Assembly: GCF_016903815.1 (NCBI RefSeq) | Contig: NZ_CP069973.1 | Reading direction: 5' to 3' (one strand) | DNA length: 64,000 bases | From: Escherichia coli | GTDB taxonomy: Bacteria > Pseudomonadota > Gammaproteobacteria > Enterobacterales > Enterobacteriaceae | Part shown: in pieces, positions 1 through 64,000 of the stretch | Layout of the letters: each line of letters begins with the position of its first letter | Position numbering within the stretch: the stretch's first letter is position 1 | The notes under the pieces: generated by a model | Databases searched by the model: none | What the model was told of the DNA's origin: nothing | What the model saw: the letters and a program-made list of their open reading frames with translations, nothing else | Program-made: the position numbers and the translations under genes

Positions 1-95
<95 letters not shown>

Positions 96-284
96 TCAGA
101 ATTAACTTAACTGTGAATCATGATGTTTTTAGCATCCTGATAAGAGCTAAAAGTTTTAACGCTACGTTGTTCGATGGTCAACGCAACGAAAAACAATTCA
201 GATTTTCTTTATAAGAATAGCTGATATTTATTAAGTTAATATTAAGCAGTGAAATTTAGTCTATAAGATAATTGGCAAAAATAA

Positions 285-990
285 ATATCCTCCGGCATAG
301 CCGGAGGTTTTTCAAATGCGCCTATAAGGCTCTCTTACCAGCCGCGCCCTAACAGGCGCACACGATCTGACATTTGCATCCAACTTCGTTACTTACGGCC
401 CGTAAACGGGCTGCCCGGATAGGGAATCGATAACTGCTCTCCCATTTTATCCTCTTCAAGCTGGTGCTTTATGTAATCCTGTATCTTCGCCGTGTTCTTA
501 CCCACTGTATCGACGTAGTACCCTCTGCACCAGAACTCCCTGTTCCTGTATTTGAATTTCAAATCACCAAACTGCTCGTAAAGCATCAGACTGCTTTTCC
601 CTTTCAGATATCCCATAAACCCGGATACGCTCATTTTGGGCGGGATCTCCACAAGCATATGGATATGATCTGCACAGCATTCAGCTTCCAGAATCCGTAC
701 GCTTTTCCACTCACACAGCTTTCTCAAAATACTGCCTATTGCTCTACGCTTCTCTCTGTAGAACACCTGTCTTCGGTATTTTGGCGCAAAAACTATGTGA
801 TATTTACAGTTCCATCGGGTGTGCGCTAAGCTCTTTTCGTTCCCCATTGGGACCCCCTTTTGATTTCTTGTTTGACACTTGCAGTTGCCAGACCGCAAGG
901 TGTTTTAACAAATCAAAAGGGGTTTTAATAACTGGCTCAAAGCTGAAAGCTTTCCGGAACCCCCAGCCTAGCTGGGGGTTTTCTGTGCAC
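285..990 (-). mobile_element. IS200-like insertion sequence (IS200/IS605 family) in the gnd-ugd intergenic region; boundaries approximate
   Basis: Carries a Y1-type transposase gene (389..847) flanked by perfect hairpins at 289..307 and 958..980; total size about 0.7 kb as expected for IS200. Ends inferred from hairpins, not from alignment. Confidence 0.6.
389..847 (-). CDS. tnpA: IS200-type transposase TnpA (Y1 HuH transposase)
   Basis: Translation MGNEKSLAHTRWNCKYHIVFAPKYRR...HIHMLVEIPPKMSVS...CRGYYVDTVGKN has the HuH motif and catalytic Tyr region of IS200 TnpA; start trimmed from ORF 389..898 to the Met giving about 152 aa. Confidence 0.85.
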   Translation of the reverse strand: MGNEKSLAHTRWNCKYHIVFAPKYRRQVFYREKRRAIGSILRKLCEWKSVRILEAECCADHIHMLVEIPPKMSVSGFMGYLKGKSSLMLYEQFGDLKFKYRNREFWCRGYYVDTVGKNTAKIQDYIKHQLEEDKMGEQLSIPYPGSPFTGRK

Positions 991-1020
991 AAAAAAGCCC
1001 GGCGCAATATACGCCGGGCC
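991..1020 (-). terminator. Putative intrinsic terminator downstream of gnd
   Basis: GC-rich hairpin gcccggcg/cgccgggc at 997..1019, followed on the minus strand by a T6 run, just after the gnd stop. Confidence 0.5.
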
Positions 1021-1046
1021 TCAATTTTATTGTTGGTTAAATCAGA

Positions 1047-2453
1047 TTAATCCAGCCATTCGGTATGGAACACACCGTCTTTATCAATGCGCTTATAAGT
1101 ATGCGCACCGAAATAGTCACGCTGTGCCTGGATCAGGTTCGCAGGCAGAACAGCGGCACGGTAGCTGTCATAATAGGCAACCGCAGCGGCGAAGGTCGGA
1201 ACCGGGATACCGTTCTGTACTGCATATGCGACGACATCGCGCAGCGCCTGCTGGTAGTCATCGGCAATTTGCTTGAAGTACGGAGCCAGCAGCAGGTTAG
1301 CGATCTGCGGATTTTCGGCATAAGCATCGGTGATTTTCTGCAGGAACTGCGCACGGATGATGCAACCAGCACGGAAAATCTTAGCGATTTCGCCGTAATT
1401 CAGATCCCAGTTGTACTCTTCAGACGCCGCACGCAGTTGAGAGAAACCCTGAGCGTAAGAAACGATTTTACCCAGATACAGCGCACGACGAACTTTCTCG
1501 ATGAACTCACCTTTGTCGCCAGCTGGCTGCGCTTGCGGGCCATAGAGAACTTTAGATGCGGCAACACGCTGCTCTTTCAGAGAAGAGATATAACGTGCAA
1601 ACACAGACTCGGTAATCAGCGACAGCGGTTCGCCGAGATCCAGCGCGCTCTGGCTAGTCCATTTACCGGTACCTTTGTTAGCCGCTTCATCCAGGATCAT
1701 ATCAACCAGGTAGTTACCGTCTTCATCTTTTTTAGTGAAGATGTCTTTGGTGATGTCGATCAGGTAGCTGCTCAGTTCACCGTTATTCCACTCGGTAAAG
1801 GTCTGTGCCAGTTCTTCGTTAGAAAGATTCAGGCCGCCTTTCAGGAGAGAATAGGCTTCAGCAATCAGTTGCATATCACCGTATTCAATACCGTTGTGAA
1901 CCATCTTCACATAGTGACCTGCGCCATCGGCACCAATATAGGTAACGCATGGCTCACCGTCTTCAGCTACTGCGGCGATTTTGGTCAGGATCGGTGCAAC
2001 CAGTTCATAGGCTTCTTTCTGTCCGCCAGGCATAATGGAAGGACCTTTCAGCGCACCTTCTTCACCGCCGGAAACACCGGTACCGATGAAGTTAAAGCCT
2101 TCTGCAGAAAGCTCACGGTTACGACGAATGGTGTCCTGGAAGAAGGTATTACCACCATCAATGATGATGTCACCTTTATCGAGGTATGGCTTAAGGGAAT
2201 CAATAGCAGCATCCGTGCCTGCACCTGCTTTCACCATTAACAGGATGCGACGAGGCGTTTCCAGAGATTCAACAAACTCTTTCACCGTATAGTAAGGAAC
2301 CAGTTTCTTGCCTGGATTTTCAGCAATCACTTCTTCAGTCTTCTCACGGGAACGGTTGAAAATAGAGACGGTATAACCACGGCTTTCGATGTTGAGCGCA
2401 AGGTTGCGCCCCATCACTGCCATACCGACTACGCCGATCTGTTGCTTTGACAT
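1047..2453 (-). CDS. gnd: 6-phosphogluconate dehydrogenase, decarboxylating
   Basis: 468 aa ORF; [27 protein letters not shown]... is the classic Gnd N-terminus and the length matches. Confidence 0.95.
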
Positions 2454-2547
2454 TGTTTACTCCTGTCAGGGAAAATTTCTTATAGTAAATGTTATATTAT
2501 AAAAGACTATTCTATTTTATCAAAAAGAATAACTAGATAGGTAATAA

Positions 2548-3567
2548 TTAATCATCTGAATATCCATTGGGGTTTTGCACTTGCCATTTCCAAGCATCTC
2601 GAATCATATCAGCTAAATCTTTTTTAGCTCTCCAATTTAATTCTTCATAAGCTTTTGAAGGATCTGACCAACATTCAGCGATGTCACCGGGACGCCTACC
2701 AACAAATATATGTGGTACAGCGACATTTGTTATTTGTTCAAAAGTTTTTATTAAGTCAAGAACCGAATAACCTTTTCCAGTACCTAAATTATAGATCTTA
2801 CAATTCTCCCCTTCATTCGATGCCTTTACCGCTGCAACATGTCCTTCGGCAAGATCCATAACATGAATATAATCACGCACACCAGTACCATCATGGGTAT
2901 TATAATCATTACCGAAAATATGAACCTCATTGAGTTTACCTATTGCGGTTTGGCAAATATATGGCATAAGATTATTAGGTTTTCCTCTTGGATCTTCCCC
3001 TAATAATCCTGATGTGTGAGCCCCAACAGGATTAAAATAACGCAAAATAGTACACCGAAATGAACTATTCGAATAACATATATCCGATAGAATTTTTTCT
3101 ATTATTAGTTTAGATGTACCATATGGATTAGTTGTATGTCCAACTTCATTTGACTCTTTTATAGGAATACTCTTTGGTGATCCATATACTGTAGCAGATG
3201 AACTAAAAATAAATCTCATTACATCATGTCGTAACATCTCTTCAAGCAATGCTAGAGTTCCGACGACATTATTATCATAATAACTTATAGGTGAACTAAT
3301 CGATTGATCTACTGATTTTAAACCGGCAAAATGTATAACAGCATCAATATTATAACTATTAAAGATTTGATTAAGTACTGTTCTATTTCTAATGTCACCT
3401 TCTATAAATGATGCCTTTCTTAAGCAAATATTGTTAATCCTTTTTAATACTGATAAATGCGAGTTAGATAAATTATCAATTATGATAACTTCGTAGCCAG
3501 CATCTAATAACGACACGACAGTATGAGAACCTATATACCCTAATCCACCAGTTACAAGCAATTTCAT
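2548..3567 (-). CDS. UDP-hexose 4-epimerase (GalE family), O-antigen cluster
   Basis: 339 aa; MKLLVTGGLGYIGSHTVVSLL Rossmann motif, YGxxK (YGTSK) catalytic motif, GalE-like throughout; AT-rich. Confidence 0.8.
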   Translation of the reverse strand: MKLLVTGGLGYIGSHTVVSLLDAGYEVIIIDNLSNSHLSVLKRINNICLRKASFIEGDIRNRTVLNQIFNSYNIDAVIHFAGLKSVDQSISSPISYYDNNVVGTLALLEEMLRHDVMRFIFSSSATVYGSPKSIPIKESNEVGHTTNPYGTSKLIIEKILSDICYSNSSFRCTILRYFNPVGAHTSGLLGEDPRGKPNNLMPYICQTAIGKLNEVHIFGNDYNTHDGTGVRDYIHVMDLAEGHVAAVKASNEGENCKIYNLGTGKGYSVLDLIKTFEQITNVAVPHIFVGRRPGDIAECWSDPSKAYEELNWRAKKDLADMIRDAWKWQVQNPNGYSDD

Positions 3568-3605
3568 TTTATCTTGACCTCACTTAGACTTTAATAGTTC
3601 TCACG

Positions 3606-4343
3606 TTAGACTCGTTTTAACAAGGCATGAAAAAAATAATAAATGATATATTTAATTGAATGTAAGAATGAAAGGCGACGGTTTTTTCTATAAATATTCC
3701 ACTGCCAGGCTATTGCCTTAATTTTATTTGAGGATAAAGAATGTTCATTTACACGATATTTAGCTAAACACTCTTGTATACAATAAGCTCTATTGGTCAC
3801 TGATATTATATCCAACCACATTATATAATCTTCATGTCCTTCATTTACTTGGTTAAATATACCCAGTTTTTCCCTATTATATATACCTGTCAGGTTACCA
3901 ATAAAATTACTTTTAAGCATCATATCATAAGTTATTATTTCTGGTGAAATTCGAGCATTAATATATTCTTTTTCATTTGAAAATGTTATAAAATTACTGC
4001 ATACCAAATCCCAACCGTCTTCTAATTTCTCCATCTGTAAAGAAAGTTTGTTTTTAATCCACATATCATCACTATCTATAAAGGCAACATAATTGCCTTT
4101 ACATATATTAAGTGCAATATTTCTTGATTCCGCGACGCCTTTGTTATTTCTGTTTTTAATTACTGTTATTCTTTCATCTTGAAATTTGCCAGCTAATTCG
4201 AATGTATTATCATGCGATGCATCATCGATAATATATAGATGCCAATCCTTAAAGTCTTGATCAATTACAGAGTTTACAGCTTGTTCTATTGTTGCAGACG
4301 CATTATAAGCAGGCATTATTATCGAAACAGTTTCTCTTACCAT
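3606..4343 (-). CDS. Glycosyltransferase, family 2-like (O-antigen)
   Basis: 245 aa; N-terminal IIMPAYNASATIEQAVNSV...YIIDDASHDNT and a DSDD motif typical of GT-A fold GT2 enzymes. Confidence 0.7.
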   Translation of the reverse strand: MVRETVSIIMPAYNASATIEQAVNSVIDQDFKDWHLYIIDDASHDNTFELAGKFQDERITVIKNRNNKGVAESRNIALNICKGNYVAFIDSDDMWIKNKLSLQMEKLEDGWDLVCSNFITFSNEKEYINARISPEIITYDMMLKSNFIGNLTGIYNREKLGIFNQVNEGHEDYIMWLDIISVTNRAYCIQECLAKYRVNEHSLSSNKIKAIAWQWNIYRKNRRLSFLHSIKYIIYYFFHALLKRV

Positions 4344-4346
4344 ATT

Positions 4347-5399
4347 TTATATTCCAAGTAGTGATATCCATTTATGAATAATTGCATCAGCATTGTATTT
4401 CCTTGAATTTTTAATAGCATTAGTACTAAAAATGTTTGATAAATTATCATCAGAAGTCAATTTTCTTAACTTCTGTATAAAAAGCTCTCTGTTTTTAAAA
4501 GGGATAAGAAAACCATTAACATTATCAGTAATAATTTCTGCCGGGCCAGTTGGACAATCATATGCAACACTCGGGATTCCAAAACTCTGGGACTCAATCA
4601 ACACCATAGGTAATCCTTCATATAACGAAGTCATCGCATATATTTTGGCAGCATTATAGTAATTGCAAATTTCATCTGTTGTTTTAAACATTTTGATAGA
4701 TGACATTCCAGCTATGGCTTTTTCAAGAATCCTTTTATTAGGGCCATCACCAATGATATATAACGTCCAATTAGGTATATTTGCCTCATGCCAAATTTCA
4801 ATCAACTCATTAAAATTCTTTTGCTCTGTAAATCGTCCAACAGCGATCACAATATTTTCCCGTTGGTCATATGGTTTTATTATGTTATTGGATGTATCAA
4901 ATGGATTAATATTTGGTATTTGAATAACGTTTTTAATACCATATTTTGTAGTTAATAAATTATAATCATGCGAAGTTAAAACAATTACTTTTTTTGCTAT
5001 GTAATATGAAAATATTTTTATTAGCTGTATTGCTTTTTTAAAACTATTTAAGCCTACATGCTCATGGAAATATATATCATGCAGCCTGATAGCTTTCGCT
5101 AATATTCCACACTCCAGCGATAAGCGTCCCATCGACTCAACAATAACTTTATGTTTATTCTTCTTACAAAAAATCAAATAGGACAATAGAGAATAATAGC
5201 GCCATCCATTTCCATATTTAACAGAGATTTTATTTGATAAGAAATAGAAAGGATTGGCATGTTTTTTTTGTAATGAGAAAATTTCGACCTCAGCATTTTC
5301 TATATTACTTGATAATATATTTGATAATAATGCTGTAACTCTTTCTGTACCGCCCTTATTAGTAATATCAGAAATAATGAAACTAATTTTATTTTTCAT
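4347..5399 (-). CDS. Glycosyltransferase, GT-B fold (GT4-like) (O-antigen)
   Basis: 350 aa; C-terminal TSLYEGLPMVLIESQSFGIPSVAYDCPTGPAEII resembles the EX7E donor-binding region of GT4 enzymes. Confidence 0.65.
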   Translation of the reverse strand: MKNKISFIISDITNKGGTERVTALLSNILSSNIENAEVEIFSLQKKHANPFYFLSNKISVKYGNGWRYYSLLSYLIFCKKNKHKVIVESMGRLSLECGILAKAIRLHDIYFHEHVGLNSFKKAIQLIKIFSYYIAKKVIVLTSHDYNLLTTKYGIKNVIQIPNINPFDTSNNIIKPYDQRENIVIAVGRFTEQKNFNELIEIWHEANIPNWTLYIIGDGPNKRILEKAIAGMSSIKMFKTTDEICNYYNAAKIYAMTSLYEGLPMVLIESQSFGIPSVAYDCPTGPAEIITDNVNGFLIPFKNRELFIQKLRKLTSDDNLSNIFSTNAIKNSRKYNADAIIHKWISLLGI

Positions 5400-6328
5400 T
5401 TTTTGTTTCTCATAATATTACGAACTATTAGTCTTCTATACAGATATTGCATATTATAAATTGATAACAATACTGTAAGAAATATAAAGAAAAATCTTCT
5501 ATACATTGATTTTTGTTGCACTGCTAAAGCTAAACAACGACTAGAGGTAGAATGGAGTTTCTCGATAAGAATAGAGGAACTTAGCTTTTTATGCATACTC
5601 AAAACATCAAAATTATCTCTCCCTCTTCTAATTCTAAGTTTATGGAGTTTTAACACGTAATTATGCGCTTTTCTTTGAAGTAAACTAGCAACACTTGCAC
5701 TATTGCCCTGTCGATGTCTAATGTACATTAGATACTCAGGGTGATTATCACATTTATAACCCCGATCCAAAGCTCTTAATATAAAATCATAATCTTCAGC
5801 ATAAGGTATTTCCCTATAACCTTGTAACTCATCATATACCTCCCTCTTAGCTAACCAAATGTGAGCAATTGGAGAGACATATTTAGACACCTTTTTAACT
5901 ATATCTTCTCCAACAGGTGAGATACTTTTTGTCAAATGCTCACCTATCTCATTAATTGAGTGCATTTGACATCCAACAATATCTAAATCATTCGCCTCGA
6001 GATAATGCAATTGTTTTTCAATTCTATCAGGTGCTGCGATATCATCCCCGTCAAATCGCGCAATATATTGCCCTTTAGCTAACAATAACCCCTGATTTAA
6101 CGATTTTACAATTTTCTGATTTTCCTTATTATATATTATTTTAATCCTACTATCTGTACGCGCTAGATTTTGTATTTTCTCCCGCGTATTATCAGTTGAA
6201 TAATCATCAATTATTATTATTTCTATTTTTTTATAAGTTTGTTCAATAATACTATTTATGGCTTCATCAATCCATGCTCCGACATTATACGTCGGAATTA
6301 ATATTGAAATTAATGGTTCATTTTTCAT
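5396..6328 (-). CDS. Glycosyltransferase, family 2-like (O-antigen)
   Basis: 310 aa; ISILIPTYNVGAWIDEAINSIIEQTYKKIEIIIIDDYSTDNT GT2 signature; 4-nt overlap with the downstream gene. Confidence 0.7.
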   Translation of the reverse strand: MKNEPLISILIPTYNVGAWIDEAINSIIEQTYKKIEIIIIDDYSTDNTREKIQNLARTDSRIKIIYNKENQKIVKSLNQGLLLAKGQYIARFDGDDIAAPDRIEKQLHYLEANDLDIVGCQMHSINEIGEHLTKSISPVGEDIVKKVSKYVSPIAHIWLAKREVYDELQGYREIPYAEDYDFILRALDRGYKCDNHPEYLMYIRHRQGNSASVASLLQRKAHNYVLKLHKLRIRRGRDNFDVLSMHKKLSSSILIEKLHSTSSRCLALAVQQKSMYRRFFFIFLTVLLSIYNMQYLYRRLIVRNIMRNKK

Positions 6329-7455
6329 AACTTTTGATTACCTAAATATCTGGTTTCGTTATAAATAACAGCATTCAATATAAATAAAAATGGTGAATAT
6401 GCACCAAATAGCGAAATACCACTGATACATACTGGCAACCAAATATACAATGAATTAAAATTTGTCTTTTTAAGGCTATAAAAAATAAAAGTTATAAAAA
6501 GAAAAGACCCAATAAAACCAAATTCTAAAACTAAAGTTACATATATGTTATGTGCAAAAATCCCTAGTAATTGTTCTGTGTTTCCAAGCCCAACACCAAA
6601 CATATGTGTCATAAGTGATTGCGTAGTGTAAAATTCAAATGCTTGGCTAATAATGTAGAATTTAGAATTAAAACTCCCATCAATATTTGAATAATTGCTA
6701 TTTTCAAATAAGTAGCTTATTGACATGTAAATAAATACACATATGACAAATAAAAAAACAAGTGCTGAACGCTTTCCTATCTTTGCCTTATTATTCAGAA
6801 CATATAACATAGCAAGCAGCGTTACCATTGCAGCTCTTGACATTGTTAAAAATAGCAGAATATATGTTATGTACCTTGTATATTTGAAGTTATAGATTTT
6901 ATTATTTTTAAGAAACAATAAAAAACCTAAGATGGAAATATCTATTAATGCTGTAAAATTTGAATCAAAGTAGAATAAACTTTTTTTGAATGCATATAAA
7001 ATACCTTCTGATAGATTACCTATAATGACTCTAGTAATCAACTCCAGAAACATGAACATTACAAAAAACATCAAAAAATTTTTATAACATTTAATTCGTG
7101 TATCATAGTTTAGCACCATAAATACTTCATTTACTCCAACGCTAATAACCATCGAGTAAAAAAACAGGAAGGGTGTGATGTAATTTGGAGCTTCAGGATA
7201 CCCTGTTGTTTGGGTTTTATAATAGATACCTATAACCTGACACAGAAGAATTGCGAAAGCAAAAATAATAGTTACCATGCTAAACTTTGAAATTTTTGCC
7301 TTAACAAATATTAGCATTATTATAATACTTAACAACCCTGCACCATATATATAAGCAGGATTAATAGCAAGAGAATTTATGCTCAAAAATGCACAACATA
7401 AAAATGCCGTAAGATACTTACCGGATCTTTGTTTGTTAATTTGATTTTCGTTCAT
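6325..7455 (-). CDS. wzy: O-antigen polymerase
   Basis: 376 aa, very hydrophobic with many predicted TM segments and a large loop, in the canonical wzy position of a Wzx/Wzy cluster; low sequence conservation is expected for Wzy. Confidence 0.65.
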   Translation of the reverse strand: MNENQINKQRSGKYLTAFLCCAFLSINSLAINPAYIYGAGLLSIIIMLIFVKAKISKFSMVTIIFAFAILLCQVIGIYYKTQTTGYPEAPNYITPFLFFYSMVISVGVNEVFMVLNYDTRIKCYKNFLMFFVMFMFLELITRVIIGNLSEGILYAFKKSLFYFDSNFTALIDISILGFLLFLKNNKIYNFKYTRYITYILLFLTMSRAAMVTLLAMLYVLNNKAKIGKRSALVFLFVICVFIYMSISYLFENSNYSNIDGSFNSKFYIISQAFEFYTTQSLMTHMFGVGLGNTEQLLGIFAHNIYVTLVLEFGFIGSFLFITFIFYSLKKTNFNSLYIWLPVCISGISLFGAYSPFLFILNAVIYNETRYLGNQKL

Positions 7456-8464
7456 TCAAATTACTCGAATATGGTGACTGTAGAATTTCATTAATAAGAT
7501 GATTAATATCATACTTTCTAAGTATATTTTGCTCTATAATTACATTATTTTTTTTTAAAAATGATTTTAACGCATCGATATTACAATCCTGCTCCTTATA
7601 TATGAATATATTATCTGCATTATAAAAATCATATTCGGTAATACTTTCGTTATTTGTTATTAACTTTTTATTATAGAATAGGGCTTCCAATGTTCTAATT
7701 GTCAGACCTCCTTGTCCCGGTTGAACAATTTCAAGAATAGCTGTTGTTTGAAATAATTTATCAAGATACTCGTCATAATTCATTGCATTTTTTGCTAATA
7801 GTCTCTCACATTCATCATAATGCTTATTTTTATCAGGCAAAACACTAATTGAAAAGCTCAAGGAAGCATCGTCTAATAACTTTGCAAAGGTATTTAAAAG
7901 TTCAAGCCGCCCTTTATCTACCCCAATAAAGAAAATATCGAACATTACAGGATTGGTTAATTCCTCACACAGTTTTTTATTTAATACTTGACGACTAAAT
8001 TCCAATGAGTAAACTTGGGGATGATAATTTAGTTTATATTTAACCGAGTCATTATAATCAAACGTCCAAACTTGAACCCCAGTAATTTTTAATGTGATTA
8101 ATAGAATCTTAAACTCTATTTCTGAGATGTTCAATGTTCGTCTAGGATTCCATAACCAAATGGCTTGATTGGCACAAAACGAAAACTTATATACGCAAGA
8201 AGATATTCCTTTATAATCCTCTATACCAAAATAAATTGCATGATCATTTTTTGAGTGAATTTTCCTTTTTATATACGCAATGACAATCAAAAATAATGGT
8301 TTTATCCTTGATTTATACAAATTGACAAGAATATTTTTAGTTGCGCAAATATTTGTGATTTCAGTTAAATTATAAAAATATATTTTTTCCGAAGATAACT
8401 TTGAAAAAATAATCTCCGTTAAAAAATAATCATTTTTGACCAAATGTGTTATTTTTTTTACCAT
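7436..8464 (-). CDS. Putative glycosyltransferase, WecF (Fuc4NAc transferase, GT56)-like
   Basis: 342 aa; weak similarity by eye to WecF (KYKLNYHP versus RYKLFYPL; C-terminal GGLTIRTLEALFYNKKLITN). Assignment tentative. Confidence 0.4.
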   Translation of the reverse strand: MVKKITHLVKNDYFLTEIIFSKLSSEKIYFYNLTEITNICATKNILVNLYKSRIKPLFLIVIAYIKRKIHSKNDHAIYFGIEDYKGISSCVYKFSFCANQAIWLWNPRRTLNISEIEFKILLITLKITGVQVWTFDYNDSVKYKLNYHPQVYSLEFSRQVLNKKLCEELTNPVMFDIFFIGVDKGRLELLNTFAKLLDDASLSFSISVLPDKNKHYDECERLLAKNAMNYDEYLDKLFQTTAILEIVQPGQGGLTIRTLEALFYNKKLITNNESITEYDFYNADNIFIYKEQDCNIDALKSFLKKNNVIIEQNILRKYDINHLINEILQSPYSSNLNERKSN

Positions 8465-9708
8465 GATTTATATATGCCCCGAGATGCTACAAGTAAAATA
8501 ACGAAATCTAAACTGACTCTAATTGTCCACGCATATGCAGCCCCTATTACACCAAAATGTATAATAAAGAAATACAATCCAACAAGGTAAGGAATTATTT
8601 CAATGCAATGTATTAATGCCGTGATTTTCGCTTTACCTGCAGCCTGGATTGTAGCAAATGGAATCTGAGCATATGAATTAAATAAAAATCCTATCAGAAG
8701 AACTTGCAAAATATAAGTTGAATTTTCAGCATATTCTTTACCTAACCATATATTTAGGATTGTATACGATAATCCCACTCCAATAATTACAGCAGGTATG
8801 CAAACCATGCTGAGCATAATATAGGCTATTGTTTCATTTTTTTTTCTTTCCGAAAGTGTCTTTGCAGCACTTAATTTTGGAAATAATGCTCTTGCCAAAG
8901 CCCAGGGAATATTAATCAATCTATTAATAAATTCTGAAGGCGCTATATAAAACCCAACGCTTTTTGCCCCCAGAAGATTAGATAATATAAACCGATCAAA
9001 ATAACTCATGACCGGACTAATAATATTACTTACAGTAATCCAGCCACCAAACTTTAACAGTCGAAACAAAACTTGCTTATGAAATCTAATACCCGCTGTT
9101 AATACTATTTCTTTTGCACAATAATATGAAATAATTAACGAAACCATTCGACCACAAACTAATCCAATCATTGCACATGTCAGGGTTGGATGTAGAATGA
9201 TGAAAAAAGCTGGAAGCCCCGCTACTAATGAACTACTAATACATCGTTGAATATTTATATTAAAAAAATCTTCCATGCCCTCCAAATATGATACAAATAT
9301 CTGATTTAGCAAAAATAAAGGTATAGTTATAGTCAGTATCTTAAACGAAGATACAACATCATCCTTATATCTAGGGCTAACCTTTAACAAAGACACTAGG
9401 TTATCAATGTTCATAAACAAAAGAGCTGCACCAACTAAACCCAGTATAATTATAGCAAAATTAGATGTTGCAATAATTTTATTTAATTCAGATTTATTAG
9501 TTCTATTAAACGCAATTTCTCTAATAACAGCTCTTGTTAATCCTGCGTCAAAAATACTGGCATAACCAACAATAGCTGTACAAAGAGCAAACAAGCCAAA
9601 CCTTTCTGCTCCCAATTCACGAGCTATATATCCTAATGCAGGCAAAGCGACAATGGTTGGAATAATGTATCCACCAAAGTTCCATATACTATTTTTTAAT
9701 AAACTCAT
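8458..9708 (-). CDS. wzx: O-antigen flippase
   Basis: 416 aa polytopic membrane protein with a polysaccharide-biosynthesis (MOP) type N-terminus, directly downstream of rmlC. Confidence 0.7.
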   Translation of the reverse strand: MSLLKNSIWNFGGYIIPTIVALPALGYIARELGAERFGLFALCTAIVGYASIFDAGLTRAVIREIAFNRTNKSELNKIIATSNFAIIILGLVGAALLFMNIDNLVSLLKVSPRYKDDVVSSFKILTITIPLFLLNQIFVSYLEGMEDFFNINIQRCISSSLVAGLPAFFIILHPTLTCAMIGLVCGRMVSLIISYYCAKEIVLTAGIRFHKQVLFRLLKFGGWITVSNIISPVMSYFDRFILSNLLGAKSVGFYIAPSEFINRLINIPWALARALFPKLSAAKTLSERKKNETIAYIMLSMVCIPAVIIGVGLSYTILNIWLGKEYAENSTYILQVLLIGFLFNSYAQIPFATIQAAGKAKITALIHCIEIIPYLVGLYFFIIHFGVIGAAYAWTIRVSLDFVILLVASRGIYKSW

Positions 9709-9714
9709 ATTTTC

Positions 9715-10263
9715 CTAAAAATAATCAATTTTGTTAATGTGAGATGCACATTTATCTTTAGTGGAAAGGATAACATTTATATTCAATTCGGGCCAATCAA
9801 TGTCAATTGTATTATCATTCCAAATAATATTTCTTTCATTTTCTTTATTGTAATAATTATTCGTCTTATATAAAACCTCAGCAGTGTTAGATAATACTAA
9901 AAATCCATGAGCAAACCCTTCTGGAATCCATAATTGATGCTTATTCTCAGCAGATAAGTTCACCCCAACCCATTTTCCAAAGGTAGGCGAAGATTTACGA
10001 ATATCAACCGCAACATCAAAAACTTCACCGACCATACAGCGCACCAGTTTTGCTTGAGCATAGGGTTCTAACTGGTAATGAAGACCACGTAAAACACCTT
10101 TACTTGACTTCGAATGGTTATCCTGAACAAACTTAACTTTACGGCCTACCGCTTCTTCGAAAACCTTCTGGTTAAAGCTCTCAAAAAAGAAACCGCGCTC
10201 GTCGCTAAAAACTTTTGGTTCAAAAATCAGTACATCTGGAATTTCTGTTTTAATTACGTTCAT
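9715..10263 (-). CDS. rmlC: dTDP-4-dehydrorhamnose 3,5-epimerase
   Basis: 182 aa; MNVIKTEIPDVLIFEPKVFSDERGFF...VQDNHSKS...GVLRGLHYQ is RmlC/RfbC. Confidence 0.9.
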   Translation of the reverse strand: MNVIKTEIPDVLIFEPKVFSDERGFFFESFNQKVFEEAVGRKVKFVQDNHSKSSKGVLRGLHYQLEPYAQAKLVRCMVGEVFDVAVDIRKSSPTFGKWVGVNLSAENKHQLWIPEGFAHGFLVLSNTAEVLYKTNNYYNKENERNIIWNDNTIDIDWPELNINVILSTKDKCASHINKIDYF

Positions 10264-10267
10264 TTTA

Positions 10268-11146
10268 TTAATAACCTTTAATCATTTTGAGCAGATACTG
10301 ACCATAAGCATTTTTTTTCAGCGGTTCAGCTAATACTTTCACCTGCTCAGCATCAATAAACCCTTTACGGTAAGCAATTTCTTCCGGGCAGGAAACTTTC
10401 AACCCCTGACGCTCTTCAATTGTAGCAATGAAGTTGCTTGCTTCAATAAGACTTTGATGTGTCCCCGTGTCCAGCCATGCATAACCACGCCCCATCATGG
10501 CAACGGATAAACGCCCCTGTTCCATATAAATACGGTTAATATCGGTAATTTCCAGTTCACCACGGGCAGAAGGCTGAAGGTTTTTCGCCATTTCCACAAC
10601 GTCGTTATCATAGAAATAAAGCCCGGTTACCGCATAATTACTTTTTGGTTGTAGCGGTTTTTCTTCAAGGCTAATTGCCGTACCGTTTTTATCAAACTCA
10701 ACGACACCATAGCGTTCAGGATCATTAACGTGATAGGCAAATACCGTTGCACCACTCTCTTTGTTAACAGCGGCATCCATTAACTTCGGCAGGTCGTGAC
10801 CGTAGAAGATATTATCACCAAGTACCAAAGCACAATCATCACCACCGATAAACTCTTCACCGATGATAAATGCCTGCGCAAGACCATCCGGACTCAGTTG
10901 CACTTTGTACTGAAGATTCAGGCCCCACTGGCTCCCGTCACCCAGCAGTTGTTGAAAACGAGGAGTATCCTGTGGCGTACTGATAATCAAAATATCGCGA
11001 ATACCCGCCAACATCAGTGTAGAGAGCGGGTAATAGATCATCGGTTTATCATAAATAGGTAATAGCTGTTTACTGACAGCCATAGTCACAGGATAAAGAC
11101 GAGTACCAGAACCGCCCGCTAAAATAATACCTTTACGCGTTTTCAT
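10268..11146 (-). CDS. rmlA: Glucose-1-phosphate thymidylyltransferase
   Basis: 292 aa; [21 protein letters not shown] nucleotidyltransferase motif, RmlA/RfbA. Confidence 0.9.
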
Positions 11147-11203
11147 TTCATCATTCCTTTTAATTCATCTTGCTCCACCATCACGAACAAGATGCAAAAA
11201 CTA

Positions 11204-12103
11204 TTAAATAGCTGTAGTCGTAAATAATTCGTTGAGCATGCGTTTCACGCCAATCTGCCAGTCAGGCAAGACAAGCGCAAAGTTCTGCTGAAATTTTTCT
11301 GTATCAAGGCGAGAGTTATGCGGACGACGAGCTGGTGTAGGATAGGCTGTTGTTGGTACTGCGTTGAGCTTGTTGAGAGCAAGGGCAATGCCTGCTTTGC
11401 GCGCCTCTTCAAAAACGAGCGCAGCATAATCGTGCCAGGTTGTGGTACCACTGGCTACCAAATGGTACAAGCCTGCGACTTCCGGTTTATTCAGTGCTAC
11501 ACGAATGGCATGTGCCGTACAATCAGCCAGCAACTCTGCGCCAGTTGGCGCACCAAACTGATCATTAATAACGGCTAATTCTTCACGCTCTTTTGCCAGA
11601 CGTAACATTGTCTTGGCAAAATTGTTTCCTTTACCTGCATATACCCAGCTGGTCCGGAAAATAAGATGCTTCGCGCAATGTTCCTGTAACGCTTTTTCTC
11701 CGGCTAACTTGGTTTCACCGTAAACATTTAGCGGTGCGGTTGCATCCGTCTCCAGCCATGGCGTGTCGCCATTTCCAGGGAATACGTAGTCAGTTGAGTA
11801 ATGAATTACCCAAGCCCCAACTTCATTAGCCGCTTTTGCAATCGCTTCAACACTTGTCGCATTGAGTAATTGTGCAAATTCGGGTTCTGACTCAGCCTTA
11901 TCTACCGCGGTATGAGCAGCAGCATTAACAATAACGTCAGGACGAATTTTTTTGACGGTTTCAGCCACACCTTCTGGGTTACTAAAATCACCACAATAAT
12001 CAGTAGAGTGAACATCAAGAGCAATCAAATTACCCAAAGGTGCCAGCGCACGCTGTAGTTCCCAACCTACCTGCCCTGTTTTGCCGAAAAGGAGGATATT
12101 CAT
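11204..12103 (-). CDS. rmlD: dTDP-4-dehydrorhamnose reductase
   Basis: 299 aa; [24 protein letters not shown] is RmlD/RfbD. Confidence 0.9.
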   Translation of the reverse strand: MNILLFGKTGQVGWELQRALAPLGNLIALDVHSTDYCGDFSNPEGVAETVKKIRPDVIVNAAAHTAVDKAESEPEFAQLLNATSVEAIAKAANEVGAWVIHYSTDYVFPGNGDTPWLETDATAPLNVYGETKLAGEKALQEHCAKHLIFRTSWVYAGKGNNFAKTMLRLAKEREELAVINDQFGAPTGAELLADCTAHAIRVALNKPEVAGLYHLVASGTTTWHDYAALVFEEARKAGIALALNKLNAVPTTAYPTPARRPHNSRLDTEKFQQNFALVLPDWQIGVKRMLNELFTTTAI

Positions 12104-13188
12104 TACTGGCGGCCCTCATAGTTCTGTTCAATCCACGATTGATAGGCACCACTTTTCACATTATCAACCCATTTTGTATTGGACAGGTACCATTCCACTG
12201 TCTTCCGAATCCCGCTCTCAAACGTTTCCTGTGGTTTCCAACCCAATTCGCGGCTAATCTTCTCAGCATCAATCGCATAACGGCGATCATGTCCCGGGCG
12301 GTCGGCAACATAAGTAATTTGCTCACGATAAGATTTCTCTTTCGGTACAATCTCATCCAACAAATCACAAATAGTGAGCACTACATCGATGTTTTTCTTT
12401 TCGTTGTGTCCACCAATGTTATAAGTTTCACCCGCTTTACCTTCGGTTACGACGGTATATAACGCACGCGCATGATCTTCAACATACAGCCAGTCACGAA
12501 TTTGATCCCCTTTGCCATAAATAGGTAATGCCTTACCTTCCAGAGCATTAAGAATTACTAGTGGAATCAATTTTTCCGGAAAGTGATAAGGACCGTAGTT
12601 ATTCGAACAGTTAGTCACAATGGTCGGTAAACCATAGGTACGTTTCCACGCGCGGACTAAATGATCGCTGGATGCTTTTGATGCGGAATAAGGGCTGCTT
12701 GGCGCGTAAGCTGTCGTCTCAGTAAATAAGGGTAATTCTTCGTTATTATTTACTTCATCTGGATGAGGCAAATCACCATAGACTTCGTCAGTAGAAATAT
12801 GATGAAAACGGAAGCTATTTTTCTTGTCGCTATCAAGAGCAGACCAGTAATTGCGAGCGGCTTCCAAAAGGACATAAGTACCAACAATATTGGTTTCAAT
12901 AAATGCCGCAGGACCTGTAATTGAACGGTCAACATGGCTTTCAGCAGCCAGGTGCATCACTGCATCCGGCTGATGCTGAGCAAAAATCCGTGCCATTGCA
13001 GCAGCATCGCAAATATCCGCATGTTCAAAAATATAGCGTTCAGAATCAGAAACATCAGCAAGTGATTCCAGGTTTCCGGCGTACGTTAATTTATCGACAT
13101 TAACAACACTATCCTGCGTATTATTTATAATGTGACGAACTACAGCAGAACCAATAAATCCTGCGCCACCAGTAACAAGTATCTTCAC
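12103..13188 (-). CDS. rmlB: dTDP-glucose 4,6-dehydratase
   Basis: 361 aa; [21 protein letters not shown]...YxxxK SDR motif, RmlB/RfbB. Confidence 0.9.
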
Positions 13189-13263
13189 TCTTTTATTCCA
13201 TATTACTTCAGAGCATGCAGTGAAATAAGCGGCTCTTAGTTTGATTAATAGAGGTATTAATGC

Positions 13264-13275
13264 ACGCTACCGCCC
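13264..13275 (-). promoter_or_regulatory. ops element (GGCGGTAGCGTG) within a JUMPstart sequence upstream of the rml/O-antigen operon
   Basis: Exact 12-mer CACGCTACCGCC on the plus strand, which is GGCGGTAGCGTG in the direction of rmlB transcription, in the galF-rmlB intergenic region. Confidence 0.75.
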
Positions 13276-13559
13276 CTGGCTTTACTGCTACCAGTGCACT
13301 GCATGCATGTCTACGATGTGACGAGCGTTACCCACTCGCGCTTAGCTCGAAAAATTCAAACGCTAATTGTCTTACCAATCCGCTCTGGAAACAAGGAAAA
13401 TCCTGGAAAACTTTGACTAAAATCCTATTGCTAACTCGTTGTTATTCTGATTGTTTATATAAAACAACGGCAGGAATATTCGCAGCAAATTACTTTCGCC
13501 ACGAATCTTCACTGCCGTTATAATTTTCTTATCAACCGTTACATTCGGTCAGATTTTCA

Positions 13560-14453
13560 TTATTCGCTTAACAGCTTCTCAATACCTTTACGGAACTTCG
13601 CCCCTTCTTTCAGGTTGCGCAGTCCATACTTCACAAACGCCTGCATATAACCCATTTTTTTACCGCAGTCGTAGCTGTCACCTGTCATCAGCATGGCATC
13701 AACGGACTGTTTTTTCGCCAATTCAGCAATGGCATCAGTCAGTTGAATACGTCCCCATGCACCAGGCTGAGTGCGTTCAAGTTCCGGCCAAATATCGACA
13801 GAAAGCACATAGCGACCAACGGCCATGATGTCTGAGTCCAGTGTTTGCGGCTGATCCGGTTTTTCGATGAATTCAACAATGCGGCTGACTTTACCTTCGC
13901 AATCCAGCGGTTCTTTGGTCTGAATAACAGAGTATTCAGAGAGGTCACCCGGCATACGTTTTGCCAGCACCTGGCTACGACCCGTTTCGTTGAAACGTGC
14001 AATCATGGCAGCAAGGTTGTAGCGCAGCGGGTCGGCGCTGGCGTCGTCGATCACAACGTCTGGCAGCACCACGACAAATGGATTGTCACCAATGGCGGGT
14101 CGTGCACACAAAATGGAGTGACCTAAACCTAAAGGTTCGCCCTGACGCACGTTCATAATTGTCACGCCCGGCGGGCAAATGGACTGTACTTCCGCCAGCA
14201 GTTGGCGCTTCACGCGCTGCTCAAGGAGAGATTCTAATTCATAAGAGGTGTCGAAGTGGTTTTCGACCGCGTTCTTGGACGCGTGAGTCACCAGGAGGAT
14301 TTCTTTGATCCCTGCAGCCACAATCTCGTCAACAATGTACTGAATCATTGGCTTGTCGACGATCGGTAGCATCTCTTTGGGTATCGCCTTAGTGGCAGGC
14401 AACATATGCATCCCAAGACCCGCTACCGGTATAACTGCTTTTAAATTCGTCAT
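13560..14453 (-). CDS. galF: UTP-glucose-1-phosphate uridylyltransferase paralog GalF
   Basis: 297 aa; [43 protein letters not shown] is GalF/GalU family, in the conserved position upstream of the O-antigen cluster. Confidence 0.9.
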
Positions 14454-14684
14454 TATTTTCCTACCTCTAAGTGGCTGATAGTGCGTAAATTATTGTCATA
14501 GGTTAGCCAAACGGTATGGCTATATACCAAGCATAACTTTGATTAAACCTTACGATAACACTACACACCATCAGCATCTGGGTTACTCGGATTACTCGGA
14601 AATCCACATACTGATAATTTAATCAGTACCTCATTCCGAATAATCGTAGTCCAACCTGGTCCTTTTTTCTCTGACTCGTCTGCA

Positions 14685-15680
14685 TTACTCAGAAACAAAC
14701 GTTATGTCGTCTTTTTTGGCATGGACGAATTCATACTGCAGAGTTCGATCCAGACCTTGCGACAGCGTATACGGTGCCACAAAACCTGAAGAATGCACTT
14801 TCGTTGCGTCAAACTGTGTTGTTGCGCAGAATTTTTTCACGCGCACAGAGCTGACAGCGTATTTTTTGCCCGTAATTTTGCTCAGGATATCAAAGCAATA
14901 TCCACCCAGCATTCCTAGTGGGTAAGGCAAGTGCATAGAAGGGATCTTTTTGTTCAGGCTTTGTTCAACTTCAGCAACCAACTGGTTCATGTTCAGGTCT
15001 GGCTTATCAACATAGTTATAAACCTCATAACCTGCGGCAACATTCTTCAGTTTGTACTTGATAAACTCAACAATGTTTCCAACATAAGCCATGGACTTAT
15101 AGTTAGTCCCTGCGCCCACCATCATAAACTTGCCGCCAGCGATCTGTTTCAGCAAGTTATAGACGTTACCGCGGTTGCGTTCACCGAAGATAACGGTAGG
15201 ACGGATGATAGTTAATGAACGTTCTGTTGGTGCTTTGTTATACCATTCACGTAGCACTTCCTCTGCCTGCCACTTACTTTTGCCGTAGTGGTTGAAAGGA
15301 TCGTGTGGATGGTTTTCGTCAGGGTTGTGTTTGTTCAAACCATAAATAGCAACGGAACTGGTAAAGATGATATTTTTAACGCCATTTTTTTCCATGGCCG
15401 CCAGCACATTGCGGGTACCCTGAACGTTGACATCATAATAGAGAGAAGTAGGGCTGACGTCATCGCGGTGTTCCGCTGCCAGTAGTACAACAGTGTCAAA
15501 ACCGGCTAACGCCTGGTCGAGTGCCTGTTGATCACGAACATCGCCAATCTGTGTGATTTCTGGATAAAAGTGGCTCTGCTGTTTGTCCAGGTTCTTGATA
15601 TTAAAGTCAGCAATTGCCGTTTCAAGTAGTCGGGTTCCTACGAATCCGGAAGCTCCTATGAGCAAAACGTTATCGTTCAT
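14685..15680 (-). CDS. gne: NAD-dependent sugar epimerase, Gne/Z3206-like
   Basis: 331 aa; MNDNVLLIGASGFVGTRLLE Rossmann motif, YGKSK catalytic motif; located between galF and wcaM, where gne sits in some E. coli serogroups (absent in K-12). Confidence 0.7.
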   Translation of the reverse strand: MNDNVLLIGASGFVGTRLLETAIADFNIKNLDKQQSHFYPEITQIGDVRDQQALDQALAGFDTVVLLAAEHRDDVSPTSLYYDVNVQGTRNVLAAMEKNGVKNIIFTSSVAIYGLNKHNPDENHPHDPFNHYGKSKWQAEEVLREWYNKAPTERSLTIIRPTVIFGERNRGNVYNLLKQIAGGKFMMVGAGTNYKSMAYVGNIVEFIKYKLKNVAAGYEVYNYVDKPDLNMNQLVAEVEQSLNKKIPSMHLPYPLGMLGGYCFDILSKITGKKYAVSSVRVKKFCATTQFDATKVHSSGFVAPYTLSQGLDRTLQYEFVHAKKDDITFVSE

Positions 15681-15837
15681 AAATCACTTTAGTCTGGTTG
15701 TTACGTAAGAAACACAAGATAAAGATGAGTACCTTCCCTGAGTAGTCAATGCTGCCCAGCCCCAGCTTTAACAGTTAGTGTGAGGATTATAATCTTTTAG
15801 AACATTATATCCAGTAAGTTTATGAATGGTCGCAAAT

Positions 15838-17232
15838 CTACTCTCTCCGTTCCGGCAATCTAAAGTTAATCTTTTCCACATTAACAATATGGTGATTAAT
15901 CCTGTCGATATCGACGGAGCTTTGCCCCGTTTCATTCACTGCATGAATATTCGCAAGTGAAAGCAGCGTCTCACGCTTTGCCATAAAGACGCCGCGAACG
16001 TCTTTGCGCATGTCGAAGTTCATGCGCAATGCGGCTCCAACTGAGGATTCCTGCATCACTTTGATATTACGCATAAAAAGATGCTGCGGTTTATTGTGAA
16101 GCTCCAGCGAGGCACGCTTCATCTCAATGTTAGTCAGTGCCACAAAGGAGGCAGCATTCCCGGCGGAGATTTGGATGCCGCGCAATTTATAAGCAAGATG
16201 GGTGTTATCCAGTTGAATATTATTCACTCGGAAATTTTGCGGTATCGAGAGATATTTGCCTTTAATTACCCCATAGCCGATTAACATCCCGGCGCTATTA
16301 ATCATTTCAATATTATCAACCACGAAATTGTCACAACCGTAAATAGCAACTGTCGCGTTATCAATGCCTGCTTTCTTACTGAAATCCGGCGTGATATTGC
16401 GGGCTTTGATATTACGAATAACAAAATGTTTACCATTTTCAACATGGATCAACTGCCGACAATCCGATCCCGTGATATTCGCCACGACAAAGTTTTTCAC
16501 TGCCTGATCTTCTGGGTAATTATTACCGTAAGTGCTTCCCGCAAGGCCTATGCCGATGCCCCAGTTGATTTTGCCGTTGGTACAGTTGATGCGCTCGATG
16601 ATGTGATCGGATATCAAAATATCGCGGTCGTTAATCGCCACGTTCCATTCAATGGCATCGCCCTGTAAGTCGCTGAACTTACAATTGGTGATGTTGGCAC
16701 CGATTATCTGGTTATGAAATCCTTGGCGTAAGATGGCGTAATTAGCGTGGCTGACAGTGAGGTTATCGATGGTCAGGTTACGCATGACCCGTTTGTTTTT
16801 GCCGCCGATATAGATCTGCGTCACCGGGCCAAAGCCGCTCATCGTCAGCCCTTTGATGGTGCAGTCAGAACCACGCACATCCAGGGTGATGTTATGCATA
16901 CTGCCGCCCTTCTCCCCTGTCACCTGGCTGCCGTCCTGTAAGACAAATCGCCCTCTGCCATTGCCGCGCAGGCTTCCAAGGATGTGTAACGTTTTACCTG
17001 CAGGAATGAAGATGCCGGTGTTGATATTGTCACAAACCAATCCGGCAGGCACGACGACTGTTTGCCCTTCGCTGAAGGCTTGTTTAAATGAGGCGATCCA
17101 GTCGTGTGGGTTGTAGTCGTTAATGTTAACGCTTTGTCGGGCGGGAAGTGCACGGGCGAAAGGGGTATGGAGGAAGGCAAGCGCCGAGCTTGCCGTCAGG
17201 AAGGTGCGTCGGGAGAGTTTTTTAAATGGCAT
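15838..17232 (-). CDS. wcaM: Colanic acid biosynthesis protein WcaM
   Basis: 464 aa with a Tat-like signal ([20 protein letters not shown]); matches WcaM in length and position. Confidence 0.85.
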
Positions 17233-17242
17233 ACGTTCTCCT

Positions 17243-18463
17243 CTATAAAGCTTGCAGCAAGCTGGCGAGTTCTCGATTGATCACCTGCTGGTTAAAATCG
17301 TGTTCAACTTTTTCGCGCGCGCGTTTGACGACCGGAGCCAATTTGTCGGTGTCCAGTTGGCTAAATGCCGCCAGGCGTTGCGCCAGCGCGCGAGCATCGT
17401 TCTCAGGCACCAGCCAGCCGGATTTATCGGCCTCCACCAATTCCGGTATTCCGCTATGCAGAGTAGAAACCACCGGAATGCCGACCGCCATCGCTTCCAT
17501 CAGCGCTACCGGAATGCCTTCCATATCGCCATCCGCGCCCGTTACCGATGGCAACAGGAAGACATCCGCGTCGTCGAGCATCGCTTTCACTTCGTGGCTC
17601 GGTTTAAAGCCCGGCATCTCTACCACATCTTCCAGTTGATATTGTTCGATGAGGGTACGCAGGCGTCGTTCCCACGGGCCAATGCCGAGGATGCGATAGC
17701 GAAATGCCATGCCCTGCTCTTTCAACTGACGGCAGGCTTCGATCGCCACATGCAGGCCTTTTTTTTCAGTTAAGCGTGCGACGGAGATGATTTCCAGCGG
17801 CGTTGCGGGCGCTTTCACCGGACGCGGGCTAAAGCGCGTCATGTCCACGCCCATACGCGATACGGCGATTTTTTCTCTGGGGCAGCCCATTTTTTGCAGC
17901 CTTCCGGCCCACAAATCGCTTATCGGTAACATCAGGTCGCCACGGCGAAACAGTTGCTGATATTCGGGAGTGTAATGGTTGAGCACTTCCCGACTGGAAA
18001 TATCAATGCCGTGGAAAATAGTGGCAATTTTGCCGCGAATGACACCCAGTTCGCGTAGTTTTGCTGCGGTTACCCCCGCCGGGCCAAAATGAGCGATGAA
18101 CACATCGGCGCGAAACGGTGTTGCGACCTGGCCGCAAATGGCAGACAAAATCAGGTTCCGCGACTCGGCACCATAGCGTTTGAGGTTGAGCGCCTGCCAG
18201 GTATTTTTACGATGAATGCCGCGCAAGGTCTGACTGGCGCGGTGGCGCAGCTTCGCCACTTTGCCCGTAGGTTCGTCCTGTAACCATCGGGTTCTGGCGG
18301 CAAGGTTGTATTTCGTCCATGCCGCGTGGGTGTTTTGTGTGTCGCCTTTTTGCAGCGCGACAATCTCCACCTCAAAGCCCATATCAATAAACGCGGTAAT
18401 TTGGTTGAGGACGAAGGTTTCCGACGACAGCGGAAATTTCAGTAAAAAGAAGCCAACCTTCAT
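17243..18463 (-). CDS. wcaL: Colanic acid glycosyltransferase WcaL
   Basis: 406 aa GT-B glycosyltransferase in the expected position. Confidence 0.85.
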
Positions 18464-19740
18464 TTCGCCTCCCCAATGCGTTCCAGTACGGACTGCACCA
18501 TCTGCATTCCTGTCTGACGCTCACGACTGACGGCTTCGCTAAGTCGTGCGTTCAGCGCCGGAAGCTGGCCTAAGGTATCCGCAACCATCGCTTGCAGGCT
18601 GCCGTCCAGTAAATGACGGATATCAATCGCCATCTCCGGTAGTCCCAACTGCTGCATAATCCCGGCGGATTTATGTTCATAGTTGATGGCAATCGCCGGA
18701 GTAGCAAAGTTCATTGAGATAATGGCGGAGTGCAGGCGCGTACCGACGGTGAGTTCACAGGCCCCCAGAATTTTGCCCATTTCCAGATCGTTGAGTTCAT
18801 CCATCACTACGTGATAACGGGCAGGATCGCTGATGTGCTGGCGTAGGTTGAGCGCCACCATGCGGTCGTCTTTGTTATAGCTGTCGATGCCCGTACAGGT
18901 GGATAGCGCAATCACCTGATACCCTTCGTCGAGAATGCGATTGACCACCCCGGCAAAGGCTTTTTCATACGCTTGTTGAGTGGTGCCGAGACGTTTGTCG
19001 AACGGTGCCAGTTCGCGCAGGGTAATTGCCACCGTTTTCTGTTGTGCGGCAACGTCCAGCCAGTGTTGGACGGCATAGCTGGCGGTGAAATCTTCTGTGT
19101 GGTGATCGACCAGCCACGCGGTATCGACGCCATCTTCCACTTTTGCAGTGGTGATATTGCTGCGTTTCATCAGTTCGAGACTGACCGATTCGCGCAGGAT
19201 CAGCGCGTTACAGTGACCAAAAACGTAGTTCGCCAGTTGGTTAAATTGCTCATCCTGGAAGGGACCGACGCTGTGACCAATCATAAACAGCGGCTTTTTC
19301 GCCATAAATGTGCAAAGCGCATGTTCAAACTGCGGCACGCCGTAGAGATCGACAAAAAACGATCCGCCGACCTGAATAATGGCGTCGTAACCTGACAGCA
19401 GGCGCACGAAGTCGGTGAATCCCTGGGCGATGGCGATATTACGCAGCTTGCCAGTGTCAGTGACGCGTGAGAGCAATACCTGGTGTTGATAGCGGCGACG
19501 GAGGACTTTTTTAACGCGCCCGACAACGCCCGCCGCGCTGTTGTGTTGTTTCATTTGCAGGAACAGCGGATCGCCCATTACCGGGCGGTTGAGCAGCCAG
19601 GAAGAACTGACCGGATAGCGGCTCATCACGTCCACTTCGGCTTGTGGATTGAGGATGTTGATGGCATCAAGTAAGCCGCGCAAGATGGCGCTGTCGCCAC
19701 GATTGCCGCAAGTGTGGTTGCCCAGAATAAGTAATTTCAT
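18460..19740 (-). CDS. wcaK: Colanic acid pyruvyl transferase WcaK
   Basis: 426 aa; MKLLILGNHTCGNRGDSAIL is the polysaccharide pyruvyl transferase N-terminus. Confidence 0.85.
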   Translation of the reverse strand: MKLLILGNHTCGNRGDSAILRGLLDAINILNPQAEVDVMSRYPVSSSWLLNRPVMGDPLFLQMKQHNSAAGVVGRVKKVLRRRYQHQVLLSRVTDTGKLRNIAIAQGFTDFVRLLSGYDAIIQVGGSFFVDLYGVPQFEHALCTFMAKKPLFMIGHSVGPFQDEQFNQLANYVFGHCNALILRESVSLELMKRSNITTAKVEDGVDTAWLVDHHTEDFTASYAVQHWLDVAAQQKTVAITLRELAPFDKRLGTTQQAYEKAFAGVVNRILDEGYQVIALSTCTGIDSYNKDDRMVALNLRQHISDPARYHVVMDELNDLEMGKILGACELTVGTRLHSAIISMNFATPAIAINYEHKSAGIMQQLGLPEMAIDIRHLLDGSLQAMVADTLGQLPALNARLSEAVSRERQTGMQMVQSVLERIGEAK

Positions 19741-19801
19741 TTTTTCCTCATAAATTTGATGCCAGGTGAGGCTGCGTTTGTTTTGTTCGTTGCCGCTTTT
19801 T

Positions 19802-19990
19802 GCCTGATGCGACGCTGACGCGTCTTATCAGGCCTACAAGACCCGAGCACAGAACCGTAGGCCGGATAAGGCGTTCACGCCGCATCCGGCATTCAGTGCC
19901 TGATGCGACGCTGACGCGTCTTATCAGGCCTACAGGTCCCGAGCACAGAACCGTAGGATGGATAAGGCGTTTTACGCCGCATCCGGCAAC
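19802..19990. repeat. Cluster of REP (repetitive extragenic palindromic) units between wcaK and wzxC
   Basis: Repeated gcctgatgcgacgctgacgcgtcttatcaggcctaca units in alternating orientation. Confidence 0.8.
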
Positions 19991-20015
19991 CGTTGTCGGA
20001 ACCGAAAACAGCAAC

Positions 20016-21494
20016 TCACCCCGCCCGTAAAAGCATTTTCATTTTTTCGCTGCGACAAAACTGACGCTTCACTTCCACCACCAGCGGATGGCGCGACAGC
20101 ACAATCATCACCACAAACGCCAGCACGCCCGCGGCTATTTGCACCGCCAGCAGCATCCCCAGCGCCAGTTGCCCTTTCAGCACAATGCCCAGCGCATAAC
20201 TAACCACCAGCGTCGGCAGCGAGAGGTAAAACGGCAGCCACAAACTCAGGATGTACTGGCGATAACTGGAACCAAGAACCGGTTTAATCATCACGAAGTA
20301 ACTCAGAATGGTGTTGATAATCTGCACCAGCAGGAAACCGAGCGTGACGCCGATTGCGCCCGCCATCTGCCCACCAATAACAATCGCCGGAATAAACAGA
20401 AAGGTTTTGAATACGTTGAATTTAAAGCTGATGTCGACCCGCGCTTTCGCCATCAGCAGCGAACCAATCGGGTTACCCACGGAGCGCAGCAGACCCACAA
20501 TACACAGCAATTGCAGCACCGGAATAATGCTGTTCCACTTTTCGCCGAATACCAGCGGTACGAAGTTATTCGACACCACCATCAGCCCCAGCAGCGCCGG
20601 AAAGTTGATAATCCCCACTACCGACAGCAGCTTGTAGAAGTTAACACGCAGCTTTTCGGTATCGTCCTGAATTTTGGCGAATGCCGGAAACAACACGCGG
20701 GTGATGATGGGGTTCAGCTTCATCGGTGGCACAACGGCCACGTTGTACGCCAGGTTGTACCCCCCTGCCACGCTCGCGCCGAGAATACGCGCCAGCACCA
20801 GCGTTGAAAGGTTGGTATTGAGATAGTTGATGATGCTGTCCGCCGTCAGCCAGGCACCAAAGCGTAAGTTCGGTGCCACCGACGCCAGCGAGAAATGCAG
20901 ACCGGGGCGATAAATTTTGCGACCAAAGTAGCCAAACAGCAGCGTTCTTACCGCACTATTGACCAGATAACCGAGGATCGCGGTCATCGCCAGCGGCCAG
21001 AAATGGGCGCTAACCACCGTAAAAGTGAAGCCCGCCAGCACCGCGCTGGTTTCGATCATGCCGATTTTGTTGAACTCCAGTTCCTTCTGCATCAACGCGC
21101 GGAACTGCTGCCCGTGGGGGATCACCACAAACGCCAGCGACAATGTTTTAATCAACGGTGCCAGGTCCGGGTTGTTCAGCACGTCGCCGATGAGATCACT
21201 CAACAAAAACACCGCCACGCACACCACAAGCCCCAGCCCGACGTTCAGCCAGTACAACGTGGTGAGTTCAAGGTGGCTGATTTCTTTTCGCTGAATAATC
21301 GAGTTAGCGATACCAAAGTCAGAAAGCGTATCTGCCAGCGCGATGATCACCAGCGACACGGTAAGCAAACCGAACTGGTGGTTGTCGATAATCCGCGCCA
21401 GCACGGTCATCTGCACCAGCCCGAGGCCGATGATGATCACCGTGGCAATCGCCGACCACTTCGCGCCGCTGATGGTTTTTTCACGTAAGCTCAT
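20016..21494 (-). CDS. wzxC: Colanic acid repeat-unit flippase
   Basis: 492 aa polytopic MOP-family protein beginning MSLREKTISGAKWSAIATVIIIGLG. Confidence 0.9.
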   Translation of the reverse strand: MSLREKTISGAKWSAIATVIIIGLGLVQMTVLARIIDNHQFGLLTVSLVIIALADTLSDFGIANSIIQRKEISHLELTTLYWLNVGLGLVVCVAVFLLSDLIGDVLNNPDLAPLIKTLSLAFVVIPHGQQFRALMQKELEFNKIGMIETSAVLAGFTFTVVSAHFWPLAMTAILGYLVNSAVRTLLFGYFGRKIYRPGLHFSLASVAPNLRFGAWLTADSIINYLNTNLSTLVLARILGASVAGGYNLAYNVAVVPPMKLNPIITRVLFPAFAKIQDDTEKLRVNFYKLLSVVGIINFPALLGLMVVSNNFVPLVFGEKWNSIIPVLQLLCIVGLLRSVGNPIGSLLMAKARVDISFKFNVFKTFLFIPAIVIGGQMAGAIGVTLGFLLVQIINTILSYFVMIKPVLGSSYRQYILSLWLPFYLSLPTLVVSYALGIVLKGQLALGMLLAVQIAAGVLAFVVMIVLSRHPLVVEVKRQFCRSEKMKMLLRAG

Positions 21495-21495
21495 A

Positions 21496-22890
21496 TCAAT
21501 ATGCCGCTTTGTTAACGAAGCCTTTGAATACCGTCAGGAAAACGATTTTGATATCGAACCAGACGCTCCATTCGCGGATGTACTCAAGGTCGAACTCGAC
21601 GCGTTTTTCCATTTTCTCCAGCGTGTCGGTTTCGCCGCGCCAGCCATTAATCTGCGCCCAGCCGGTAATGCCCGGTTTCACCTTATGGCGCAGCATGTAG
21701 CCTTCAATGAGCTGGCGATACTGTTCGTTATGCGCCACCGCGTGCGGACGTGGACCCACAATCGACATCCCCCCGGTCAGCACATTGATAAACTGCGGCA
21801 GTTCATCCAGCGAGGTGCGGCGCAGAAAGTTCCCCACTTTGGTGACGCGCGGATCGTTCTGCGTCGCCTGAGTCACCACTTTGTCGTTCTCCATCACTTT
21901 CATAGAACGGAACTTCCACACTTTGATCGGCTTGCCATCCATGCCGTAGCGAGTCTGGCGGAAAATAACCGGCCCCGGTGAGCTCAGTTTCACCGCCAGC
22001 GCAATGCAGCACAGCACCGGGGAGATCAGCAGCAGGATAAGCGTCGCCAGCACAATGTCTTCTGCACGTTTTATCAGACGGTTAACCCCGGAAAGCGGCG
22101 TGTCATACAGCGGCACCACCGGTACGCCGTTCATCTCTTCGATACGGGAATGGAGAATGTTGAAGGTAAAGACATCGGGGATCAGCAGCACCGAACAGGT
22201 GGTGTCCGCCAGTTGATGGACCAGTTTTTTCACTCGCGCGCCGTCGCACATCTGCATCGCGATATAGACGTTATGAATCTTGCCCGCTTTCGCATCCTCG
22301 ACCAGTTGTTGCAGATTGCCCGCCCAGTCGTTAGAAACGCCGCCCGGTTTTGGGTCGTGGTATACGCCCACCACTTCAAACCCTAACCACGGCTGATTAC
22401 GGAAGCTCTCCATCAGCATTTGTCCGGCGGCTAAATCCCCCGCCACCGCGACCATCCGCTTGTTATAGCCATGATTACGCAGCCAGCCCGCCCCAATGCG
22501 AATACATGAACGGCAAACCACCAGTCCGATGCTGGTCAGCCCATACCACGCCAGCCAGATTTTCAGTTGCGTGTCGAAATCATTGTTGAACGCCACCAGT
22601 CCGGCGCTGAAAATCACGCTTAAGGTCCAGTTTTGTAGCAGCAGGGCAAATTCTGTCGCGGCCCGAACACCGCGCCATGAGCGATAAAAATCGGTGATGC
22701 CGCCCAGCATCTGGAACACCACCAGCGTAATCAGCGCCACCAACAGGTGCATGTAGAGGAATGACAGTCCGCTGACTTCGCAAACCAGCCATAGCCCGGC
22801 AAACATGATGGTGATATCTGAAAAGCGTTGCACCATAGAGATTAACGATGCATTGGTTTTCGCTCGCTCGCGCTTTTTTAGATTTGTCAT
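21496..22890 (-). CDS. wcaJ: Undecaprenyl-phosphate glucose-1-phosphate transferase
   Basis: Start trimmed to MTNLKKRERAKT (464 aa); C-terminal sugar-transferase domain (bacterial sugar transferase motif region). Confidence 0.9.
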   Translation of the reverse strand: MTNLKKRERAKTNASLISMVQRFSDITIMFAGLWLVCEVSGLSFLYMHLLVALITLVVFQMLGGITDFYRSWRGVRAATEFALLLQNWTLSVIFSAGLVAFNNDFDTQLKIWLAWYGLTSIGLVVCRSCIRIGAGWLRNHGYNKRMVAVAGDLAAGQMLMESFRNQPWLGFEVVGVYHDPKPGGVSNDWAGNLQQLVEDAKAGKIHNVYIAMQMCDGARVKKLVHQLADTTCSVLLIPDVFTFNILHSRIEEMNGVPVVPLYDTPLSGVNRLIKRAEDIVLATLILLLISPVLCCIALAVKLSSPGPVIFRQTRYGMDGKPIKVWKFRSMKVMENDKVVTQATQNDPRVTKVGNFLRRTSLDELPQFINVLTGGMSIVGPRPHAVAHNEQYRQLIEGYMLRHKVKPGITGWAQINGWRGETDTLEKMEKRVEFDLEYIREWSVWFDIKIVFLTVFKGFVNKAAY

Positions 22891-23024
22891 CGTTGTTCCT
22901 GTTCTATTGTCGCCTCGCCCCTCACCCCGGCCCTCTCCCAAAGGGGCGAGGGGGAGAAGAAAGTTCCGTGCTCACTTCTCTCCGCAGGCAGTAGAGCGTC
23001 AGGGTGAGGGGGAAAGTAATGACA

Positions 23025-24395
23025 TTACTCGTTCAGCAACGTCAGCAGAGTTCGCGTTCGCGCTTCCATCAGCGGTACATCACCGCGCGATTCCACATTC
23101 AACCGCACCACCGGTTCGGTGTTGGAGGAACGCAGGTTAAAGCGCCAGTCGGCAAAGGTCATGCTGATACCATCGGTGCGATCCACTGCCAGCGCCTCAC
23201 GGCTAAAGTGCTGTTCCACGCGGTTAATCGCCTCAACGGGTTGCGCCAGTTTGCTGTTGATCTCACCGCTTGCCGGAAACGCCGCCATCCGGTCGCGTAC
23301 CAGTTCGCCCAGCGTTTTTCCTTTCAGGCACACCAGTTCGGCGACCAGCAGCCATGGGATCATGCCGCTGTCGCAGTAAGCGAAATCACGGAAGTAATGG
23401 TGGGCGCTCATTTCGCCACCGTAGATGGCGTCTTCCTTGCGCATCCGTTCTTTAATAAAGGCGTGTCCGGTTTTCGACATTACCGGCGTGCCGCCTGCAG
23501 CAGTCACCACATCAATAGTGTTCCAGGAGAGACGCGGATCATGGATGATCTTCGCGCCGGGATTTTTTTCGAGGAACGCTTCTGCCAGCAGGCCGACAAT
23601 GTAGTAGCCCTCGATAAACTGCCCTTTTTCGTCAAACAGAAAACAGCGGTCAAAATCGCCATCAAAGGCAATGCCCATATCCGCGCCGTGTTTGATGACC
23701 GCATTGCGGGTGTCGTCGCGACATTCCGGTAGCAGCGGGTTAGGAATACCGTTGGGGAAATTGCCGTCCGGTGTGTTGTGTACTTTGATTAATTCCACGG
23801 GCGCGCCGAGGGCTTTAAAGCGGGCTTCAATGGCGTCCACCACCGGACCCGCTGCGCCATTCCCGGAGTTGATCACCAGCTTGAGCGGCGTGAGATTTTT
23901 GACATTGATATAACCGAACAGGTGATCAACGTAAGCGTCACGCAGGTTGATTTGCTGATAGCGACCGCGTTTGGTTTCATCGACGGGAGGAAAGTCGTTG
24001 GCTTCAGCCAGACGCTGGACGTCGCGCAGTCCGGTATCTCCGCTGATCGGGCGAGCCCCCTCGCGAACCAGCTTCATGCCGTTATAATCCATCGGATTAT
24101 GGCTGGCGGTAACTTCAATGCCGCCATCCACGCCGAGATGGAACGTGGCGAAATAGATCTCTTCGGTGCCGGACATACCAATATCCAGCACGTCAACGCC
24201 CGCATCCTGTAAACCTTTTGCCAGCGCCAGTTTTAAGGTTTCGCTGGTGAGACGGACATCACCGCCTAACACAATGGTTTTCGGTTTGAGAAATTCGCCA
24301 TAGGCGCGACCAATGCGCCAGGCGATATCTTCATTCAGTTCTTCGCCTAATTTCCCGCGAATATCATAGGCTTTAAAGCAGGTTAATTTTTTCAT
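23025..24395 (-). CDS. cpsG: Phosphomannomutase
   Basis: Start trimmed to [14 protein letters not shown] (456 aa); contains the TASHNP active-site motif of phosphohexomutases. Confidence 0.9.
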
Positions 24396-24485
24396 GTCGT
24401 TACCCTTTTTCAGGCAATAGTTGGCCCTGACCGAAACGGCCAATTTTGTTTTTGTCGTTATTTACATCTCGGTTTCGCATTCATT

Positions 24486-24575
<90 letters not shown>

Positions 24576-24587
24576 CTGATGCGACGT

Positions 24588-26024
24588 TTACACCCGTCCG
24601 TAGCGATCCGCGAAACGCACCACATCATCCTCTTCGAGATAAGAGCCGGAGCGCACTTCAATTAAATCGAGCGGAATTTTCCCCGGGTTTTCCAGGCAAT
24701 GCGTCGCCCCCAGCGGAATATAAATGGACTCGTTTTCACCAAGCAGTTTGATATCACCATCAATGGTGACTTTTGCCGTTCCCGCGACAACCACCCAGTG
24801 TTCCGCGCGGTGATGGTGCATCTGTACCGACAAGCCCTCGCCCGGTTTCACGGTGATGCGTTTCACCTGGTAGCGGTCGCCCGCGTCGATAGAGTCATAT
24901 TTGCCCCACGGGCGATAGACTTCGCGATGCACCCGATGCTCATGGCGACCATCGGCTTTGATCTGCTCGACCACTTTTTTCACATCCTGCACCGCGTTAC
25001 GGTCGGCAATCAGCACCGCATCTTTGGTCTGCACCACTACCAGATCTTTCACCCCGACGGTGGTTACGAGGCCAGATTCGGCGTACACATAGCTGTTTTC
25101 AGTTTTGTGATTAATCACATCGCCGTGGCAAACGTTGCCCTCGGCGGTGTGGGCGCTAATTTCCCATAATGAGGACCAGGAGCCGACATCGCTCCAGCCC
25201 GCATCCATCGGCACCACAACGGCATCTGCCGTACGTTCCATGACCGCGTAATCCACCGACTCTTCCGGGCAGGCGAGAAACGCTTCTTCATCCACACGAA
25301 TAAAATCGAGATCCGGATCGACGGCGCTCATCGCTTTTTCACAGGCATCGAGAATATCCGGACGATATTTTTTCAGTTCTTCGAGATAGCGTCCGGCGCG
25401 GAACAGGAACATGCCGCTGTTCCAGTAATATTCGCCGCTTGCCACATAGGCCTGGGCGGTTTCCAGATTCGGTTTTTCGACAAACTGCGCCACTTCAAAG
25501 GCCACCGTATCCTGCTCACCCGCAGACACTTCACCGCGACGAATATAGCCATAACCGGTTTCTGGTAGATCCGGCACAATGCCGAAGGTCACCAGCTTGC
25601 CCGCTTCGGCATATGGCATGGCATTACGCACGGCGGCACGGAACGCGTCTTCATCGGCAATCACATGATCCGCCGCCAATACCAGCATTAACGGGTCGCT
25701 CTCCGGGCTATGACGTTTTGCCGCCAGCGCCGCCAGCGCAATGGCAGGTGCCGTGTTTCGCCCTGCCGGTTCGAGAATAATGTTCTCGGTAAGTTTGTTC
25801 AGTTGACGCAGCTGTTCCGCGACAATAAAGCGGTGCTGCTCATTGCAAATCACCACCGGGCTTTCGCACTCCACGCCGTTCAGGCGGCAGATGGTGGTTT
25901 GCAGCATGGTGAGATCGCCTTTCAGGCATAAAAACTGCTTGGGGTAAAGTACGCGGGAAAGCGGCCATAAGCGGCTACCGGAGCCACCTGCCATCACAAC
26001 TGGATAGAGTTTCGACTGCGCCAT
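24588..26024 (-). CDS. cpsB: Mannose-1-phosphate guanylyltransferase
   Basis: 478 aa; [24 protein letters not shown] nucleotidyltransferase N-terminus and C-terminal cupin region. Confidence 0.9.
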
Positions 26025-26026
26025 AA

Positions 26027-27250
26027 TTATCCCCGAATATCATTTATAAATTGACGTAACACGTTCTCTTTATCGAGTGTGCGTTCGGCATATTCACGTG
26101 CCACCGTGTTGTGTTTGGGCAGCAGGAGCGCCTGACGGATCCCCGCCACCAGCGCCTCGACCGATTCCGGTTCTACGCAAACCGCAATGCCCGGAAAGGT
26201 TTCGCAAAGCTGCCCCAGTTCTGTGTGGGCCTCTGCGGTAATCACCGCGTTACCGCCTACCGCCAGAATATTGGTCAGTTTCGACGGCAATACGGCATCT
26301 GCCGCGCCGCGTTTTTGCACCACCAGATGGCAATCGCCCATCTTCAGCAGTGCGGGTAAAGCGTCATACGATTGCAGCGGGAAAAATTGCATGTTGCGCA
26401 GTCCACGCTGCTGCGCCATTTTTTCCAGCCGCGCTTTGCCGCCGCCCTGCCCGACAATGGCAAAAATCAGCGGTTCATCGCGCAGACGATCGGCAGCTTC
26501 AATAACGTTTTCCAGCCCCTGCTTTTCACCAATATTGCCGGAGTAAAGAATGATTTTTTTGTTATCCGGCAGGTCAAGCTGGTTACGAAGGGCGTCAACA
26601 TCGGCATCTGCAACATGCTGAAAACGGGCAATTTCCGACCAGTTGGGGAAGAAGATGACGTTTTCCGCCGCCACGCCTTTTTCGATGGCTTTATTCATCA
26701 TCGAACGCGAAATCGTGGAGACGTTATCGACGTTATGCAGTCCGCTACGTTCGAACGCCGTTGCCAGCTGTGCCACTTTGCCGCCTTTGCCTTTTCCGGC
26801 AAGGCCCAGCCCCAGCATGGCGTTCACTTCGTAATCCTGAATATGCAGCACGGTACGCGCACCAGAGAGTTTCGCCAGCAGACGCATTCCCGGCGTGCAA
26901 AACAGCGTTGGCACCACGCCGATAATGCGATCCGGCTTCCAGCGACGTTGCGCCATCAACGGGAAAAAACTGCTGACGGCAAAACTGCCGAGATGCAACA
27001 GGCGTTTCAGGGTGCTCGGCTGTTTTGGCACGTACAGCGGGCAGCGCCACACCGTGGCGGCCCCCTCTTCTCGTTTGTAGCGCCAGGCGGAATAGTTCTC
27101 GCCCACCTGCCACTGCGGGTAGTAAGGCGGTGCGGTAATGACCCGCACCTCATGACCTTGTGCCGCCAGCCATTCCACCATCTCGCCGGTGTATTTGCCG
27201 ATGCCGGTTAACTCCGGCGAGTAGTTAATGCCGTAGACCAGTATTTTCAT
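26027..27250 (-). CDS. wcaI: Colanic acid glycosyltransferase WcaI
   Basis: 407 aa GT-B glycosyltransferase, [20 protein letters not shown]. Confidence 0.85.
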
Positions 27251-27729
27251 AATCCGGGTACTCCGGCACGCTTCTCAGCGAGAAAATAGGCGCGGCTGTT
27301 AGCGTGAACATTGTCACTGGCGAGCAGTGCGTCCGGCGTCAGCCAGCGGTAATCGTCATGCTGTTCATCCGGCAGTAACAGCTCTTCTTCAGCGACTCTG
27401 AAGCGAAAACCGAGCACCACATAGTGAGTGGTGAAATCCGTGCCGGAGAAGTTATCGTCATAAAAGTGCTGCCAGACACCGTAAAACTTGCCTGATGTTA
27501 TCGGCAGACGCAGCCCCAGTTCCGCCATCGTCAGCCGCACAAATGCGGCTTCCAGCGTTTCGTCTTTCTGCACGCGCCCTCCCGGCACAAACCAGTAACC
27601 CTGCGCCGGGCGGTTGGTTCTTTTGCCAAGCAGAAACTCGCCGCGACTGTTCTCGACAATAAAGTCGAGAGAGACAAGCGGTGTGGAGCGCACTACAGTG
27701 GCAAAGTCTTCCTGACGTAAAAACATCAT
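27247..27729 (-). CDS. gmm: GDP-mannose mannosyl hydrolase (Nudix)
   Basis: 160 aa with a Nudix-like fold, in the expected position between wcaI and fcl; true start may be the second Met. Confidence 0.85.
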
Positions 27730-28694
27730 TCCCCCCGAAAGCGGTCTTGATTCTCAAGGAACCACTGGTAAGTGCTGGCAAGCCCCGCTTCCAGTGAGAT
27801 TTCGTGATACCAGCCAAGCTGATGCAGGCGCGTCACATCCAGCAGTTTGCGCGGCGTACCATCCGGTTTGCTGGCATCAAAAACCACCCGACCTTTGTAA
27901 CCCACCACTTTGGCGATGGTTTGCGCCAGCTCGCGGATAGTGCAGTCAACGCCCGTACCAACGTTAATGTGCGACAGCATCGGCTGGGTGTTCTCCAGCC
28001 AGACTTCATGCGCCAGCTCCATGACATGAATGCTCGCCGCCGCCATGTCATCGACGTGCAGGAATTCACGCATCGGTGTACCGCTGCCCCATACCACCAC
28101 GTCCGGCGCATTCTGTGCCGTCGCCTCGTGGAAGCGACGCAGCAATGCTGGGATCACATGCGAGTTACTCGGGTGGAAGTTGTCATGCGGCCCGTACAGG
28201 TTGGTCGGCATGACAGAGCGGTAATCGCGTCCATACTGGCGGTTGTATGATTCGCACAGTTTGATCCCGGCGATTTTGGCAATGGCGTAAGGCTCGTTGG
28301 TCGGCTCCAGCGTGCCCTGCAATAACTCGCTTTCTGCCATCGGCTGTTTTGCCAGTTTCGGGTAGATGCAGGACGATCCGAGAAACAGCAGTTTGTTCGC
28401 GTCGTTCTGATGCGCGGCGTGAATGATGTTGCTCTCAATCATCATGTTCTGGTAGATGAAATCCGCCGGATAGGTGTTGTTGGCAACAATGCCGCCCACT
28501 TTCGCCGCCGCCAGATAGACCTGGTCAATGCGTTCGCTGGCAAAGAAATCATGCACGGCGCGGCTGTCCAGCAGGTTCAGCTCGTCGCGGGTACGTAATA
28601 CCAGCTCCACATCACCGCGCTGTTCGAGCTGCCGCTTGATGGCAGAACCGACCATCCCACGATGGCCAGCGATAAAAATGCGTTGTTTACTCAT
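27726..28694 (-). CDS. fcl: GDP-L-fucose synthase
   Basis: 322 aa; [19 protein letters not shown] with a YxxxK SDR motif. Confidence 0.9.
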
Positions 28695-28696
28695 GC

Positions 28697-29818
28697 TTAT
28701 GACTCCAGCGCGATCGCCACGTCGTAGCCGTGAGATTTCAGCAGAGAGTGTTTTTTCGCCGCTTCGAGGTCATTAGCCACCATTTCAGACACCATCTCTC
28801 TGAGGGTGATTTCCGGTTTCCAGCCCAGTTTTTCGTGCGCTTTGGTCGGGTCGCCGAGCAGCGTTTCAACTTCCGCCGGACGGAAGTAACGCGGGTCAAC
28901 GGCGATAATCACATCGCCCGGTTTAACGCCCGGCGCGTCATGCCCGGTGACGGAAACCACAATGCCCTTCTCTTCAACGCCCGTGCCTTCAAAGCGCAGT
29001 TTGATGCCCAGCTGTGCTGCCGCCATTTCCACGAACTGACGTACGGAGTACTGAACGCCGGTCGCGATAACGAAATCTTCTGGCTGTTCCTGTTGCAGCA
29101 TCATCCACTGCATTTTTACGTAGTCTTTGGCGTGGCCCCAGTCACGCAGGGAATCCATATTGCCGAGGTACAGGCACGACTCCAGCCCCTGGGCGATGTT
29201 GGCGATTGCGCGGGTGATTTTGCGGGTAACGAAGGTTTCGCCGCGGCGCGGGGATTCATGGTTGAAGAGAATACCGTTACAGGCGTACATGCCGTAGGAT
29301 TCGCGGTAGTTAACGGTGATCCAGTAGGCATACAGTTTGGCGACCGCATACGGAGATCGCGGGTAGAACGGCGTGGTTTCTTTCTGCGGAATTTCCTGCA
29401 CCAGACCGTACAGTTCAGAGGTGGAAGCCTGATAGAAACGGGTTTTCTTTTCCAGACCGAGGAAGCGGATCGCCTCCAGCAGGCGCAGCGTACCCATCGC
29501 GTCGACGTCAGCGGTATATTCCGGTGACTCAAAAGAAACCGCAACGTGGCTCATTGCGCCCAGGTTGTACACTTCATCCGGCTGCACTTCACGCAAAATG
29601 CGCGTCAGGTTGGAGGTATCACTCAGGTCGCCATAATGCAGATGGAATTTCGGGTTGCAGGTGTGCGGATCCTGATAAATGTGATCCACGCGCTCGGTGT
29701 TGAATGACGATGCACGACGCTTAATACCATGCACCTCGTAACCTTTTTCCAGCAGAAACTCTGCCAGGTAAGAACCGTCTTGTCCGGTTACACCGGTGAT
29801 GAGAGCGACTTTTGACAT
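28697..29818 (-). CDS. gmd: GDP-mannose 4,6-dehydratase
   Basis: 373 aa; [35 protein letters not shown] is classic Gmd. Confidence 0.95.
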
Positions 29819-29843
29819 GTCTTATTCCTCTGTATTTTTGAAT

Positions 29844-30392
29844 TTATTCAGTTTCAACGCGTTCGCGTATCACCACTGCGGGATTCCCCCGGCAAACCAC
29901 ATTTGCCGGAAGCGATTTAAAAACACTGCTTCGTGCACCCACGACGGTGCCGTAGCCAATCGTGACGCCTGGGGCAACAAAGACATCGGTTGCCAGCCAG
30001 CATTTCTCGCCAATCACAATAGGCGTGGCGTTAATGGTGAAATGTTGACTTGCATGGTCGTGGCTACCGGTGCATAAATAACTTTTTTGCGATATCACCG
30101 AATGTGCGCCAATGGTTATTTCACCGAGGGTATATAAATTGACGTCATCGCCGACCCACGCGTAATCACCTAAGGTTAATTTCCACGGATAGGTAATTTT
30201 TACTGACGGACGAATAACTACGTTTTTTCCTATTTTTGCTCCGAATAAACGTAATAAAAAAGCCCGCCAGCGATACAATACTTGTGGCGACCAGGCAAAT
30301 ATTGTTGCCTGTACTGCCCACCATAATTGCACTTTAATAGCGTTGCCGCCCCGGAACCCTTTCGGCACCGAGAAACCGCTTAAATCTTGCAT
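29844..30392 (-). CDS. wcaF: Colanic acid acetyltransferase WcaF
   Basis: 182 aa hexapeptide-repeat (left-handed beta-helix) acyltransferase. Confidence 0.85.
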   Translation of the reverse strand: MQDLSGFSVPKGFRGGNAIKVQLWWAVQATIFAWSPQVLYRWRAFLLRLFGAKIGKNVVIRPSVKITYPWKLTLGDYAWVGDDVNLYTLGEITIGAHSVISQKSYLCTGSHDHASQHFTINATPIVIGEKCWLATDVFVAPGVTIGYGTVVGARSSVFKSLPANVVCRGNPAVVIRERVETE

Positions 30393-30407
30393 TGGTTTTC
30401 CTTATAT

Positions 30408-31154
30408 TCAGACTTTGTTATATAAGGCTTTCGTCTTTGAGGTAGTACGTTGGCGTAAATGCCAGGATAATTCAGCCCAGAAGCCAGGCACATGTAATAT
30501 TTGTCGTTGGACTTTTTTCGCGTCAGCACACAATTCCATATTATTGGTGGTTGATACCCCACCCATGGAAAATTCAGACACCAGGCCATTGAGTTTTTTA
30601 AATGCATAACCGGCTTTATACATTTTGGCTGCCAGCGCGTAGTCGGAAGAAACTTTATATTCCAGGTCATAACGCCATTTTTTCAAGCCGGATACAGGGA
30701 AAAATATCGCCTGATGACTGGCGGGCAGGCTGTGATAAATATACCAGCCCGGTTTGGCGCTACGTTTAATTTTATGCCCGTCGCCAAAATCCAGCAGCGC
30801 ATCGCCGGTGATCATCATGTTATCTTTTTGCATTTTTAACTTACGGACAAAATTTGCGGCATCCTGATGAAAAATATCGCCCGAATTGAGAAACAACGCG
30901 AACTTGCCTTGTGCCATCGTAATGCCTTTGTTCATGGCGTCGTAGATACCGTTATCTGGCTCGCTGACAAAGCGTAGGTTATAGATACCATTGAGATTTT
31001 CCAGATACTCACGGGTGCCGTCATTGGAACCGCCATCGACAACAATCCATTCGAAGCTGATATCTTCCGCCTGCGCCAGATGCGCCAGCGAGGCATGTGT
31101 TTTGACTATCCCTTCGAGGTTACGAAACGCGACAGTGATTATGCTAAGCAACAT
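30408..31154 (-). CDS. wcaE: Colanic acid glycosyltransferase WcaE
   Basis: 248 aa GT2-like ([11 protein letters not shown]). Confidence 0.85.
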
Positions 31155-31164
31155 GTTCTTATTC

Positions 31165-32382
31165 TTACCTCGTAATATTTAACGCTTTTCGCAAAATAAA
31201 CGGACAGACGATTAAAAATGCATATTCCGGGCTAAATATCGAACCGGTAAAAAACAGCGATACCGGAGTAAAAAGATATAATTGCACGCGAAAATTGCGG
31301 TTATCACCAAAAGCGTTGATCATCATTTTTATCACTTTCCCCATGTACCACAGCGATAAAAACACTGCGAACCAGGAAAAATAAATAATCAGCAGATACA
31401 AACCATTGTCTATGGTTTTTCCGACATCCGCACCGTTAAATATTCCGAATGATGCGACGTATTCATAAAGTGAGCCAAATCTGACTACACCGTCAATATG
31501 GGTCAAAGAATAACCGACCATCACCAGCGGACCGACAATACGATAATACGATGACGATCCTTCCGTACCTAAATCGCCCAGACGGGTGGAAATATAAGGA
31601 AACGCGATTACCACACCAACCAGGAATACAGCCAGAGAAATCAATGCCAACGGTAACTTTTTCTTAATCGCCTCTTTATTCAGATATTGAAATGCCCACT
31701 CCAGCAAATAAAACAGGATAAAGGTCATAACCCCTGAAAACGATCCGGATAATATTATCCCTGCGAGAATCATAGCATCGGTTTTAGGCGTTTTGATACC
31801 AAACTGTTTGATGCTGAGCCAAATTGAGATTAATGCCAGAGCGAAAAATGCCGGTTCGAAATAAAGTGCTGTCGTGCGCTTGCCGCCGAATTTAATGAAA
31901 TTCAGTACATAGCTGTTGCTGTAAATCAGATATTTCGAAATCGACTCCATAATACTGCTGCCACCGGTGAGGATAATTTGCGCCATCTCCACCGCCGCCA
32001 GCGCCACCACCAGCCCGACCACCAGATAAAAGAAACGTAATATCTTGCGATGGTTGTGTGGCGAAATCGTTTTAAAGCGAATACTCCACACCATGCCAAT
32101 AATGATCACAATATAGACAAACAGCATGGTTGAAGTGACGTATTTACTGGCATCCAACGACTGACCAAACAGATAGTTGAACGCCGTGAGTCCCGCACCA
32201 ATCCCTAAGGCAATCATCAATTTTTTAACGCTGATGCGTTCTAAAAACAGCAGTAACAAGACAGGTAAAAAAGTGACGATAGTGATGGGGAAACTTTCAC
32301 CAAGCTGGGCGATTTTGACGTTAACCAGCAGGTAGATCAGCGGCAGCAGCAGGTAGCTACAGATTCTGATAGAAGTTGACAT
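31165..32382 (-). CDS. wcaD: Colanic acid polymerase
   Basis: Start trimmed to [15 protein letters not shown] (405 aa); multi-TM protein. The longer ORF to 32454 overlaps wcaC. Confidence 0.8.
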
Positions 32383-33574
32383 ACTCCTCCAGCATCTGTT
32401 GTCCACTGTAGGCGGCGCGGCTGCGTTGGCTGAACTCAGCCAGCGTGGTACCAAATATCGCCTGCGCGATTTCCGGTTTGCTTAACTGCACCAGTTGCAG
32501 CACCTCTTCTTCACTGACGGTTTTACCACCGGATTTTTGCAGCACTTCCCGCGCCGCATCGCTATGGGTGGCGATCACCGGCACGCCAATCGATAGCGCC
32601 TCACACAAAATCAGCGGGTAGTTATCGACGCGAGAACTGAACACCAGCGCATCCATCTGATTGAGCGCGCTCATCAACTTGCGCTTGTCAGTTTCAAAGC
32701 CGTGATTAACCACGTTGCCAGCGGTGAACGGCGAGAACTTACCAAAGGTATGCAGTTCAATTTTGTCGCCCAGCGCCATCATCTGACGCACCAGTTGCTG
32801 GTTAGTCTTGCCGTCGTAACGCAGGTCATGCGCCACCACCGCGATTTTCGGCTTGCCCTGGGTTTCGCGCACCGGAGGCAAGTCCGCCAGAATCGCTTCG
32901 GTTGCCATATCAATACCATTATTGATAATCCGGCAACGCCCTGGCCCGTACAGACTATTGAAAGCGTCAGCCACATGCTGGCTGGGGGAAATAAACTGAC
33001 AGCCCAGCGCCAGCATCTCGCGGAATAACTGGCGTTTGCCCGCCACCAGCTGGTGCGCGCGATCAATCTTCACCGGCGGATAGTTATTTAAGGTCGGGCA
33101 TTTCTGGCAGCCCGTTTTCCAGCCTTCGCAACCGTCGGTAAAGGCGCAGCGTCCGGTAACGCTCCAGTGGTCGTGTAACGTCCAGACCAGAGTGACGTCC
33201 GGTTTATGGTTTTTCACCTTCTCGCAAAAGCGCACCACGCTCTTAAGATTCAACCAGTAGCTGTGCAGCACATGCAAATGCAGGACCACCGGGCCCGGTG
33301 TGCGAGTAATGGTGCGATATAACTCATTGAAATTGCCGAACAGATCGCGATTAAACAGACGAAACAACGCAATGTTCGCCATCGCGGTCATCCGCGGCGT
33401 ATGTTTGATGACCTGCGGATAGTTCTGATGGCTGACGCTCTCTTTGCCGCCTTTGCCGTAGCCGTAGACAAAATGTGACGCCAGCCCCTGTTGCAGCGCA
33501 CGCTGGTGAAGATCTAACGCCACACCTGCTGCCCCGCCTTCCGCCAGTCGCACATTAAATTGCAAAATATTCAT
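32357..33574 (-). CDS. wcaC: Colanic acid glycosyltransferase WcaC
   Basis: 405 aa GT-B glycosyltransferase. Confidence 0.85.
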   Translation of the reverse strand: MNILQFNVRLAEGGAAGVALDLHQRALQQGLASHFVYGYGKGGKESVSHQNYPQVIKHTPRMTAMANIALFRLFNRDLFGNFNELYRTITRTPGPVVLHLHVLHSYWLNLKSVVRFCEKVKNHKPDVTLVWTLHDHWSVTGRCAFTDGCEGWKTGCQKCPTLNNYPPVKIDRAHQLVAGKRQLFREMLALGCQFISPSQHVADAFNSLYGPGRCRIINNGIDMATEAILADLPPVRETQGKPKIAVVAHDLRYDGKTNQQLVRQMMALGDKIELHTFGKFSPFTAGNVVNHGFETDKRKLMSALNQMDALVFSSRVDNYPLILCEALSIGVPVIATHSDAAREVLQKSGGKTVSEEEVLQLVQLSKPEIAQAIFGTTLAEFSQRSRAAYSGQQMLEEYVNFYQNL

Positions 33575-34059
33575 TTAATTACCTTCACTCGCGCTTTTTC
33601 TCCCACCACCAGCGCGTTGTCCGGGACAGAGTCGAGCACCACGCTGCCCGCGCCCACGGTGACATTGTTACCAAGCGTGATATCACCAAGAATAATAACG
33701 TTGGCACCGAGTTCGACGCCGTTGCCAATGTGTGGACATGCCATGTTATCGGCACCCCGATTGCCGATAGTGACGCCGTGGCGAATGGTGAAATCATCCC
33801 CCGCCACCACGTTTTTATTGATCACTACGGCGTAACCGTGATGGATAGTAAAGCGGCGGCCAATGGTCGCGGCGGCCTGGATTTCATAACCGAAAAAGCA
33901 TTCGGTGATAATGCGATACAGCACCAGCAGCGGGGCCGCCCACAGATTGTTGAGGACGTTCTTTTTGCGCCACACCGAACAAAAATGAGCAACACGATAG
34001 GCAAGAACCATGCAGCACGGGCGTAAACTCCAGCTGTTGGCACGCAGATCTTCCAGCAT
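33571..34059 (-). CDS. wcaB: Colanic acid acetyltransferase WcaB
   Basis: 162 aa hexapeptide-repeat serine-acetyltransferase-like protein. Confidence 0.85.
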   Translation of the reverse strand: MLEDLRANSWSLRPCCMVLAYRVAHFCSVWRKKNVLNNLWAAPLLVLYRIITECFFGYEIQAAATIGRRFTIHHGYAVVINKNVVAGDDFTIRHGVTIGNRGADNMACPHIGNGVELGANVIILGDITLGNNVTVGAGSVVLDSVPDNALVVGEKARVKVIK

Positions 34060-34061
34060 CT

Positions 34062-34901
34062 TTAGCGCCCCCGAATACCATCAGCCAGACGTTTGCCGTT
34101 ACGCACCGACAGCAGCGTCAGCAACGTGCGCCAGGTCATACGTTTATTGCGGATCTGGTAGAGGGTAAACAGCTGATATTTTTTGCTTGCACGGTCAAAT
34201 TTATCTTTGTGCTTGCGGTAAAAGTGGAAGTACCCGGAGAATTTTTTCGGTGACGAGGTGATCTGCATTTCACCGTGATTGATATGCAGGATCTGCGTCG
34301 CCTCTTCCACTTTCCACGGTTCGCCATACTCCACCACCATCCGCAGGAAGATGTCGTAATCCTGTGCTGCTTTCAGTTCGGTATCGAACAAGCACTCTTT
34401 GAAACGCCACGCCCAGGTAAAAACCTGATTGCCAATGATATTGCGTTTATAGAACAGGCGGCGTGAGTACGGCGATTTGGGATACAGTGGTAAGCTTGCC
34501 GGTTGGGAATAAACTTCTCCCTGGCATACGTAGTCGTTAGCGTACAAAAAGGCGTGAGTGACCAGTTGCTGTTTATGGGCGAGGAAGACGCTCAGACGGT
34601 TGGGTGTCCATTCGTCATCGTCATCGATCCCGGTAATGTATTCCCCTTGCGCCAGCATAATAGCCTGGTTACGTACCGCGCACGCCCCGCTGTTAATATC
34701 GTTGTGGATGTAAGTGATACGCGGATCGTTGAGGGCGGTGACGTACTGTTGCAGTTGTTCCCAGGAGGTGGAGCAATCATCCACGATGATCATCTCCCAG
34801 TTGCTGTAGTCCTGGCGCAGGACCGATTTTATCGCCCGAATCGCCAGTTGTTGGCGGTTCCAGGTTGGCATATAGATTGAGATCAGCGGATTATCTTTCA
34901 T
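34062..34901 (-). CDS. wcaA: Colanic acid glycosyltransferase WcaA
   Basis: 279 aa GT2 (ISIYMPTWNRQQLAIRAIKSVLRQDY...IIVDDCS). Confidence 0.85.
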   Translation of the reverse strand: MKDNPLISIYMPTWNRQQLAIRAIKSVLRQDYSNWEMIIVDDCSTSWEQLQQYVTALNDPRITYIHNDINSGACAVRNQAIMLAQGEYITGIDDDDEWTPNRLSVFLAHKQQLVTHAFLYANDYVCQGEVYSQPASLPLYPKSPYSRRLFYKRNIIGNQVFTWAWRFKECLFDTELKAAQDYDIFLRMVVEYGEPWKVEEATQILHINHGEMQITSSPKKFSGYFHFYRKHKDKFDRASKKYQLFTLYQIRNKRMTWRTLLTLLSVRNGKRLADGIRGR

Positions 34902-34935
34902 AGGTTGTTCTCCCGGCTTATGAGCTGGTTTGCTT

Positions 34936-34970
34936 GCCGGATGCGGCGTGAGCGCCTTATCCGGCCTACG
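34936..34970. repeat. REP unit between wzc and wcaA
   Basis: gccggatgcggcgtgagcgccttatccggcctac palindromic unit. Confidence 0.7.
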
Positions 34971-34993
34971 GGGCGGTGCGAATGCAGGCGTCG

Positions 34994-37156
34994 TTATTTC
35001 GCATCCGACTTATATTCGTATTCGTAATAGCCATAATCCTGATACGCGCTGGCGCGGCGGAAGATGGAGTTCAGAATCACCCCTTTCACCGGAATACCGT
35101 TTTGCTCAAAGCGGCTCAGACTGGTTTCCACTTCTTTCAATGTGTTGACCGCATAACGCGCCACCATTAACGTGGTTCCAACATGACGACCAACAATTGC
35201 CGCATCGGTCACTGCCAGAATCGGCGGCGTATCAATCAACACCAGGTCGTAGTTTTTACTCGCCCAGTTCACCAGTTCGGCAAAGCGTTCGCTCATCAAC
35301 AGTTCAGAAGGATTTGGCGGTACCTGACCGCGCGGGATCAGGTCAAATTTGGCAATAGAGGTCGGTTTAGCAGCGGTAGTAATATCGCCCTGACCAATCA
35401 GAATTTCCGACAGGCCATTGACGTTATTGGTACCCAACAGCTCGTGGGTGTAGCCTTTGCGCATATCGCAGTCGATCAACAACACCCGTTTATTGGTCTG
35501 ACTGATCACCGCCGCCAGGTTGGCGCAGACAAAGGTTTTACCGATTGACGGGCTAACCCCTGTCATCATCAACACATTGTTCTGCGCCTGCATCATCGCG
35601 AAGTGCAAACTGGTACGCAGACTACGGATGGCTTCAATCGCCAGATCGGTTGGATTCCCCACCGCCAGTAGCTGGCTCTGTTTATAGCGTTTAATCCCTT
35701 TGATGGTTTTGACGCTATCGCGCGCTTTTTGCCATTCCGACAGCGGGATGCTGGCATAGACGCTGATACCGTGTTCTTCCAGTACTTGCGGGCTTTCGAT
35801 GCCGCGATTAAACAACGAGCGCAGCAGCACACCCACGATAGAAAGCATCAGGCCGAGGATAATCGCGCCGAGGATAATCAGCCCTTTCTTCGGTTTTAAC
35901 ACGCCAGGCTGGGTGATTGCCGGGTCAACAATGCGCACATCGCCGACGGTACTGGCTTCGGTGATTTTCAGCTCCTGCTCTTTATTCAGCAGTTGCATAT
36001 AGACCTGCTGCCCAGACTCGACATCGCGGGTCAGACGGACAATCTCCTGCTGGGTTTTCGGCATCGCCGTTACGCGACCGTTAAGTTTGGCTTTATCTTC
36101 TTCCAGCGCCTGACGTTTCTCCAGCAGCGTGCGGTACGCCGGGTGAACTTTGGTGTACAGCTTGGAGATTTCCGCCTCTTTAAAGGTCAGTTCGTTCAAC
36201 TGCGCGTCGATGTTCACCATCGAATCGAGCACCGCTTTCGCTTCCAGCGGCAGATCAACAGAATCTTTATCCTGACGGAAGGCATTCAGTTTGTTTTCGG
36301 CAACATCAAGGCGGCTACGTACTTCCGGTAACTGTTGCGCGAGGAAGGCGAGGCTTTTCGACGCTTCCGCCGATTTGCGCTCAATATTTTGTTCCTGATA
36401 GTTACGAGCGATGCTGTTAAGAATGTCGCGGATCTGTTCGCGATCTTCACCGGTATAAGTCAGGCTCAGTACGCCTGCGTCTTTGCCGTTCTCCGTTACC
36501 GTCAGGCTGTTTTGCAGTTGATTGATCATCCCCAGCGTGGAGTATTTGGTGACGGTAAACTCACTGCCCGGGCGGGCGTGAATGGCTTCAACCATCAGCG
36601 TGACGCCTTCTTTTTTCAGTATCTGGCCCGCTTGCCCACGGGCGCTAAAGCCGCCATCGCTGCTCAGAGTGTAGTTTTTATCGTCCAGCACATTAAGCGT
36701 AAACACCTGATCCGCCATCTCTTTCGGGCGGTTAAAGGTAGTCACTTTTACCGTCTCGTTCTGACGCCCCATCAGGCGATCCCAGCCCGCACCGAAAATC
36801 GGGAACGTGTTTTTGCTCACCGCAATATCGAGGTCGAGATCGTCCACCGTTTTACCAAGCACCAGGCGCGAACGAATCAACTGGATCTCGGCATCCGATG
36901 CTGGCGGTTTGTTGGCTAATGCCGATCCGATATCCTGCACCAGCGAATTGCCGCTGCTTTGTTCGATTTGTACCAGTGCGTCGGCGCTGTATATCGGCGT
37001 GGCGAAGAAGGTGTAAACCACGGCACAGAGGGCGAATACGGCGGTGATGCCAATTACCCACCAGCGCGCTTCAATGACGGTGCCGACCAGGCGACCAATA
37101 TCGATTTCATCACTGCCCGTTACCGGAGCGGCATGTTGTTTTACTTTTTCTGTCAT
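34994..37156 (-). CDS. wzc: Tyrosine autokinase / polysaccharide co-polymerase Wzc
   Basis: Start trimmed to MTEKVKQHAAPV (720 aa); Walker A (GVSPSIGKT) and a C-terminal Tyr-rich tail (YQDYGYYEYEYKSD). Confidence 0.9.
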   Translation of the reverse strand: MTEKVKQHAAPVTGSDEIDIGRLVGTVIEARWWVIGITAVFALCAVVYTFFATPIYSADALVQIEQSSGNSLVQDIGSALANKPPASDAEIQLIRSRLVLGKTVDDLDLDIAVSKNTFPIFGAGWDRLMGRQNETVKVTTFNRPKEMADQVFTLNVLDDKNYTLSSDGGFSARGQAGQILKKEGVTLMVEAIHARPGSEFTVTKYSTLGMINQLQNSLTVTENGKDAGVLSLTYTGEDREQIRDILNSIARNYQEQNIERKSAEASKSLAFLAQQLPEVRSRLDVAENKLNAFRQDKDSVDLPLEAKAVLDSMVNIDAQLNELTFKEAEISKLYTKVHPAYRTLLEKRQALEEDKAKLNGRVTAMPKTQQEIVRLTRDVESGQQVYMQLLNKEQELKITEASTVGDVRIVDPAITQPGVLKPKKGLIILGAIILGLMLSIVGVLLRSLFNRGIESPQVLEEHGISVYASIPLSEWQKARDSVKTIKGIKRYKQSQLLAVGNPTDLAIEAIRSLRTSLHFAMMQAQNNVLMMTGVSPSIGKTFVCANLAAVISQTNKRVLLIDCDMRKGYTHELLGTNNVNGLSEILIGQGDITTAAKPTSIAKFDLIPRGQVPPNPSELLMSERFAELVNWASKNYDLVLIDTPPILAVTDAAIVGRHVGTTLMVARYAVNTLKEVETSLSRFEQNGIPVKGVILNSIFRRASAYQDYGYYEYEYKSDAK

Positions 37157-37158
37157 TC

Positions 37159-37602
37159 TTATACCTGCTCTGCGTTCAATGCCTGCGCCCACTGGCGGGC
37201 AGACCGTTCAAGTAATGTGTACACCGCTGCAAACGTTTCCCGGCTTTTGCGATACGGATCGGGGATTTCACATTCGTTATCCCAGTGACCAAACAGCATC
37301 ACTTTGCCGCGCATCTCAGGTGCCATCTCGCATAAGCGTTCGATATGGCGCTTTTCCATGGTCAAAATCAGGTCATAGTTGCGACACAGGCGGCGGCTGA
37401 TTTGCCGTGCACAGTGACCTTCCAGAGACAGTTGATGTTCTGCGGCGACGCTGATAGCGGTAGGATCAGCGCCCTTACCGACCAGCGCGCCGAGTCCAGC
37501 GGACTCCACTTTCAGCTCCGGGTGATAACGTTGCAGTAAGCGTTCCGCCGTCGGGGAACGGCAAATATTGCCGACACAGACAACTAAGATGTTGTTAAAC
37601 AT
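37159..37602 (-). CDS. wzb: Low-molecular-weight protein-tyrosine phosphatase Wzb
   Basis: 147 aa; CVGNICRSP P-loop of LMW-PTPs. Confidence 0.9.
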   Translation of the reverse strand: MFNNILVVCVGNICRSPTAERLLQRYHPELKVESAGLGALVGKGADPTAISVAAEHQLSLEGHCARQISRRLCRNYDLILTMEKRHIERLCEMAPEMRGKVMLFGHWDNECEIPDPYRKSRETFAAVYTLLERSARQWAQALNAEQV

Positions 37603-37607
37603 GACGA

Positions 37608-38747
37608 TTACCAGTTATGAATGTCGCTGGCTGTATCCGTCATGTAACGGACACCGCTAATAGTTGGCAGCAACTGATTGATCAGACGGTTCCAGCGGGA
37701 AACCGGGGCGGTGGTGACATACACCACGTCATAAGGTTGCAGGCGGAATTCTGTCGCCATCACCAGCGACGTCGCATCGGACATATCCAGCTGGTAGATA
37801 TTGGCAATCTTGCCGTTACGCCCGCCCTCGCCTTTCAGCGGACGAATGACAAAGATGCCGCTGGCGTTGGAGGTGGTCATGTCGATACCTTCGGCATTGC
37901 CCAGGGCTTCAGTCAGGGTCATGCCGCTAAAGTCCATTTTCAGGGTGCTCTGTTTCTTCACTTCACCCATCACAAACACTTTCAGATCATCATTACGCGG
38001 CACGTAGAGAATATCGCCGGGGTAAAGCAGTCGGTTCTGATTGAGGTCGCCGTTTTGCATCAGCGCCTGCAAAGAAATGCGTTCTTCACGACCATTGTGT
38101 GTTAGCACCACGTTGCGCCAGTCAGCGGTGTCGGTCAGGCCACCTGCGGCGTTGATGGCGTCGAGAATGGTCAGTGGTACGTTGGTGATCGCCTGTTGAC
38201 CGGATTTATTCACCTGACCTGAGATATAGGCCTTTTGCGAGCGGAAGGCGGCGATATTAACATCCACCTGCGGGTCAGCGATGTACGTCGCTAAGCGCCC
38301 GGTAATATCACTGCGGATTTCAGCGAGCGTTTTCCCGACTACGTGGACCTTGCCGATATACGGGTAAAACATAGTGCCGTCAGGCTGTACCCAGTTGCCG
38401 GTGTCGCTGGAGCTGCGGTACTGACCGGCTGGCGTGGTGAGTTCCGGGTGATCCCAGACGGTGACATTCAGAACGTCGCCCGGCCCGACGCGATACTGGT
38501 AATTCGCGATCTCACTTTCCAGCGTCATATTGGGGCGCGCTACATTCGGGCGTGGGCGTAATTGGTCAATCAGGCGCGGGGTCAGCGGATAAACATTCAC
38601 CATTTTGTCGAGATCGAAATCAGCGTCCTGCTGTTTGATGACGTCTTTGCCCATCGTCGACATATTGCTGCCCGGAAGTACTGTGCAACCGCTTATCAAG
38701 GTTACTGACACCAATAATGGCATCAATTTCATTTTGGATTTCATCAT
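37608..38747 (-). CDS. wza: Outer membrane polysaccharide export lipoprotein Wza
   Basis: 379 aa; lipobox LISGC; first gene of the cps operon. Confidence 0.9.
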
Positions 38748-38925
38748 TGTTTATTTATCACTTTGGCAGAGTAATTATCCTGTGCACTATTAATAGCAAT
38801 GTCGCCATGCACATTTACCTTGCAGTTAATTGAATAAAAATTTAACTGGCATCAGTCCTAAAAAAATTGATTTCATCCGCAGGCTATTGACAGAATAATT
38901 CAGACTGGTCTTTCAGGCATCCAGA

Positions 38926-38937
38926 CACGCTACCGCC
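38926..38937 (-). promoter_or_regulatory. ops element (GGCGGTAGCGTG) within a JUMPstart sequence in the wza leader
   Basis: Exact CACGCTACCGCC on the plus strand, about 180 bp upstream of the wza start; the same 21-mer context (cacgctaccgcccctggcttt) recurs at 13264. Confidence 0.75.
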
Positions 38938-39405
38938 CCTGGCTTTTTAGCTACCAATACACTGATTTAGCTTAATTTTTAAAACCCTCTCAACATACAG
39001 TCGTTGATGAGAAAGGGTTATTGCGGAAATTAACTTCCGAATATAAGGTGACATTATGGTAATTGAATATTGGCTCTCCAATAATGCAGGAGGAAGTGTT
39101 ACAGCTAACGGAATAGCAGGCAAGGTAACAATTCGGTAATTGGCTATTTTTAAGAATTATATTAAGTGTCATTCAATATGGTTTTTAGGAGTTTCTTTAG
39201 GTTGACAATATTTAATATTGCGCCTCCACATGCGATATTTCTTAAATAATGTTTTATTATTACCACTTTTAATTCAGGGATAATGTGAGGTTATTACCCT
39301 CAAATAATATGAGATAAATAGTGCTGCAACATTGCATTTTTGCCCCGATTTATCCATGATCGAATTGTGACATTTGTCATACAACGAATAGGTTTTGTAC
39401 TTACT

Positions 39406-40989
39406 ATGGAATGGATTGCCGATCCGTCTATCTGGGCCGGGTTAATCACGCTGATTGTGATCGAACTGGTCCTCGGCATTGATAACCTGGTCTTTATTGC
39501 CATCCTCGCCGAAAAACTACCGCCGAAGCAGCGCGACCGCGCACGGGTTACCGGGCTGCTGCTGGCGATGTTAATGCGCCTGTTACTGCTGGCGTCAATC
39601 TCCTGGCTGGTCACCCTGACGCAACCGCTGTTCAGCTTCCGCTCGTTTACCTTTAGCGCCCGCGACTTAATCATGCTGTTTGGTGGTTTCTTCCTGCTGT
39701 TCAAAGCCACGATGGAGCTGAACGAACGGCTGGAGGGGAAAGACAGCAATAACCCCACGCAACGCAAAGGTGCGAAGTTCTGGGGGGTGGTGACACAAAT
39801 TGTGGTACTGGACGCCATCTTCTCACTCGACTCGGTGATTACCGCCGTCGGGATGGTCGACCATTTACTGGTCATGATGGCCGCCGTGGTTATCGCTATC
39901 AGCCTGATGTTGATGGCCAGCAAGCCGTTAACGCAATTTGTTAACAGTCACCCGACCATCGTTATTCTCTGCTTAAGCTTCCTGTTGATGATTGGCTTTA
40001 GCCTGGTGGCAGAAGGTTTCGGCTTCGTCATTCCGAAAGGCTACCTGTACGCTGCCATTGGTTTCTCGGTGATGATCGAGGCGCTCAATCAGTTGGCTAT
40101 CTTTAACCGTCGACGTTTTCTTTCCGCTAACCAGACACTGCGCCAGCGGACTACCGAAGCGGTAATGCGCCTGCTTAGCGGGCAAAAAGAAGATGCGGAA
40201 CTGGACGCCGAAACCGCGTCCATGCTGGTGGATCATGGTAACCAGCAGATCTTTAATCCGCAGGAACGGCGGATGATTGAGCGGGTACTTAATCTTAATC
40301 AGCGTACCGTCAGCAGCATTATGACGTCGCGCCACGATATTGAGCATATCGATCTCAACGCGCCGGAAGAAGAAATCCGCCAGTTGCTGGAGCGAAATCA
40401 GCATACGCGGGTGGTGGTTACCGACGGTGATGACGCAGAAGATTTGCTCGGTGTTGTTCACGTTATCGACCTGCTACAACAGTCTCTGCGCGGCGAACCG
40501 CTCAACCTGCGGGTGTTGATTCGCCAGCCGCTGGTGTTCCCGGAAACCTTGCCGTTGTTACCTGCCCTGGAGCAGTTCCGTAATGCCCGCACGCACTTTG
40601 CTTTTGTAGTGGATGAGTTTGGCTCGGTGGAAGGGATTGTGACATTAAGTGACGTCACTGAAACCATTGCCGGTAACTTACCGAACGAAGTGGAAGAGAT
40701 CGACGCCCGCCATGATATTCAGAAAAATGCGGACGGTTCCTGGACGGCGAATGGTCATATGCCGCTGGAGGATCTGGTGCAATATGTGCCGCTGCCGCTG
40801 GATGAAAAACGTGAATATCACACCATTGCCGGGCTATTGATGGAATATTTGCAGCGTATTCCAAAACCTGGCGAAGAAGTTCAGGTGGGGGATTATTTGC
40901 TTAAAACGTTGCAGGTGGAAAGCCATCGCGTGCAGAAGGTGCAGATTATTCCGCTGCATAAGGATGGCGAGTTGGAGTACGAGGTGTGA
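39406..40989 (+). CDS. yegH: TerC-family membrane protein with CBS and CorC/HlyC-like C-terminal domains
   Basis: Start trimmed to [13 protein letters not shown] (527 aa); TerC-like TM region followed by paired CBS domains. Confidence 0.85.
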
Positions 40990-41205
40990 TGGTATCGGTC
41001 ATTTTACCCGATAGCCGAAAGGAATAAGATGAGGGAACCGCGCCAGCGGCGATTTACCGCCGGGAGCCCGGGTTGCCAGGGTGGTGGCGATTGAGCCACC
41101 CTGGCACGTTCACCGGCTTGAGCGTTCCATAGTAGTGAGGAACATCAAGTGAACGGAACAGCCTTCGATCTTACATATTCAGAATATAATGGTGCCGCCG
41201 CGAAC

Positions 41206-41245
41206 GCCTGATGCGACGCTTTACGCGTCTTATCAGGCCTACAGG
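41206..41245. repeat. REP unit downstream of asmA
   Basis: gcctgatgcgacgctttacgcgtcttatcaggcctacagg. Confidence 0.7.
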
Positions 41246-41262
41246 ACAGGTCACCTGGTAAC

Positions 41263-43116
41263 CTACATCTTCTCCAGCAACTTCTTCACATCTTTGCCAT
41301 TGCGGGAATCTTTATTCCGCTCGGCCCAGTCATTCAGGCGACGTTTCGCTTCGTCCTGTAGATGTTTGCGCAGTAACTGATCCACTTGCAGACTGTAATT
41401 GAGTTGCTGCCAGTTGCCATAAACCCGCAGCGGTACTGGCGTTTCTTTGAGGAAATCAATCAGTTTGCTTTCCCCGTTCCAGCCACCCACGACCCGAATA
41501 TCAAACTGGGTGTCGCAGGTTTGATCTGCCAGATTCAACATGCCTTCCCCTGTCAGCGCCAGCACAGGCGATTGACCTTGCATGTCGTTTAACGTCACGA
41601 CGCCATCCTTCAACGTCAAATCGGTGGTAAAGCGGTCAAGACGCGTTACGTTATCGAAGTTTTCAGCGGCCTTCACATCACCACCATTACGTTCTACCGC
41701 TTGCTGAATCATCTGCTGGAAGTTCATCCCTTCCATGCGCGTGTCGGTCATTTCGACATGTGCCTGTCCTTGCCAGTTGTGGCGGAATGCGTCGGCATCT
41801 ATGTCAGCACCGGAGAAATCACCAGCCAGTGACATTTTTCCGGTCAACGAAATCGGATAGTTAAACGCCTTCAGAATGGTACCAATCTCAACGTTTTCCA
41901 GCCGTGGCTGGAAGTTTATCCGCGGATTTACTGATGTCGCGTCCAGCGTGCCCGGCAGTGAAACCTGTCCACCGTTAAGTTTGCCCTGCAACTGGATAAT
42001 CTCCAGCAAACCCGACTTGTTGGTCATTTGCGTGGCAACATCTGTAAAATTCACTCCGCGCCAGCGCACGTTACTGGCCTGCAACAAAATATCAGCCGTA
42101 AAGCCTTGCAGTCCCTGATATGCCGGTTCATCAATACGCGAAGAAATGACCGGGCGCGGCAATGTTGATTGGCTCTGCCCCTGCTGCGCGGCACCGTTTT
42201 CACCATTCGCTGTTTCATTAAGCGGGATGAGGTTGTCAAGATTCAGTTGCGGGAATTGCAGTCTCAGCTGCCATTCAGGTTTCTCTGTCAGCGTGACCTG
42301 TGCTTGCCCGCTCAGCGTGCTGTCATTGGCGGTCAAGCTGATTTGGTTAAATGAAAGGCGTTTATGTGACTCCTGCCACTGGGCCTGGAAACTCCCCTGC
42401 CCCTGAATACCTTGTTTTGGTAAATCTGCACCCTGCAACTGCCAGTTAATTTGTTCAATAGCCGCCGTTAAATCATGCGGATAATCAGAAGCATCTACCG
42501 TACCGTTAAGGGATATCGTGAGATCGCGCTGATCGCGATTAACCCGCCCGGAGAACTCAAATGAGCCACGATGTTGGGGATCTTGTTCCATTTGCAGGCG
42601 GATATTGCGGATTGTCACCTGCTCGTCATCTTCATGCTGGAACACCAGCACGCTGTCCGCCACCTTAAGACTGGATATATCAAACGACCATCCGCGATCG
42701 TCTGACAGATCCGGCAAGGTATTGTCGCGCGGTGCAACCGGAGCGTCTTCACTGCGCACCGCTTCCGTCTGCGGCGTCAGTTGGATCACTGCCCCTTTTA
42801 GCATCACCTGCTTAACGCTCAGTTGATGACTCAGTAGTGGTAAAAGCGCCACGTCCAGACGCATGTTGTCGGCGCGAACCAGTGGCTGGCTTGCGCCCTG
42901 GGCGGTGAGAGACATTCGCCCGGAGAGGATACTAAGCTGCGGCCAGACGTGCCAACGCAGTGGCCCGTCGAGCTGCAATTGATAACCGCTACGTGCAGCA
43001 ACTTGCTTGACCATATAGTCGCGGAAATCATTCGGATTCACCAGCAACACTAACGCAGATAACCCGGCCACCAGCACGACCAGGAGTATCATCAGCGTCG
43101 TCAGAAATCGTCTCAT
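41263..43116 (-). CDS. asmA: Outer membrane assembly protein AsmA
   Basis: 617 aa with an N-terminal TM anchor (MRRFLTTLMILLVVLVAGLSALVLLV); AsmA family. Confidence 0.9.
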   Translation of the reverse strand: MRRFLTTLMILLVVLVAGLSALVLLVNPNDFRDYMVKQVAARSGYQLQLDGPLRWHVWPQLSILSGRMSLTAQGASQPLVRADNMRLDVALLPLLSHQLSVKQVMLKGAVIQLTPQTEAVRSEDAPVAPRDNTLPDLSDDRGWSFDISSLKVADSVLVFQHEDDEQVTIRNIRLQMEQDPQHRGSFEFSGRVNRDQRDLTISLNGTVDASDYPHDLTAAIEQINWQLQGADLPKQGIQGQGSFQAQWQESHKRLSFNQISLTANDSTLSGQAQVTLTEKPEWQLRLQFPQLNLDNLIPLNETANGENGAAQQGQSQSTLPRPVISSRIDEPAYQGLQGFTADILLQASNVRWRGVNFTDVATQMTNKSGLLEIIQLQGKLNGGQVSLPGTLDATSVNPRINFQPRLENVEIGTILKAFNYPISLTGKMSLAGDFSGADIDADAFRHNWQGQAHVEMTDTRMEGMNFQQMIQQAVERNGGDVKAAENFDNVTRLDRFTTDLTLKDGVVTLNDMQGQSPVLALTGEGMLNLADQTCDTQFDIRVVGGWNGESKLIDFLKETPVPLRVYGNWQQLNYSLQVDQLLRKHLQDEAKRRLNDWAERNKDSRNGKDVKKLLEKM

Positions 43117-43137
43117 GGTATCCTCAATGGGCCTGAA

Positions 43138-43719
43138 TTAGTCTTTATCGATTCGGCTGGCTACCGCGCCCTGCTGGTTGCGATATTTCGCATCTTCACG
43201 GCGGTTGTAAGGTCGCGCCGCCGGGCCGGAAAGCGGCTCAAAGCTCAGCGCACCAATTAACATGCCCGGACGCAGCGCCAGCGGCAGCTTACCGGAGTTG
43301 TAGAACTCCAGCACAATACAGCCAGACCAGCCCGGATCGATACGGTGCGCGGTGACGTGCACCATAAGCCCCAGACGCGCCAGTGAGGAACGACCGTCCA
43401 GCCATCCCACCAGATCGGCTGGCAGCGTCACCGACTCCAGCGTCACCGCCAGCGCCAGCTCTCCTGGGTGAAGATAAAACGCCTCGCTTTCATCGAGTAC
43501 GATCTCATCGCTCATCACGCGGTCAAGCGCGGCGCTCACTTCATCTTTGGGACCGCTCAGATCGATAAACGCTGCCGTGTGACCACGGAAGGTACGAAAT
43601 TTATTGCCCAGGCGCACATCCACCGTCGCGCCATTAATACGCTCCACTGGCGGACGTGGGTTGATCGACAAACGGCCTTCATCAAGCCAGGCTTCAATAT
43701 CTCGGTCACACAGACGCAT
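43138..43719 (-). CDS. dcd: dCTP deaminase
   Basis: 193 aa; [19 protein letters not shown] is the Dcd N-terminus. Confidence 0.95.
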
Positions 43720-43810
43720 GGCATTTTCTCCTTTCGTGCATCACTCCCTTAACGCCAATTACGTCAAGGGCATACCAGGTTATCACTGAACGGTACACAA
43801 TTTATCAAGC

Positions 43811-44452
43811 TTATTCAAAGAACTGACTTATTTTCGCTTTCAATATATCGATGGCGATGCGGTTTTTCCCGCCGCGCGGCACGATAATGTCCGCATATTG
43901 TTTAGAAGGCTCAATGAATTGCAGGAACATCGGGCGCACGGTTTTTTGATATTGCGCCATCACTGAATCCATTGAACGCCCACGCTCGTTAACGTCACGC
44001 TTGATGCGGCGCATCAGGCAGATATCCAGCGGGGTATCAACGAAAATTGAGAAGTTAAGTTCATCACGCAAACGCGCATCCGTCAGCAGCAAAATGCCTT
44101 CGAGAATGATGACTTTCTTCGGCTCAACCGTCACCGTTTCTTTCATACGCGTATGTTCAACATAGCTGTAAACCGGCAGGTCAATGGCCGAGCCGCGTTT
44201 CAATGCTTGTAAATGCTCAAGCAGCAGGCTGTGATCCATCGCGCTGGGATGGTCGTAGTTGGTCTTAACGCGTTCTTCCATCGACAGATGGCTTTGATCT
44301 TTGTAATAGCAGTCTTCGGGAATTACGCCGATGTGTTCATCACCGACTTGCTCACGTAATTCACGATAAAGGGTACTGGCAATAAGACTCTTGCCGGAAG
44401 CCGATGCGCCAGCGATACCGATAATGACGCACTGATGAGACTGATCAGTCAT
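43811..44452 (-). CDS. udk: Uridine/cytidine kinase
   Basis: Start trimmed to [22 protein letters not shown] (213 aa); P-loop kinase. Confidence 0.9.
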
Positions 44453-44769
44453 ATATTTAGCGACCTGATTAACCTGGATGTTAGGAAGGGGGCGACGAAG
44501 CGCCAAACGCGGCAATTATAGGGATTTCATCCGCCTGATACCAGTCGAATAGCGTTGCCGCGCGCTCAGAGTAATTGTTGACGAATAATTCCCGGTGGCA
44601 AATTACGTTGTTCAGTTTTAATGCAAGGTAAAAATTGTTATACGAAGTTGCGCAAATTATCCGCCTTTACGTCACTTTATGAGCAATTCGCATATAAAAT
44701 GTAAAACTTTTGTACTAGCATAAACACAGAAACGAATACTGGCGACCTGGTCTTACGGATAAAGCGGTA

Positions 44770-47700
44770 ATGAGCAAACAATCACAGCATGTATTAATTG
44801 CCCTGCCCCACCCGCTGCTTCACCTGGTCAGTTTAGGTTTAGTCTCGTTTATCTTTACCCTTTTCTCGCTTGAGCTTTCGCAGTTTGGCACCCAACTCGC
44901 CCCATTGTGGTTCCCGACGTCCATCATGATGGTGGCGTTTTATCGCCATGCCGGGCGCATGTGGCCGGGGATTGCGCTGAGCTGCTCGCTGGGAAATATC
45001 GCCGCATCCATCCTGCTTTTTTCCACCAGCTCGCTGAACATGACCTGGACGACCATCAATATTGTTGAAGCCGTGGTCGGGGCAGTGCTACTGCGTAAAT
45101 TGCTGCCGTGGTATAACCCATTGCAAAATCTGGCTGACTGGCTGCGTCTGGCACTCGGCAGCGCCATTGTTCCGCCTCTGTTGGGGGGTGTTCTGGTTGT
45201 CCTGCTGACGCCCGGAGACGATCCTCTCAGGGCATTTTTGATATGGGTACTTTCAGAATCCATCGGCGCACTGGCACTGGTGCCGCTGGGGTTGTTATTT
45301 AAACCACACTATCTGCTGCGCCATCGCAACCCACGGTTGCTTTTTGAGTCGCTGCTCACGTTAGCCATCACACTGACGTTAAGCTGGCTTTCGATGCTGT
45401 ATCTGCCGTGGCCTTTTACTTTCATTATTGTGCTGTTGATGTGGAGCGCCGTGCGCCTGCCACGAATGGAAGCCTTTTTGATCTTCCTTACCACGGTGAT
45501 GATGGTGTCACTGATGATGGCCGCTGATCCCTCCCTGCTTGCTACGCCGCGTACATACCTGATGAGCCATATGCCGTGGCTACCGTTTTTGCTGATCCTG
45601 CTGCCCGCCAACATCATGACCATGGTGATGTATGCCTTTCGTGCGGAACGCAAACACATTTCCGAAAGCGAAACCCGTTTTCGTAACGCGATGGAATATT
45701 CCGCCATCGGCATGGCATTAGTGGGCACCGAAGGGCAATGGCTGCAATCCAACAAAGCACTCTGCCAGTTTCTCGGTTACAGTCAGGAAGAACTGCGCGG
45801 ACTCACCTTTCAGCAACTGACCTGGCCGGAGGATCTCAATAAAGATCTGCAACAGGTTGAAAAGCTGATCAGCGGTGAAATAAACACCTATTCAATGGAA
45901 AAACGCTACTACAACCGCAATGGCGATGTTGTCTGGGCGTTGCTTGCCGTCTCACTGGTACGCCACACGGATGGCACGCCGCTCTATTTTATCGCTCAGA
46001 TTGAAGACATTAACGAGCTAAAACGCACCGAACAGGTGAATCAGCAACTGATGGAGCGCATCACGCTGGCTAACGAAGCGGGCGGGATTGGCATCTGGGA
46101 GTGGGAGCTAAAGCCGAATATTTTTAGCTGGGATAAGCGGATGTTCGAGCTGTATGAAATTCCTCCGCATATCAAACCGAACTGGCAGGTGTGGTACGAG
46201 TGCGTGCTGCCGGAAGATCGCCAGCACGCCGAAAAAGTGATTCGCGATTCATTGCAATCACGCTCTCCCTTTAAACTGGAATTTCGCATTACCGTGAAAG
46301 ACGGCATTCGCCATATCCGCGCCCTCGCTAACCGGGTACTGAATAAAGAAGGCGAAGTCGAACGCCTGCTCGGCATTAATATGGATATGACCGAAGTGAA
46401 ACAGCTTAACGAGGCATTGTTTCAGGAAAAAGAGCGCCTGCACATTACGCTGGACTCCATCGGTGAAGCCGTGGTCTGTATTGATATGGCGATGAAAATT
46501 ACCTTTATGAATCCGGTGGCGGAGAAGATGAGCGGCTGGACGCAGGAAGAAGCATTAGGTGTTCCGCTCCTGACGGTGTTGCATATTACTTTTGGCGACA
46601 ACGGACCATTAATGGAGAACATTTACAGTGCCGACACCTCACGTTCCGCGATTGAACAAGATGTGGTGTTGCACTGTCGGAGCGGCGGCAGCTACGACGT
46701 GCATTATAGTATTACGCCGTTAAGTACTCTGGACGGCAGCAATATAGGCTCGGTTCTGGTGATTCAGGACGTCACCGAATCACGCAAAATGCTGCGCCAG
46801 CTGAGCTACAGCGCCACCCATGATGCACTGACGCATCTCGCCAATCGCGCCAGTTTTGAGAAGCAACTGCGTATCCTGCTGCAAACGGTAAACAATACAC
46901 ATCAGCGACATGCACTGGTGTTTATCGATCTTGATCGCTTTAAAGCGGTGAATGACAGCGCCGGGCACGCCGCTGGCGACGCTTTGTTGCGCGAACTGGC
47001 GTCATTGATGCTGAGTATGCTGCGCTCCAGCGACGTGCTGGCGCGACTCGGTGGCGATGAATTTGGTCTGCTGCTGCCAGACTGTAATGTCGAAAGTGCG
47101 CGTTTTATCGCTACACGCATTATCAGCGCCGTTAATGACTATCACTTTATCTGGGAAGGACGAGTACATCGGGTAGGTGCCAGTGCCGGGATTACCTTGA
47201 TTGATGACAACAATCATCAGGCAGCTGAAGTGATGTCGCAGGCTGATATCGCCTGTTATGCCTCCAAAAATGGTGGACGGGGCCGGGTGACGATTTACGA
47301 ACCGCAGCAAGCTGCCACACATAGCGAACGGGCGGCGATATCGCTTGATGAACAGTGGCGGATGATTAAAGAAAATCAGTTGATGATGATCGCCCACGGT
47401 GTCGCTTCGCCGCGGATCCCGGAAGCACGTAATTTGTGGCTGATTTCACTTAAGCTCTGGAGTTGCGAAGGCGAGATTATTGATGAACAAACATTTCGTC
47501 GTAGCTTCAGCGATCCGGCACTTAGCCATGCTCTTGACCGACGGGTATTCCACGATTTTTTCCAGCAGGCCGCAAAAGCTATTGCCAGTAAAGGCTTAAG
47601 TATCGCCCTCCCCCTTTCCGTTGCCGGTTTGAGTAGCGCCACGCTGGTGAATGAACTAATTGAGCAGCTGGAAAATAGCCCTCTACCACCACGGTTATTA

Positions 47701-48087
47701 CATCTGATTATTCCGGCAGACGCGATTTTAGATCACGCAGAAAGCGTGCAAAAACTGCGGCTGGCGGGATGTCGGATCGTATTCAGTCAGGTGGGCCGCG
47801 ATCTGCAAATCTTCAACTCGCTGAAAGCAAATATGGCAGATTACCTGCTACTTGATGGTGAGTTATGCGCCAACGTGCAGGGAAATTTGATGGATGAGAT
47901 GCTGATTACGATCATTCAGGGGCACGCTCAGCGGCTCGGGATGAAGACCATCGCCGGGCCAGTAGTTTTACCCCTGGTGATGGATACGCTTTCTGGCATC
48001 GGCGTCGATCTGATTTATGGCGATGTGATTGCCGATGCCCAACCGCTGGATTTGCTGGTGAATAGCAGTTATTTCGCGATTAACTAA
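44770..48087 (+). CDS. dgcE: Diguanylate cyclase DgcE (MASE1-PAS-GGDEF-EAL-like)
   Basis: 1105 aa; N-terminal polytopic MASE1-like region, PAS repeats, GGDEF motif (RLGGDEFGLL), C-terminal EAL-like domain lacking an obvious EAL signature. Confidence 0.85.
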   Translation: MSKQSQHVLIALPHPLLHLVSLGLVSFIFTLFSLELSQFGTQLAPLWFPTSIMMVAFYRHAGRMWPGIALSCSLGNIAASILLFSTSSLNMTWTTINIVEAVVGAVLLRKLLPWYNPLQNLADWLRLALGSAIVPPLLGGVLVVLLTPGDDPLRAFLIWVLSESIGALALVPLGLLFKPHYLLRHRNPRLLFESLLTLAITLTLSWLSMLYLPWPFTFIIVLLMWSAVRLPRMEAFLIFLTTVMMVSLMMAADPSLLATPRTYLMSHMPWLPFLLILLPANIMTMVMYAFRAERKHISESETRFRNAMEYSAIGMALVGTEGQWLQSNKALCQFLGYSQEELRGLTFQQLTWPEDLNKDLQQVEKLISGEINTYSMEKRYYNRNGDVVWALLAVSLVRHTDGTPLYFIAQIEDINELKRTEQVNQQLMERITLANEAGGIGIWEWELKPNIFSWDKRMFELYEIPPHIKPNWQVWYECVLPEDRQHAEKVIRDSLQSRSPFKLEFRITVKDGIRHIRALANRVLNKEGEVERLLGINMDMTEVKQLNEALFQEKERLHITLDSIGEAVVCIDMAMKITFMNPVAEKMSGWTQEEALGVPLLTVLHITFGDNGPLMENIYSADTSRSAIEQDVVLHCRSGGSYDVHYSITPLSTLDGSNIGSVLVIQDVTESRKMLRQLSYSATHDALTHLANRASFEKQLRILLQTVNNTHQRHALVFIDLDRFKAVNDSAGHAAGDALLRELASLMLSMLRSSDVLARLGGDEFGLLLPDCNVESARFIATRIISAVNDYHFIWEGRVHRVGASAGITLIDDNNHQAAEVMSQADIACYASKNGGRGRVTIYEPQQAATHSERAAISLDEQWRMIKENQLMMIAHGVASPRIPEARNLWLISLKLWSCEGEIIDEQTFRRSFSDPALSHALDRRVFHDFFQQAAKAIASKGLSIALPLSVAGLSSATLVNELIEQLENSPLPPRLLHLIIPADAILDHAESVQKLRLAGCRIVFSQVGRDLQIFNSLKANMADYLLLDGELCANVQGNLMDEMLITIIQGHAQRLGMKTIAGPVVLPLVMDTLSGIGVDLIYGDVIADAQPLDLLVNSSYFAIN

Positions 48088-48124
48088 GGCGTGCTTCCCC
48101 ATCGCCTGATGCGGCGTATCAGGC

Positions 48125-48982
48125 CTACAATTCGTCCGTTCCGTCTGGTTGCCAGCCTTCCGTATACCAGATATGCAACAGCGCATAAGAACGCCAGGGC
48201 TTCCAGCGTTCGGCATAACGGCGGATTTGTGCCGGTGTCATTCCCGGAAATCGCTGTTTAATCAGATAATCATCCGGCAGGAAAACATCTTTCGCCTGCC
48301 AGCCACGTAAGGCGAAATAATTCGCCGTCCAGCGCCCGATACCCGGAAAAGTTTGCAGCATTTTCATCGCCTGCTCCACATCGCCCGGAATTGTCATTGA
48401 TAAGGTGCCCTCCAGCGCCGCATTTGCCAGATGAATCAGTGCCTCTGCCCGTTTCAACGGCATACCTAACGCTTTTAATGCCTGCGGGTCGGCTGCTGCC
48501 AGCCGCTGAGGCGTGGGGAAGCAGACATAATCCGGAAAATCATCCAGCCGTTCGCCATAAAGCTGTGCCACTCTGGCGGTCAATTTTGCCGCCATCGCCA
48601 CGCTCACCAGTTGGCCTAAAATCGCCCGCACGCCCTGCTCAAAAGCATCAACACAACCAGGTAAACGCAATCCGGGCCGCGCCGCGCCTAACTTGCCCAA
48701 CGCACCGTTAACAATCTGCGGGTTACATTGCAGATCAAACAGGCGGCTCATTTTCGCCAGACACTCTGCGGCAACAGGTTCTAAACCTGCACTTAAATTT
48801 ATGTGCAGAGTATGGCGGGCTATATCCGGAATAGCAGTCACCACGCCGCGACATTCGCCCACCGCCAGACTACGGGCATAATAATCGTCAGCGACCGTTT
48901 CCACACCGTTCACCGCACGGGCGGCGAGAAATCCCAACATCCACGACCAGTCATACGGCGGCTGCCAGTTCAAGGTATACAT
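48125..48982 (-). CDS. alkA: DNA-3-methyladenine glycosylase II
   Basis: 285 aa; MYTLNWQPPYDWSWMLGFLAARAV matches AlkA; HhH-GPD fold. Confidence 0.9.
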   Translation of the reverse strand: MYTLNWQPPYDWSWMLGFLAARAVNGVETVADDYYARSLAVGECRGVVTAIPDIARHTLHINLSAGLEPVAAECLAKMSRLFDLQCNPQIVNGALGKLGAARPGLRLPGCVDAFEQGVRAILGQLVSVAMAAKLTARVAQLYGERLDDFPDYVCFPTPQRLAAADPQALKALGMPLKRAEALIHLANAALEGTLSMTIPGDVEQAMKMLQTFPGIGRWTANYFALRGWQAKDVFLPDDYLIKQRFPGMTPAQIRRYAERWKPWRSYALLHIWYTEGWQPDGTDEL

Positions 48983-49115
48983 CGCATCTCCTTGTTAATC
49001 CGCTTTCAGCATAAACGTTATTCAGACGCTACGCTTTGCTTTCATATTCCGGTTGTCGCGACGGCAACATTTCGCTAAAGTCACGCCCCTTCTTCACCGG
49101 CATGGGGATTATTTC

Positions 49116-50468
49116 GTGTTTATTGGTTTTGATTACGGTACAGCAAACTGTTCAGTGGCGGTCATGCGCGACGGTAAGCCGCAATTACTGAAAATGGAAA
49201 ACGACAGCACGCTGCTGCCTTCAATGCTTTGCGCGCCAACGCGTGAAGCGGTAAGCGAATGGCTGTACCGCCATCATGATGTTCCGGCAGACGACGATGA
49301 AACGCAGGCGCTGTTGCGTCGGGCGATTCGTTATAACCGCGAAGAAGATATCGATGTTACGGCGAAAAGCGTGCAGTTCGGTCTTTCCTCACTGGCACAG
49401 TACATTGATGATCCAGAAGAAGTGTGGTTTGTGAAATCACCAAAATCGTTCCTCGGTGCCAGCGGCTTAAAACCGCAGCAGGTAGCGCTGTTTGAGGATC
49501 TGGTCTGCGCAATGATGTTGCACATTCGCCAGCAGGCGCAGGCACAGCTGCCAGAAGCGATTACTCAGGCGGTGATTGGTCGCCCTATCAACTTCCAGGG
49601 GCTGGGCGGCGATGAAGCAAACACCCAGGCGCAGGGGATTCTGGAACGCGCGGCGAAGCGTGCCGGGTTTAAGGATGTGGTATTCCAGTACGAGCCGGTC
49701 GCGGCTGGGCTGGATTACGAAGCCACCTTGCAGGAAGAAAAACGGGTGCTGGTGGTGGATATCGGCGGTGGTACGACTGACTGTTCATTGCTGCTGATGG
49801 GGCCGCAGTGGCGTTCGCGTCTCGATCGTGAAGCCAGCCTGCTGGGTCACAGTGGTTGCCGTATTGGCGGTAACGATCTGGATATCGCACTGGCGTTTAA
49901 AAACCTGATGCCGTTACTGGGCATGGGTGGCGAAACCGAAAAAGGCATCGCCCTGCCGATTCTGCCGTGGTGGAATGCGGTTGCCATCAACGACGTACCT
50001 GCGCAAAGTGATTTCTACAGTAGTGCCAACGGTCGTCTGCTTAACGATCTGGTACGCGATGCCCGCGAACCGGAAAAAGTGGCCCTGTTACAGAAAGTCT
50101 GGCGTCAGCGTTTAAGCTATCGCCTGGTACGTAGCGCAGAAGAGAGCAAAATTGCGCTTTCAAGCGTAGCGGAAACCCGCGCCTCACTGCCGTTTATCAG
50201 CGATGAACTGGCTACGCTGATTAGCCAGCAAGGGCTGGAAAGCGCCCTCAACCAGCCACTGGCGCGGATTCTGGAACAGGTGCAACTGGCGCTGGATAAC
50301 GCCCAAGAAAAACCGGATGTTATCTATCTGACCGGCGGTAGCGCCCGTTCACCGCTGATTAAAAAAGCGCTGACAGAACAGTTGCCGGGCATTCCGATTG
50401 CAGGTGGCGATGACTTTGGCTCCGTCACCGCCGGGCTGGCACGCTGGGCGGAAGTGGTGTTTCGTTAA
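49116..50468 (+). CDS. yegD: Hsp70-family (actin-like ATPase) protein YegD
   Basis: Start trimmed to the GTG giving (M)FIGFDYGTANCSVAVM (450 aa); DnaK-like phosphate-1 motif. Confidence 0.8.
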   Translation: MFIGFDYGTANCSVAVMRDGKPQLLKMENDSTLLPSMLCAPTREAVSEWLYRHHDVPADDDETQALLRRAIRYNREEDIDVTAKSVQFGLSSLAQYIDDPEEVWFVKSPKSFLGASGLKPQQVALFEDLVCAMMLHIRQQAQAQLPEAITQAVIGRPINFQGLGGDEANTQAQGILERAAKRAGFKDVVFQYEPVAAGLDYEATLQEEKRVLVVDIGGGTTDCSLLLMGPQWRSRLDREASLLGHSGCRIGGNDLDIALAFKNLMPLLGMGGETEKGIALPILPWWNAVAINDVPAQSDFYSSANGRLLNDLVRDAREPEKVALLQKVWRQRLSYRLVRSAEESKIALSSVAETRASLPFISDELATLISQQGLESALNQPLARILEQVQLALDNAQEKPDVIYLTGGSARSPLIKKALTEQLPGIPIAGGDDFGSVTAGLARWAEVVFR

Positions 50469-50480
50469 TTGAAAACTGGC

Positions 50481-52421
50481 TCAGCAACGGCTTAAATCAG
50501 CCTGCGCCTGAGCCAGTTTTTCTGCCGCCTGACGTAACGGTTCCATCAACGGCATGGTCCGTGCTGGAGCATGAAGGCGGAATCGCTGCAACTCTGTCGC
50601 ACCGACAGTCAGCGCCGATTCCAGCCGATGTCGTTTGGCGGCCATTTTTGCCATTACCGCTTGTCTGTCTGCAGGCGTTACCGCTTCGTTCGGCCTGAAA
50701 ACAAAACGGCGTTCGCAACTCGCTTTCCAGTCGATAACCGCCTGGGTCAGATGATCACCAAAACCTTTCACTTGCTTAACGCTCCGTCGGGTAACGTCTG
50801 CCGCCGTTTCAATACCAAAGGACCGTAACGCCGCTTTACGCGCAGGGCCAACGCCGGGAATAGAGGCAACATCAATAAAAAATCCCTCCAGAAACTTCTG
50901 CTTCTGCCGTTCCCTTGCGGTGTCCTGAAGTGCTGCCAGAGCGCGTTTCTCTTCTTCCGGTAACCCGAGAATTTCGTCCTTCATTTTTTCGAGCATCGCC
51001 CGTTTGGCGATAAAACCTTCCAGCCCGCCCAACTGTTGGATCTGGCTGACTAAATGGTCATAGTCCATTTTCGCGCGATTAAATGCCTCACGGCGTTGCT
51101 GGATTTCTGCTTTATAAGCTTTGCTTGTCAGACTGCCAATAATCCAGATAGCCGCCAGCACAGGAACCAAAATGATATAACGCGGTTCTGCCTGAAGGCC
51201 GCAAAGCAACAGCGATAACGCTGACAGTGCGATCTCAATCAGAATGATGTATTCGCGCCGTAACAGGCCTAAAGGAAGCGGCCTGCCAGCAGCCTGGAAA
51301 TGATCGGGTAATGGCAATTGCAATGCTGGCGGTGCTACTGACGCCATCACCATCGCCCAGACTTTCGCCAGCACAAAATCACCGCTGGTGGTAATGACCT
51401 CTTCGCCGAGATCAATAAAATAGATAACGCCTTGATTATCCAGCGCACACCACGGGCAGTCAGTCAAATGACCGGGGTAAACATGCATTGCCGAAACGGT
51501 ACATTTCTTTAACTGTTGGCGTAGTAAATCAAGTGCCGCTACCCACGCTTTTGCCGTCGGACGCCCGGTTGCCACGCCACTTTCCGTGAATGCCTGCTGA
51601 AACATGGCTTCAACATCACCCGGTAACATCGACAGCGGAATAGATCGTGGCGGCGGTTTTAAACCACGTCGCTGATTATCTGACGCGTAGGCATAACGGA
51701 AATGGGCAATATCCGTCTCCAGTGCATTACCCGCATCAGAGATAAGCGGTACACCGGAATAAGGATGCCGCCCACCAAACAAGACGTGAAAAATCAGCAA
51801 CGCAAGGCCAAAATTATCGTGATTCGCGGTGCGTTCAAAGCCGACAAATGATGGCAAGGTTTGTAGCTCTGGCGGCGTAAAATGCGACACGCCGACTTCG
51901 CATAAATGCAGTGTGCCATTGGCGTTAATCTGAAAGGAGTCGCTATCAATCAACACCACTTTGCTGTCACGGCCTACCATAAAGCTGTTCTGGTTTACGT
52001 CACCCACGACGTGCTCGTGAACCGTAGCAAAAGATGAAGCAATATTGCGTGCAACATAGAGTAGAAAATCCCACGCACAATGAGGGTAACGTTGACGACG
52101 ATGTGCCGGGCTATAGATCATATGAATCGGTTCTTTACCAGAAACTTTTGGCATCATAAAACCGATAACCTTTCCGCCTCGTCCACCGTGAAGCGTTGCC
52201 TGCGGCCAGGCGACATAATTCAGCAACTGTGCGTCAGCTGTCGCAGCCATAAAGGCAAGTTTGTCCTGTTTTAAGGCGGGTGGCGGCGTGTGATAAATCT
52301 TGGCGACGCTATCGACAAACTCCTCGATATCATAAACCGCACCTTCACCACCTTTGCCCAGTTCACGCCCGAGAGTGGTCAATTCATCTGTCGATGTAAA
52401 TACTTTTATATTTTTCTTCAT
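50481..52421 (-). CDS. yegI: Hanks-type protein kinase-like membrane protein with C-terminal HhH-like motifs
   Basis: 646 aa; N-terminal kinase-like domain with atypical motifs, two hydrophobic helices (about aa 385-430), coiled-coil, and a C-terminal IPGVGPARKAALRSFGIETAADV helix-hairpin-helix-like motif. Confidence 0.8.
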   Translation of the reverse strand: MKKNIKVFTSTDELTTLGRELGKGGEGAVYDIEEFVDSVAKIYHTPPPALKQDKLAFMAATADAQLLNYVAWPQATLHGGRGGKVIGFMMPKVSGKEPIHMIYSPAHRRQRYPHCAWDFLLYVARNIASSFATVHEHVVGDVNQNSFMVGRDSKVVLIDSDSFQINANGTLHLCEVGVSHFTPPELQTLPSFVGFERTANHDNFGLALLIFHVLFGGRHPYSGVPLISDAGNALETDIAHFRYAYASDNQRRGLKPPPRSIPLSMLPGDVEAMFQQAFTESGVATGRPTAKAWVAALDLLRQQLKKCTVSAMHVYPGHLTDCPWCALDNQGVIYFIDLGEEVITTSGDFVLAKVWAMVMASVAPPALQLPLPDHFQAAGRPLPLGLLRREYIILIEIALSALSLLLCGLQAEPRYIILVPVLAAIWIIGSLTSKAYKAEIQQRREAFNRAKMDYDHLVSQIQQLGGLEGFIAKRAMLEKMKDEILGLPEEEKRALAALQDTARERQKQKFLEGFFIDVASIPGVGPARKAALRSFGIETAADVTRRSVKQVKGFGDHLTQAVIDWKASCERRFVFRPNEAVTPADRQAVMAKMAAKRHRLESALTVGATELQRFRLHAPARTMPLMEPLRQAAEKLAQAQADLSRC

Positions 52422-52618
52422 AATGTTTCAAGGGCAGTCATATTATATTTCAATGAATAATAACACTGCCCATTATAATTATTTCTATATGGGAAGAGTC
52501 CACTCAAGAATAAAAATGATAATGTAATTTCATCAGGATACAATTCAATTCCAACCTGATAATGATTAACTTCCACAGGTTTTGCTAACTTTTACTACAC
52601 AGAGATTCTGGAGAAAAA

Positions 52619-53080
52619 ATGAAAAAGATATTACTTATGTTGAGTCTGCTATTTTTTACTACCGCGGGCTTTAGTGAAGTTTCGGATACGTTAGTGACGG
52701 GAGGTTATGATAAACAAGCGATGTCTGACGCCATTCAACATGCGCGGAAAGAAACTGATAAATTCATCGAGGTTATGAATAAAAAAGATGCCGATACTTT
52801 CGCGGTCAAAGCCCCGATAACCGATCACGGAAGAACAGAGCATTTCTGGCTTACGGATGTCACTTATTCTAACGGCATGTTTATTGGCGTAATAAGCAAT
52901 GACCCTGGTATTGTTACAAACGTAGAATATGGTCAGGAGTGGAAAATCAAGAAAGAAGATATTTCAGACTGGATGTATACGCGCGGGGATAAAATTTACG
53001 GCGGTTATACCATTGATCCTTTATTGGTCACCTATCCAAAAGAAGAAGCCGACGAGCTAAGAGCAAAATTAGTTCGCTAA
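52619..53080 (+). CDS. yegJ: Secreted DUF2314-like protein YegJ
   Basis: 153 aa with a signal peptide (MKKILLMLSLLFFTTAGFS); divergent from yegI. Confidence 0.75.
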   Translation: MKKILLMLSLLFFTTAGFSEVSDTLVTGGYDKQAMSDAIQHARKETDKFIEVMNKKDADTFAVKAPITDHGRTEHFWLTDVTYSNGMFIGVISNDPGIVTNVEYGQEWKIKKEDISDWMYTRGDKIYGGYTIDPLLVTYPKEEADELRAKLVR

Positions 53081-53144
53081 CCAGCCATTATATTAATTGC
53101 TTAAACTGGCGGTTGAACTGTTGTCTTCAACCGCCATGCGATGT

Positions 53145-53906
53145 TCATTCTGTCCACAGCGCCAGTGCCAACGTTTTATCATCATCGGTACGCTCGTTTA
53201 CCGCCGGGCCGGACAAAAACTGCTTTAACAATTCAGGTAATAAATCGAGTTGTTCCTGCGTTGCTGACGCCAGCCCATTGAAAAACGGGGTAAAGAAAGG
53301 CACATGGGGAGAATTATCCAGCATATTTAACGCCAGCCGCTGGATACCATCCGTAAATGCTGCAACTTTGTGCGCACGCTCAGTGCTGGTGAAAGTTTCC
53401 AGTCTGGAAACCGCATCTTCATCGGTAATGAAGTGCGTCATGTTGGCATATTCACCCACCATCGGCGTGAGCGGCAGTTGCAGACCGTGCCCCAAATCTA
53501 CCACCATGCCGCCATCGCCAATCTGCATAATCAAGGTGCCGTCAGGCGATGAAATCAGTCCCAGAAATGTGCAGGCAAAATCGCGAACCTCTAATTCTTT
53601 TGCCTCTGCCTCGGCAAAAAGTCGCTGACGAATGGTCAGCACAATATCCGTGGCGAGGACATCATTAAGCCCCAATTCCCCGCCCTGCACTTTTTGCGAC
53701 ATATAAGCCATCGCTTCATTGACGGCGAGCATCGCGCCTTCGCCACCCTGCGAGACACTGCCTGCGCCATCAGCGACAAATACCGACAATAATGGCTGCT
53801 GGTCATTTAACCAGGCAACCTGCATCTGGCAGGCATCCTGGCAAGGCAAGTCCGCGCTGATGTGCGACGTTCCAACGGTTGATGCATAGACCAGACGCCA
53901 GCTCAC
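53145..53906 (-). CDS. pphC: PP2C-family Ser/Thr protein phosphatase
   Basis: 253 aa (yegK); PP2C-like metal-binding Asp motifs (VADGAGS, DGGM); overlaps yegL by 4 nt. Confidence 0.8.
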
Positions 53907-54562
53907 ACTGACGTCCAGCCTTTTGGCGCTTCCAGCACAACTTCCGTTCCCGGCGTGGAGTGGGAAACCGAACGCAGCGAACTGGATAACCAGCTAAACA
54001 GTTCACGGAATTGTAATCCCTGCAGTGGCAAAGGCTGACGAACGCTGATTTGTGCCAAAGTCTTCATATCCGCCCCCTGAACACCGATGGAAAAGAAGGC
54101 AAACTTCTTATCTTCTTCCCCCTGAAACACTTTGTTGGCGGCAGCCTGCCACTCATCGGTTGGAGCGCCATCGGTGATCAGGAAAATCCACGGGCGATAA
54201 TAGGAAATACCATTGGCGCGATACTCACGTTTGCGCTCCTCAACCATATCCAGGGCTTTGGTAATGGCGGCCCCCATTGGTGTATCGCCCTGGGCAAACA
54301 GGATGGGCGGGAAAAAATTAGCGGCGCTGGTAAAGGGTTGTTCCACATGCACCGGGCCGAACGTCACAATACCGAGTTCCACTCTTTTTAAGGCCAGCGA
54401 ATCGGCAAGCAGCTCATCGCGAAAGGTAACCAATCCGGCGTTAAGTTCATTAATGGGTCTACCGTTCATAGAACCAGAAACATCCAGCAGCAAAATGCAG
54501 GGGCAACGTGGTTCCGGGTTACTGGCAAAATCGCTGGTGGCAAACGTGATTTGTTCGCTCAT
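53903..54562 (-). CDS. yegL: von Willebrand factor A domain protein (TerY-like)
   Basis: 219 aa; MIDAS motif DVSGSM plus downstream Thr/Asp residues of the vWA fold. Confidence 0.8.
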
Positions 54563-54739
54563 AAGAAATCCTTTCTTAGAGAATTATTGAGGTCCGGTAT
54601 CATACCGACTGCAACAATGAAATATGAGCAGGCAAAGCAACTTTCAGAATTAGGCCCGGCGGCGCAGAAAATTTTGCTATTCGCCTCGCAAGAACGGAGA
54701 GCCGTCGATTGACACTAAGGGCGGAGTGACATAATTTCA

Positions 54740-54885
54740 GGAGTGAGGGTTAGGGAGAGGTTTCCCCCTCCCCCTGGTGTTCTTAGTAAGCCTGGAAGCT
54801 AATCACTAAGAGTATCACCAGTATGATGACGTGCTTCATCATAACCCTTTCCTTATTAAAAGCCCTCTTCTCCGGGAGAGGGTTT
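54740..54885 (+). ncRNA. sibA: Sib antisense sRNA, copy 1 (antitoxin of ibsA); ends approximate
   Basis: Plus-strand promoter-like TTGACA (54709..54714) and CATAAT-like -10, transcript fully antisense to the ibsA ORF, hairpin ccctcttctccgggagaggg at 54863..54882. Confidence 0.55.
54783..54842 (-). CDS. ibsA: Type I toxin IbsA (19-aa hydrophobic peptide)
   Basis: Reverse complement translates MMKHVIILVILLVISFQAY-stop, identical to my recollection of IbsA. Confidence 0.8.
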   Translation of the reverse strand: MMKHVIILVILLVISFQAY

Positions 54886-55077
54886 CCCGTTTCAGCGTCC
54901 CGCTGAAATCGTCGGCTTACCTCCTTTCGCCCTGAATGCAGTCTATCGCTAACGCGTGAACAAAATAGTTTCCTCTGTGATTATTGCGTAACGACTCGCA
55001 AAGAATATTTGCTGGCAGGATCGCAGACTGCAAAGCCTGCAGATTGACAATCTTATCGTGAAGGCATAATTTCAGGA

Positions 55078-55220
55078 GTGAGGGTAGAGCGGGGTTTCCC
55101 CCGCCCTGGTAGTCTTAGTAAGCGGGGAAGCTTATGACTAAGAGCACCACGATGATGAGTAGCTTCATCATGACCCTTTCCTTATTTAAGGCCCCTTCCT
55201 CGGGAGGGGCTTTCCCGTTT
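55078..55220 (+). ncRNA. sibB: Sib antisense sRNA, copy 2; ends approximate
   Basis: Second repeat unit with TTGACA at 55044..55049 and a CATAAT -10; antisense to ibsB. Confidence 0.55.
55114..55170 (-). CDS. ibsB: Type I toxin IbsB (18-aa hydrophobic peptide)
   Basis: Reverse complement translates MMKLLIIVVLLVISFPAY-stop. Confidence 0.8.
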
Positions 55221-55405
55221 CAGCGTCCCGCTGAAATCGTCGACTTACCTCCTTTCGCCCTGTATGCAGTCTATCGCTGACTTGCGGATAAAATAGTTTC
55301 CAGTGTGATTATTGCGTAACGTCTCGCAAAGAATATTTGCTGGCAGGATCGCAGACTGCAAAGCCTGCAGATTGACAATCTTATCGTGAAGGCATACTTT
55401 CAGGA

Positions 55406-55550
55406 GTGAGGGTAGAGCGGGGTTTCCCCCGCCCTGGTAGTCTTAGTATGCTGGGTAGCTAATCACTAAGAGCACCACGATGATGATCCACTTCATCATG
55501 ACCCTTTCCTTATTTAAGGCCCCTTCCTCGGGAGGGGCTTTCCCGTTTCA
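55406..55550 (+). ncRNA. Sib-family antisense sRNA, copy 3; ends approximate
   Basis: Third repeat unit with TTGACA at 55372..55377 and CATACT -10-like hexamer; antisense to the third ibs ORF. Confidence 0.5.
55443..55499 (-). CDS. Ibs-family type I toxin, third copy (variant peptide)
   Basis: Reverse complement translates MMKWIIIVVLLVISYPAY-stop; same architecture as IbsA/IbsB with substitutions at positions 4-5 and 15. Confidence 0.7.
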   Translation of the reverse strand: MMKWIIIVVLLVISYPAY

Positions 55551-55777
55551 GCGTCCCGCTGAAATCATCGGCTTACCTCCTTTCGCCATGCACGTAGTCT
55601 ATCGCTAACGCGTAGATAAAATAGTTTCATGTGTTATTACTGGATGCGTGCTCGCAAATGTGCCCGCCATTCAGACGATTCCCGATAGTGTTTCATAATT
55701 CCTCCATTTTTCTCCCTTATTGGCTGGCTACACTAGTATCATTCCGCGAAACGTTTCAGGAAGAGAAACTCTTAACG

Positions 55778-57025
55778 ATGAAAGGTAGTTATAAATCCCG
55801 TTGGGTAATCGTAATCGTGGTGGTTATCGCCGCCATCGCTGCATTCTGGTTCTGGCAAGGCCGCAATGACTCCCAGAGTGCAGCCCCAGGGGCGACGAAA
55901 CAAGCGCAGCAATCGCCAGCGGGTGGTCGCCGTGGTATGCGTTCCGGCCCATTAGCCCCGGTTCAGGCGGCGACCGCCGTAGAACAGGCAGTTCCGCGTT
56001 ACCTCACCGGGCTTGGCACCATTACCGCCGCTAATACTGTTACGGTGCGCAGCCGCGTGGACGGTCAACTGATGGCGTTGCATTTCCAGGAAGGCCAGCA
56101 GGTCAAAGCAGGCGATTTATTGGCAGAAATTGACCCCAGCCAGTTCAAAGTTGCATTAGCACAAGCCCAGGGCCAACTGGCAAAAGATAAAGCCACGCTT
56201 GCCAACGCCCGCCGTGACCTGGCGCGTTATCAACAACTGGTAAAAACCAATCTCGTATCTCGTCAGGAACTGGATGCCCAACAAGCGCTGGTCAGTGAAA
56301 CCGAAGGCACCATTAAGGCTGATGAAGCAAGCGTCGCCAGCGCACAGCTGCAACTCGACTGGAGCCGCATCACCGCGCCAGTTGATGGTCGCGTTGGTCT
56401 CAAGCAGGTTGATGTTGGTAACCAAATCTCCAGTGGTGATACCACCGGGATTGTGGTGATCACCCAGACGCATCCTATCGATTTGCTCTTTACCCTGCCG
56501 GAAAGCGATATCGCTACCGTAGTACAGGCGCAAAAAACCGGAAAACCGCTGGTGGTAGAAGCCTGGGATCGCACCAACTCGAAGAAATTAAGTGAAGGCA
56601 CGCTGTTAAGCCTCGATAACCAAATCGATGCCACTACCGGTACGATTAAAGTGAAAGCACGCTTTAATAATCAGGATGATGCGCTGTTTCCCAATCAGTT
56701 TGTTAACGCGCGTATGTTAGTCGACACCGAACAAAACGCCGTGGTGATCCCCACCGCCGCTCTGCAAATGGGCAACGAAGGCCATTTTGTCTGGGTGCTG
56801 AATAGCGAAAACAAGGTCAGCAAACATCTGGTGACGCCGGGCATTCAGGACAGTCAGAAAGTGGTGATCCGCGCAGGTATTTCTGCGGGCGACCGCGTAG
56901 TGACAGACGGCATTGATCGCCTGACCGAAGGGGCGAAAGTGGAAGTAGTGGAAGCCCAGAGCGCCACCACTCCGGAAGAGAAAGCCACCAGCCGCGAATA
57001 CGCGAAAAAAGGAGCACGCTCCTGA
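55778..57025 (+). CDS. mdtA: Multidrug efflux RND periplasmic adaptor subunit
   Basis: Start trimmed to [16 protein letters not shown] (415 aa); membrane fusion protein family; stop overlaps the mdtB start (TGATG). Confidence 0.9.
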
Positions 57026-60000
57026 TGCAGGTGTTACCCCCGAGCAGCACAGGCGGCCCGTCGCGCCTGTTTATTATGCGTCCTGTCGCCACCACGCTGC
57101 TGATGGTGGCGATCTTACTCGCTGGGATTATCGGTTATAGAGCCCTGCCCGTTTCGGCGCTGCCGGAAGTGGACTATCCGACCATTCAGGTAGTCACGCT
57201 CTACCCAGGTGCGAGCCCGGATGTCATGACCTCTGCCGTTACCGCGCCGCTTGAACGCCAGTTTGGGCAGATGTCTGGCCTGAAACAGATGTCGTCGCAA
57301 AGTTCCGGCGGTGCGTCAGTTATCACCTTACAGTTCCAGCTAACATTACCGCTGGATGTCGCCGAGCAGGAAGTGCAGGCCGCGATTAACGCTGCGACCA
57401 ACTTGTTGCCGAGCGATCTGCCTAACCCGCCGGTTTACAGCAAAGTGAACCCGGCAGATCCACCAATCATGACGCTCGCCGTCACCTCAACCGCCATGCC
57501 AATGACGCAAGTGGAAGATATGGTGGAAACCCGCGTCGCGCAGAAAATCTCGCAGATTTCCGGTGTCGGCCTGGTGACGCTTTCCGGCGGCCAGCGTCCG
57601 GCTGTTCGTGTCAAACTTAACGCTCAGGCGATTGCCGCCCTCGGCCTGACCAGCGAAACCGTGCGCACCGCTATTACCGGCGCTAACGTTAACTCGGCAA
57701 AAGGTAGCCTCGACGGCCCTTCCCGTGCGGTCACGCTTTCCGCGAACGACCAGATGCAATCCGCCGAAGAGTATCGCCAGCTGATCATCGCCTACCAGAA
57801 CGGCGCGCCGATTCGTCTTGGCGATGTCGCAACCGTAGAACAAGGCGCAGAAAACAGCTGGCTCGGCGCGTGGGCGAACAAAGAACAGGCCATCGTGATG
57901 AATGTTCAGCGCCAGCCCGGTGCTAACATTATCTCCACCGCCGACAGCATCCGGCAGATGCTGCCACAACTCACCGAGAGTTTGCCGAAATCGGTAAAAG
58001 TGACGGTACTTTCTGACCGTACCACCAATATTCGCGCATCCGTCGATGATACTCAGTTTGAATTGATGATGGCTATCGCGCTGGTAGTCATGATTATCTA
58101 CCTGTTTTTGCGTAATATTCCGGCGACTATCATTCCCGGCGTCGCAGTGCCGCTGTCGTTAATCGGCACCTTCGCGGTCATGGTGTTTCTCGATTTTTCA
58201 ATCAATAACCTGACGCTGATGGCGTTAACTATCGCCACCGGATTTGTGGTCGATGACGCCATCGTGGTGATCGAAAACATTTCCCGCTATATCGAAAAAG
58301 GCGAAAAACCGTTGGCGGCGGCGCTCAAAGGCGCGGGTGAAATCGGCTTTACCATTATCTCGCTGACCTTCTCACTGATTGCAGTGTTGATCCCACTGCT
58401 ATTTATGGGCGATATCGTCGGGCGACTGTTCCGCGAATTTGCTATTACTCTGGCAGTCGCGATTTTGATCTCAGCCGTGGTGTCGCTGACTCTGACGCCG
58501 ATGATGTGCGCGCGGATGCTCAGCCAGGAGTCGCTGCGTAAACAGAATCGCTTCTCCCGAGCCTCGGAGAAAATGTTCGACAGGATAATCGCCGCCTATG
58601 GTCGTGGACTGGCGAAAGTGCTGAATCATCCGTGGCTGACCTTAAGCGTGGCACTCAGCACGCTGCTGCTTAGTGTTCTCTTGTGGGTATTCATTCCGAA
58701 AGGTTTCTTCCCGGTACAGGACAACGGCATTATTCAGGGCACTTTGCAGGCACCGCAATCCAGCTCCTTTGCCAATATGGCCCAGCGGCAACGCCAGGTC
58801 GCGGATGTGATTTTGCAGGATCCGGCAGTGCAAAGCCTGACCTCATTTGTTGGCGTTGATGGCACTAACCCGTCGCTGAACAGTGCGCGTTTGCAGATCA
58901 ACCTCAAACCGTTGGATGAACGTGATGATCGGGTGCAAAAAGTCATCGCCCGTCTGCAAACGGCGGTGGATAAAGTGCCGGGCGTCGATCTCTTCCTGCA
59001 ACCAACGCAGGACCTGACCATCGATACTCAGGTCAGCCGCACCCAGTACCAGTTTACCTTGCAGGCCACGTCACTGGATGCGCTCAGTACCTGGGTGCCA
59101 CAGTTGATGGAAAAACTCCAGCAACTGCCACAGCTTTCTGATGTCTCCAGCGACTGGCAGGATCAAGGGCTGGTGGCGTATGTCAATGTTGATCGCGACA
59201 GCGCCAGCCGTCTGGGGATCAGCATGGCGGACGTCGATAACGCCCTGTACAACGCGTTTGGTCAGCGGCTGATTTCCACTATTTATACTCAGGCTAACCA
59301 GTATCGCGTGGTGCTGGAACACAACACTGAAAATACCCCAGGCCTCGCGGCGCTGGATACCATTCGCCTGACCAGCAGCGACGGCGGCGTGGTGCCGCTA
59401 AGCTCAATTGCCAAAATTGAGCAGCGTTTTGCGCCGCTCTCCATCAACCATCTGGATCAGTTCCCGGTAACGACTATCTCCTTTAACGTGCCGGATAACT
59501 ATTCGCTGGGCGATGCGGTGCAGGCGATTATGGACACCGAAAAGACGCTGAATCTGCCGGTGGATATCACCACGCAGTTCCAGGGCAGCACCCTCGCTTT
59601 CCAGTCGGCGCTGGGCAGCACTGTCTGGCTGATTGTCGCGGCGGTGGTGGCGATGTATATCGTGCTCGGCATTCTGTACGAGAGCTTTATTCACCCGATC
59701 ACCATTCTCTCGACGCTACCCACGGCAGGTGTTGGCGCACTGCTGGCGTTAATGATTGCCGGTAGCGAACTGGATGTGATTGCAATTATCGGCATTATTT
59801 TGCTGATCGGTATCGTGAAGAAGAACGCCATCATGATGATCGACTTCGCGCTGGCTGCTGAGCGCGAGCAAGGCATGTCGCCGCGCGATGCAATCTACCA
59901 GGCTTGTCTGTTGCGTTTTCGTCCGATCCTGATGACCACCCTGGCGGCTCTGCTTGGCGCGCTGCCGCTGATGTTAAGTACCGGGGTCGGCGCAGAACTG

Positions 60001-60147
60001 CGTCGTCCGTTAGGCATCGGCATGGTCGGCGGCCTGATTGTCAGCCAGGTGCTGACGCTGTTCACCACGCCGGTGATTTATCTGCTGTTCGACCGCCTGG
60101 CATTGTGGACCAAAAGTCGCTTTGCTCGCCATGAAGAGGAGGCGTAA
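57025..60147 (+). CDS. mdtB: Multidrug efflux RND permease subunit MdtB
   Basis: 1040 aa; RND (AcrB-like) transporter. Confidence 0.95.
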
Positions 60148-63100
60148 GTGAAGTTTTTTGCCCTCTTCATTTACCGCCCGGTGGCGACGATTTTACTGTC
60201 GGTCGCCATTACCCTATGCGGCATACTGGGTTTCCGTATGCTGCCGGTCGCCCCGCTGCCGCAGGTCGATTTTCCGGTGATTATGGTTAGCGCCTCGCTG
60301 CCCGGTGCGTCGCCGGAGACAATGGCGTCTTCCGTTGCCACGCCGCTGGAACGCTCACTTGGGCGCATTGCCGGGGTCAGTGAAATGACCTCCAGCAGTT
60401 CGCTCGGCAGCACGCGTATTATTTTGCAGTTTGATTTTGACCGGGATATCAACGGTGCGGCGCGTGATGTGCAGGCGGCGATCAACGCCGCACAAAGTCT
60501 GCTGCCCAGTGGGATGCCCAGCCGCCCGACTTATCGCAAAGCGAACCCGTCGGATGCGCCAATTATGATCCTGACGCTAACCTCCGATACTTATTCGCAG
60601 GGTGAACTGTACGATTTCGCCTCGACGCAGCTGGCTCCGACGATTTCGCAAATCGACGGCGTCGGTGATGTCGATGTTGGCGGCAGCTCGCTGCCCGCCG
60701 TGCGCGTCGGGCTGAACCCGCAGGCGCTGTTTAATCAGGGCGTGTCGCTGGACGACGTACGCACTGCCATCAGCAATGCCAACGTGCGTAAACCGCAGGG
60801 GGTGCTGGAAGATGGCACTCACCGCTGGCAGATCCAGACCAATGATGAGCTAAAAACCGCCGCTGAATATCAGCCGTTGATTATTCATTACAACAACGGC
60901 GGCGCGGTTCGTCTGGGCGATGTGGCGACGGTGACCGACTCAGTGCAGGATGTGCGCAACGCCGGGATGACCAACGCCAAACCGGCTATTTTGCTGATGA
61001 TCCGCAAGCTGCCGGAAGCCAATATTATCCAGACGGTTGACAGCATCCGGGCAAAATTACCGGAGTTGCAGGAGACCATTCCGGCGGCGATTGATCTGCA
61101 AATTGCCCAGGATCGCTCCCCCACCATTCGCGCCTCGCTGGAAGAAGTCGAGCAAACGCTGATTATCTCGGTGGCGCTGGTGATTCTGGTGGTCTTTTTA
61201 TTCCTGCGCTCGGGTCGCGCCACTATTATTCCCGCCGTTGCGGTGCCGGTTTCGCTGATTGGTACGTTTGCGGCGATGTACCTGTGCGGTTTCAGTCTCA
61301 ATAATCTTTCGTTAATGGCGCTCACCATTGCTACTGGTTTCGTGGTGGATGACGCCATCGTGGTGCTGGAAAACATTGCACGTCATCTGGAAGCGGGAAT
61401 GAAACCGTTGCAAGCCGCACTGCAAGGTACTCGCGAAGTCGGTTTTACGGTGCTGTCGATGAGTCTGTCACTGGTGGCGGTGTTCCTGCCGCTGCTGTTG
61501 ATGGGCGGATTGCCGGGCCGACTGTTACGCGAGTTTGCCGTGACGCTTTCTGTCGCCATTGGTATTTCGTTGCTGGTTTCCCTGACGCTAACGCCGATGA
61601 TGTGTGGCTGGATGCTGAAAGCCAGCAAGCCGCGCGAGCAAAAGCGACTACGTGGTTTTGGTCGCATGTTGGTAGCCCTGCAACAAGGCTACGGCAAGTC
61701 ACTGAAATGGGTGCTCAATCATACCCGTCTGGTGGGCGTGGTGCTGCTTGGCACCATTGCACTGAATATCTGGCTGTATATCTCGATCCCGAAAACCTTC
61801 TTCCCGGAGCAGGACACCGGCGTGTTGATGGGCGGGATACAGGCGGATCAGAGTATTTCGTTTCAGGCGATGCGCGGTAAGTTGCAGGATTTCATGAAAA
61901 TTATCCGTGACGATCCAGCAGTGGATAATGTCACCGGATTTACCGGCGGTTCGCGGGTGAACAGCGGGATGATGTTTATCACCCTCAAGCCACGCGGCGA
62001 ACGCAGCGAAACGGCGCAGCAAATTATCGACCGTCTGCGCGTGAAGCTGGCGAAAGAACCGGGGGCGAATCTGTTCCTGATGGCGGTACAGGATATTCGC
62101 GTTGGCGGACGTCAGTCGAACGCCAGCTATCAGTACACGTTACTGTCCGACGACCTGGCGGCACTGCGCGAATGGGAACCGAAAATCCGCAAAAAACTGG
62201 CGACATTGCCGGAACTGGCGGACGTGAACTCCGACCAGCAGGATAACGGCGCGGAGATGAATCTGGTTTACGACCGCGACACCATGGCACGGCTGGGAAT
62301 CGACGTGCAAGCCGCCAACAGTCTGTTAAATAACGCCTTCGGTCAGCGGCAAATCTCGACCATTTACCAGCCGATGAACCAGTATAAAGTGGTGATGGAA
62401 GTGGATCCGCGCTATACCCAGGACATCAGCGCGCTGGAAAAAATGTTCGTTATCAATAACGAAGGAAAAGCGATCCCGCTGTCGTATTTCGCTAAATGGC
62501 AACCGGCGAATGCTCCGCTGTCGGTGAATCATCAGGGATTATCGGCAGCCTCGACCATCTCGTTCAACCTGCCGACCGGGAAATCGCTCTCGGACGCCAG
62601 TGCAGCGATCGATCGCGCAATGACCCAGCTTGGTGTGCCTTCGACGGTGCGCGGTAGTTTTGCCGGCACGGCGCAGGTGTTCCAGGAGACGATGAACTCG
62701 CAGGTGATCCTGATTATCGCCGCCATCGCCACGGTGTATATCGTGCTGGGTATCCTTTACGAGAGTTACGTACATCCGCTGACGATTCTCTCCACCCTGC
62801 CCTCGGCGGGCGTTGGAGCGCTGCTGGCGCTGGAACTGTTCAATGCCCCGTTCAGCCTAATCGCCCTGATAGGGATCATGCTATTAATCGGCATCGTAAA
62901 GAAAAACGCCATCATGATGGTCGATTTTGCGCTTGAAGCCCAACGGCACGGTAACCTGACGCCGCAGGAAGCTATTTTCCAGGCCTGTCTGCTGCGTTTT
63001 CGCCCGATTATGATGACTACCCTGGCGGCGCTGTTTGGCGCGCTGCCGCTGGTGTTGTCGGGCGGTGACGGCTCGGAGCTGCGCCAACCCCTGGGGATCA

Positions 63101-63225
63101 CCATTGTCGGCGGTCTGGTAATGAGCCAGCTTCTGACGCTGTATACCACGCCGGTGGTGTATCTCTTTTTCGACCGTCTGCGGCTGCGTTTTTCGCGTAA
63201 ACCTAAACAAACGGTAACCGAGTAA
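60148..63225 (+). CDS. mdtC: Multidrug efflux RND permease subunit MdtC
   Basis: 1025 aa beginning (GTG)[17 protein letters not shown]; RND transporter paralogous to MdtB. Confidence 0.95.
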
Positions 63226-64000
63226 ATGACAGATCTTCCCGACAGCACCCGCTGGCAATTGTGGATTGTGGCTTTCGGCTTCTTTATGCAGTCGCTGGAC
63301 ACCACCATCGTCAACACCGCGCTTCCCTCAATGGCACAAAGCCTCGGGGAAAGTCCGTTGCGTATGCACATGGTCATTGTCTCTTATGTACTGACCGTGG
63401 CGGTGATGTTGCCTGCCAGCGGCTGGCTGGCGGACAAAGTCGGCGTGCGCAATATTTTCTTTACCGCCATCGTGCTGTTTACCCTCGGTTCACTGTTTTG
63501 CGCGCTTTCCGGCACGCTGAACGAACTGTTGCTGGCACGCGCGTTACAGGGCGTTGGCGGTGCGATGATGGTGCCGGTCGGCAGATTGACGGTGATGAAA
63601 ATCGTACCGCGCGAGCAATATATGGCGGCGATGACCTTTGTCACAGTGCCCGGTCAGGTCGGTCCGCTGCTGGGTCCGGCGCTCGGCGGTCTGCTGGTGG
63701 AGTACGCATCGTGGCACTGGATCTTTTTGATCAACATTCCGGTGGGGATTATCGGTGCGATCGCAACACTAATGTTGATGCCGAACTACACCATGCAGAC
63801 GCGGCGCTTTGATCTTTCCGGCTTTTTATTGCTGGCGGTTGGCATGGCGGTATTAACCCTGGCGCTGGATGGCAGTAAAGGTACAGGTTTATCGCCGCTG
63901 GCGATTACTGGCCTGGTCGCTGTTGGCGTGGTAGCACTGGTGCTTTATCTGCTGCACGCCAGAAATAACAACCGCGCTCTTTTCAGTCTGAAACTGTTCC
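63226..64000 (+). CDS. mdtD: MFS transporter MdtD, 5' portion (runs off window end)
   Basis: ATG at 63226 translates [34 protein letters not shown]...; frame stays open to the window end. Absent from the ORF track because no stop lies in the window. Confidence 0.85.

Follow-up and report, generated by a model that had tools for sequence, protein, structure and literature searches.

A complete copy of the insertion sequence IS200C (711 bp, minus strand, window positions 280-990) separates gnd from ugd in an Escherichia coli with an O102 O-antigen cluster, where it occupies the T-run of the gnd intrinsic terminator with both flanks intact; the window is the whole 64-kb stretch of DNA that was analysed. 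The best explanation, to which we assign a probability of roughly 0.85, is that an intact IS200C was pasted into this T-run, is transcriptionally insulated and is near neutral for gnd and ugd, the mode of transposition and the neutrality being the parts that we infer. Judging from family membership (PMC5934647, PMC2806898), single-strand 'peel-and-paste' arrival is the most likely route, in which the Y1 transposase would have attached the left end to the 3' side of a short, T-rich target, the gnd terminator T-run, without target duplication. A hairpin followed by T9 would thereby have become a hairpin followed by T6, the 711-bp element and T3, and the native 193-bp block upstream of ugd, with its PmrA/BasR-type box, would have been left unaltered. 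Expression of tnpA would be kept low by a weak promoter, a stem-loop sequestering the Shine-Dalgarno sequence and an antisense RNA, and, because its end hairpins are terminator-like and tnpA is held down, the insertion should be insulated transcriptionally and nearly neutral.

Identity, ends and internal anatomy of the element

Gene order on the minus strand is galE (3567..2548), gnd (6-phosphogluconate dehydrogenase; 2453..1047) and, after a 960-bp spacer (1046..87), ugd (UDP-glucose 6-dehydrogenase; 86..1), of which the window edge leaves only the first 86 bases. A first-pass annotation of this DNA had described a spacer of about 960 bp with a complete IS200-type transposase gene between flanking hairpins, and this description was borne out: tnpA lies at 847..389 (Pfam E=3.8e-38) and hairpins were found at 958-980 and 289-307, subterminally at the left and right ends, a third hairpin at 997-1019 being the gnd terminator and not part of the element. 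The coordinates proposed there for the insertion (285-990) were exact on the gnd side and 5 bp short on the ugd side, as the left end is at 990 (GTGCACAGAAAACCCCC...) and the right end at 280 (...CCGGAGGATATTTATT). The comparison with K-12 that had been suggested gave a 248-bp spacer lacking the element, and an exact empty site was also found in E. coli 28Eco12, to which window positions 1-279 joined to 991-1300 align over 589/589 bases in a single piece. This match fixes the ends of the copy at 280-990, without target duplication. Since TT ends both the element and every left flank, sequence alone cannot separate 711 bp without duplication from 709 bp (282-990, with the terminal TT as flank) plus a 2-bp TT duplication, and it is the family mechanism that favours the former.

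The same 711 bp lies between identical termini in all 19 element copies from 17 insertion sites, and the IS200C copies from other loci and genomes all begin GTGCACAGAAAACCCCCAGC and all finish CCGGAGGATATTTATT; copies 100% identical over 711 bp occur at many other loci in many genomes, while none was found elsewhere in the 64-kb window. By direct reading, the termini GTGCACAG... and ...ATATTTATT are unrelated, meaning that terminal inverted repeats are lacking. That the transposase gene might be a mere fragment or relic within native sequence, as opposed to part of a bounded mobile element, is next to impossible and was ruled out by the full-length open reading frame, the presence of both conserved termini, the identical full-length copies at other loci and the precise empty site in 28Eco12. 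The element is a known insertion sequence of the IS200 group of the IS200/IS605 family and is already annotated in RefSeq, where the protein at the same position in strain 7/2 is WP_000526135.1, 'IS200/IS605-like element IS200C family transposase'; the isoform name used here rests on this RefSeq/PGAP naming of the identical protein. Among the papers searched, we found no published description of an IS200 insertion between gnd and ugd, the sole match being an unrelated Klebsiella paper.

In the orientation of the element, the gnd terminator (991..1019, minus strand) immediately precedes the left end as part of the flank and consists of the hairpin at 997-1019 (-23.7 kcal/mol, z=-4.1) and six T (991-996). 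The T-run after this hairpin is T8 in K-12 and T9 in 28Eco12; in the window, the T9 is split by IS200C into hairpin plus T6, then the element, then T3 followed by GCCAATT, the remaining three T lying at 277..279 (minus strand) on the ugd side according to the empty-site alignment. The promoter and terminator scan did not report the gnd terminator on the minus strand, which was judged a quirk of the scan given the plain hairpin plus T6 and its folding energy. Weak Rfam matches to isrJ and Leu_leader at 992-1055 scored below the gathering score and were rejected as simply reflecting the gnd terminator hairpin.

The single gene of the element, tnpA (389..847, minus strand), encodes an intact Y1 (HUH) transposase of 152 aa, with the HUH residues at 61-63 (H61-I-H63) and the catalytic tyrosine at Tyr125, whose change to phenylalanine (Y125F) is described as catalytically dead (PMC4513863). 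The protein matches Pfam Y1_Tnp ('Transposase IS200 like') with 130.7 bits against a cutoff of 23 and is homologous to solved Y1 transposases, namely 2ec2 (4e-23), IS608 TnpA 2a6m (3.9e-19) and ISDra2 TnpA. It is both the sole annotated gene and the sole family-matching open reading frame in 280-990; tnpB is absent and the other open reading frames of at least 40 aa all overlap tnpA.

Hairpin and stem-loop coordinates agree with those of the published IS200 (PMC4513863). The left-end hairpin (958..980, minus strand) is perfect, with a 10-bp stem and a 3-nt loop, and spans IS nt 11-33, compared with 12-34 reported for Salmonella IS200 (PMC4513863); it is presumably the left TnpA-binding hairpin. 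In Salmonella IS200, the left-end hairpin is a bidirectional terminator that blocks incoming transcription (PMC4513863, PMC5435999), stopping ~85% of incoming transcripts (PMC5435999). The right-end hairpin, CCTCCGGC-TAT-GCCGGAGG (289..307, minus strand), lies 9 nt from the right terminus, is kept in all IS200C copies compared and is followed by ATATTTATT and TTT, making this end terminator-like as well. Direct reading of the two hairpins shows a common apex, CCNGC-TAN-GCNGG, as would be expected if one transposase binds both ends. The tnpA stop is followed, ahead of the right-end hairpin, by a second inverted repeat (317..360, minus strand) with 13-nt arms, 85% complementary.

Upstream of tnpA, a long stem-loop (854..922, minus strand; IS nt 69-137) covers the Shine-Dalgarno sequence AAGGGGGU and matches the structure at nts 69-138 in PMC4513863, and the left 150 nt of IS200C fold at -59.9 kcal/mol (z=-4.6). 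The element thus resembles Salmonella enterica IS200 in its size of ~0.7 kb (711 bp here, 707 bp quoted for Salmonella), its single tnpA of 152 aa, the position of the Shine-Dalgarno stem-loop, the sequence AAGGGGGU itself, the start codon at nt 144, and the lack of terminal inverted repeats and target duplication (PMC4513863). A gene for the art200 antisense sRNA is predicted at 837..927 (plus strand) from the arrangement in PMC4513863, and its predicted start at 153/154 fits the position of the tnpA start codon (ATG), IS nt 144 as in Salmonella IS200. The region also matches Rfam RF01405 (STnc490) with 146.4 bits against a gathering score of 56, over the full length of the model (1-124; window 980..857, minus strand). 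The left-end hairpin corresponds to model positions 1-23, and the match (857-980) lies on the tnpA-sense strand with the left-end terminator hairpin included. STnc490/art200 RNA is described as antisense to the tnpA 5'UTR (PMC4513863), and the strands of the Rfam model and of the published sRNA appear not to coincide.

Other Rfam matches in the window lie well outside the element: naRNA4 (REP-type, between wcaK and wzxC) and an algC RNA motif just upstream of cpsG, at 19860-19930 and 24400-24449, and three tandem Sib antitoxin RNAs (SIB_RNA, 139-150 bits) at 54709-55514, paired with three ibs toxin genes. K-12 presumably has two pairs at this locus (ibsA/sibA and ibsB/sibB).

Distribution and history at the edge of the O-antigen locus

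Copies covering at least 80% of the element are present in 2,063 of 5,426 complete E. coli genomes, with a maximum of 35 places in one genome. In 96 of these 5,426 genomes (~80 O102-type and 16 O160-type) an IS200 occupies the gnd-ugd site and is already annotated there; the ~80 carry a copy 100% identical to that in the window, and each of them has 18-35 IS200C places. The O-antigen cluster around the window copy is O102. Strain 28Eco12, typed as ST38 O102:H6 (PMC6963479), has protein accessions identical to those of the window lineage for hisIE, wzzB, ugd, gnd, galE, wzy, wzx and rfbC, showing that strains with this O102 cluster may carry the insertion or lack it and that the locus is common to different backgrounds. 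Together with the different IS200 copy in an O160 lineage, this agrees with the earlier view of the element as marking the edge of the O-antigen locus, a mobile region. Presence or absence of the element at gnd-ugd is a marker that splits the high-IS200C-copy O102 strains from the ST38 strain 28Eco12.

The 16 O160-cluster genomes (EC-7215, NCTC11023 and others) carry a decayed IS200 of a different subtype at the same gnd-terminator site, with 11/711 bases differing from the window copy and a tnpA stop at codon 25. Descent of the O102 and O160 occupied sites from one old insertion, subsequently spread by recombination of the O-antigen/gnd region, would agree with the ugd-side junction, which is identical in the two groups, and with the exchange of this region between lineages, as the O102 cluster is found both in strains with the element and in ST38 28Eco12 (PMC6963479). 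We nevertheless regard this history as unlikely: the window copy is one of a near-identical 'burst' subtype and shows 0-1 differences to copies at five of the other sites compared, whereas at IS nt 371 and 485 the O160 copy carries the bases of the other subtype, in addition to 9-10 private changes and the stop; the gnd-side T-run is T6 in the O102 group and T5 in the O160 group; gnd is 4.3% divergent between them; and an O102 locus lacking the element exists. Comparison of the copies thus favours independent hits on the gnd terminator over one inherited insertion, with gene conversion as a possible alternative source of the differences between the O102 and O160 copies.

Further insertion sequences have piled up at this locus edge in strain 720632: its gnd-ugd copy of IS200 is truncated, having been broken by elements of the IS3 and IS4 families whose transposase genes follow it, and ISEc18 interrupts wzzB.

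The ugd control region and the likely effect of the insertion

The first-pass annotation had placed the insertion about 200-300 bp upstream of the ugd start, where regulatory sites of ugd would be expected. We measured 193 bp to the ATG, close to the lower limit of that range, and the second part of the proposal is probably wrong, as the element sits in the gnd terminator T-run, upstream of the whole conserved 193-bp ugd leader/promoter block with its PmrA-box match. This native block between the end of the element and the ugd ATG (87-279) is identical to that of 28Eco12 and shows one base difference to K-12 and two to an O160 strain. It contains an intact predicted PmrA/BasR-type box, CTTAAT-N5-CTTAAT (230..246, minus strand; definition from PMC3973317), which has no second match in the 64-kb window (0 expected by chance) and is conserved in the K-12, O102 and O160 strains. 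The end of the element is 33 bp upstream of the box, and in all E. coli compared, conservation upstream of ugd stops at the terminator, which is the exact site of the insertion.

Salmonella ugd has PhoP, RcsB and PmrA sites (PMC3335776, PMC2681069), the PhoP site lying 145 nt upstream of one start site (PMC3335776), and E. coli yrbL is listed among promoters with both PhoP and PmrA sites where E. coli ugd is not (PMC2681069). No PhoP-box or RcsAB-like motif was found in window positions 1-1300. An unrecognised far-upstream ugd site in E. coli, if present, would be displaced by 711 bp, as is all sequence upstream of the T-run.

On the gnd side, the insertion leaves a U-tract of 6 uninterrupted U in place of 9, a shortening that could weaken the gnd terminator, and it places two more terminator-like hairpins between gnd and ugd. 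JUMPstart (ops-containing) elements are present on the minus strand at 13263-13301 and 38926-38964, upstream of the O-antigen and colanic acid wza operons. It is conceivable that RfaH-dependent read-through from the O-antigen JUMPstart to gnd and ugd would now meet the IS200 hairpins.

An altered expression of ugd, as considered in the first-pass annotation, could come about through separation from upstream sequence, through changed read-through from gnd or the RfaH-dependent O-antigen operon, or through transcription leaving the element, and it would have consequences for UDP-glucuronate supply, colanic acid and polymyxin resistance. The element ends only 33 bp from the PmrA-type box and replaces the sequence beyond, the two extra hairpins stand between the genes, long read-through transcripts are plausible given that a JUMPstart heads the upstream O-antigen operon, and the insertion is found in ~80 O102-type genomes. 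We consider such an effect quite improbable, as all 193 bp of native upstream DNA are the same as in the empty-site strain, the block conserved in every E. coli compared ends at the terminator where the element sits, the promoter scan found no outward sigma-70-like promoter facing ugd from within IS200C, and a weak promoter and strong insulation are known features of IS200 (PMC4513863, PMC5435999). In addition, 16/16 other IS200C sites also follow terminators, so that the location is explained by target choice without selection on ugd. The near-neutral insertion that we favour is accordingly a real but routine event, which probably changes little.

Target pattern across IS200C sites

A GC-rich hairpin precedes the left end in 17/17 independent IS200C loci examined (RNAfold -12.8 to -25.9 kcal/mol, 45 nt), usually 40-60 bp past the stop codon of a co-oriented gene. 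Between hairpin and left end there is, again in 17/17 sites and in a single orientation, a T-rich tract of 6-9 nt, and the last four flanking bases are TNTT in 16 of the 17 and ANTT in the remaining one, with TT in all. As a control, positions in this window that end in TT or are T-rich have such a hairpin ending 2-8 nt upstream in only 4-6% of cases, and a fold of that strength in 10.6%. The association of IS200C sites with terminators could partly represent survival of harmless insertions as opposed to targeting; selection of this kind does not explain their fixed orientation or their 6-9-nt spacing.

The Helicobacter pylori element IS608, the mechanistic paradigm of the family, is similar to IS200C in its Y1/HUH TnpA (2a6m), in having subterminal hairpins on one strand at both ends and in inserting 3' of a short target that is kept on the left flank (PMC5934647). 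In IS608, each hairpin has on its 5' side a guide tetranucleotide that base-pairs with the cleavage site (GL AAAG, CL TTAC; PMC5934647). The corresponding bases 5' of the IS200C hairpins are, by direct reading, AGAA and AAAA, and the cleavage points are TNTT (flank) and TATT (end of the element), so that analogous pairing of AGAA and AAAA with TNTT and TATT may be proposed. The two elements differ in that IS608 has tnpB and targets TTAC irrespective of structure, whereas IS200C lacks tnpB and its target at 17/17 sites is a T-tract 6-9 nt after a GC-rich hairpin. A terminator-type context is again seen for IS1541 of Yersinia pestis and Y. pseudotuberculosis, a close IS200-group relative with another host and another sequence that also expresses STnc490/art200 RNA (PMC4513863) and that sits between leader/attenuator and gene at pheL-pheA (PMC3082878).

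The target of this type of element has been called just a 'T-rich region' (PMC6963479). We tentatively raise the possibility that IS200C selects intrinsic terminators as a structured target, comprising a GC-rich hairpin, a spacing of 6-9 nt, TNTT and a fixed orientation; with its hairpin and T-tract, such a target is similar to the right end of IS200C itself, a hairpin plus ATATTTATT. Insertion into terminator T-tracts helps to account for the presence of 20-35 copies per genome with little damage, and the pattern predicts the positions of further IS200C copies. If true, a structured target would account for the near-harmlessness of IS200C and for the apparently independent hits on the gnd terminator in the O102 and O160 groups and, if not yet described, it would give the IS200 group a target rule guided by structure, unlike the purely sequence-guided IS608 model.

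Follow-up and report, generated by a model that had tools for sequence, protein, structure and literature searches.

Which O antigen is specified by the galF-gnd locus of this Escherichia coli chromosome, and what do its individual genes encode? The window, which is the whole stretch of 64,000 nucleotides that was analysed (contig NZ_CP069973.1), contains seven consecutive open reading frames (ORFs) at positions 2548-9708, all on the minus strand and flanked by gnd and rmlC (Table 1). An earlier note on this DNA had described an AT-rich cluster of the Wzx/Wzy type joined to rmlBDAC, with seven low-GC genes between gnd and rmlC, and our analysis bears out both the class and the position of the block. 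The hallmarks of Wzx/Wzy-dependent synthesis are present, with a flippase of the MOP/PST family and a polytopic polymerase, and without a wzm/wzt ABC transporter. The remaining five products of the cluster are soluble enzymes.

The GC content of the block was 0.304, compared to 0.516 elsewhere in the window. In sliding-window calculations, 2548-9708 had essentially the lowest GC of any 7,161-bp segment of the window (minimum 0.300, start 2701; median 0.515), in agreement with the contrast to the flanks that had been reported before. Taken singly, the seven genes had GC values of 0.27-0.34 and GC3 values of 0.19-0.25, against GC3 values of 0.52-0.55 for gnd and galF. The block was probably acquired horizontally long ago, as O-antigen clusters usually are, and its low GC would reflect this. 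Low GC was also found past wzx, with a value of 0.348 for rmlC that rises through rmlA, rmlD and rmlB. The overlaps of 4-20 nt described in the earlier note exist at four of the six junctions (4, 4, 20 and 7 nt) and not at the others, which are gaps; the gapped junctions measured 3, 6 and 38 nt. Two plus-strand ORFs within the GT4 gene (4393-4659 and 4663-4923) are antisense and without evident significance.

Table 1. Features of the O-antigen locus and its flanks, in coordinates of the window.
Feature	Position	Strand	Details
gnd	1047-2453		chromosomal flank, gnd end of cluster
GalE-family UDP-hexose 4-epimerase, annotated galE	2548-3567	-	TIGR01179 galE, 452 bits
Family 2 glycosyltransferase, 245 aa	3606-4343	-	PF00535, 113 bits; soluble
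GT4-type (Glycos_transf_1) glycosyltransferase, 350 aa	4347-5399	-	PF00534, 112 bits
Second family 2 glycosyltransferase, 310 aa	5396-6328	-	PF00535, 132 bits
wzy, O102 O-antigen polymerase, 376 aa	6325-7455	-	O102 family name; polytopic membrane protein, GRAVY 0.74
WaaS/CpsH-family glycosyltransferase, 342 aa, fourth transferase	7436-8464	-	NF053598
wzx, O102 O-antigen flippase, 416 aa	8458-9708	-	PF01943, 107 bits; UniProt A0A0A8J674; holds O102 PCR target
Published O102-specific wzx PCR amplicon, in silico	9172-9624		453 bp; primers 9607-9624 (-) and 9172-9189 (+)
rmlC, rmlA, rmlD, rmlB	9715-13188	-	dTDP-L-rhamnose pathway; 5' part of cluster operon
rmlC	9715-10263	-	equivalog, 280 bits (cutoff 156)
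JUMPstart, 39 bp, with ops element GGCGGTAG (13267-13274)	13263-13301	-	leader upstream of rmlB; pattern match
galF	13560-14453		other flank of O-antigen locus
gnu	14685-15680	-	RefSeq product name at identical locus; Epimerase family

Serogroup of the cluster

The block is almost certainly the gene cluster for the O102 antigen of E. coli; it occupies the customary site between galF and gnd, on a chromosome of ST405 type. All of its bases (7,161/7,161) were identical in more than 100 complete E. coli genomes (105/5,426), whose wzx and wzy products bear the RefSeq name "O102 family"; one of these genomes, H132, is given as O102:H6 in its depositor's title. The wzy-wzx segment was found at 99% identity or more in 105 of the 5,426 genomes and at 95-99% in one, and the other genomes had at most 80% identity over at most 11% of the query; no other similar wzy occurred among the 5,426. 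A full-length cluster at 95-99% identity occurs in one genome. Proteins with exactly these Wzx and Wzy sequences were each encoded on at least 1000 contigs, under O102 names. NCBIfam holds no HMM for O102 Wzx or O102 Wzy, and the "O102 family" names were presumably given by PGAP through a non-HMM rule. Because there is no such HMM, we confirmed the names by exact-sequence look-up and by in silico PCR, in which the O102 wzx primers (PMC7403468 supplement) matched exactly and gave a product of the published size. The galF-gnd location, examined as a feature of the O102 cluster, was confirmed as well.

The O102 cluster is thus already described and ordinary, and does not represent an unknown serogroup. 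The structure and gene cluster of O102 were published in 2012 (Perepelov et al., Carbohydr Res 361:73, as cited in PMC7685785), and the cluster annotated as O102 in RefSeq (genotype Og102 of typing schemes) shares its DNA, Wzx/Wzy proteins, galF-gnd site and PCR target with the one studied here. Sequence comparison with the clusters annotated as O102 in RefSeq detected no difference. Among other rmlBDAC-led Wzx/Wzy clusters, those of O18, O4, O25 and O147 share the operon architecture, and their wzx genes match the one studied here at 69-74% identity over short stretches. They are nevertheless different serogroups: only 4-11% of the wzy-wzx segment is similar, and their wzy genes have no similarity to this one. 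The earlier note had left the serogroup undetermined and called the cluster strain-specific. The first statement is superseded by the assignment to O102, which DNA, Wzx/Wzy proteins and PCR target all give, and the second is misleading for a block found unchanged in so many genomes. The same note held that the cluster would be routine if wzx and wzy matched a well-characterised serogroup exactly; the match to O102 is exact, and the finding is therefore routine.

The O102 phenotype is a prediction from genotype, and a silent or defective cluster would leave the strain rough or O-non-typeable. Expression cannot be read from DNA, and the related genome F5446 is interrupted inside wzy, so that loss does occur in the lineage (in at least one genome). 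We nevertheless consider a silent cluster very unlikely here: the seven ORFs and rmlBDAC are intact and do not differ from those of more than 100 genomes, the JUMPstart/ops leader is intact, and the cluster is free of insertion sequences, with the IS200C copy located outside it, between ugd and gnd. A new, untyped serogroup, which could appeal to the lack of an assignment in the earlier note and to low GC with a unique wzx/wzy pair (though these are typical of any serogroup-specific cluster), can be dismissed with near certainty given the 100% nucleotide identity to more than 100 O102-annotated genomes, the exact O102 Wzx/Wzy proteins and PCR result, and the identical cluster in a genome labelled O102:H6 by its depositor.

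With O102 catalogued, its structure and gene cluster published and its sequence identical in more than 100 isolates, the locus has little weight as a discovery. Its value is practical only, in that the window can be labelled O102 and two annotation details corrected. The window matched clinical strain 222 without any difference over its entire length: positions 1-25000 were 100% identical, and positions 14408-64000 showed 0 mismatches. The serotype of ST405 is O102:H6 (PMC6331395), and the ST405-type background is that of a globally spread clone and multidrug-resistant extraintestinal lineage.

The terminal GalE-family epimerase

The GalE-family product of the cluster is 53% identical to GalE of E. 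coli K-12 and retains S124, Y149 and K153. At the gatekeeper position, which is Tyr299 in E. coli GalE, it has Cys within the motif DIAECWS, together with K84 and N199. Its best solved relatives are the group-2 bGalE structures 6K0I and 6K0G, the E. coli GalE Y299C mutant 1LRK, and human GALE. According to the gatekeeper rule, Cys or Ser instead of Tyr or Leu at the C5 pocket marks Gne/group-2 GalE enzymes; the Y299C substitution raises the UDP-GalNAc activity of E. coli GalE 230-fold, and the C307Y change abolishes that of the human enzyme (PMC6668579). The Cys gatekeeper therefore suggests that the product is probably a bifunctional Gne, which would interconvert UDP-GlcNAc and UDP-GalNAc as well as UDP-Glc and UDP-Gal, and so make UDP-GalNAc. 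The SDR fold, catalytic triad and small Cys gatekeeper are common to this protein, the group-2 GalE epimerases (human GALE and Bifidobacterium longum bGalE) and the clade A Gne proteins of Cunneen et al., such as Gne of Yersinia enterocolitica O:8. The O102 gene is annotated as GalE everywhere, and Gne activity is predicted for it here.

This prediction bears on the O102 repeat unit, which lacks GlcNAc and contains two GalNAc residues, one in the main chain and one in the side chain; gne was scored as absent from O102 and present in O130 (Cunneen et al. 2013). O130, placed with O102 in "group 1" of that study, likewise has main- and side-chain GalNAc without GlcNAc, and in principle needs both gnu and gne, as O102 does. 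O130 was scored gne-positive and O102 gne-negative, but the O102 cluster studied here does hold a gene of the GalE family whose product has a pocket of the Gne type. On balance, we favour the view that the O102 "galE" is the Gne listed as missing by Cunneen et al. (2013), and that the annotated name is wrong; the 2012 O102 paper may already have stated this identity.

A plain GalE confined to UDP-Glc and UDP-Gal, with UDP-GalNAc for the side chain coming from elsewhere, is a less probable reading, though one that we take seriously. The protein passes the GalE equivalog model at 452 bits, carries that name in every public source, and belongs to a serogroup that Cunneen et al. scored as lacking gne. 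Against a plain GalE, the gatekeeper is Cys and not Tyr, with the Y299C and C307Y substitutions as precedent (PMC6668579), and K84, N199 and C299 form the same pocket triad as in group-2 enzymes, with group-2 bGalE and the Y299C mutant as the best solved matches. Moreover, the non-initial GalNAc of O102 needs UDP-GalNAc, which the chromosome's housekeeping GalE is unable to supply. With a Gne to supply UDP-GalNAc, the genes present would agree with an O102 unit that contains two GalNAc residues. If true, the Gne reading would remove one of the seven exceptions to the gnu/gne rule of Cunneen et al., and current automatic annotation would misname the O102 "galE"; this would be a refinement of annotation inside a known cluster, and not a new system.

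Glycosyltransferases and the proposed assembly pathway

Six of the gene identities proposed in the earlier note (GalE family, GT2, GT4, GT2, Wzy and Wzx) hold, and the seventh, a "WecF-like" protein, is replaced. BLASTP of this ORF against K-12 WecF gave an E value of 3.9, and the product lacks Glyco_transf_56, so we rejected WecF (GT56, Fuc4NAc transferase). The ORF had no Pfam match even at E ≤ 10. It scored 162 bits with the NF053598 WaaS/CpsH profile (cutoff 60), covering profile positions 8-317 of 318, and was 30% identical to K-12 WaaS over 152 aa (E 7e-20). The annotation "hypothetical/WecF-like" should thus be corrected to a WaaS/CpsH-type glycosyltransferase. With this protein as the fourth, the cluster contains four glycosyltransferases, in line with the estimate of about four made before. 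The best NCBIfam resemblance of the GT4 enzyme was to the alpha-1,4-GalNAc transferase PglH, at 117 bits, far under the cutoff of 600.

The Wzy_C match of the polymerase (27.6 bits) fell under the Pfam gathering threshold of 31.7, and the role assigned to this protein therefore draws on its name in databases, its place in the cluster and its membrane topology. The shortfall is weak counter-evidence, since Wzy proteins diverge widely from one another.

All four rmlBDAC genes of the dTDP-L-rhamnose pathway are present, three by equivalog score (rmlA, 674 bits with a cutoff of 588; rmlD, 658 bits with a cutoff of 308; rmlC, Table 1) and rmlB by the name rfbB that RefSeq gives it at the identical locus. 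The JUMPstart leader reads cagtgcactggtagcagtaaagccaggggcggtagcgtg, and gnu lies upstream of galF. The role of Gnu has been described (PMC7685785 and PMC3682973).

The scheme that follows is based on the families of the proteins and on the established Wzx/Wzy pathway; the JUMPstart/ops element in it was seen in the sequence itself. The cluster would be transcribed as one operon from the leader upstream of rmlB, with JUMPstart/ops recruiting RfaH for antitermination. WecA, encoded outside the window, would transfer GlcNAc-1-P onto undecaprenyl phosphate, and Gnu would convert this product by epimerisation into GalNAc-PP-Und, which carries the first sugar of the unit. RmlBDAC would provide dTDP-L-rhamnose. 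The GalE-family enzyme with its wide-pocket Cys299, most likely Gne, would supply UDP-GalNAc for the side-chain GalNAc, and may make UDP-Gal too. The O102 unit has a two-residue side branch (PMC7685785), and the four soluble glycosyltransferases (GT2, GT4, GT2 and WaaS/CpsH-type) are predicted to complete this branched unit. Wzx would then flip the finished unit and Wzy polymerise it, with WzzB setting chain length and WaaL ligating the polymer to lipid A-core; wzzB and waaL, like wecA, are outside the window. A scan for promoters and terminators was at chance level in the number of sites (54 promoter-like sites, with 52.2 expected, and 7 terminator-like sites, with 8.9 expected), and the sole notable site in it was the promoter-like site of gnd.

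Assignment of the gnd-rmlC block to serogroup O102

The seven genes between gnd and rmlC (2548-9708, 7,161 bases) were described in an earlier note as an AT-rich Wzx/Wzy O-antigen cluster, which was left without a serogroup. Several independent lines of sequence evidence converge on O102. More than 100 complete E. coli chromosomes contain the same 7,161 bases at 100% identity, and the full block is present in 105 of 5,426 genomes. RefSeq names in these genomes include "O102 family O-antigen flippase" and "O102 family O-antigen polymerase", and one genome bears the depositor title O102:H6. We used the wzy-wzx segment as the query in a second, more sensitive search, which separated 105 genomes with at least 99% identity and one with 95-99% cleanly from the rest. 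All remaining matches fell below 80% identity, covered no more than 11% of the query and correspond to short patches of O147, O18, O4 and O25 wzx. The exact Wzx and Wzy proteins (UniProt A0A0A8J674 and A0A0A6ZER1) are each recorded under an O102 name in at least 1,000 contigs. Finally, a validated multiplex PCR includes O102-specific wzx primers that were positive with 4/4 O102 strains; these primers match exactly at 9607-9624 (-) and 9172-9189 (+), and the predicted 453-bp amplicon has the published size (PMC7403468 supplement). By all sequence criteria applied, the block is the O102 cluster itself and not a mere lookalike. The wzx/wzy pair is exactly that of O102, the outcome that, according to the earlier note, would make the cluster routine; it is already on record rather than new. 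What remains of value is the O102 assignment, the correction of a WecF label and the probable renaming of a GalE protein as Gne.

E. coli strain 222, isolated from urine in Boston, agrees with the whole window at every base: identity is 100% over 1-25000, and there are 0 mismatches over 14408-64000. PMC6331395 describes O102:H6 as the serotype of the ST405 phylogroup D lineage, which is multidrug-resistant and globally disseminated, and PMC7685785 cites a 2012 publication of the O102 structure and gene cluster (Perepelov et al.) and counts O102 as one of a small number of O units whose side branch has two residues. The lone complete genome with the full-length cluster at just 95-99% identity carries a divergent O102 allele that falls outside the near-clonal group. 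In the human isolate F5446 (NZ_CM153269.1), the O102 match ends about 64 nt within the 5' end of wzy (window position 7391) and does not include the wzx side. This break suggests that the polymerase region of F5446 is interrupted or deleted, and the strain is possibly a rough variant.

Gene content and base composition

Coordinates and supporting matches for the O-antigen region
Feature	Coordinates	Strand	Evidence or location
gnd	1047-2453		flanks block beside epimerase gene
GalE-family epimerase gene	2548-3567	-	TIGR01179, 452 bits (NCBIfam)
GT2 gene	3606-4343	-	Pfam/NCBIfam
GT4-type transferase gene (Glycos_transf_1)	4347-5399	-	Pfam/NCBIfam
Second GT2 gene	5396-6328	-	Pfam/NCBIfam
wzy	6325-7455	-	sub-threshold Wzy_C, RefSeq name, hydrophobic polytopic product
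WaaS/CpsH glycosyltransferase gene	7436-8464	-	NCBIfam model, K-12 WaaS match
wzx	8458-9708	-	Polysacc_synt, 107 bits
rmlC	9715-10263		flanks block beside wzx
JUMPstart, 39 bp, with ops element GGCGGTAG	13263-13301		galF-rmlB gap; textbook form
gnu, RefSeq product "GlcNAc-PP-undecaprenol 4-epimerase"	14685-15680	-	between wcaM and galF, just upstream of galF

All seven minus-strand open reading frames were found where the earlier note had placed them, and their low GC was borne out. The block has a GC content of 0.304 compared to 0.516 in the remainder of the window, making it approximately the lowest-GC segment of its length anywhere in the 64 kb, and GC3 is 0.19-0.25 in its genes versus 0.52-0.55 in gnd and galF. 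The proposed overlaps of 4-20 nt hold for four junctions (4, 4, 20 and 7 nt), but the others are gaps of 3, 6 and 38 nt. The low GC continues beyond wzx into rmlC (0.348) before rising to 0.43-0.47 in rmlA, rmlD and rmlB (rml genes, 9715-13188). This climb places the compositional edge of the imported DNA inside the rml block rather than at the wzx/rmlC junction, the limit adopted in the earlier note. Low GC, translational overlaps and a JUMPstart are usual for rml-led Wzx/Wzy clusters, and the anatomy of the block shows no departure from this standard design.

Pfam and NCBIfam upheld the GalE-like, GT2, GT4-like, second GT2 and Wzx identities. Wzy scored 27.6 bits against Pfam Wzy_C, under the 31.7-bit threshold; Wzy and Wzx are both strongly hydrophobic and polytopic (GRAVY 0.74 and 0.84, respectively), and the other five products are soluble. 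The "WecF-like" label of the product encoded at 7436-8464 did not survive. A Pfam search returned no match even at E≤10 and comparison with K-12 WecF gave no similarity (E 3.9). Instead, the protein aligns with K-12 WaaS at E 7e-20, with 30% of 152 residues identical, and scores 162 bits against the NCBIfam WaaS/CpsH glycosyltransferase model, whose cutoff is 60. These matches make it the fourth glycosyltransferase of the block, in agreement with the "about four" transferases originally predicted.

GalE or Gne

Table S2 of Cunneen et al. (2013) lists one main-chain and one side-chain GalNAc in the O102 unit and no GlcNAc. Both gnu and gne, the latter encoding UDP-GlcNAc/UDP-GalNAc 4-epimerase, are therefore required for O102. 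That survey scored O102 as having gnu and lacking gne, which makes it one of just seven exceptions of this kind in 115 serogroups. The block epimerase has 53% identity to K-12 GalE and retains Ser124, Tyr149 and Lys153, and the exact protein is called GalE in every public name. However, it carries Cys at the gatekeeper position Tyr299 (DIAECWS versus DLPAYWA in K-12), and its pocket, with Lys84, Asn199 and this Cys, matches those of the bifunctional group-2 bGalE (K85/N200/C299) and human GALE (Cys307). According to PMC6668579, Y299C raises the UDP-GalNAc activity of E. coli GalE 230-fold, and the reverse change abolishes that of human GALE. The closest solved structures are bGalE, E. coli GalE Y299C and human GALE, with wild-type E. 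coli GalE ranking behind all three. We conclude that the gene is probably gne, its product supplying UDP-GalNAc for the side-chain residue. This role is an annotation point within a known cluster, and may already have been treated in the 2012 O102 paper.

Predicted assembly pathway and neighboring elements

The gnu gene is absent from the earlier description. Its position upstream of galF is, according to PMC7685785, an accepted marker of GalNAc as first sugar, which implies that GalNAc initiates the O102 unit. Apart from steps visible directly in the sequence, we inferred the pathway from family assignments and the established scheme. The operon would start upstream of rmlB at the JUMPstart/ops leader. 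WecA, encoded outside the window, would initiate the unit as GlcNAc-PP-Und, which Gnu would turn into GalNAc-PP-Und. RmlBDAC would provide dTDP-L-rhamnose and the four transferases would complete the repeat unit, which Wzx is predicted to flip and Wzy then to polymerize. Chain-length control and ligation would fall to genes located elsewhere; wzzB lies just past the window start in a sequence-identical genome.

The 94-nt epimerase-gnd gap, the expected place for an independent gnd promoter, contains a near-consensus sigma-70 promoter-like site at 2496-2523 (-) (TTGATA, 16-nt spacer, TATAAT; 11/12 matches). An IS200C-family transposase gene (389-898, -; Y1_Tnp, 130 bits; RefSeq CDS 389-847) sits between ugd and gnd, directly outside the cluster, and a copy is annotated at the identical position in O102 strain 1579. 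At 38930-38937 (-), a second ops motif, GGCGGTAG, precedes wza by about 180 nt. The colanic acid cluster begins with this gene and extends to wcaM (~15838-38747 as annotated in the sequence-identical genome), and the motif is presumably the leader element of that operon. In the same annotation, the yegL-mdtA interval holds a tandem array of three type I toxin genes at ~54780-55500: ibsA and two others of the Ibs family.

What the first reader, a model, noticed from the sequence alone, without database searches (positions are those of the whole stretch)
7436..8464. Poorly assignable 342-aa protein between wzx and wzy with only faint WecF-like similarity
Unlike the three neighbouring transferases it lacks a DXD/GT2 or EX7E/GT4 signature. 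By eye it resembles the WecF (GT56, Fuc4NAc transferase) family in a few segments only. GT56-like enzymes are uncommon in O-antigen clusters, and it may determine an unusual sugar or linkage. Its call is the least certain in the cluster.
Basis: inference. Interest (0 to 1): 0.4.

Follow-up and report, generated by a model that had tools for sequence, protein, structure and literature searches.

The report
WaaS-family glycosyltransferase in O102 O-antigen cluster
The unassigned 342-aa gene between wzx and wzy of the E. coli O102 O-antigen cluster is a real, conserved sugar-adding enzyme of the WaaS/CpsH family, unrelated to WecF beyond a shared fold, so the finding is ordinary.

Summary
The ORF is real: window 7436-8464 on the minus strand, 342 aa, overlapping the end of wzx and the start of wzy. 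The window is the E. coli O102 O-antigen cluster.

Pfam and PDB sequence searches find nothing. NCBIfam places it full-length in NF053598, "WaaS/CpsH family glycosyltransferase" (162 bits, cutoff 60). The newest RefSeq annotations already carry that name.

The WecF/GT56 idea fails every sequence and profile test: no Pfam match, BLASTP E 3.9, hhalign 2%. The same profile matches GT4 enzymes at 85%. The only common ground with WecF is the GT-B fold.

It is most likely the fourth glycosyltransferase needed for an inferred five-sugar O102 unit. The donor is not settled. L-rhamnose is my best guess, based on the WaaS precedent and rmlBDAC in the cluster. Family members elsewhere sit beside rml genes in only about a third of loci, and some sit beside glf.

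Verdict: ordinary and already catalogued. The biochemical activity is untested.

The parts
7436..8464 (-). Target ORF, 342 aa: WaaS/CpsH-family GT-B glycosyltransferase. RefSeq WP_029701684.1 is labelled 'hypothetical protein' in older annotations and 'WaaS/CpsH family glycosyltransferase' in the newest.
   Evidence: ORF. NCBIfam NF053598 at 162 bits, cutoff 60. Homology to K-12 WaaS. AF2 model pLDDT 90.4. GT-B fold. RefSeq labels. GC 27.3%, like neighbouring wzy/GT genes.
7955..8464 (-). N-terminal Rossmann-like domain (residues ~1-170), the presumed acceptor-binding half.
   Evidence: Alternating strand/helix order in the AF2 model. Coordinates checked by translation.
8048..8062 (-). FDYND motif (F135 D136 ... 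D139), just after an N-domain strand. D136 is the candidate catalytic base.
   Evidence: F135 and D136 are kept in 56/58 family members, D139 in 51/58. The role is inferred, not shown.
7535..7942 (-). C-terminal Rossmann-like domain (residues ~175-310), the presumed nucleotide-sugar-binding half.
   Evidence: AF2 secondary structure. hhalign aligns it with the GT4 donor-binding domain. 22/58 members weakly hit Pfam Glyco_trans_1_2.
7907..7924 (-). GVDKGR loop after the first C-domain strand. hhalign places it opposite the GT4 'GR...KG' phosphate-binding loop.
   Evidence: R186 in 56/58, G181 in 51/58, K184 in 45/58. Alignment to GT4.
7649..7723 (-). Family signature QPGQGGLTIRTLEALFYNKKLITNN (residues 248-272). 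It occupies the position of the GT4 EX7E region but reads Q-x8-E.
   Evidence: R257, K266, K267, I269 and T270 are invariant in 58/58. G253 is kept in 57/58, E260 in 56/58 and Q251 in 55/58. Aligned with the GT4 'S..EG.P..L.EA..G.PV' block.
7442..7531 (-). C-terminal helices (residues ~312-341). I interpret them as packing back on the N-domain, as is typical of GT-B; the tail 339-342 is disordered.
   Evidence: AF2 model; the packing itself was not inspected.
8458..9708 (-). wzx, O102 flippase; its stop overlaps the target's ATG.
   Evidence: Pfam Polysacc_synt. RefSeq 'O102 family O-antigen flippase'. Sequence.
6325..7455 (-). wzy, O102 polymerase; its start overlaps the target's last 20 nt.
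   Evidence: Weak Pfam Wzy_C hit. RefSeq 'O102 family O-antigen polymerase'. Sequence.
5396..6328 (-). GT2 glycosyltransferase (310 aa).
   Evidence: Pfam PF00535, E=2.9e-38.
4347..5399 (-). GT4 glycosyltransferase (350 aa).
   Evidence: Pfam PF00534, E=2.5e-32. Best NCBIfam similarity is to PglH, below its cutoff.
3606..4343 (-). GT2 glycosyltransferase (245 aa).
   Evidence: Pfam PF00535, E=2e-32.
2548..3567 (-). Low-GC galE/gne-type UDP-hexose 4-epimerase at the 3' end of the cluster.
   Evidence: NCBIfam galE at 452 bits. GC 33.6%.
9715..13188 (-). rmlC, rmlA, rmlD, rmlB: the dTDP-L-rhamnose pathway, and the only dedicated sugar pathway in the cluster.
   Evidence: ORFs and translations. 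RmlC Pfam hit. RefSeq names rfbC/A/D/B.

Best explanation
The ORF encodes a soluble or peripheral cytoplasmic glycosyltransferase with the GT-B fold, belonging to the WaaS/CpsH family. It is the fourth glycosyltransferase of the O102 cluster. It acts at the inner face of the membrane on the growing undecaprenyl-diphosphate-linked O-unit, before Wzx flips the unit and Wzy polymerises it.

Proposed chemistry (inferred, not shown):
- The C-terminal domain binds the nucleotide sugar. The GVDKGR loop and the invariant R257, K266 and K267 hold the diphosphate. E260 sits at the position of the second Glu of the GT4 EX7E region.
- The N-terminal domain binds the acceptor. The near-invariant D136 of FDxxD serves as the general base of an inverting transfer.
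- The donor I consider most likely is dTDP-beta-L-rhamnose, giving an alpha-L-Rha linkage, as reported for WaaS in the K-12 core.

Confidence by step: glycosyltransferase of this family and fold, about 0.9. Fourth GT of a five-sugar unit, about 0.75. Rhamnose as donor, about 0.45. The figure given below is for the whole statement including the donor.
For: Family membership:
- NF053598 matches full-length, E=2.9e-47, 162 bits against a cutoff of 60. K-12 WaaS hits the same model at 179 bits.
- BLASTP against WaaS gives 30% identity over 152 aa, E=7e-20.
- The newest RefSeq records use this family name for the identical gene.

Fold:
- The AF2 model has pLDDT 90.4 and pTM 0.87, with two Rossmann-like domains.
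- Every Foldseek hit with E<=0.001 is a GT-B-fold enzyme; seven are glycosyltransferases and one is UDP-GlcNAc 2-epimerase. The best is BshA, E=2.8e-5.
- hhalign against a GT4 alignment gives 84.7%, E=6.7e-6.
- 22/58 members weakly hit Pfam Glyco_trans_1_2 and 6/58 hit GumK_N, the N-domain of an inverting GT-B enzyme.

Fourth-GT argument:
- The cluster has only three canonical GTs.
- The Liu et al. review (PMC7685785) gives O102 a two-residue side branch.
- It reports two-residue backbones for only seven serogroups, and O102 is not one of them.
- It expects GT number = residues minus 1, and it does not list O102 among the GT-number anomalies.
- This implies at least five sugars and four GTs.

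Donor:
- WaaS is described as the rhamnosyltransferase of the K-12 core (PMC6358824; PMC6286764; PMC4651636).
- rmlBDAC is the only dedicated sugar pathway here.
- rml genes lie within 10 kb of family members in 16 of 51 non-core loci, often within 0-3 kb. This is more often than glf (5 loci) or the GDP-Fuc genes gmd/fcl (none clearly matched among these 51).
- Three of the four closest relatives' loci that I examined (L004, L062 and L007, but not L064) carry rml.

Other: no TM segment, pI 8.5. Gene overlaps with wzx and wzy.
Against: - No biochemical or genetic data exist for this protein.
- The published O102 structure (Perepelov 2012) could not be read. The five-sugar/four-GT argument is therefore indirect, and the number of Rha residues is unknown to me.
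- Either GT2 enzyme could be the rhamnosyltransferase instead; GT2 enzymes of the WbbL type commonly do this job (own knowledge).
- About two thirds of family loci show no rml genes within 10 kb. In two loci (L005, L026) glf is directly adjacent, and L064 carries fnl/gmd/fcl genes instead. The family is therefore probably not mono-specific.
- No baseline frequency of rml genes in polysaccharide loci was computed.
- Catalytic roles of D136, R257, K266 and E260 are inferred from conservation and alignment position only.
- The WaaS assignment itself is known to me only from reviews citing a study I could not read.
Confidence: 0.45

Rival explanations
1. Same family, fold and role (fourth O-unit glycosyltransferase), but the donor is not rhamnose. 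It would transfer a UDP-sugar such as Gal, GalNAc, GlcNAc or Glc, and one of the GT2 enzymes would be the rhamnosyltransferase.
For: - Family members occur next to glf (L005, L026), or with fnlABC/gmd/fcl and no visible rml (L064). About two thirds of loci lack rml within 10 kb.
- The cluster carries its own galE/gne epimerase, so a UDP-Gal or UDP-GalNAc donor is available.
- A 'CpsH' gives the family half its name. S. suis Cps2H is a proven beta-1,4-galactosyltransferase (PMC13126196), although I could not test whether it belongs to this family.
Against: - The only family member for which I found a reported function, WaaS, is tied to rhamnose.
- Of the sugar pathways I surveyed, rml is the commonest neighbour.
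- Neither GT2 reaches the cutoff of any NCBIfam model, so neither has an assigned donor.
Confidence: 0.4
2. A GT56/WecF-like transferase of a 4-acetamido-4,6-dideoxyhexose or a similar unusual sugar.
For: - Same gene order as wzxE-wecF-wzyE in the ECA cluster.
- Both proteins appear to be GT-B and hit the same solved structures.
- The one hhalign segment (32 columns) falls in the topologically equivalent C-domain region.
Against: - BLASTP E=3.9.
- No PF07429 hit for any of 58 family members.
- HMM cross-searches are empty.
- hhalign gives 2%, against 84.7% for GT4.
- The cluster has no aminotransferase or N-acetyltransferase genes for a Fuc4NAc-type sugar.
- Caveat: the WecF profile was shallow (Neff 1.7) and detected GT4 only at 11.6%.
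Confidence: 0.02
3. A GT-B-fold enzyme that is not a glycosyltransferase, for example a pyruvyl-, glycerophospho- or other substituent transferase, or a nucleotide-sugar epimerase, that modifies the O-unit.
For: - The conserved Arg and Lys residues would suit any phosphate-bearing donor.
Against: - The family's named member is linked to addition of a sugar.
- Without this protein the cluster would be one GT short for an O-unit of at least five sugars.
Confidence: 0.06
4. A spurious or decaying ORF with no function.
For: - Labelled 'hypothetical protein' in most records.
- Very AT-rich, 27% GC.
Against: - Intact and >=99% identical in 103 of the 105 complete genomes that carry it.
- Conserved at 49% identity in a syntenic sister cluster.
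- Full-length family membership with invariant motifs.
- Confident fold prediction.
- GC matches the neighbouring wzy and GT genes.
Confidence: 0.01

Closest known systems
E. coli K-12 WaaS (RfaS, b3629), the core-LPS rhamnosyltransferase
   Same: - Same NCBIfam family, NF053598: 162 and 179 bits.
- 30% identity over the C-terminal domain, E=7e-20.
- Same size class (311 vs 342 aa) and shared motifs GxDKGR and QxGQxG(L/W)TxRxLEALFxNKKLITNN.
- Neither has a Pfam domain.
- Rhamnose is available in both genetic backgrounds.
   Different: - WaaS is encoded in the waa core cluster and is reported to act on Kdo of the lipid A-core. The target is in an O-antigen cluster and should act on an Und-PP-linked oligosaccharide.
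- The N-terminal (acceptor) domains are too diverged for BLASTP to align.
- The target's donor is unproven.
GT4-type retaining GT-B glycosyltransferases (neighbouring O102 GT4, WaaG, BshA, PimA, WlaC/PglH)
   Same: - Profile homology of 84.7% over 211 columns.
- The phosphate loop and the helix carrying the 'EA' Glu sit in equivalent positions.
   Different: - No Pfam Glycos_transf_1 hit at all, and only about 9% identity to solved structures.
- The EX7E string is replaced by Q-x8-E, followed by an invariant NKKLIT strand.
- A near-invariant N-domain Asp (FDxxD) and weak GumK_N hits suggest an inverting rather than a retaining mechanism. This is inference.
WecF (GT56, TDP-Fuc4NAc:lipid II Fuc4NAc transferase)
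   Same: - Similar length, and placed between a flippase and a polymerase gene.
- Both hit the same GT-B structures, though the WecF model is only pLDDT 67.
- Both would use dTDP-sugars if the rhamnose guess is right.
   Different: - No detectable sequence or profile relationship.
- Different conserved motifs: WecF has FARQQGIGT, the target has QPGQGGLTIR...NKKLITNN.
- No Fuc4NAc pathway in the O102 cluster.
WbbL-type GT2 rhamnosyltransferases of O-antigen clusters (functional analogue)
   Same: Would perform the same kind of reaction (dTDP-L-Rha to an Und-PP-linked acceptor) in the same pathway. This rests on my own knowledge of the family. K-12 wbbL is annotated as a rhamnosyltransferase.
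   Different: Unrelated fold: GT-A with a DXD motif and metal dependence, against GT-B with no DXD.

Membership tests
WaaS/CpsH family glycosyltransferase (NCBIfam NF053598) | Whole-protein score above the curated cutoff, with end-to-end coverage of the family HMM | tested here: met
   162 bits against a cutoff of 60, E=2.9e-47. Residues 11-328 match profile positions 8-317 of 318.
WaaS/CpsH family glycosyltransferase (NCBIfam NF053598) | Direct homology to the founding member, E. coli K-12 WaaS | tested here: met
   BLASTP 30% identity over 152 aa, E=7e-20. WaaS itself scores 179 bits on the model and 226 bits on my family HMM.
WaaS/CpsH family glycosyltransferase (NCBIfam NF053598) | Family-conserved residues present (FDxxD; GxDKGR; QxGxxTxRxxE...KKLIT) | tested here: met
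   All are present in the target. R257, K266, K267, I269 and T270 are invariant in 58/58. D136, R186 and E260 are kept in 56/58.
WaaS/CpsH family glycosyltransferase (NCBIfam NF053598) | Glycosyl (rhamnosyl) transfer activity | not testable with these tools
   Only literature statements on WaaS were available. The primary paper is not held.
GT-B fold glycosyltransferase superfamily | Two Rossmann-like domains, matching solved GT-B enzymes over both domains | tested here: met
   [not shown]
GT4 (Pfam Glycos_transf_1, PF00534) | Match to PF00534/PF13692 and an EX7E motif | tested here: not met
   No Pfam hit at E<=10. No ExxxxxxxE string; the equivalent region reads Q251-x8-E260. Only remote profile homology.
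GT56 (WecF, Pfam Glyco_transf_56, PF07429) | Match to PF07429, or sequence/profile similarity to WecF | tested here: not met
   No PF07429 hit for the target or any of 58 relatives, whereas WecF scores 629 bits. BLASTP E=3.9. HMM cross-searches are empty. hhalign gives 2%. The WecF profile was shallow.
GT56 (WecF, Pfam Glyco_transf_56, PF07429) | Genetic association with a dTDP-Fuc4NAc pathway (aminotransferase plus acetyltransferase, as wecE/rffC) | tested here: not met
   The O102 cluster between galF and gnd holds only rmlBDAC, wzx, wzy, four GT candidates and galE/gne.
GT2 (Pfam Glycos_transf_2, PF00535) | GT-A fold with a DXD motif and a match to PF00535 | tested here: not met
   No Pfam hit, no DxD string, and a GT-B rather than GT-A fold.

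The most novel reading that the evidence does not exclude
WaaS/CpsH proteins form a very large GT-B family that no one has characterised structurally or biochemically. It has at least 7,156 clusters at 50% identity, no Pfam model and no solved relative, and almost all members are labelled 'hypothetical'. It may be a distinct family of inverting transferases specialised for 6-deoxyhexoses such as L-rhamnose, separate from the known GT1, GT2 and GT4 rhamnosyltransferases. The O102 enzyme sits in a compact, genetically tractable cluster of a clinically common serogroup, so it would be a good model for defining the family's chemistry.
Probability: 0.3. Interest if true: 0.45.

Novelty: already known. 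Interest (0 to 1): 0.2.

Why it matters
It matters mainly for bookkeeping. The gene can now be read as the fourth glycosyltransferase of the O102 unit rather than as a 'hypothetical protein' or a GT56 oddity.

O102 is a recurring human-associated serogroup: 105 of 5,426 complete E. coli genomes carry this gene. Knowing which enzyme makes which linkage is useful for glycoengineering and for conjugate-vaccine work.

More broadly, the WaaS/CpsH family is large and has no Pfam model, no solved structure and no in vitro characterisation that I could find. A biochemical study of any member would annotate thousands of genes. None of this would surprise a specialist.

Tried and rejected
1. Plus-strand reading of 7436-8464 is full of stops; the gene is on the minus strand.
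2. Pfam and PDB sequence searches with the single protein found nothing. A PDB search with the family profile gave only noise, E>=0.04.
3. The WecF hypothesis was rejected after BLASTP, Pfam on 58 members, HMM cross-searches and hhalign.
4. No solved WecF structure exists. The WecF AF2 model from a shallow alignment was poor (pLDDT 67). It still hit only generic GT-B enzymes, so it supports nothing beyond a shared fold.
5. The afdb50 fold library was unavailable.
6. The O102 structure paper (PMID 22982615) and Klein 2011 (PMC3234843) are not held. Text searches for the O102 repeat unit found only the Liu review. DebRoy 2016 supplements gave only the accession JX087966.
7. I looked for named or characterised homologues. 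Both word-index searches and the cluster look-ups returned only 'hypothetical protein'. The exact 342-aa sequence is not indexed.
8. 'CpsH' literature: GBS CpsH and Klebsiella 'cpsH...' strings are irrelevant. Family membership of S. suis Cps2H could not be tested because no sequence was available.
9. The search for related loci with the full alignment failed for lack of a conserved stretch. It succeeded with a motif-restricted sub-alignment, which biases the sample toward NKKLITNN-bearing members.
10. WbbI (the Galf transferase), WaaZ, WbbK, RffM and WcaK, together with the unassigned 321-aa ORF in L062 and the 424-aa ORF in L064 (probably wzy), are not family members.
11. NCBIfam on the three neighbouring GTs gave no hit reaching a model's cutoff, so it could not fix which one transfers rhamnose.
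Full report
**1. What is at the coordinates**

Window 7436-8464 read on the plus strand is full of stops. On the minus strand it is one ORF of 342 aa with an ATG start. Its ATG lies inside the last codons of the upstream gene (...TC**ATG**G**TAA**, a 7-nt overlap). Its last 20 nt overlap the start of the downstream gene. GC content is 27.3%, like its neighbours (wzy 28.0%, GT4 29.4%) and unlike gnd at 50%.

All genes in the region are on the minus strand. In transcription order (descending window coordinates) they are:

| Gene | Window coordinates |
|---|---|
| galF | 13560-14453 |
| rmlB, rmlD, rmlA, rmlC | 9715-13188 |
| wzx | 8458-9708 |
| target | 7436-8464 |
| wzy | 6325-7455 |
| GT2 | 5396-6328 |
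| GT4 | 4347-5399 |
| GT2 | 3606-4343 |
| galE/gne-type epimerase | 2548-3567 |
| gnd | 1047-2453 |

These assignments rest.

Megablast finds the target in 105 of 5,426 complete E. coli genomes. It is always chromosomal and single-copy, and 103 copies are >=99% identical. The flanking genes are annotated 'O102 family' flippase and polymerase. The window is therefore the E. coli O102 O-antigen cluster; the reference sequence is JX087966.

**2. Family assignment**

- Pfam finds nothing at E<=10. PDB sequence search finds nothing.
- NCBIfam release 20 matches it end to end to NF053598, 'WaaS/CpsH family glycosyltransferase': E=2.9e-47, 162 bits against a cutoff of 60, residues 11-328 on profile positions 8-317 of 318.
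- K-12 WaaS hits the same model at 179 bits and also has no Pfam domain.
- The two proteins align directly over the C-terminal half: 30% identity over 152 aa, E=7e-20.
- Older RefSeq records call the gene 'hypothetical protein'. At least two of the newest (NZ_CM192137.1, NZ_CM149886.1) already call the identical gene 'WaaS/CpsH family glycosyltransferase'.
- A profile of 58 homologues finds 7,156 representatives of 50%-identity clusters at E<=0.001, 4,618 of them at E<=1e-30. The 150 listed are single-domain proteins of about 300 aa.
- Every homologue in my searches that carries a name is 'hypothetical protein', and none has a Pfam domain.

**3. Fold**

AlphaFold2 on the 58-sequence alignment gives a confident model (mean pLDDT 90.4, pTM 0.87). 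It has two beta/alpha/beta domains, roughly residues 1-170 and 175-310, followed by C-terminal helices.

- Every Foldseek hit against the PDB with E<=0.001 is a GT-B-fold enzyme. Seven are glycosyltransferases and one is UDP-GlcNAc 2-epimerase. The best is BshA 3mbo, E=2.8e-5, TM about 0.52.
- At sequence level, 22 of 58 members weakly hit Pfam Glyco_trans_1_2 (best 3.4e-5) and 6 hit GumK_N.
- hhalign of the family against a 14-sequence GT4 alignment gives 84.7% probability, E=6.7e-6, over 211 columns covering target residues 71-305.

That alignment puts GVDKGR (181-186) opposite the GT4 'GR...KG' loop. It puts QPGQGGLTIRTLEALFYNKKLITNN (248-272) opposite the GT4 'S..EG.P..L.EA..G.PV' block. 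The strict EX7E string is absent, but its structural position is occupied by Q251-x8-E260.

Conservation within the family:

| Residue(s) | Kept in |
|---|---|
| R257, K266, K267, I269, T270 | 58/58 |
| G253 | 57/58 |
| F135, D136, R186, E260 | 56/58 |
| Q251 | 55/58 |
| D139 | 51/58 |

There is no transmembrane segment, and the pI is 8.5.

**4. The WecF/GT56 idea**

- BLASTP against K-12 WecF gives only fragments at E>=3.9.
- WecF scores 629 bits on PF07429. Neither the target nor any of its 57 aligned relatives registers on that model even at E<=1.
- A WecF HMM against 201 family members, and the family HMM against 120 WecF sequences, give nothing significant.
- hhalign gives 2% probability over 32 columns.
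- The cluster contains no aminotransferase or acetyltransferase for a Fuc4NAc-type sugar.

The WecF profile was shallow: all retrievable homologues were >=73% identical. As a calibration, the same profile detects GT4 at only 11.6%, although over 206 topologically sensible columns.

I conclude that the target and WecF share the GT-B fold and its generic C-domain motif region, and nothing more specific. The ECA cluster has the same local order, wzxE-wecF-wzyE, which makes the analogy tempting.

**5. Role in the O102 pathway**

The cluster has three canonical GTs. The Liu et al. review (PMC7685785) makes four relevant statements:
- O102 is one of the few E. coli O-units with a two-residue side branch.
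- Two-residue backbones occur in only seven serogroups, and O102 is not among them.
- The expected number of GT genes is the number of residues minus one.
- O102 is not in its lists of clusters with too few or too many GTs, nor among those needing a bifunctional rhamnosyltransferase.

Together these imply at least five sugars and four GTs, so the target is the fourth. This is an inference. The primary structure paper could not be read.

**6. Donor sugar**

For rhamnose:
- Reviews describe WaaS as the rhamnosyltransferase that adds L-Rha to Kdo in K-12 glycoforms IV, V and VII.
- rmlBDAC is the only dedicated sugar pathway in the cluster.
- A fully syntenic sister cluster (L004) keeps rmlBDAC-wzx-X-wzy-GT2-GT4-GT2. 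Identities are X 49%, wzx 67%, wzy 61% and the GTs 55-61%.
- The next closest relative (L062, 36% identity) sits in rmlC-wzx-glf-orf-X-GT4-wzy-GT2-GT4.

I surveyed 57 loci from diverse phyla. Six are waa core clusters.
- Of the other 51, 15 have rmlC and 16 have at least two rml genes within 10 kb, often 0-3 kb away. Among the 31 loci with at least 9 kb of sequence on both sides, the count is 12.
- glf occurs in 5, and is directly adjacent in L005 and L026.
- GDP-fucose genes were not clearly matched in any of the 51. They appear only in L064, a locus outside this sample, which carries fnlABC, a GT11 and gmd/fcl with no visible rml.

Of the sugar pathways I surveyed, rml is the commonest partner, but it is far from universal, and I have no baseline for polysaccharide loci in general. 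The family is probably multi-specific. For this protein I put rhamnose at about 0.45 and another donor at about 0.4.

A near-invariant N-domain Asp (FDxxD) and the weak GumK_N hits make an inverting mechanism more likely. That would fit dTDP-beta-L-Rha giving an alpha-L-Rha linkage. This is inference only.

**7. Comparison with known families and novelty**

The protein is a member of the WaaS/CpsH family; every defining feature I could test is met. It has the GT-B fold. It is not a member of GT4, GT2 or GT56 by their Pfam definitions. The sequence, the cluster and the family label are all already public, so I file it as already known. Its activity, like that of most O-antigen GTs, is untested.

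The only mildly interesting point is that the family is large and has no Pfam model, no solved structure and no in vitro enzymology that I could find.

**8. Limits**

- The afdb50 library was unavailable.
- The locus sample is biased to members carrying NKKLITNN.
- Model coordinates could not be inspected, so the active-site geometry is inferred from alignment and conservation.

Noticed in passing
L066 (NZ_CM153269.1, strain F5446); corresponds to window ~7391 onward: One O102-type genome has an IS1 element abutting a 5'-truncated wzy. It lacks the target gene, wzx, rmlBDAC, galF and the colanic acid genes as far as wcaF. This looks like a natural large deletion, and the strain should be rough.
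   Followed up: partly
L004 (Logan ERR11807123 contig, 5275-14864): A fully syntenic sister O-antigen cluster, rmlBDAC-wzx-X-wzy-GT2-GT4-GT2, with 49-67% protein identity to O102 but no galE/gne gene before gnd. The target homologue is the most diverged gene of the set at 49%. A Citrobacter sedlakii protein (P0003) is 48% identical to the target.
   Followed up: partly
window ~389-847 (minus strand); L003 1-412; L066 3890-4348: An IS200C-family tnpA gene lies just past gnd. In L066, which extends further, it sits between gnd and ugd. It is seen in the two O102 genomes examined.
   Followed up: no
L002 10279-13954 (K-12 ECA cluster): The ECA cluster has the order wzxE-wecF-wzyE, the same flippase-GT-polymerase arrangement as wzx-X-wzy here, although the two GTs are unrelated in sequence.
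   Followed up: yes
L005 2081-4174; L026 ~7545-9100: In two distant loci a family member lies within 100 bp of glf (UDP-galactopyranose mutase). This hints that some WaaS/CpsH proteins may be galactofuranosyltransferases rather than rhamnosyltransferases.
   Followed up: partly
L014, L015, L023, L027, L029, L033 (Rahnella spp.), L050 (Dryocola): Seven enterobacterial loci carry a family member outside any waa core cluster, with none of the sugar-pathway markers I screened within 10 kb. Their context was not characterised.
   Followed up: no
window 14685-15680 (minus strand): Upstream of galF lies a 331-aa gene that RefSeq annotates as GlcNAc-PP-undecaprenol 4-epimerase (Gnu-type). The initiating sugar of the O-unit could therefore be GalNAc.
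   Followed up: no
protein cluster of P0001: Most of the database copies listed for this protein are 'partial' fragments at contig ends. Draft E. coli assemblies seem to break often inside this 27%-GC gene.
   Followed up: no
L062 2820-3785: A 321-aa ORF with no Pfam domain lies between glf and the family member. It is not related to K-12 WbbI or to the WaaS family. It is another unassigned candidate transferase.
   Followed up: partly

Follow-up and report, generated by a model that had tools for sequence, protein, structure and literature searches.

The window analysed here, a stretch of 64,000 nucleotides, is E. coli DNA with an O102 O-antigen cluster. Both regions of interest within it are 100% identical to E. 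coli strain 7/2, and the annotation of this strain was used for the genes. On the minus strand, the O102 O-antigen operon (2548-13188; about 10.6 kb), delimited from the strain 7/2 annotation, open reading frames and base composition, includes rfbB (13188-12103; the first O-antigen gene, with a GTG start), rfbDAC, wzx and wzy of the O102 families, three glycosyltransferase genes, one hypothetical gene and galE. The colanic acid operon (15838-38747; 22.9 kb), delimited from the same annotation and open reading frames, is composed of wza, wzb, wzc and wcaA-wcaM and is also transcribed from the minus strand. Between wcaM and rfbB lie the gene for GlcNAc-PP-undecaprenol 4-epimerase and galF (14453-13560), the latter upstream of the O-antigen operon, and gnd comes last, all on the minus strand. 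The distal 7.5 kb of the O-antigen operon has a GC content of 28-35%; in most of the colanic acid operon, by contrast, it is 49-57%. The low values cover the serotype-specific O102 part (3001-10500), and the colanic acid operon dips to 43% at 30001-31500.

Several other elements were noted along the window. An IS200-family element is located between gnd and ugd (389-980), represented by a tnpA open reading frame and a 146-bit Rfam match to STnc490. The Rfam algC RNA motif was found upstream of cpsG (24400-24449, minus strand), and REP/BIME-type repeats (Rfam naRNA4) are present inside the colanic acid operon, in the wzxC-wcaK gap (19801-20005) and in the cpsB-cpsG gap (24462-24591). Three tandem modules of Sib antitoxin RNA and Ibs toxin, with a period of about 328 nt, occupy 54709-55514 between yegL and mdtA; the strain 7/2 annotation carries three Ibs toxins at this site, and K-12 has two modules (sibA/ibsA and sibB/ibsB).

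By exact-match search, the 21-mer CACGCTACCGCCCCTGGCTTT was detected in exactly two copies in the window, at 13263-13283 and 38926-38946, and the same two copies were all that was found when up to three mismatches were allowed. The first-pass annotation had pointed out the two copies and had given their positions as 13264 and 38926; the number of copies and the second position hold, and the first position is off by one, the correct value being 13263. The reading on the minus strand, AAAGCCAGGGGCGGTAGCGTG, is that of the coding strand of both operons and of all the polysaccharide genes. A chance origin of the pair was rejected because none of 100 dinucleotide shuffles of the window contained any match to the 21-mer; by simple arithmetic, the chance expectation of any shared 21-mer within 64 kb is roughly 1e-3. 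The identity between the two leaders amounts to 21 nt exact, 34 of 39 positions over the element described below, and 80% over 50 nt as measured with a repeat finder.

The last 12 bases of the 21-mer, GGCGGTAGCGTG, perfectly fit the 12-nt ops consensus GGCGGTAGnnTG, in agreement with the earlier claim that the repeat contains an ops element, and these two are the only perfect ops matches in the window on either strand. The ops of the O-antigen (rfb) leader (13263-13274, minus strand), an exact match to GGCGGTAGNNTG on the same strand as rfbB, lies within the span 13189-13559, which is the whole galF-rfbB spacer, and ends 75 nt upstream of the rfbB start; the pause position U11 would correspond to the T at 13264. 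The ops of the colanic acid (wza/cps) leader (38926-38937, minus strand), again an exact match, is in the yegH-wza intergenic region, with its G1 190 nt and its end 179 nt upstream of the wza ATG. Both ops sequences are on the non-template strand, as are rfbB-galE and wza-wcaM, and both precede the first gene of the operon, rfbB and wza, respectively. The sites are thus situated on the operon strand and, as had been proposed, in the leaders of long polysaccharide operons.

In each leader the ops forms the end of a 39-nt JUMPstart element, represented in Rfam by family RF01707. The rfb element CAGTGCACTGGTAGCAGTAAAGCCAGGGGCGGTAGCGTG (13263-13301, minus strand) scored 58.9 bits and the cps element CAGTGTATTGGTAGCTAAAAAGCCAGGGGCGGTAGCGTG (38926-38964, minus strand) 57.3 bits, both matches being full-length and above the gathering score of 35. 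The RF01707 consensus consists of seven unpaired bases, a 5-bp stem with its loop, and 13 unpaired bases ending in the ops. In the rfb leader, the stem would be formed by CUGGU (13294-13290) with GCCAG (13280-13276), the spacer G following at 13275, and in the cps leader by UUGGU (38957-38953) with GCCAG (38943-38939). The 21-mer (13283-13263 and 38946-38926 in the direction of the operons) is therefore made up of three loop bases, the 3' arm of the hairpin, one spacer G and the 12-nt ops. The 5' halves of the two elements differ at 5 of 18 positions.

For a survey of the hairpin, the pattern AGCCNGGGGCGGTAGCGTG was scanned in one genome per species, yielding at least 120 loci in about 80 species; those listed are mostly from Enterobacterales, with a single Aeromonas locus and a few that are probably contaminants or chance matches. 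Standard pairs occupied 96.1% of the stem cells among the 108 distinct sequences of the loci listed, a value to be read with the fact that the search pattern itself fixed four of the five bases of the 3' arm and that the sequences are related to each other. At the single stem pair left free by the pattern, the composition was UA 77, AU 13, GU 8, GC 3 and other 7 (n=108), with 24 double changes against 6 expected, a number as high as this being reached in 0 of 500 shuffles. When the partner columns were shifted, the pairing of the stem dropped to 20-59%. Based on these sequence comparisons, the 5-bp hairpin just upstream of ops appears to be kept by compensatory changes. Because G-U pairs are used, the structure belongs to the sense strand and would be formed by either the RNA or the non-template DNA. 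Thermodynamic support for the JUMPstart hairpin was not obtained, the fold z-score being about 0 for both copies, and the case for the hairpin is based on covariation. The hairpin is the centroid fold in the rfb element, and the free cps 39-mer prefers another minimum-energy fold.

The genes located downstream of the JUMPstart elements in other species were classified by Pfam, using 96 first downstream open reading frames from the loci listed. The commonest families were polysaccharide-related, including RmlB-like proteins (22), WaaQ-type heptosyltransferases of family 9 (16), Wza (16), initiating sugar transferases (9), ABC-2 permeases (5), family-4 glycosyltransferases (4) and Wzx-type flippases (3). 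The exact 21-mer was found again in 20 of the 120 loci listed, from other species, indicating that the identity seen in the window is that of the conserved JUMPstart core and is not specific to this strain. Two matches came from unrelated phyla, one from Arthrobacter sp. GMC3 (L057; a 4155-nt contig with 2x coverage) and the other from an Erysipelotrichia MAG (L048). In the Arthrobacter contig, the sequence preceding the matched pattern is identical over 30 nt to its counterpart in the K-12 rfb leader, and both copies look like enterobacterial contamination or mis-binning.

The rfb element also coincides with a boundary of homology. Among 4450 E. coli records matching the galF-rfbB query, 60 evenly spaced ones were sampled, and in 14 of these the match ended at query position 437-446, corresponding to the 3' end of ops. 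Since homology stops at this end (13263), to within a few bases, in E. coli genomes with other O-antigen clusters, CFT073 among them, the JUMPstart element marks where the exchangeable O-antigen cluster is joined on its upstream side, a property of the element which we take to be already known. Homology in the galF-rfbB region also broke off close to 13362, around 13500-13508 and at the stop codon of galF.

The zone of the rfb promoter and transcript start was provisionally placed at 13341-13394 (minus strand) by alignment with E. coli CFT073 and by hexamers read by eye. The start of the CFT073 O-antigen transcript aligns to G13341 of the window. A weak pair of -35 (TTGTTT, 13394-13389) and -10 (GACAAT, 13372-13367) hexamers would give a start near 13361. 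The rfb leader of O7 was reportedly found by Marolda and Valvano in 1998 to be 173 nt in length, which would likewise put the start near 13361. When the minus strand was scanned with the promoter consensus, no rfb promoter was detected ahead of ops. In the cps leader, a promoter-like site of TGGAGA, a 16-nt spacer and CATAAT (39053-39080, minus strand), conserved in K-12 and CFT073, would place the start near 39046, some 110 nt ahead of ops; this site was the only promoter-like match in the scan of 38650-39450, in which 3.6 matches were expected by chance, and is no better than chance. By homology to CFT073, transcription of both operons in this strain would be expected to start upstream of ops, although the promoter scans count against this. 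The RcsAB-box consensus, with up to three mismatches, gave no match in the cps upstream region, and a looser RcsB box matched TAAGAATTATATTA at 39151-39164, such matches being fewer in the whole window than expected by chance.

Directly after the galF stop codon, a long hairpin followed by GUUUUAUAU was identified by fold energy (13455-13521, minus strand). It has a 27-bp stem and a fold energy of -38.3 kcal/mol (z = -5.96; none of 200 shuffles as good). This structure looks like the galF terminator, which would insulate the rfb promoter from upstream transcription. A simple terminator scan missed it, and it also showed up as spurious miRNA-like hairpin matches.

The two leaders were compared with those of K-12 and of CFT073. 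With K-12, the window leaders share 97% (rfb) and 99% (cps) identity, and in K-12 the JUMPstart elements are located at the same loci and include the same 21-mer; the cps element is identical to that of the window, and the two rfb elements are distinguished by 2 of 39 positions, which both fall in the 5' half. Apart from the O-antigen cluster, which is O16 in K-12 and O102 in the window, nothing of substance differs. Hobbs and Reeves are said to have described the JUMPstart element in 1994 as common to these operons, and Stout (1996) is reportedly to be named with them for the K-12 rfb and cps leaders. In the case of CFT073, the leaders of wzx (O6 O-antigen) and wza have the same ops and JUMPstart 3' half as those of the window. 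For the cps leader, the identity is about 98% over the whole and 100% between ops and wza. For the O-antigen leader, CFT073 can be matched to the window from galF through ops, and the homology stops one base past ops, since another O-antigen cluster comes next.

These CFT073 leaders have been studied experimentally. Wild-type cells show an RfaH ChIP-seq signal from the O-antigen (wzx) leader onward (PMC9765446). On the wza-wcaM operon, RfaH was detected only in a strain carrying both the delta-hns and the delta-stpA deletion, in which a sigma-70 peak also appeared upstream; it was not detected at wza in wild-type cells in rich medium, where the cps promoter is silenced by H-NS (PMC9765446). 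The cps leader was bound only in the absence of H-NS and StpA because its promoter is normally silent, and the RfaH signal at CFT073 wza indicates that the ops is transcribed there. The sigma-70 peaks are upstream of ops (PMC9765446), and the O-antigen ops is 67 nt downstream of the transcript start at 2400469 (PMC9765446, Data set S2). A transcript start downstream of ops, named by the first-pass annotation as the observation that would speak against its reading, is therefore not what is found for the O-antigen operon of CFT073. The ops of wza is listed at -190 (PMC9765446, Data set S2), the same distance as in the window. In the corresponding region of CFT073 (L004; 2423192-2424776), both wza and wzb carry pseudogene annotations (frameshift and internal stop), and the leader and ops are intact and bound by RfaH.

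The mechanism of RfaH recruitment is known in some detail. RNA polymerase pauses at U11 of ops (PMC5995543, PMC11001881); the paused complex is pre-translocated, a hairpin is formed by the non-template strand, and RfaH binds this hairpin and then stays with the polymerase. RfaH counteracts H-NS-dependent termination (PMC9765446). The waaQ and rfb operons carry ops and JUMPstart in 5' untranslated regions without ribosome-binding sites (PMC6358824). Consistent with the latter report, only a weak Shine-Dalgarno sequence could be read at the rfbB start and no recognisable one at the wza start.

Taken with the position and strand of the elements, these observations lead us to conclude, with a probability of roughly 90%, that each site is a JUMPstart element ending in ops within a transcribed untranslated leader and that it loads RfaH for expression of the distal genes. 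RNA polymerase transcribing the ops would pause at U11, and the non-template DNA would make a small hairpin on the polymerase surface, to which RfaH would bind. RfaH would then ride with the polymerase, exclude NusG and suppress both Rho- and H-NS-dependent termination, and would also help bring ribosomes to messages with weak or absent Shine-Dalgarno sequences. As a result, distal genes would be expressed over about 10.6 kb in the O102 operon and over 22.9 kb in the colanic acid operon. The distal O-antigen genes, at 28-35% GC, are typical of H-NS substrates, which fits the published picture of RfaH. Of the 5426 complete E. coli genomes, strain 7/2 among them, 5425 contain the rfaH gene. The present analysis provides the sequence and strand of the sites, their family membership, the covariation of the hairpin and the homology to experimentally studied leaders. 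RfaH control of both operons in this strain is supported by this homology, by which the expression of the distal genes would be expected to depend on RfaH and on ops.

The feature is thus the JUMPstart/ops element as already known, at the two chromosomal sites for which it is best known, and nothing about it is unusual in the window. The first-pass annotation had itself described it as known biology, correctly so, since RfaH/ops control of the O-antigen and colanic acid operons is established and Rfam holds the family. The JUMPstart element is useful for annotation, as it marks the starts of transcription units and flags the RfaH regulon. The comparison also touches on the question of why polysaccharide operons keep a hairpin beside ops and other RfaH targets do not.

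With respect to this question, we compared all eight leaders bound by RfaH in CFT073, as identified by Hustmyer et al. 2022 (PMC9765446), together with the intragenic ops in ushA. The JUMPstart 5' half was present only in four of these, the O-antigen, cps, rfaQ (with a CAGGU/GCCUG stem) and kps leaders, and absent from four other bound leaders, hlyC, tssH, c4518 and c1882, which carry ops alone. The latter leaders have the same 12-nt ops as the window and are bound by RfaH in vivo, indicating that the 12-nt ops is sufficient for recruitment. The identity of the 21-mer had been put forward as a sign of shared RfaH control; this holds for its 12-nt ops, and the nine additional bases, which belong to the hairpin and loop and are absent from four bound leaders, are not needed for recruitment. 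The nine extra shared bases reflect a second constraint, specific to polysaccharide operons. The waaQ (rfaQ) leader, like those of the window, carries JUMPstart and ops in the 5' untranslated region of a long operon, in this case for LPS. Its hairpin differs from the CUGGU/GCCAG of the window by a compensatory pair change, and as a consequence waaQ does not have the 21-mer, the match just upstream of ops being 6 of 9 bases.

One possible role of the stem is suggested by its position. The JUMPstart stem ends one base before G1 of ops, so that 12 nt separate it from the 3' end of the RNA in the complex paused at U11. In the his leader, about 11-12 nt lie between the base of the pause stem and the 3' end of the paused RNA. 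The spacing of JUMPstart is thus similar to that of the hairpin-stabilised his pause; in the literature, however, the ops pause is biochemically distinct from hairpin-stabilised pauses, being pre-translocated and stabilised by a DNA hairpin. From this spacing we raise, as a tentative and on balance doubtful proposal, that the JUMPstart hairpin may be a functional nascent-RNA element in the register of an exit-channel pause hairpin. If so, the hairpin could lengthen the ops pause or limit backtracking, making RfaH loading more efficient at polysaccharide operons. In the collection of papers searched, JUMPstart in combination with hairpin and pause retrieved nothing addressing the role of the hairpin.

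Among the leaders with ops alone, those of c4518 (L007) and hlyC (L009) have in common a conserved motif, about 45 nt long and located upstream of ops, TTCTGGTNCCGGTTGAT..GGGTAA..CCGGAA. A hairpin predicted within this motif ends one base before G1 of ops, in the same register as the JUMPstart hairpin, and the occurrence of an unrelated predicted hairpin in this register hints at convergence. The tally of hairpins beside ops over the eight CFT073 leaders is a hint and not a test, because only two independent sequence families are involved.

Alternatively, the nine bases beyond ops could serve a role other than loading, for instance in transcript stability or as part of a short leader RNA that titrates RfaH, as RirA from waaQ. 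Such a role would agree with the G-U pairs, which make the hairpin structure specific to the sense strand, and with the four CFT073 leaders that are bound by RfaH and work without the JUMPstart 5' half, but a hairpin of just 5 bp with a fold z-score near 0 speaks against it. We consider this unlikely, and we know of no RirA-like RNA for the rfb or cps leaders.

The proposal of shared RfaH control itself has to be divided into mechanism and timing. The mechanism is upheld by the binding of RfaH to both homologous leaders in CFT073; common timing is not, since the cps leader was bound only without H-NS and StpA. It might then be argued that the cps ops is conserved but effectively unused, that expression is driven by RcsAB and by relief from H-NS with RfaH playing a minor part, and that control is not really shared. 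With a GC content of 49-57%, the cps operon is indeed a much less obvious target of H-NS during elongation than the O-antigen operon at 28-35%. Against this view, RfaH was recruited at wza in CFT073 once the promoter fired, and K-12, CFT073 and this strain have one and the same 39-nt cps element even though the leader just upstream varies. The JUMPstart element is also retained by Wza-type operons of many genera among the loci listed. Colanic acid synthesis is described in the literature as controlled by JUMPstart and RfaH, and reviews and papers class it as RfaH-regulated. An idle cps ops is accordingly judged very improbable, and loading of RfaH at both leaders is the reading that we retain.

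No alignment was found between the flanks of the rfb and cps leaders beyond the block of about 50 nt, and duplication of a larger segment was rejected on the basis of these unalignable flanks. That the 21-nt identity arose by recent duplication or gene conversion between the leaders, instead of by selection on a shared function, is scarcely credible: the two copies are direct repeats in the same orientation on one chromosome, 25.66 kb apart, but their identity ends within 50 nt, their 5' halves are diverged as given above, the JUMPstart core precedes three or more types of operon per genome in about 80 species among the loci listed, one-sixth of these loci (20/120) carry the exact 21-mer in other species, and in an alignment the copies group by operon type. 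From these sequence relationships, the similarity between the rfb and cps leaders is best described as a short conserved motif and not as a duplicated segment.

Follow-up and report, generated by a model that had tools for sequence, protein, structure and literature searches.

The gene at positions 14685..15680 of the window (the whole 64,000-nt stretch of Escherichia coli contig NZ_CP069973.1, assembly GCF_016903815.1, that was analyzed) is very probably gnu, which encodes the Und-PP-GlcNAc 4-epimerase, an enzyme that epimerizes C4 of GlcNAc-PP-undecaprenol to give GalNAc-PP-undecaprenol and that we take to be EC 5.1.3.26. Together with a second, GalE-family gene whose product carries a cysteine at position 299, gnu would explain an O102 unit in which GalNAc occurs twice and GlcNAc not at all. 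Work published between 2010 and 2013 has already described the enzyme, the place of its gene, and the division of labor between gnu and gne. Our findings make three small additions to that knowledge, namely a probable explanation, through the Cys299 gene, of the earlier scoring of O102 as “gne missing,” the observation that the Gnu family has neither a solved structure nor a curated HMM, and a set of gene fusions that support action on lipid-linked intermediates. The features on which the analysis rests are listed in Table 1.

Table 1. Features of the gnu locus and the neighboring O-antigen cluster, listed from wcaM to the GalE-family gene
Feature	Position	Strand	Basis or remark
wcaM, last colanic acid operon gene, upstream neighbor of gnu	15838..17232	-	NF007517, 1015 bits vs cut-off 808
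wcaM-gnu spacer	15681..15837	-	157 bp, 36.9% GC; absent from K-12 (alignment)
gnu	14685..15680	-	331 aa, ATG start; ORF call
gnu-galF spacer	14454..14684	-	231 bp; travels with gnu, unlike the K-12 spacer (alignment)
galF, downstream neighbor of gnu	13560..14453	-	TIGR01105, 685 bits vs cut-off 659
JUMPstart/ops heading the O-antigen operon, downstream of galF	13263..13301	-	Rfam RF01707, 58.9 bits vs gathering score 35
ops sequence GGCGGTAGCGT	13264-13274		within JUMPstart
rmlB-rmlD-rmlA-rmlC, dTDP-L-rhamnose pathway	9715..13188	-	ORFs; RefSeq on 99.99%-identical DNA; rmlB NCBIfam match
O102-specific genes	3606..9708	-	29.8% GC
wzx	8458..9708	-	RefSeq O102 family flippase
342-aa protein	7436..8464	-	no family match
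wzy	6325..7455	-	RefSeq O102 family polymerase
Glycosyltransferase GT2	5396..6328	-	Pfam
Glycosyltransferase GT1-type	4347..5399	-	Pfam
Glycosyltransferase GT2	3606..4343	-	Pfam
GalE-family 4-epimerase, next to gnd	2548..3567	-	339 aa; TIGR01179, 451.8 bits; 33.6% GC

The wcaM-galF spacer and its gene

A sequence-only reading of this DNA had placed an epimerase gene between the colanic acid operon and galF and had described it as absent from K-12, and both observations are borne out. The ORF is a real gene, as judged from its match to the Pfam Epimerase family (PF01370, E 1e-30) and its 99.7% identity to an annotated, widely conserved protein. The ORF scan returned no competing frame longer than 94 aa over gnu or the spacer on either strand. 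In K-12 MG1655, only a gap of 174 bp, without a gene, separates galF from wcaM.

A three-way alignment of the window, K-12, and O157:H7 revealed that the galF-wcaM spacer is wholly replaced, measuring 1384 bp here versus 174 bp in K-12. Because K-12 homology ends 7 nt past the wcaM stop codon and restarts at approximately the galF ribosome-binding site, the 1384-bp unit, made up of gnu, the 157 bp before it, and the 231 bp after it, is an alternative to the shorter spacer, and the gnu region has the appearance of an alternative wcaM-galF allele. The GC content of gnu is 44.9%, that of its neighbors 48-51%, and that of the serogroup-specific genes 30-34%. In strain G6/7, an IS1 element stands in place of gnu, and of this unit the gnu-galF spacer alone remains. 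We also considered a discrete mobile cassette carrying gnu and rejected it: no flanking direct or inverted repeats were found around the gnu region, and no RNA family was found in the spacers on either side of the gene.

As for its expression, gnu follows the final gene of the colanic acid operon and precedes the JUMPstart/ops element that heads the O-antigen operon. A promoter scan, which reports consensus matches only, located a σ70-like site in the wcaM-gnu spacer (TGGATA-16-TATAAT, 15813..15786; 10 of 12 positions matching), and in the gnu-galF spacer a scan of the coding strand found no terminator-like hairpin. The gene may be transcribed from its own promoter upstream of JUMPstart.

Identity and family placement of the epimerase

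The identity of the gene was established by comparison with the protein encoded at the same locus of O157:H7. The two proteins agree at 330 of 331 positions over their full length, the sole change being Ile112 here for Val in O157, and the genes are 98.4% identical at the DNA level. Proteomic work on O157:H7 lists Z3205 as galF and the adjoining Z3206 as “gne,” a 37-kDa protein (PMC3210124). Given this identity at the same locus and the listing of Z3206 beside Z3205 galF, the gene is the Z3206 orthologue. [quoted passage not shown] The O157:H7 enzyme (Z3206; Rush et al. 2010; clade D) shares its locus, length, and RefSeq product name with the protein described here, and O157, too, has GalNAc and no GlcNAc. 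The two cases differ by one conservative substitution and by the O-antigen cluster lying downstream, which is O157 there and O102 here.

The proposed name “gne-like” stands only in part. It points to the right protein, Z3206, but the label is obsolete and gnu is the correct one, as the substrate given in the literature is Und-PP-GlcNAc and the GalE model fails on this protein. For annotation, gnu (Und-PP-GlcNAc 4-epimerase) is therefore preferable to gne or galE.

The gene is widespread. The spacer DNA has 100%-identical counterparts in E. coli strain 7/2 and an O102:H6 strain, where the RefSeq product is Und-PP-GlcNAc 4-epimerase, and of 5426 complete E. coli genomes, 1323 contain the gnu segment, usually as one copy per genome and nearly always at 95-100% identity. 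Orthologues with 80-90% identity extend across the Enterobacterales, including Enterobacter, Cronobacter, Kluyvera, Salmonella, and others, mostly under generic or legacy names. In a search of 90% clusters, the top cluster is 99% identical, comprises 2299 member sequences, and bears the Und-PP-GlcNAc 4-epimerase name. At approximately 50% identity, where the Yersinia Gnu was sought, the clusters consist almost entirely of unnamed metagenome proteins.

A closer examination of the protein places it among the extended SDRs, with a further Pfam match to 3Beta_HSD (E 1e-26, 94 bits). It carries the motifs G9ASGFVG15 (GxxGxxG), S108, and Y132-G-K-S-K136 (YxxxK), and its S108, Y132, and K136 correspond in the alignment to GalE residues S124, Y149, and K153 of E. 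coli. Across 111 family representatives sharing 33-57% identity, S108 and Y132 are invariant, and position 136 is lysine or another basic residue in 99%. There is good support for a chemistry in which C4 is oxidized and then re-reduced on NAD.

The GalE equivalog TIGR01179 gives 70.6 bits on Gnu versus a cut-off of 262.3 and covers residues 5-170 only. By BLASTP, the protein is 30% identical to K-12 GalE over 299 residues, with 17% gaps, and 26% identical to the GalE-family protein of the window. No NCBIfam model scores Gnu at or above its cut-off, the best being HpnA with 95 bits versus 368. Because the GalE model fails, identity is confined to 26-30%, and no NCBIfam model reaches its cut-off, Gnu is not a GalE/Gne-type UDP-sugar epimerase; it belongs to a divergent extended-SDR clade (clade D). 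The last of these results is also the reason that the assignment to Gnu relies on the comparison with the O157 protein and not on an HMM. The clade A enzymes, such as E. coli GalE, Gne of Y. enterocolitica O:8, and Gne2 of E. coli O86, share with Gnu the extended SDR fold, the GxxGxxG motif, the Ser/Tyr/Lys center, and C4 epimerization through a 4-keto intermediate. However, the C-terminal substrate domains of the two groups do not align convincingly, and the substrate of clade A is nucleotide-linked, whereas that of Gnu is lipid-linked according to the literature.

The AF2 model of Gnu, computed from a 111-sequence alignment, has a pLDDT of 96.9 and a pTM of 0.93. Its nearest solved folds are sugar C4-epimerases, headed by 6wjb, the UDP-GlcNAc C4-epimerase of Pseudomonas protegens, with a TM of 0.72-0.76 and approximately 20% identity. 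A PDB sequence search returned no solved structure of a close relative, the best match being NSDHL (6jkg, E 2e-17). The Gnu family is without a solved structure and without a curated HMM. Nucleotide sugars are the ligands of all the nearest solved structures, none of which shows how a polyprenyl-PP-sugar would be bound, and the substrate of Gnu is not readable from these solved relatives.

The SDRs of the 3-beta-HSD/NSDHL type and HpnA, which act on lipid-type substrates, supply the best PDB sequence and NCBIfam matches of Gnu. HpnA nevertheless falls far under its equivalog cut-off, the fold of Gnu is nearer to that of the sugar epimerases, and there is no sign of steroid or hopanoid chemistry. 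An assignment to the 3-beta-HSD/NSDHL type was rejected, given that the fold search ranks sugar 4-epimerases first and that the O157 orthologue has been characterized.

A probable lipid-linked substrate

The substrate is indicated by published work on the O157 enzyme, to which the present protein is 99.7% identical and which was found to act on UndPP-GlcNAc but not on UDP-GlcNAc (Rush et al. 2010, as summarized in PMC3682973). In O157, UndPP-GlcNAc is made by WecA and converted by this enzyme to UndPP-GalNAc (PMC3682973). Cunneen, Liu, Wang, and Reeves (2013) placed the enzyme in clade D and named the gene gnu, whose presence or absence fits the chemistry of the O unit in 104 of 115 serogroups (PMC3682973). 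By analogy with O157, the substrate in the present strain would be Und-PP-GlcNAc and not UDP-GlcNAc. In O157:H7, gnu::Tn mutants phenocopy wecA mutants toward O-antigen-dependent phages (2026 preprint, bioRxiv 10.64898/2026.07.23.740414), and insoluble and high-density fractions are enriched in the Z3206 protein together with further enzymes of O-antigen synthesis (PMC3210124). The presence of gnu upstream of galF is a useful predictor of an O unit that begins with GalNAc, and as such it bears on serotype prediction, phage-receptor work, and glycoconjugate engineering.

The protein might instead be a soluble UDP-GlcNAc 4-epimerase, the “Gne” of the original naming, which would supply UDP-GalNAc to WecA or to glycosyltransferases. 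Wang et al. reportedly described this UDP-GlcNAc epimerase activity in 2002, and databases and papers still use older names, among them “putative UDP-galactose 4-epimerase,” “UDP-N-acetylglucosamine 4-epimerase,” and “gne (UDP-GalNAc-4-epimerase).” The fold also agrees with this reading, the best structural neighbor, 6wjb, being an epimerase of exactly this kind. We nevertheless consider it very unlikely, both because Gnu fails the GalE model and because such an activity would be redundant beside the GalE-family enzyme of the same strain, with its UDP-GlcNAc-permissive Cys299.

Domain fusions in the wider family also argue for a lipid-linked substrate. An exhaustive search of 1.84 billion representatives yielded 360 clusters of Gnu relatives at E<=1e-30. 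Among these, P0140, P0147, P0187, and P0189 are fused to GT4 glycosyltransferases, and P0248 is fused to a Bac_transf phosphoglycosyl transferase within a continuous gene of a polysaccharide cluster; the fused relatives are 39-48% identical to Gnu. The fusion partners are enzymes that produce or use polyprenyl-PP-sugars, so the fusions speak for a lipid-linked substrate of the Gnu family, although not for epimerization as such. Several basic residues conserved in the family (R160, R170, K195, R280, and K283) are candidate pyrophosphate binders.

The gene of P0248 adjoins a Polysacc_synt_2 dehydratase gene, a context that presumably resembles the lipid-linked 4-ketoreductase pathway of the WreV/WreU/WreQ system. 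WreQ of Rhizobium etli reduces UndPP-KdgNAc (UndPP-4-keto-6-deoxy-GlcNAc) to UndPP-QuiNAc (PMC11626204). Like Gnu, it is an SDR whose substrate is the first sugar once this is on undecaprenyl pyrophosphate, so that diversification follows the initiating transferase; it differs in being a reductase, whereas Gnu is an epimerase. The WreQ example and the Bac_transf fusion beside a dehydratase gene could suggest that the protein catalyzes a different redox reaction at C4 of a lipid-linked sugar, for instance as a WreQ-like 4-ketoreductase. Of the readings weighed here, we rate this one the least probable, with hardly any likelihood: relatives in such contexts are approximately 39% identical to Gnu, versus 99.7% for the characterized epimerase, and the annotation and Pfam matches of the O102 cluster include no 4,6-dehydratase for UDP-GlcNAc.

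The O102 cluster and the second epimerase

The window carries the O102 O-antigen cluster: all of it from position 987 onward matches, with 99.99% identity, an O102:H6 chromosome that has “O102 family” wzx and wzy. At the IS200-type insertion, where a BLAST overlap was seen at 285-986, a possible 10-bp target-site duplication was dropped from consideration, as the two copies differ (gcaaaaataa versus gcacaaaaaa). The order of the cluster is galF, JUMPstart, rmlBDAC, wzx, the gene for the 342-aa protein, wzy, three glycosyltransferase genes, the GalE-family gene, and gnd. Neither the RefSeq labels nor the Pfam matches of the cluster include an initiating transferase gene of the Bac_transf or WecA type.

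Whether the O antigen contains GalNAc had been put forward as a check on the gene, and the answer is affirmative: the O102 unit is tabulated with a single GalNAc in the main chain, another in the side chain, and no GlcNAc (PMC3682973 Table S2). With two GalNAc residues and no GlcNAc, O102 therefore needs both gnu and gne. In the same table, O102 is scored “need gnu Y,” with gnu present and correct, and as “gne missing,” one of the seven misfits of the 2013 gnu/gne survey (PMC3682973).

This tabulated need weighs against the idea that gnu is a passenger that recombined in with the wcaM-galF spacer and is not required for O102, a case of “gnu in excess of need” (PMC3682973). The ORF is moreover intact and one conservative residue away from the functional O157 enzyme, and the O102 cluster lacks an initiating transferase of its own. 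Even though the IS1-mediated deletion seen in strain G6/7 indicates that gnu can be lost, we regard a passenger role as less probable still than a soluble UDP-GlcNAc epimerase and favor a gnu that provides the first sugar of O102.

The separate GalE-like epimerase that had been noted in the O-antigen cluster is the 339-aa protein encoded next to gnd. It scores above the cut-offs of both TIGR01179 (451.8 bits versus 262.3, over residues 2-335) and NF007956 (461.6 bits versus 394), is 53% identical to K-12 GalE, and is a genuine member of the GalE family (clade A). Its Cys299 aligns with Tyr299 of K-12 GalE and with a cysteine in the GalE chain 1lrk, in human GALE (1ek5), and in GalE of B. longum (6k0i). 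Against this protein, 1lrk, which we take to be the Y299C mutant of E. coli GalE, scores above wild-type E. coli GalE; the equivalent position in human GALE is presumably Cys307. [quoted passage not shown] Because Cys299 is a small residue that would enlarge the sugar pocket, the 339-aa protein is predicted to be a Gne-type enzyme interconverting UDP-GlcNAc and UDP-GalNAc, within a family whose GalE and Gne members are not yet separable by sequence alone (PMC3682973), and it probably acts on UDP-Glc/Gal as well. On balance, we lean toward the view that this Cys299 gene removes the “gne missing” exception of O102 and, separately, that the Gnu family, as yet without a solved structure or a curated HMM, has in its fusions a pointer to a lipid-linked substrate.

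These assignments suggest the following pathway for O102, the order of whose steps is a proposal. WecA, encoded elsewhere, would first produce Und-PP-GlcNAc. Ser108, Tyr132, and Lys136 of Gnu, with bound NAD+, would then oxidize the C4-OH to a 4-keto intermediate, which Gnu would re-reduce from the opposite face, and the Und-PP-GalNAc so formed would hold the sugar with which the O102 unit starts. Glycosyltransferases would subsequently add Rha, provided by rmlBDAC, and the second, side-chain GalNAc, for which the predicted Gne-type enzyme would supply the UDP-GalNAc donor. The completed unit would be flipped by Wzx and polymerized by Wzy.

The earlier description of two accessory 4-epimerases flanking the rml genes needs to be modified accordingly in its geometry and its sense. 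Two epimerases are indeed present, but they bracket the whole cluster, with gnu lying beyond galF and the GalE-family gene lying next to gnd, approximately 6 kb from rml. Nor does “accessory” describe the pair well, as the two enzymes would not be redundant and would instead divide the labor, one serving the first sugar in lipid-linked form and the other a later sugar in nucleotide-linked form. The pairing of gnu with gne is known from E. coli O86, O125, and O130 and from Y. pseudotuberculosis O6/O7 (PMC3682973). In these serogroups, as here, a clade D gene serves the first GalNAc and a clade A gene a later GalNAc, and in those of E. coli, gnu likewise lies upstream of galF. The position of the clade A gene differs: in O86, gne is the first gene after galF, whereas in O102, the GalE-family gene is the last, next to gnd.

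Loss, possible truncation and fusion in the Gnu family

The E. coli G6/7 locus (NZ_CP060061, 3001-4887) is a case of IS-mediated deletion that has removed gnu, the gene for the Und-PP-GlcNAc 4-epimerase located between wcaM and galF. In this genome, an IS1A element occupies the expected gnu position, wcaM is a truncated pseudogene, and only the 227-bp gnu-galF spacer remains. Several E. coli clusters (P0013-P0017, P0027 and P0056) comprise proteins of 296-305 aa that are 89-92% identical to Gnu and may represent truncated or divergent gnu alleles; their sole annotation is "NAD-dependent epimerase/dehydratase family protein."

Members of the family also occur as fusions, in which a Gnu-family SDR domain is joined to a transferase. 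These proteins (P0248, P0140, P0147, P0187 and P0189), which come from both metagenomic and genomic sources, have as partners either a Bac_transf phosphoglycosyl transferase or GT4 glycosyltransferases. The contig that encodes P0248 (L007, 5001-6944) additionally carries PglD-like, DegT and Polysacc_synt_2 genes.

Epimerase and candidate transferase in the O102 cluster

The GalE-family epimerase that closes the O102 cluster on its gnd side is named GalE in RefSeq and carries a cysteine at the gatekeeper position, where this residue predicts a Gne-type enzyme. It is carried at ≥99% identity by 106 complete genomes, and O102 was scored as "gne missing" in Table S2 of Cunneen 2013 (PMC3682973). 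Only three recognisable glycosyltransferases are present in the cluster for an O unit that, according to the Liu 2020 review, bears a two-residue side branch; therefore, the 342-aa ORF between wzx and wzy, for which a Pfam search returned no match, may be an unrecognised transferase.

Features of the O102 cluster and its surroundings (window coordinates)
Feature	Position	Strand	Detail
IS200-type Y1 transposase ORF	389..898	-	Pfam Y1_Tnp, E 5e-38
GalE-family epimerase, gnd end of O102 cluster	2548-3567	-	Cys299 at GalE Tyr299 gatekeeper position
342-aa ORF, wzx-wzy interval	7436-8464	-	"hypothetical" in RefSeq
JUMPstart RNA with ops sequence, galF-rmlB interval	13263-13301	-	Rfam, 58.9 bits
Second ops sequence, upstream of wza at head of colanic acid operon	38927-38937	-	Exact match

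Inserted and repeated DNA

A BLAST comparison with the O102:H6 reference, which is elsewhere 99.99% identical to the window, revealed approximately 702 bp of extra DNA in the ugd-gnd interval (285-986) that is missing from that chromosome and contains the IS200-type transposase ORF. At the junction of this insertion, the BLAST alignments share a 10-bp overlap; no clean target duplication is present there, because the two 10-bp copies in the window differ in bases (gcaaaaataa versus gcacaaaaaa).

Separately, self-comparison of the window identified internal repeats of approximately 600 bp, with 83-89% identity, at ~54700-55700. These correspond to tandem Ibs type I toxin loci, comprising ibsA and two Ibs-family genes, which the reference genome annotation places between yegL and mdtA.

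Follow-up and report, generated by a model that had tools for sequence, protein, structure and literature searches.

A conserved candidate Rcs operator between the published RcsAB box and the core promoter of wza in Escherichia coli

The wza-yegH intergenic region

The 64-kb stretch of Escherichia coli DNA that was analysed (the window) contains wza, the first gene of the colanic-acid operon, and its divergent neighbour yegH (TerC family), which are separated by a spacer of 658 bp (Table 1). Control of colanic acid by the Rcs system is textbook capsule regulation and reporter fusions to the wza promoter are a standard Rcs read-out; both the Rcs regulation of wza and the operator designated box B below have long been known. 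Activation of wza by RcsA and RcsB was described earlier (PMC2478693).

The spacer could be aligned without gaps to that of K-12 MG1655 (99% identity), and all elements discussed here are identical between the window and K-12. In K-12 coordinates, box A is found at 2137647-2137660, box B at 2137682-2137695 and box C at 2137727-2137740. A stretch of 721 bases around the candidate site showed 100% identity to strain 7/2 and was present in 4,831 of 5,426 complete genomes, where it is annotated as the wza-yegH spacer. The leader of wza carries a JUMPstart RNA element, and the ops sequence within it is found about 190 nt before the wza ATG in almost all of the 80 wza loci that were collected (see below).

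In the initial annotation, an imperfect RcsAB-like sequence was placed at about 39145..39165, some 400 bp upstream of wza and in AT-rich surroundings. The string concerned, tttaagaattatattaagtg, is present on the + strand at 39149-39168, a shift of about 4 nt, and the 14-mer within it that resembles an RcsAB box (box A) is located 404-417 bp from the wza ATG, with the conserved core promoter and the JUMPstart-bearing leader in between. The GC content is 30.8% over 39100-39300 and 49.2% over the whole window, in line with the description, and the placement upstream of the Rcs-activated wza promoter was borne out as well. The sequence can be read on the + strand as annotated, but the informative orientation is that of the wza sense strand (-), on which TTCTTA is directed towards the promoter, like the corresponding half-site of box B.

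In many E. coli genomes RefSeq has a 'hypothetical protein' of 49 codons annotated in the spacer (WP_162829205 in strain A17). The matching frame in the window (+ strand, 39056-39205) meets a stop after 27 codons. Because the 49-codon ORF would span boxes A and B as well as the core promoter of wza, its annotation is probably an error.

Table 1. Genes and sequence elements around the wza promoter (positions in the window)
Feature	Position	Strand	Sequence or remark
wza, first colanic-acid operon gene	37608..38747	-	ATG at 38747
JUMPstart RNA element, wza leader	38926..38964	-	Rfam RF01707, 57.3 bits, E = 2e-12
ops within JUMPstart	38937-38930	-	GGCGGTAG
Putative wza core promoter	39095..39123	-	Placed from conservation
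Box A, extended conserved block	39147-39166		CTTAATATAATTCTTAAAAA
Box A (candidate site)	39151..39164	-	TAATATAATTCTTA on wza sense strand; TAAGAATTATATTA on + strand
Box B, published RcsAB box of E. coli wza	39186..39199	-	TAAAGAAACTCCTA, then AAAA
TGTCAA	39202..39207	-	2 bp upstream of box B; each base in 74-76 of 76 species
Box C, distal third box-like element	39231..39244	-	TAAGAAATATCGCA; family form TAGGAwATATCGCA
yegH, divergent neighbour of wza, TerC family	39406..40989	+	

The published box and the candidate site

The RcsAB box of the E. coli wza promoter was reportedly defined by Wehland and Bernhard in 2000, presumably at -452 to -439 from the ATG, which agrees with the position of box B. 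In Table S1 of PMC4381331, a compilation that draws on the original papers, the box is given as TAAAGAAACTCCTA (TAAGAAACTCCTA with a leading T) and it is the single box listed there for wza. The proposal that the candidate site represents the RcsAB box of wza could therefore not be upheld: the published K-12 box is located at 39199-39186, 35 bp further upstream and without overlap with 39151-39164, and apart from its final bases it is outside the interval 39100-39200 to which the proposal referred.

Read on either strand, box A agrees with the RcsAB consensus TaAGaatatTCctA in 10 of 14 positions, including five of the six capital positions (T1, A3, G4, T10, C11 and A14); the deviating capital is G4 (replaced by T) on the wza strand and C11 (replaced by A) on the + strand. 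Box B yielded the same counts (10/14), which means that the consensus criterion cannot separate the two sites. Box C matches at 9 of 14 positions, with all six capitals. A search of the 658-bp spacer for the consensus with at most three mismatches returned zero sites. Random sequences of spacer composition contain on average 1.5 sites with at least 10 matches, and 71% of them hold at least one such site. A match of 10/14 is thus expected by chance in this AT-rich spacer and the consensus count alone is uninformative.

We also scored the spacer with a weight matrix derived from the 13 published RcsAB boxes of PMC4381331 Table S1 other than that of wza. Box A was the top match (13.7 bits, inside the range of 13.2-19.1 bits of the training boxes), followed by box C (11.9 bits) and box B (10.9 bits), and the next location scored 8.3 bits; the published box thus scores below the candidate site, and the spacer holds no better match than the sequence initially annotated. 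A score of at least 13.7 bits was reached in 3% of random spacers (P = 0.03) and 0.1% of random AT-rich spacers contained three separate sites scoring 10.8 bits or more. With the background frequencies of the spacer itself box A drops to 9.5 bits and the three boxes become near-equal (9.5-10.6 bits). The matrix result for box A is therefore above chance, but borderline and dependent on the background. In the whole 64-kb window box A is the third-best position of the matrix.

Conservation across the Enterobacteriaceae

A scan of one genome per species resulted in the 80 wza loci mentioned above, from genera that include Escherichia, Salmonella, Citrobacter, Enterobacter, Kosakonia, Lelliottia, Franconibacter, Atlantibacter, Trabulsiella, Cedecea and Buttiauxella, among others. 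For 75 of these loci and the window (76 sequences) we aligned the 330 nt upstream of ops. At most aligned positions the E. coli base was found in 0-40% of the species, and the conserved blocks are sharply bounded: they comprise the core promoter, box A, box B together with TGTCAA and, less strictly, box C.

Box A has the family form cTTAATATTAwTCTTAAAA. Within TTAATAT.A.TCTTAAAA each base is present in 70-76 of the 76 species (the first A in 66), apart from two variable positions, and in mean column information the 18-nt segment 39165-39148 ranks second: ops scores higher, the core promoter and box B lower. By its conservation box A is clearly more than a chance resemblance. The orthologs of box A have a median matrix score of 14.3 bits and 95% of them score at least 10 bits; the corresponding figures are 12.4 bits and 63% for box B, and 10.7 bits and 55% for box C. 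In Franconibacter, which has the most divergent promoter, TCTTAAAA is kept and the left half of box A is lost. Position 7 of box A (39158, - strand) is an A in three Escherichia sequences (TAATATAATTC) and a T in 73 of the 76 sequences (TAATATTAwTC). The box A-like sequence upstream of E. coli rcsA (see below) also has an A at this position.

The family form of box B with its upstream part is TGTCAAyA-TmAAkAAAwTCCTAAAA, in which the right half (TCCTAAAA) is invariant and the left half variable. The TGTCAA motif may be an extension of the RcsAB contact region; the published boxes of yjbE and rcsA lack it. Box C was found conserved in roughly 55-60 of the 76 species.

The core promoter and the spacing of the boxes

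A scan for the sigma-70 consensus gave one weak promoter-like site alone (39080-39053), for which reason we relied on conservation to position the core promoter. RegulonDB has a sigma-70 promoter and a predicted sigma-E promoter at wza (PMC9764084). The family consensus of the core is cCTTGCCTGctatt.g.TTAGCTGcAACAATtctt, with the end part also given as TTAGCTGcAACAAT. In the reading that we prefer, a -35 hexamer TTGCCT (39123-39118) would be followed by a 17-bp spacer and an extended -10 element TGtAACACT (39103-39095; family form TGcAACAAT), with transcription probably starting near 39087. Alternatively, TTGTTA (39131-39126) could serve as the -35 and TTAGCT (39108-39103) as the -10 hexamer. 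The motif TTAGCTG (39102-39108, - strand) does not vary between genera, an unusual degree of conservation for what is presumed to be promoter spacer. Its TG may be part of the extended -10 element; the other option is that the alternative promoter has its -10 region here.

Measured from the putative -35 hexamer, the centres of boxes A, B and C lie about 37, 72 and 117 bp upstream, which would put them near -70, -105 and -150 for the preferred promoter and near -61, -96 and -141 for the alternative one. The conserved block of box A ends 27 bp upstream of the preferred -35 hexamer (19 bp for the alternative promoter). With either promoter, box A would be situated where class-I activators act. 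An A/T block at about -59 to -38, as in an UP element, was not found at box A: there is a gap of 19-27 bp to the putative -35 hexamer, and the block contains an invariant C.

Wherever box A and the core-promoter motif TTAGCTG could both be placed (57 species), they were 46-47 bp apart. Boxes B and A could both be placed in 67 species, of which 63 have a distance of 34-35 bp and four one of 32 bp. The half-site TCYTAAA of box B lies 54±1 bp from the beginning of box C in 43 of 45 cases; in the window boxes C and B are 45 bp apart from start to start. The distance from box A to ops varied between 203 and 241 bp and that to the yegH ATG between 133 and 395 bp, even though yegH adjoins in 76 of the 80 loci. 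The spacing is thus fixed relative to the wza promoter and variable relative to yegH and ops, which indicates that the boxes belong to the wza promoter.

Half-sites and resemblance to other Rcs sites

The identity of box B and the specificity of RcsB for its half-sites are known from the literature, in which RcsB was found to contact G, A and A in the half-sites TTAGGAA/TCTAAGA (PMC5829831). On the wza strand box A reads TAATAT-AA-TTCTTA, followed by AAAA, and thus carries a perfect RcsB half-site (TTCTTA, complement TAAGAA) that faces the promoter. The right half with the adjoining A-tract is TCTTAAAA in box A, TCCTAAAA in both box B and the yjbE box, and TCCGAAAA in the rcsA box. In most species the left half of box A is TTAATATTAA, a perfect 10-bp palindrome, unlike the left halves of the published boxes. 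An A-tract is present directly 3' of the published boxes of yjbE (TCCTAAAA; L084 643-660, upstream of K-12 yjbE) and rcsA (TCCGAAAAA; L083 405-423, upstream of K-12 rcsA), as it is for both wza boxes, and this 3' extension is missed by the 14-bp consensus. The good half-site of box C points away from the promoter, unlike those of boxes A and B.

Boxes A and B thus have much in common: they share the promoter, strand and orientation, an RcsB-type right half with A-tract, a score of 10/14 without the G at position 4, and conservation across the Enterobacteriaceae. They differ in that box B was defined experimentally, whereas box A is a candidate, in that box A is the more conserved of the two (at least 10 bits in 95% of its orthologs, versus 63% for box B) and has a palindromic left half, and in that box B is preceded by the invariant TGTCAA, which is lacking at box A.

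Box A also resembles the RcsB homodimer boxes, for instance the flhDC box TAGGAAAAATCTTA, in its 14-bp layout of two half-sites, one of which is perfect (TAAGA/TCTTA). The other half, however, has TAATA in place of TA[A/G]GA and so differs at a base that is contacted, and lacking G4 on the wza strand and C11 on the + strand, box A falls outside the strict homodimer motif TN(G/A)GAN4TC(T/C)NA (PMC7913699) by one base per strand (T at position 4 on the - strand, A at position 11 on the + strand). Activator sites for RcsB without a partner usually abut the -35 hexamer (PMC5651002), unlike box A, which ends 19-27 bp upstream of it.

A parallel was found upstream of rcsA, whose promoter is autoregulated by RcsAB and where the RcsA-RcsB sites consist of two boxes, the first of which ('box1') lies over TGAATTGCCATTAATATA (PMC11879457). 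In K-12 the published rcsA box is TAAGGATTATCCGA (L083 405-418) and 33 bp upstream of it we found TTAATATAATTC, which is identical to box A over 12 of 12 positions and sits in the place of 'box1'. The two promoters, both activated by RcsAB, therefore share this 12-mer as well as a canonical box at a similar distance from it (33 bp for rcsA, 35 bp for wza). The order is reversed, with the A-like box distal at rcsA and proximal at wza, and the A-like box of rcsA has TTCCGT as its right half, lacks the A-tract and scores 7.6 bits. A 12/12 match in the rcsA region arose in 13 of 300 randomisations, marginally beyond chance. A wider likeness of 28 nt between the region of box A and the YdaT-protected region of rcsA (TGAAT.-n6-AATATA) was also considered and rejected, as it arose in 52 of 300 randomisations and is not conserved outside Escherichia. 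Given the 13 of 300 for the 12-mer and the absence of significance for the wider similarity, the rcsA parallel is supportive rather than decisive. In a search for RcsA homologs, aimed at rcsA promoters from other genera, the matches listed were all E. coli variants. Likewise, a scan of metagenomes with the rcsA box pattern gave 120 matches that are mostly due to chance, and those bearing rcsA were from E. coli alone.

A promoter-proximal Rcs site and the alternatives

On the basis of the sequence comparisons we lean, with some reserve, towards box A being a promoter-proximal Rcs operator that acts together with the published box B, as part of an array of three boxes. We counted in favour of such an array that the three best matrix locations of the spacer (A, C and B) are at the same time the conserved blocks upstream of the core promoter. 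Phosphorylated RcsB would then occupy the TTCTTA half-site of box A, facing the promoter, and RcsA or a second RcsB would occupy the degenerate half TAATAT; the resulting complex and the RcsAB heterodimer at box B would jointly recruit RNA polymerase. What the comparisons show is the sequence of box A, its matrix score, its conservation and its rigid spacing; that box A is bound, that the boxes cooperate and where they lie with respect to the start of transcription is what we infer. A literature search yielded no report of protein binding at box A.

The main competing explanation, which we regard as unlikely though by no means negligible, is that box A is functional for a reason other than Rcs, for instance as the site of another sequence-specific or architectural protein, or as a DNA-bending or UP-like element needed by the wza promoter. 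The palindromic left part TTAATATTAA, which is unlike the published RcsAB left halves and could belong to another protein, and the A5 tract that follows box A would both fit this explanation, as would the fact that the published compilation (PMC4381331) gives box B alone for wza and the lower specificity of the matrix score at high AT content (9.5 bits with the spacer background). Against it, the invariant part of the block includes TCTTA, an exact RcsB half-site that is kept even in the most divergent species, and the ending TCyTAAAA is common to box B and the boxes of yjbE and rcsA. Moreover, 19-27 bp separate the end of the block from either candidate -35 hexamer, a distance not usual for an UP element, and the consensuses of IHF, Fis and CRP do not fit box A when compared by eye.

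Two other explanations were given very little weight. That box A is a functionless chance resemblance, or that its conservation is due to regulation of yegH, a small ORF or an RNA, appears very unlikely. A 10/14 match is indeed expected by chance in the spacer, an ATG-started ORF of 60 codons runs on the wza strand from 39172, and the RefSeq 'hypothetical protein' is annotated in the spacer of many strains. The block is nevertheless near-invariant in 76 species with flanks that are not conserved, and short conserved blocks between variable stretches with 1-nt indels form a non-coding pattern; the frame of the RefSeq hypothetical CDS (from 39056) is moreover interrupted in the window, as described above. 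Regulation of yegH is argued against by a distance that is fixed to the core promoter of wza but ranges from 133 to 395 bp to yegH, and an RNA by the Rfam match, which is JUMPstart alone and located elsewhere. The remaining explanation, that the candidate site is itself the operator of Wehland and Bernhard, is hardly credible. Box A is the best matrix match of the spacer and equals box B in its consensus count of 10/14. The identification was ruled out by Table S1 of PMC4381331, in which the box is TAAAGAAACTCCTA, a sequence that does not overlap box A; both sequences are identical in K-12.

Implications for the regulation of colanic acid synthesis

If box A is a real Rcs site, the picture of the wza promoter as one with a single operator would fall short, and a different behaviour would be expected of promoter fragments or engineered promoters in which 39147-39166 is missing or changed. 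The practical consequence is limited, in the sense that a known regulatory region is refined and the mechanism is not new.

A broader model, which we put forward tentatively and consider possible rather than probable, is that the colanic-acid promoter is driven by a rigid three-box Rcs array in which the proximal box is the most constrained, and that the A-type box also occurs at rcsA. If this holds, the array would be conserved from Escherichia to Buttiauxella and Cedecea, with TTAATATTAwTCTTAAAA as its so far unreported proximal box. Induction of the capsule would then need a higher-order assembly of RcsA and RcsB, which could explain its switch-like behaviour and its dependence on the dosage of RcsA. 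The conserved proximal box is absent from the compilation in PMC4381331; the original papers or RegulonDB may mention it.

Rcs-like sites elsewhere in the window

We also observed two high-scoring matches to the matrix upstream of ugd, a gene that is Rcs-regulated in Salmonella. These are TAAGTTAATTCTGA (13.6 bits) and TAAAGAAAATCTGA (15.0 bits), found at 96-109 and 198-211 on the - strand. Both are located within about 125 bp of the start of ugd (start codon around position 86, - strand) and both belong to the four best positions of the matrix in the 64-kb window. A transposase gene of the IS200 family is annotated in this stretch, beside gnd and ugd.
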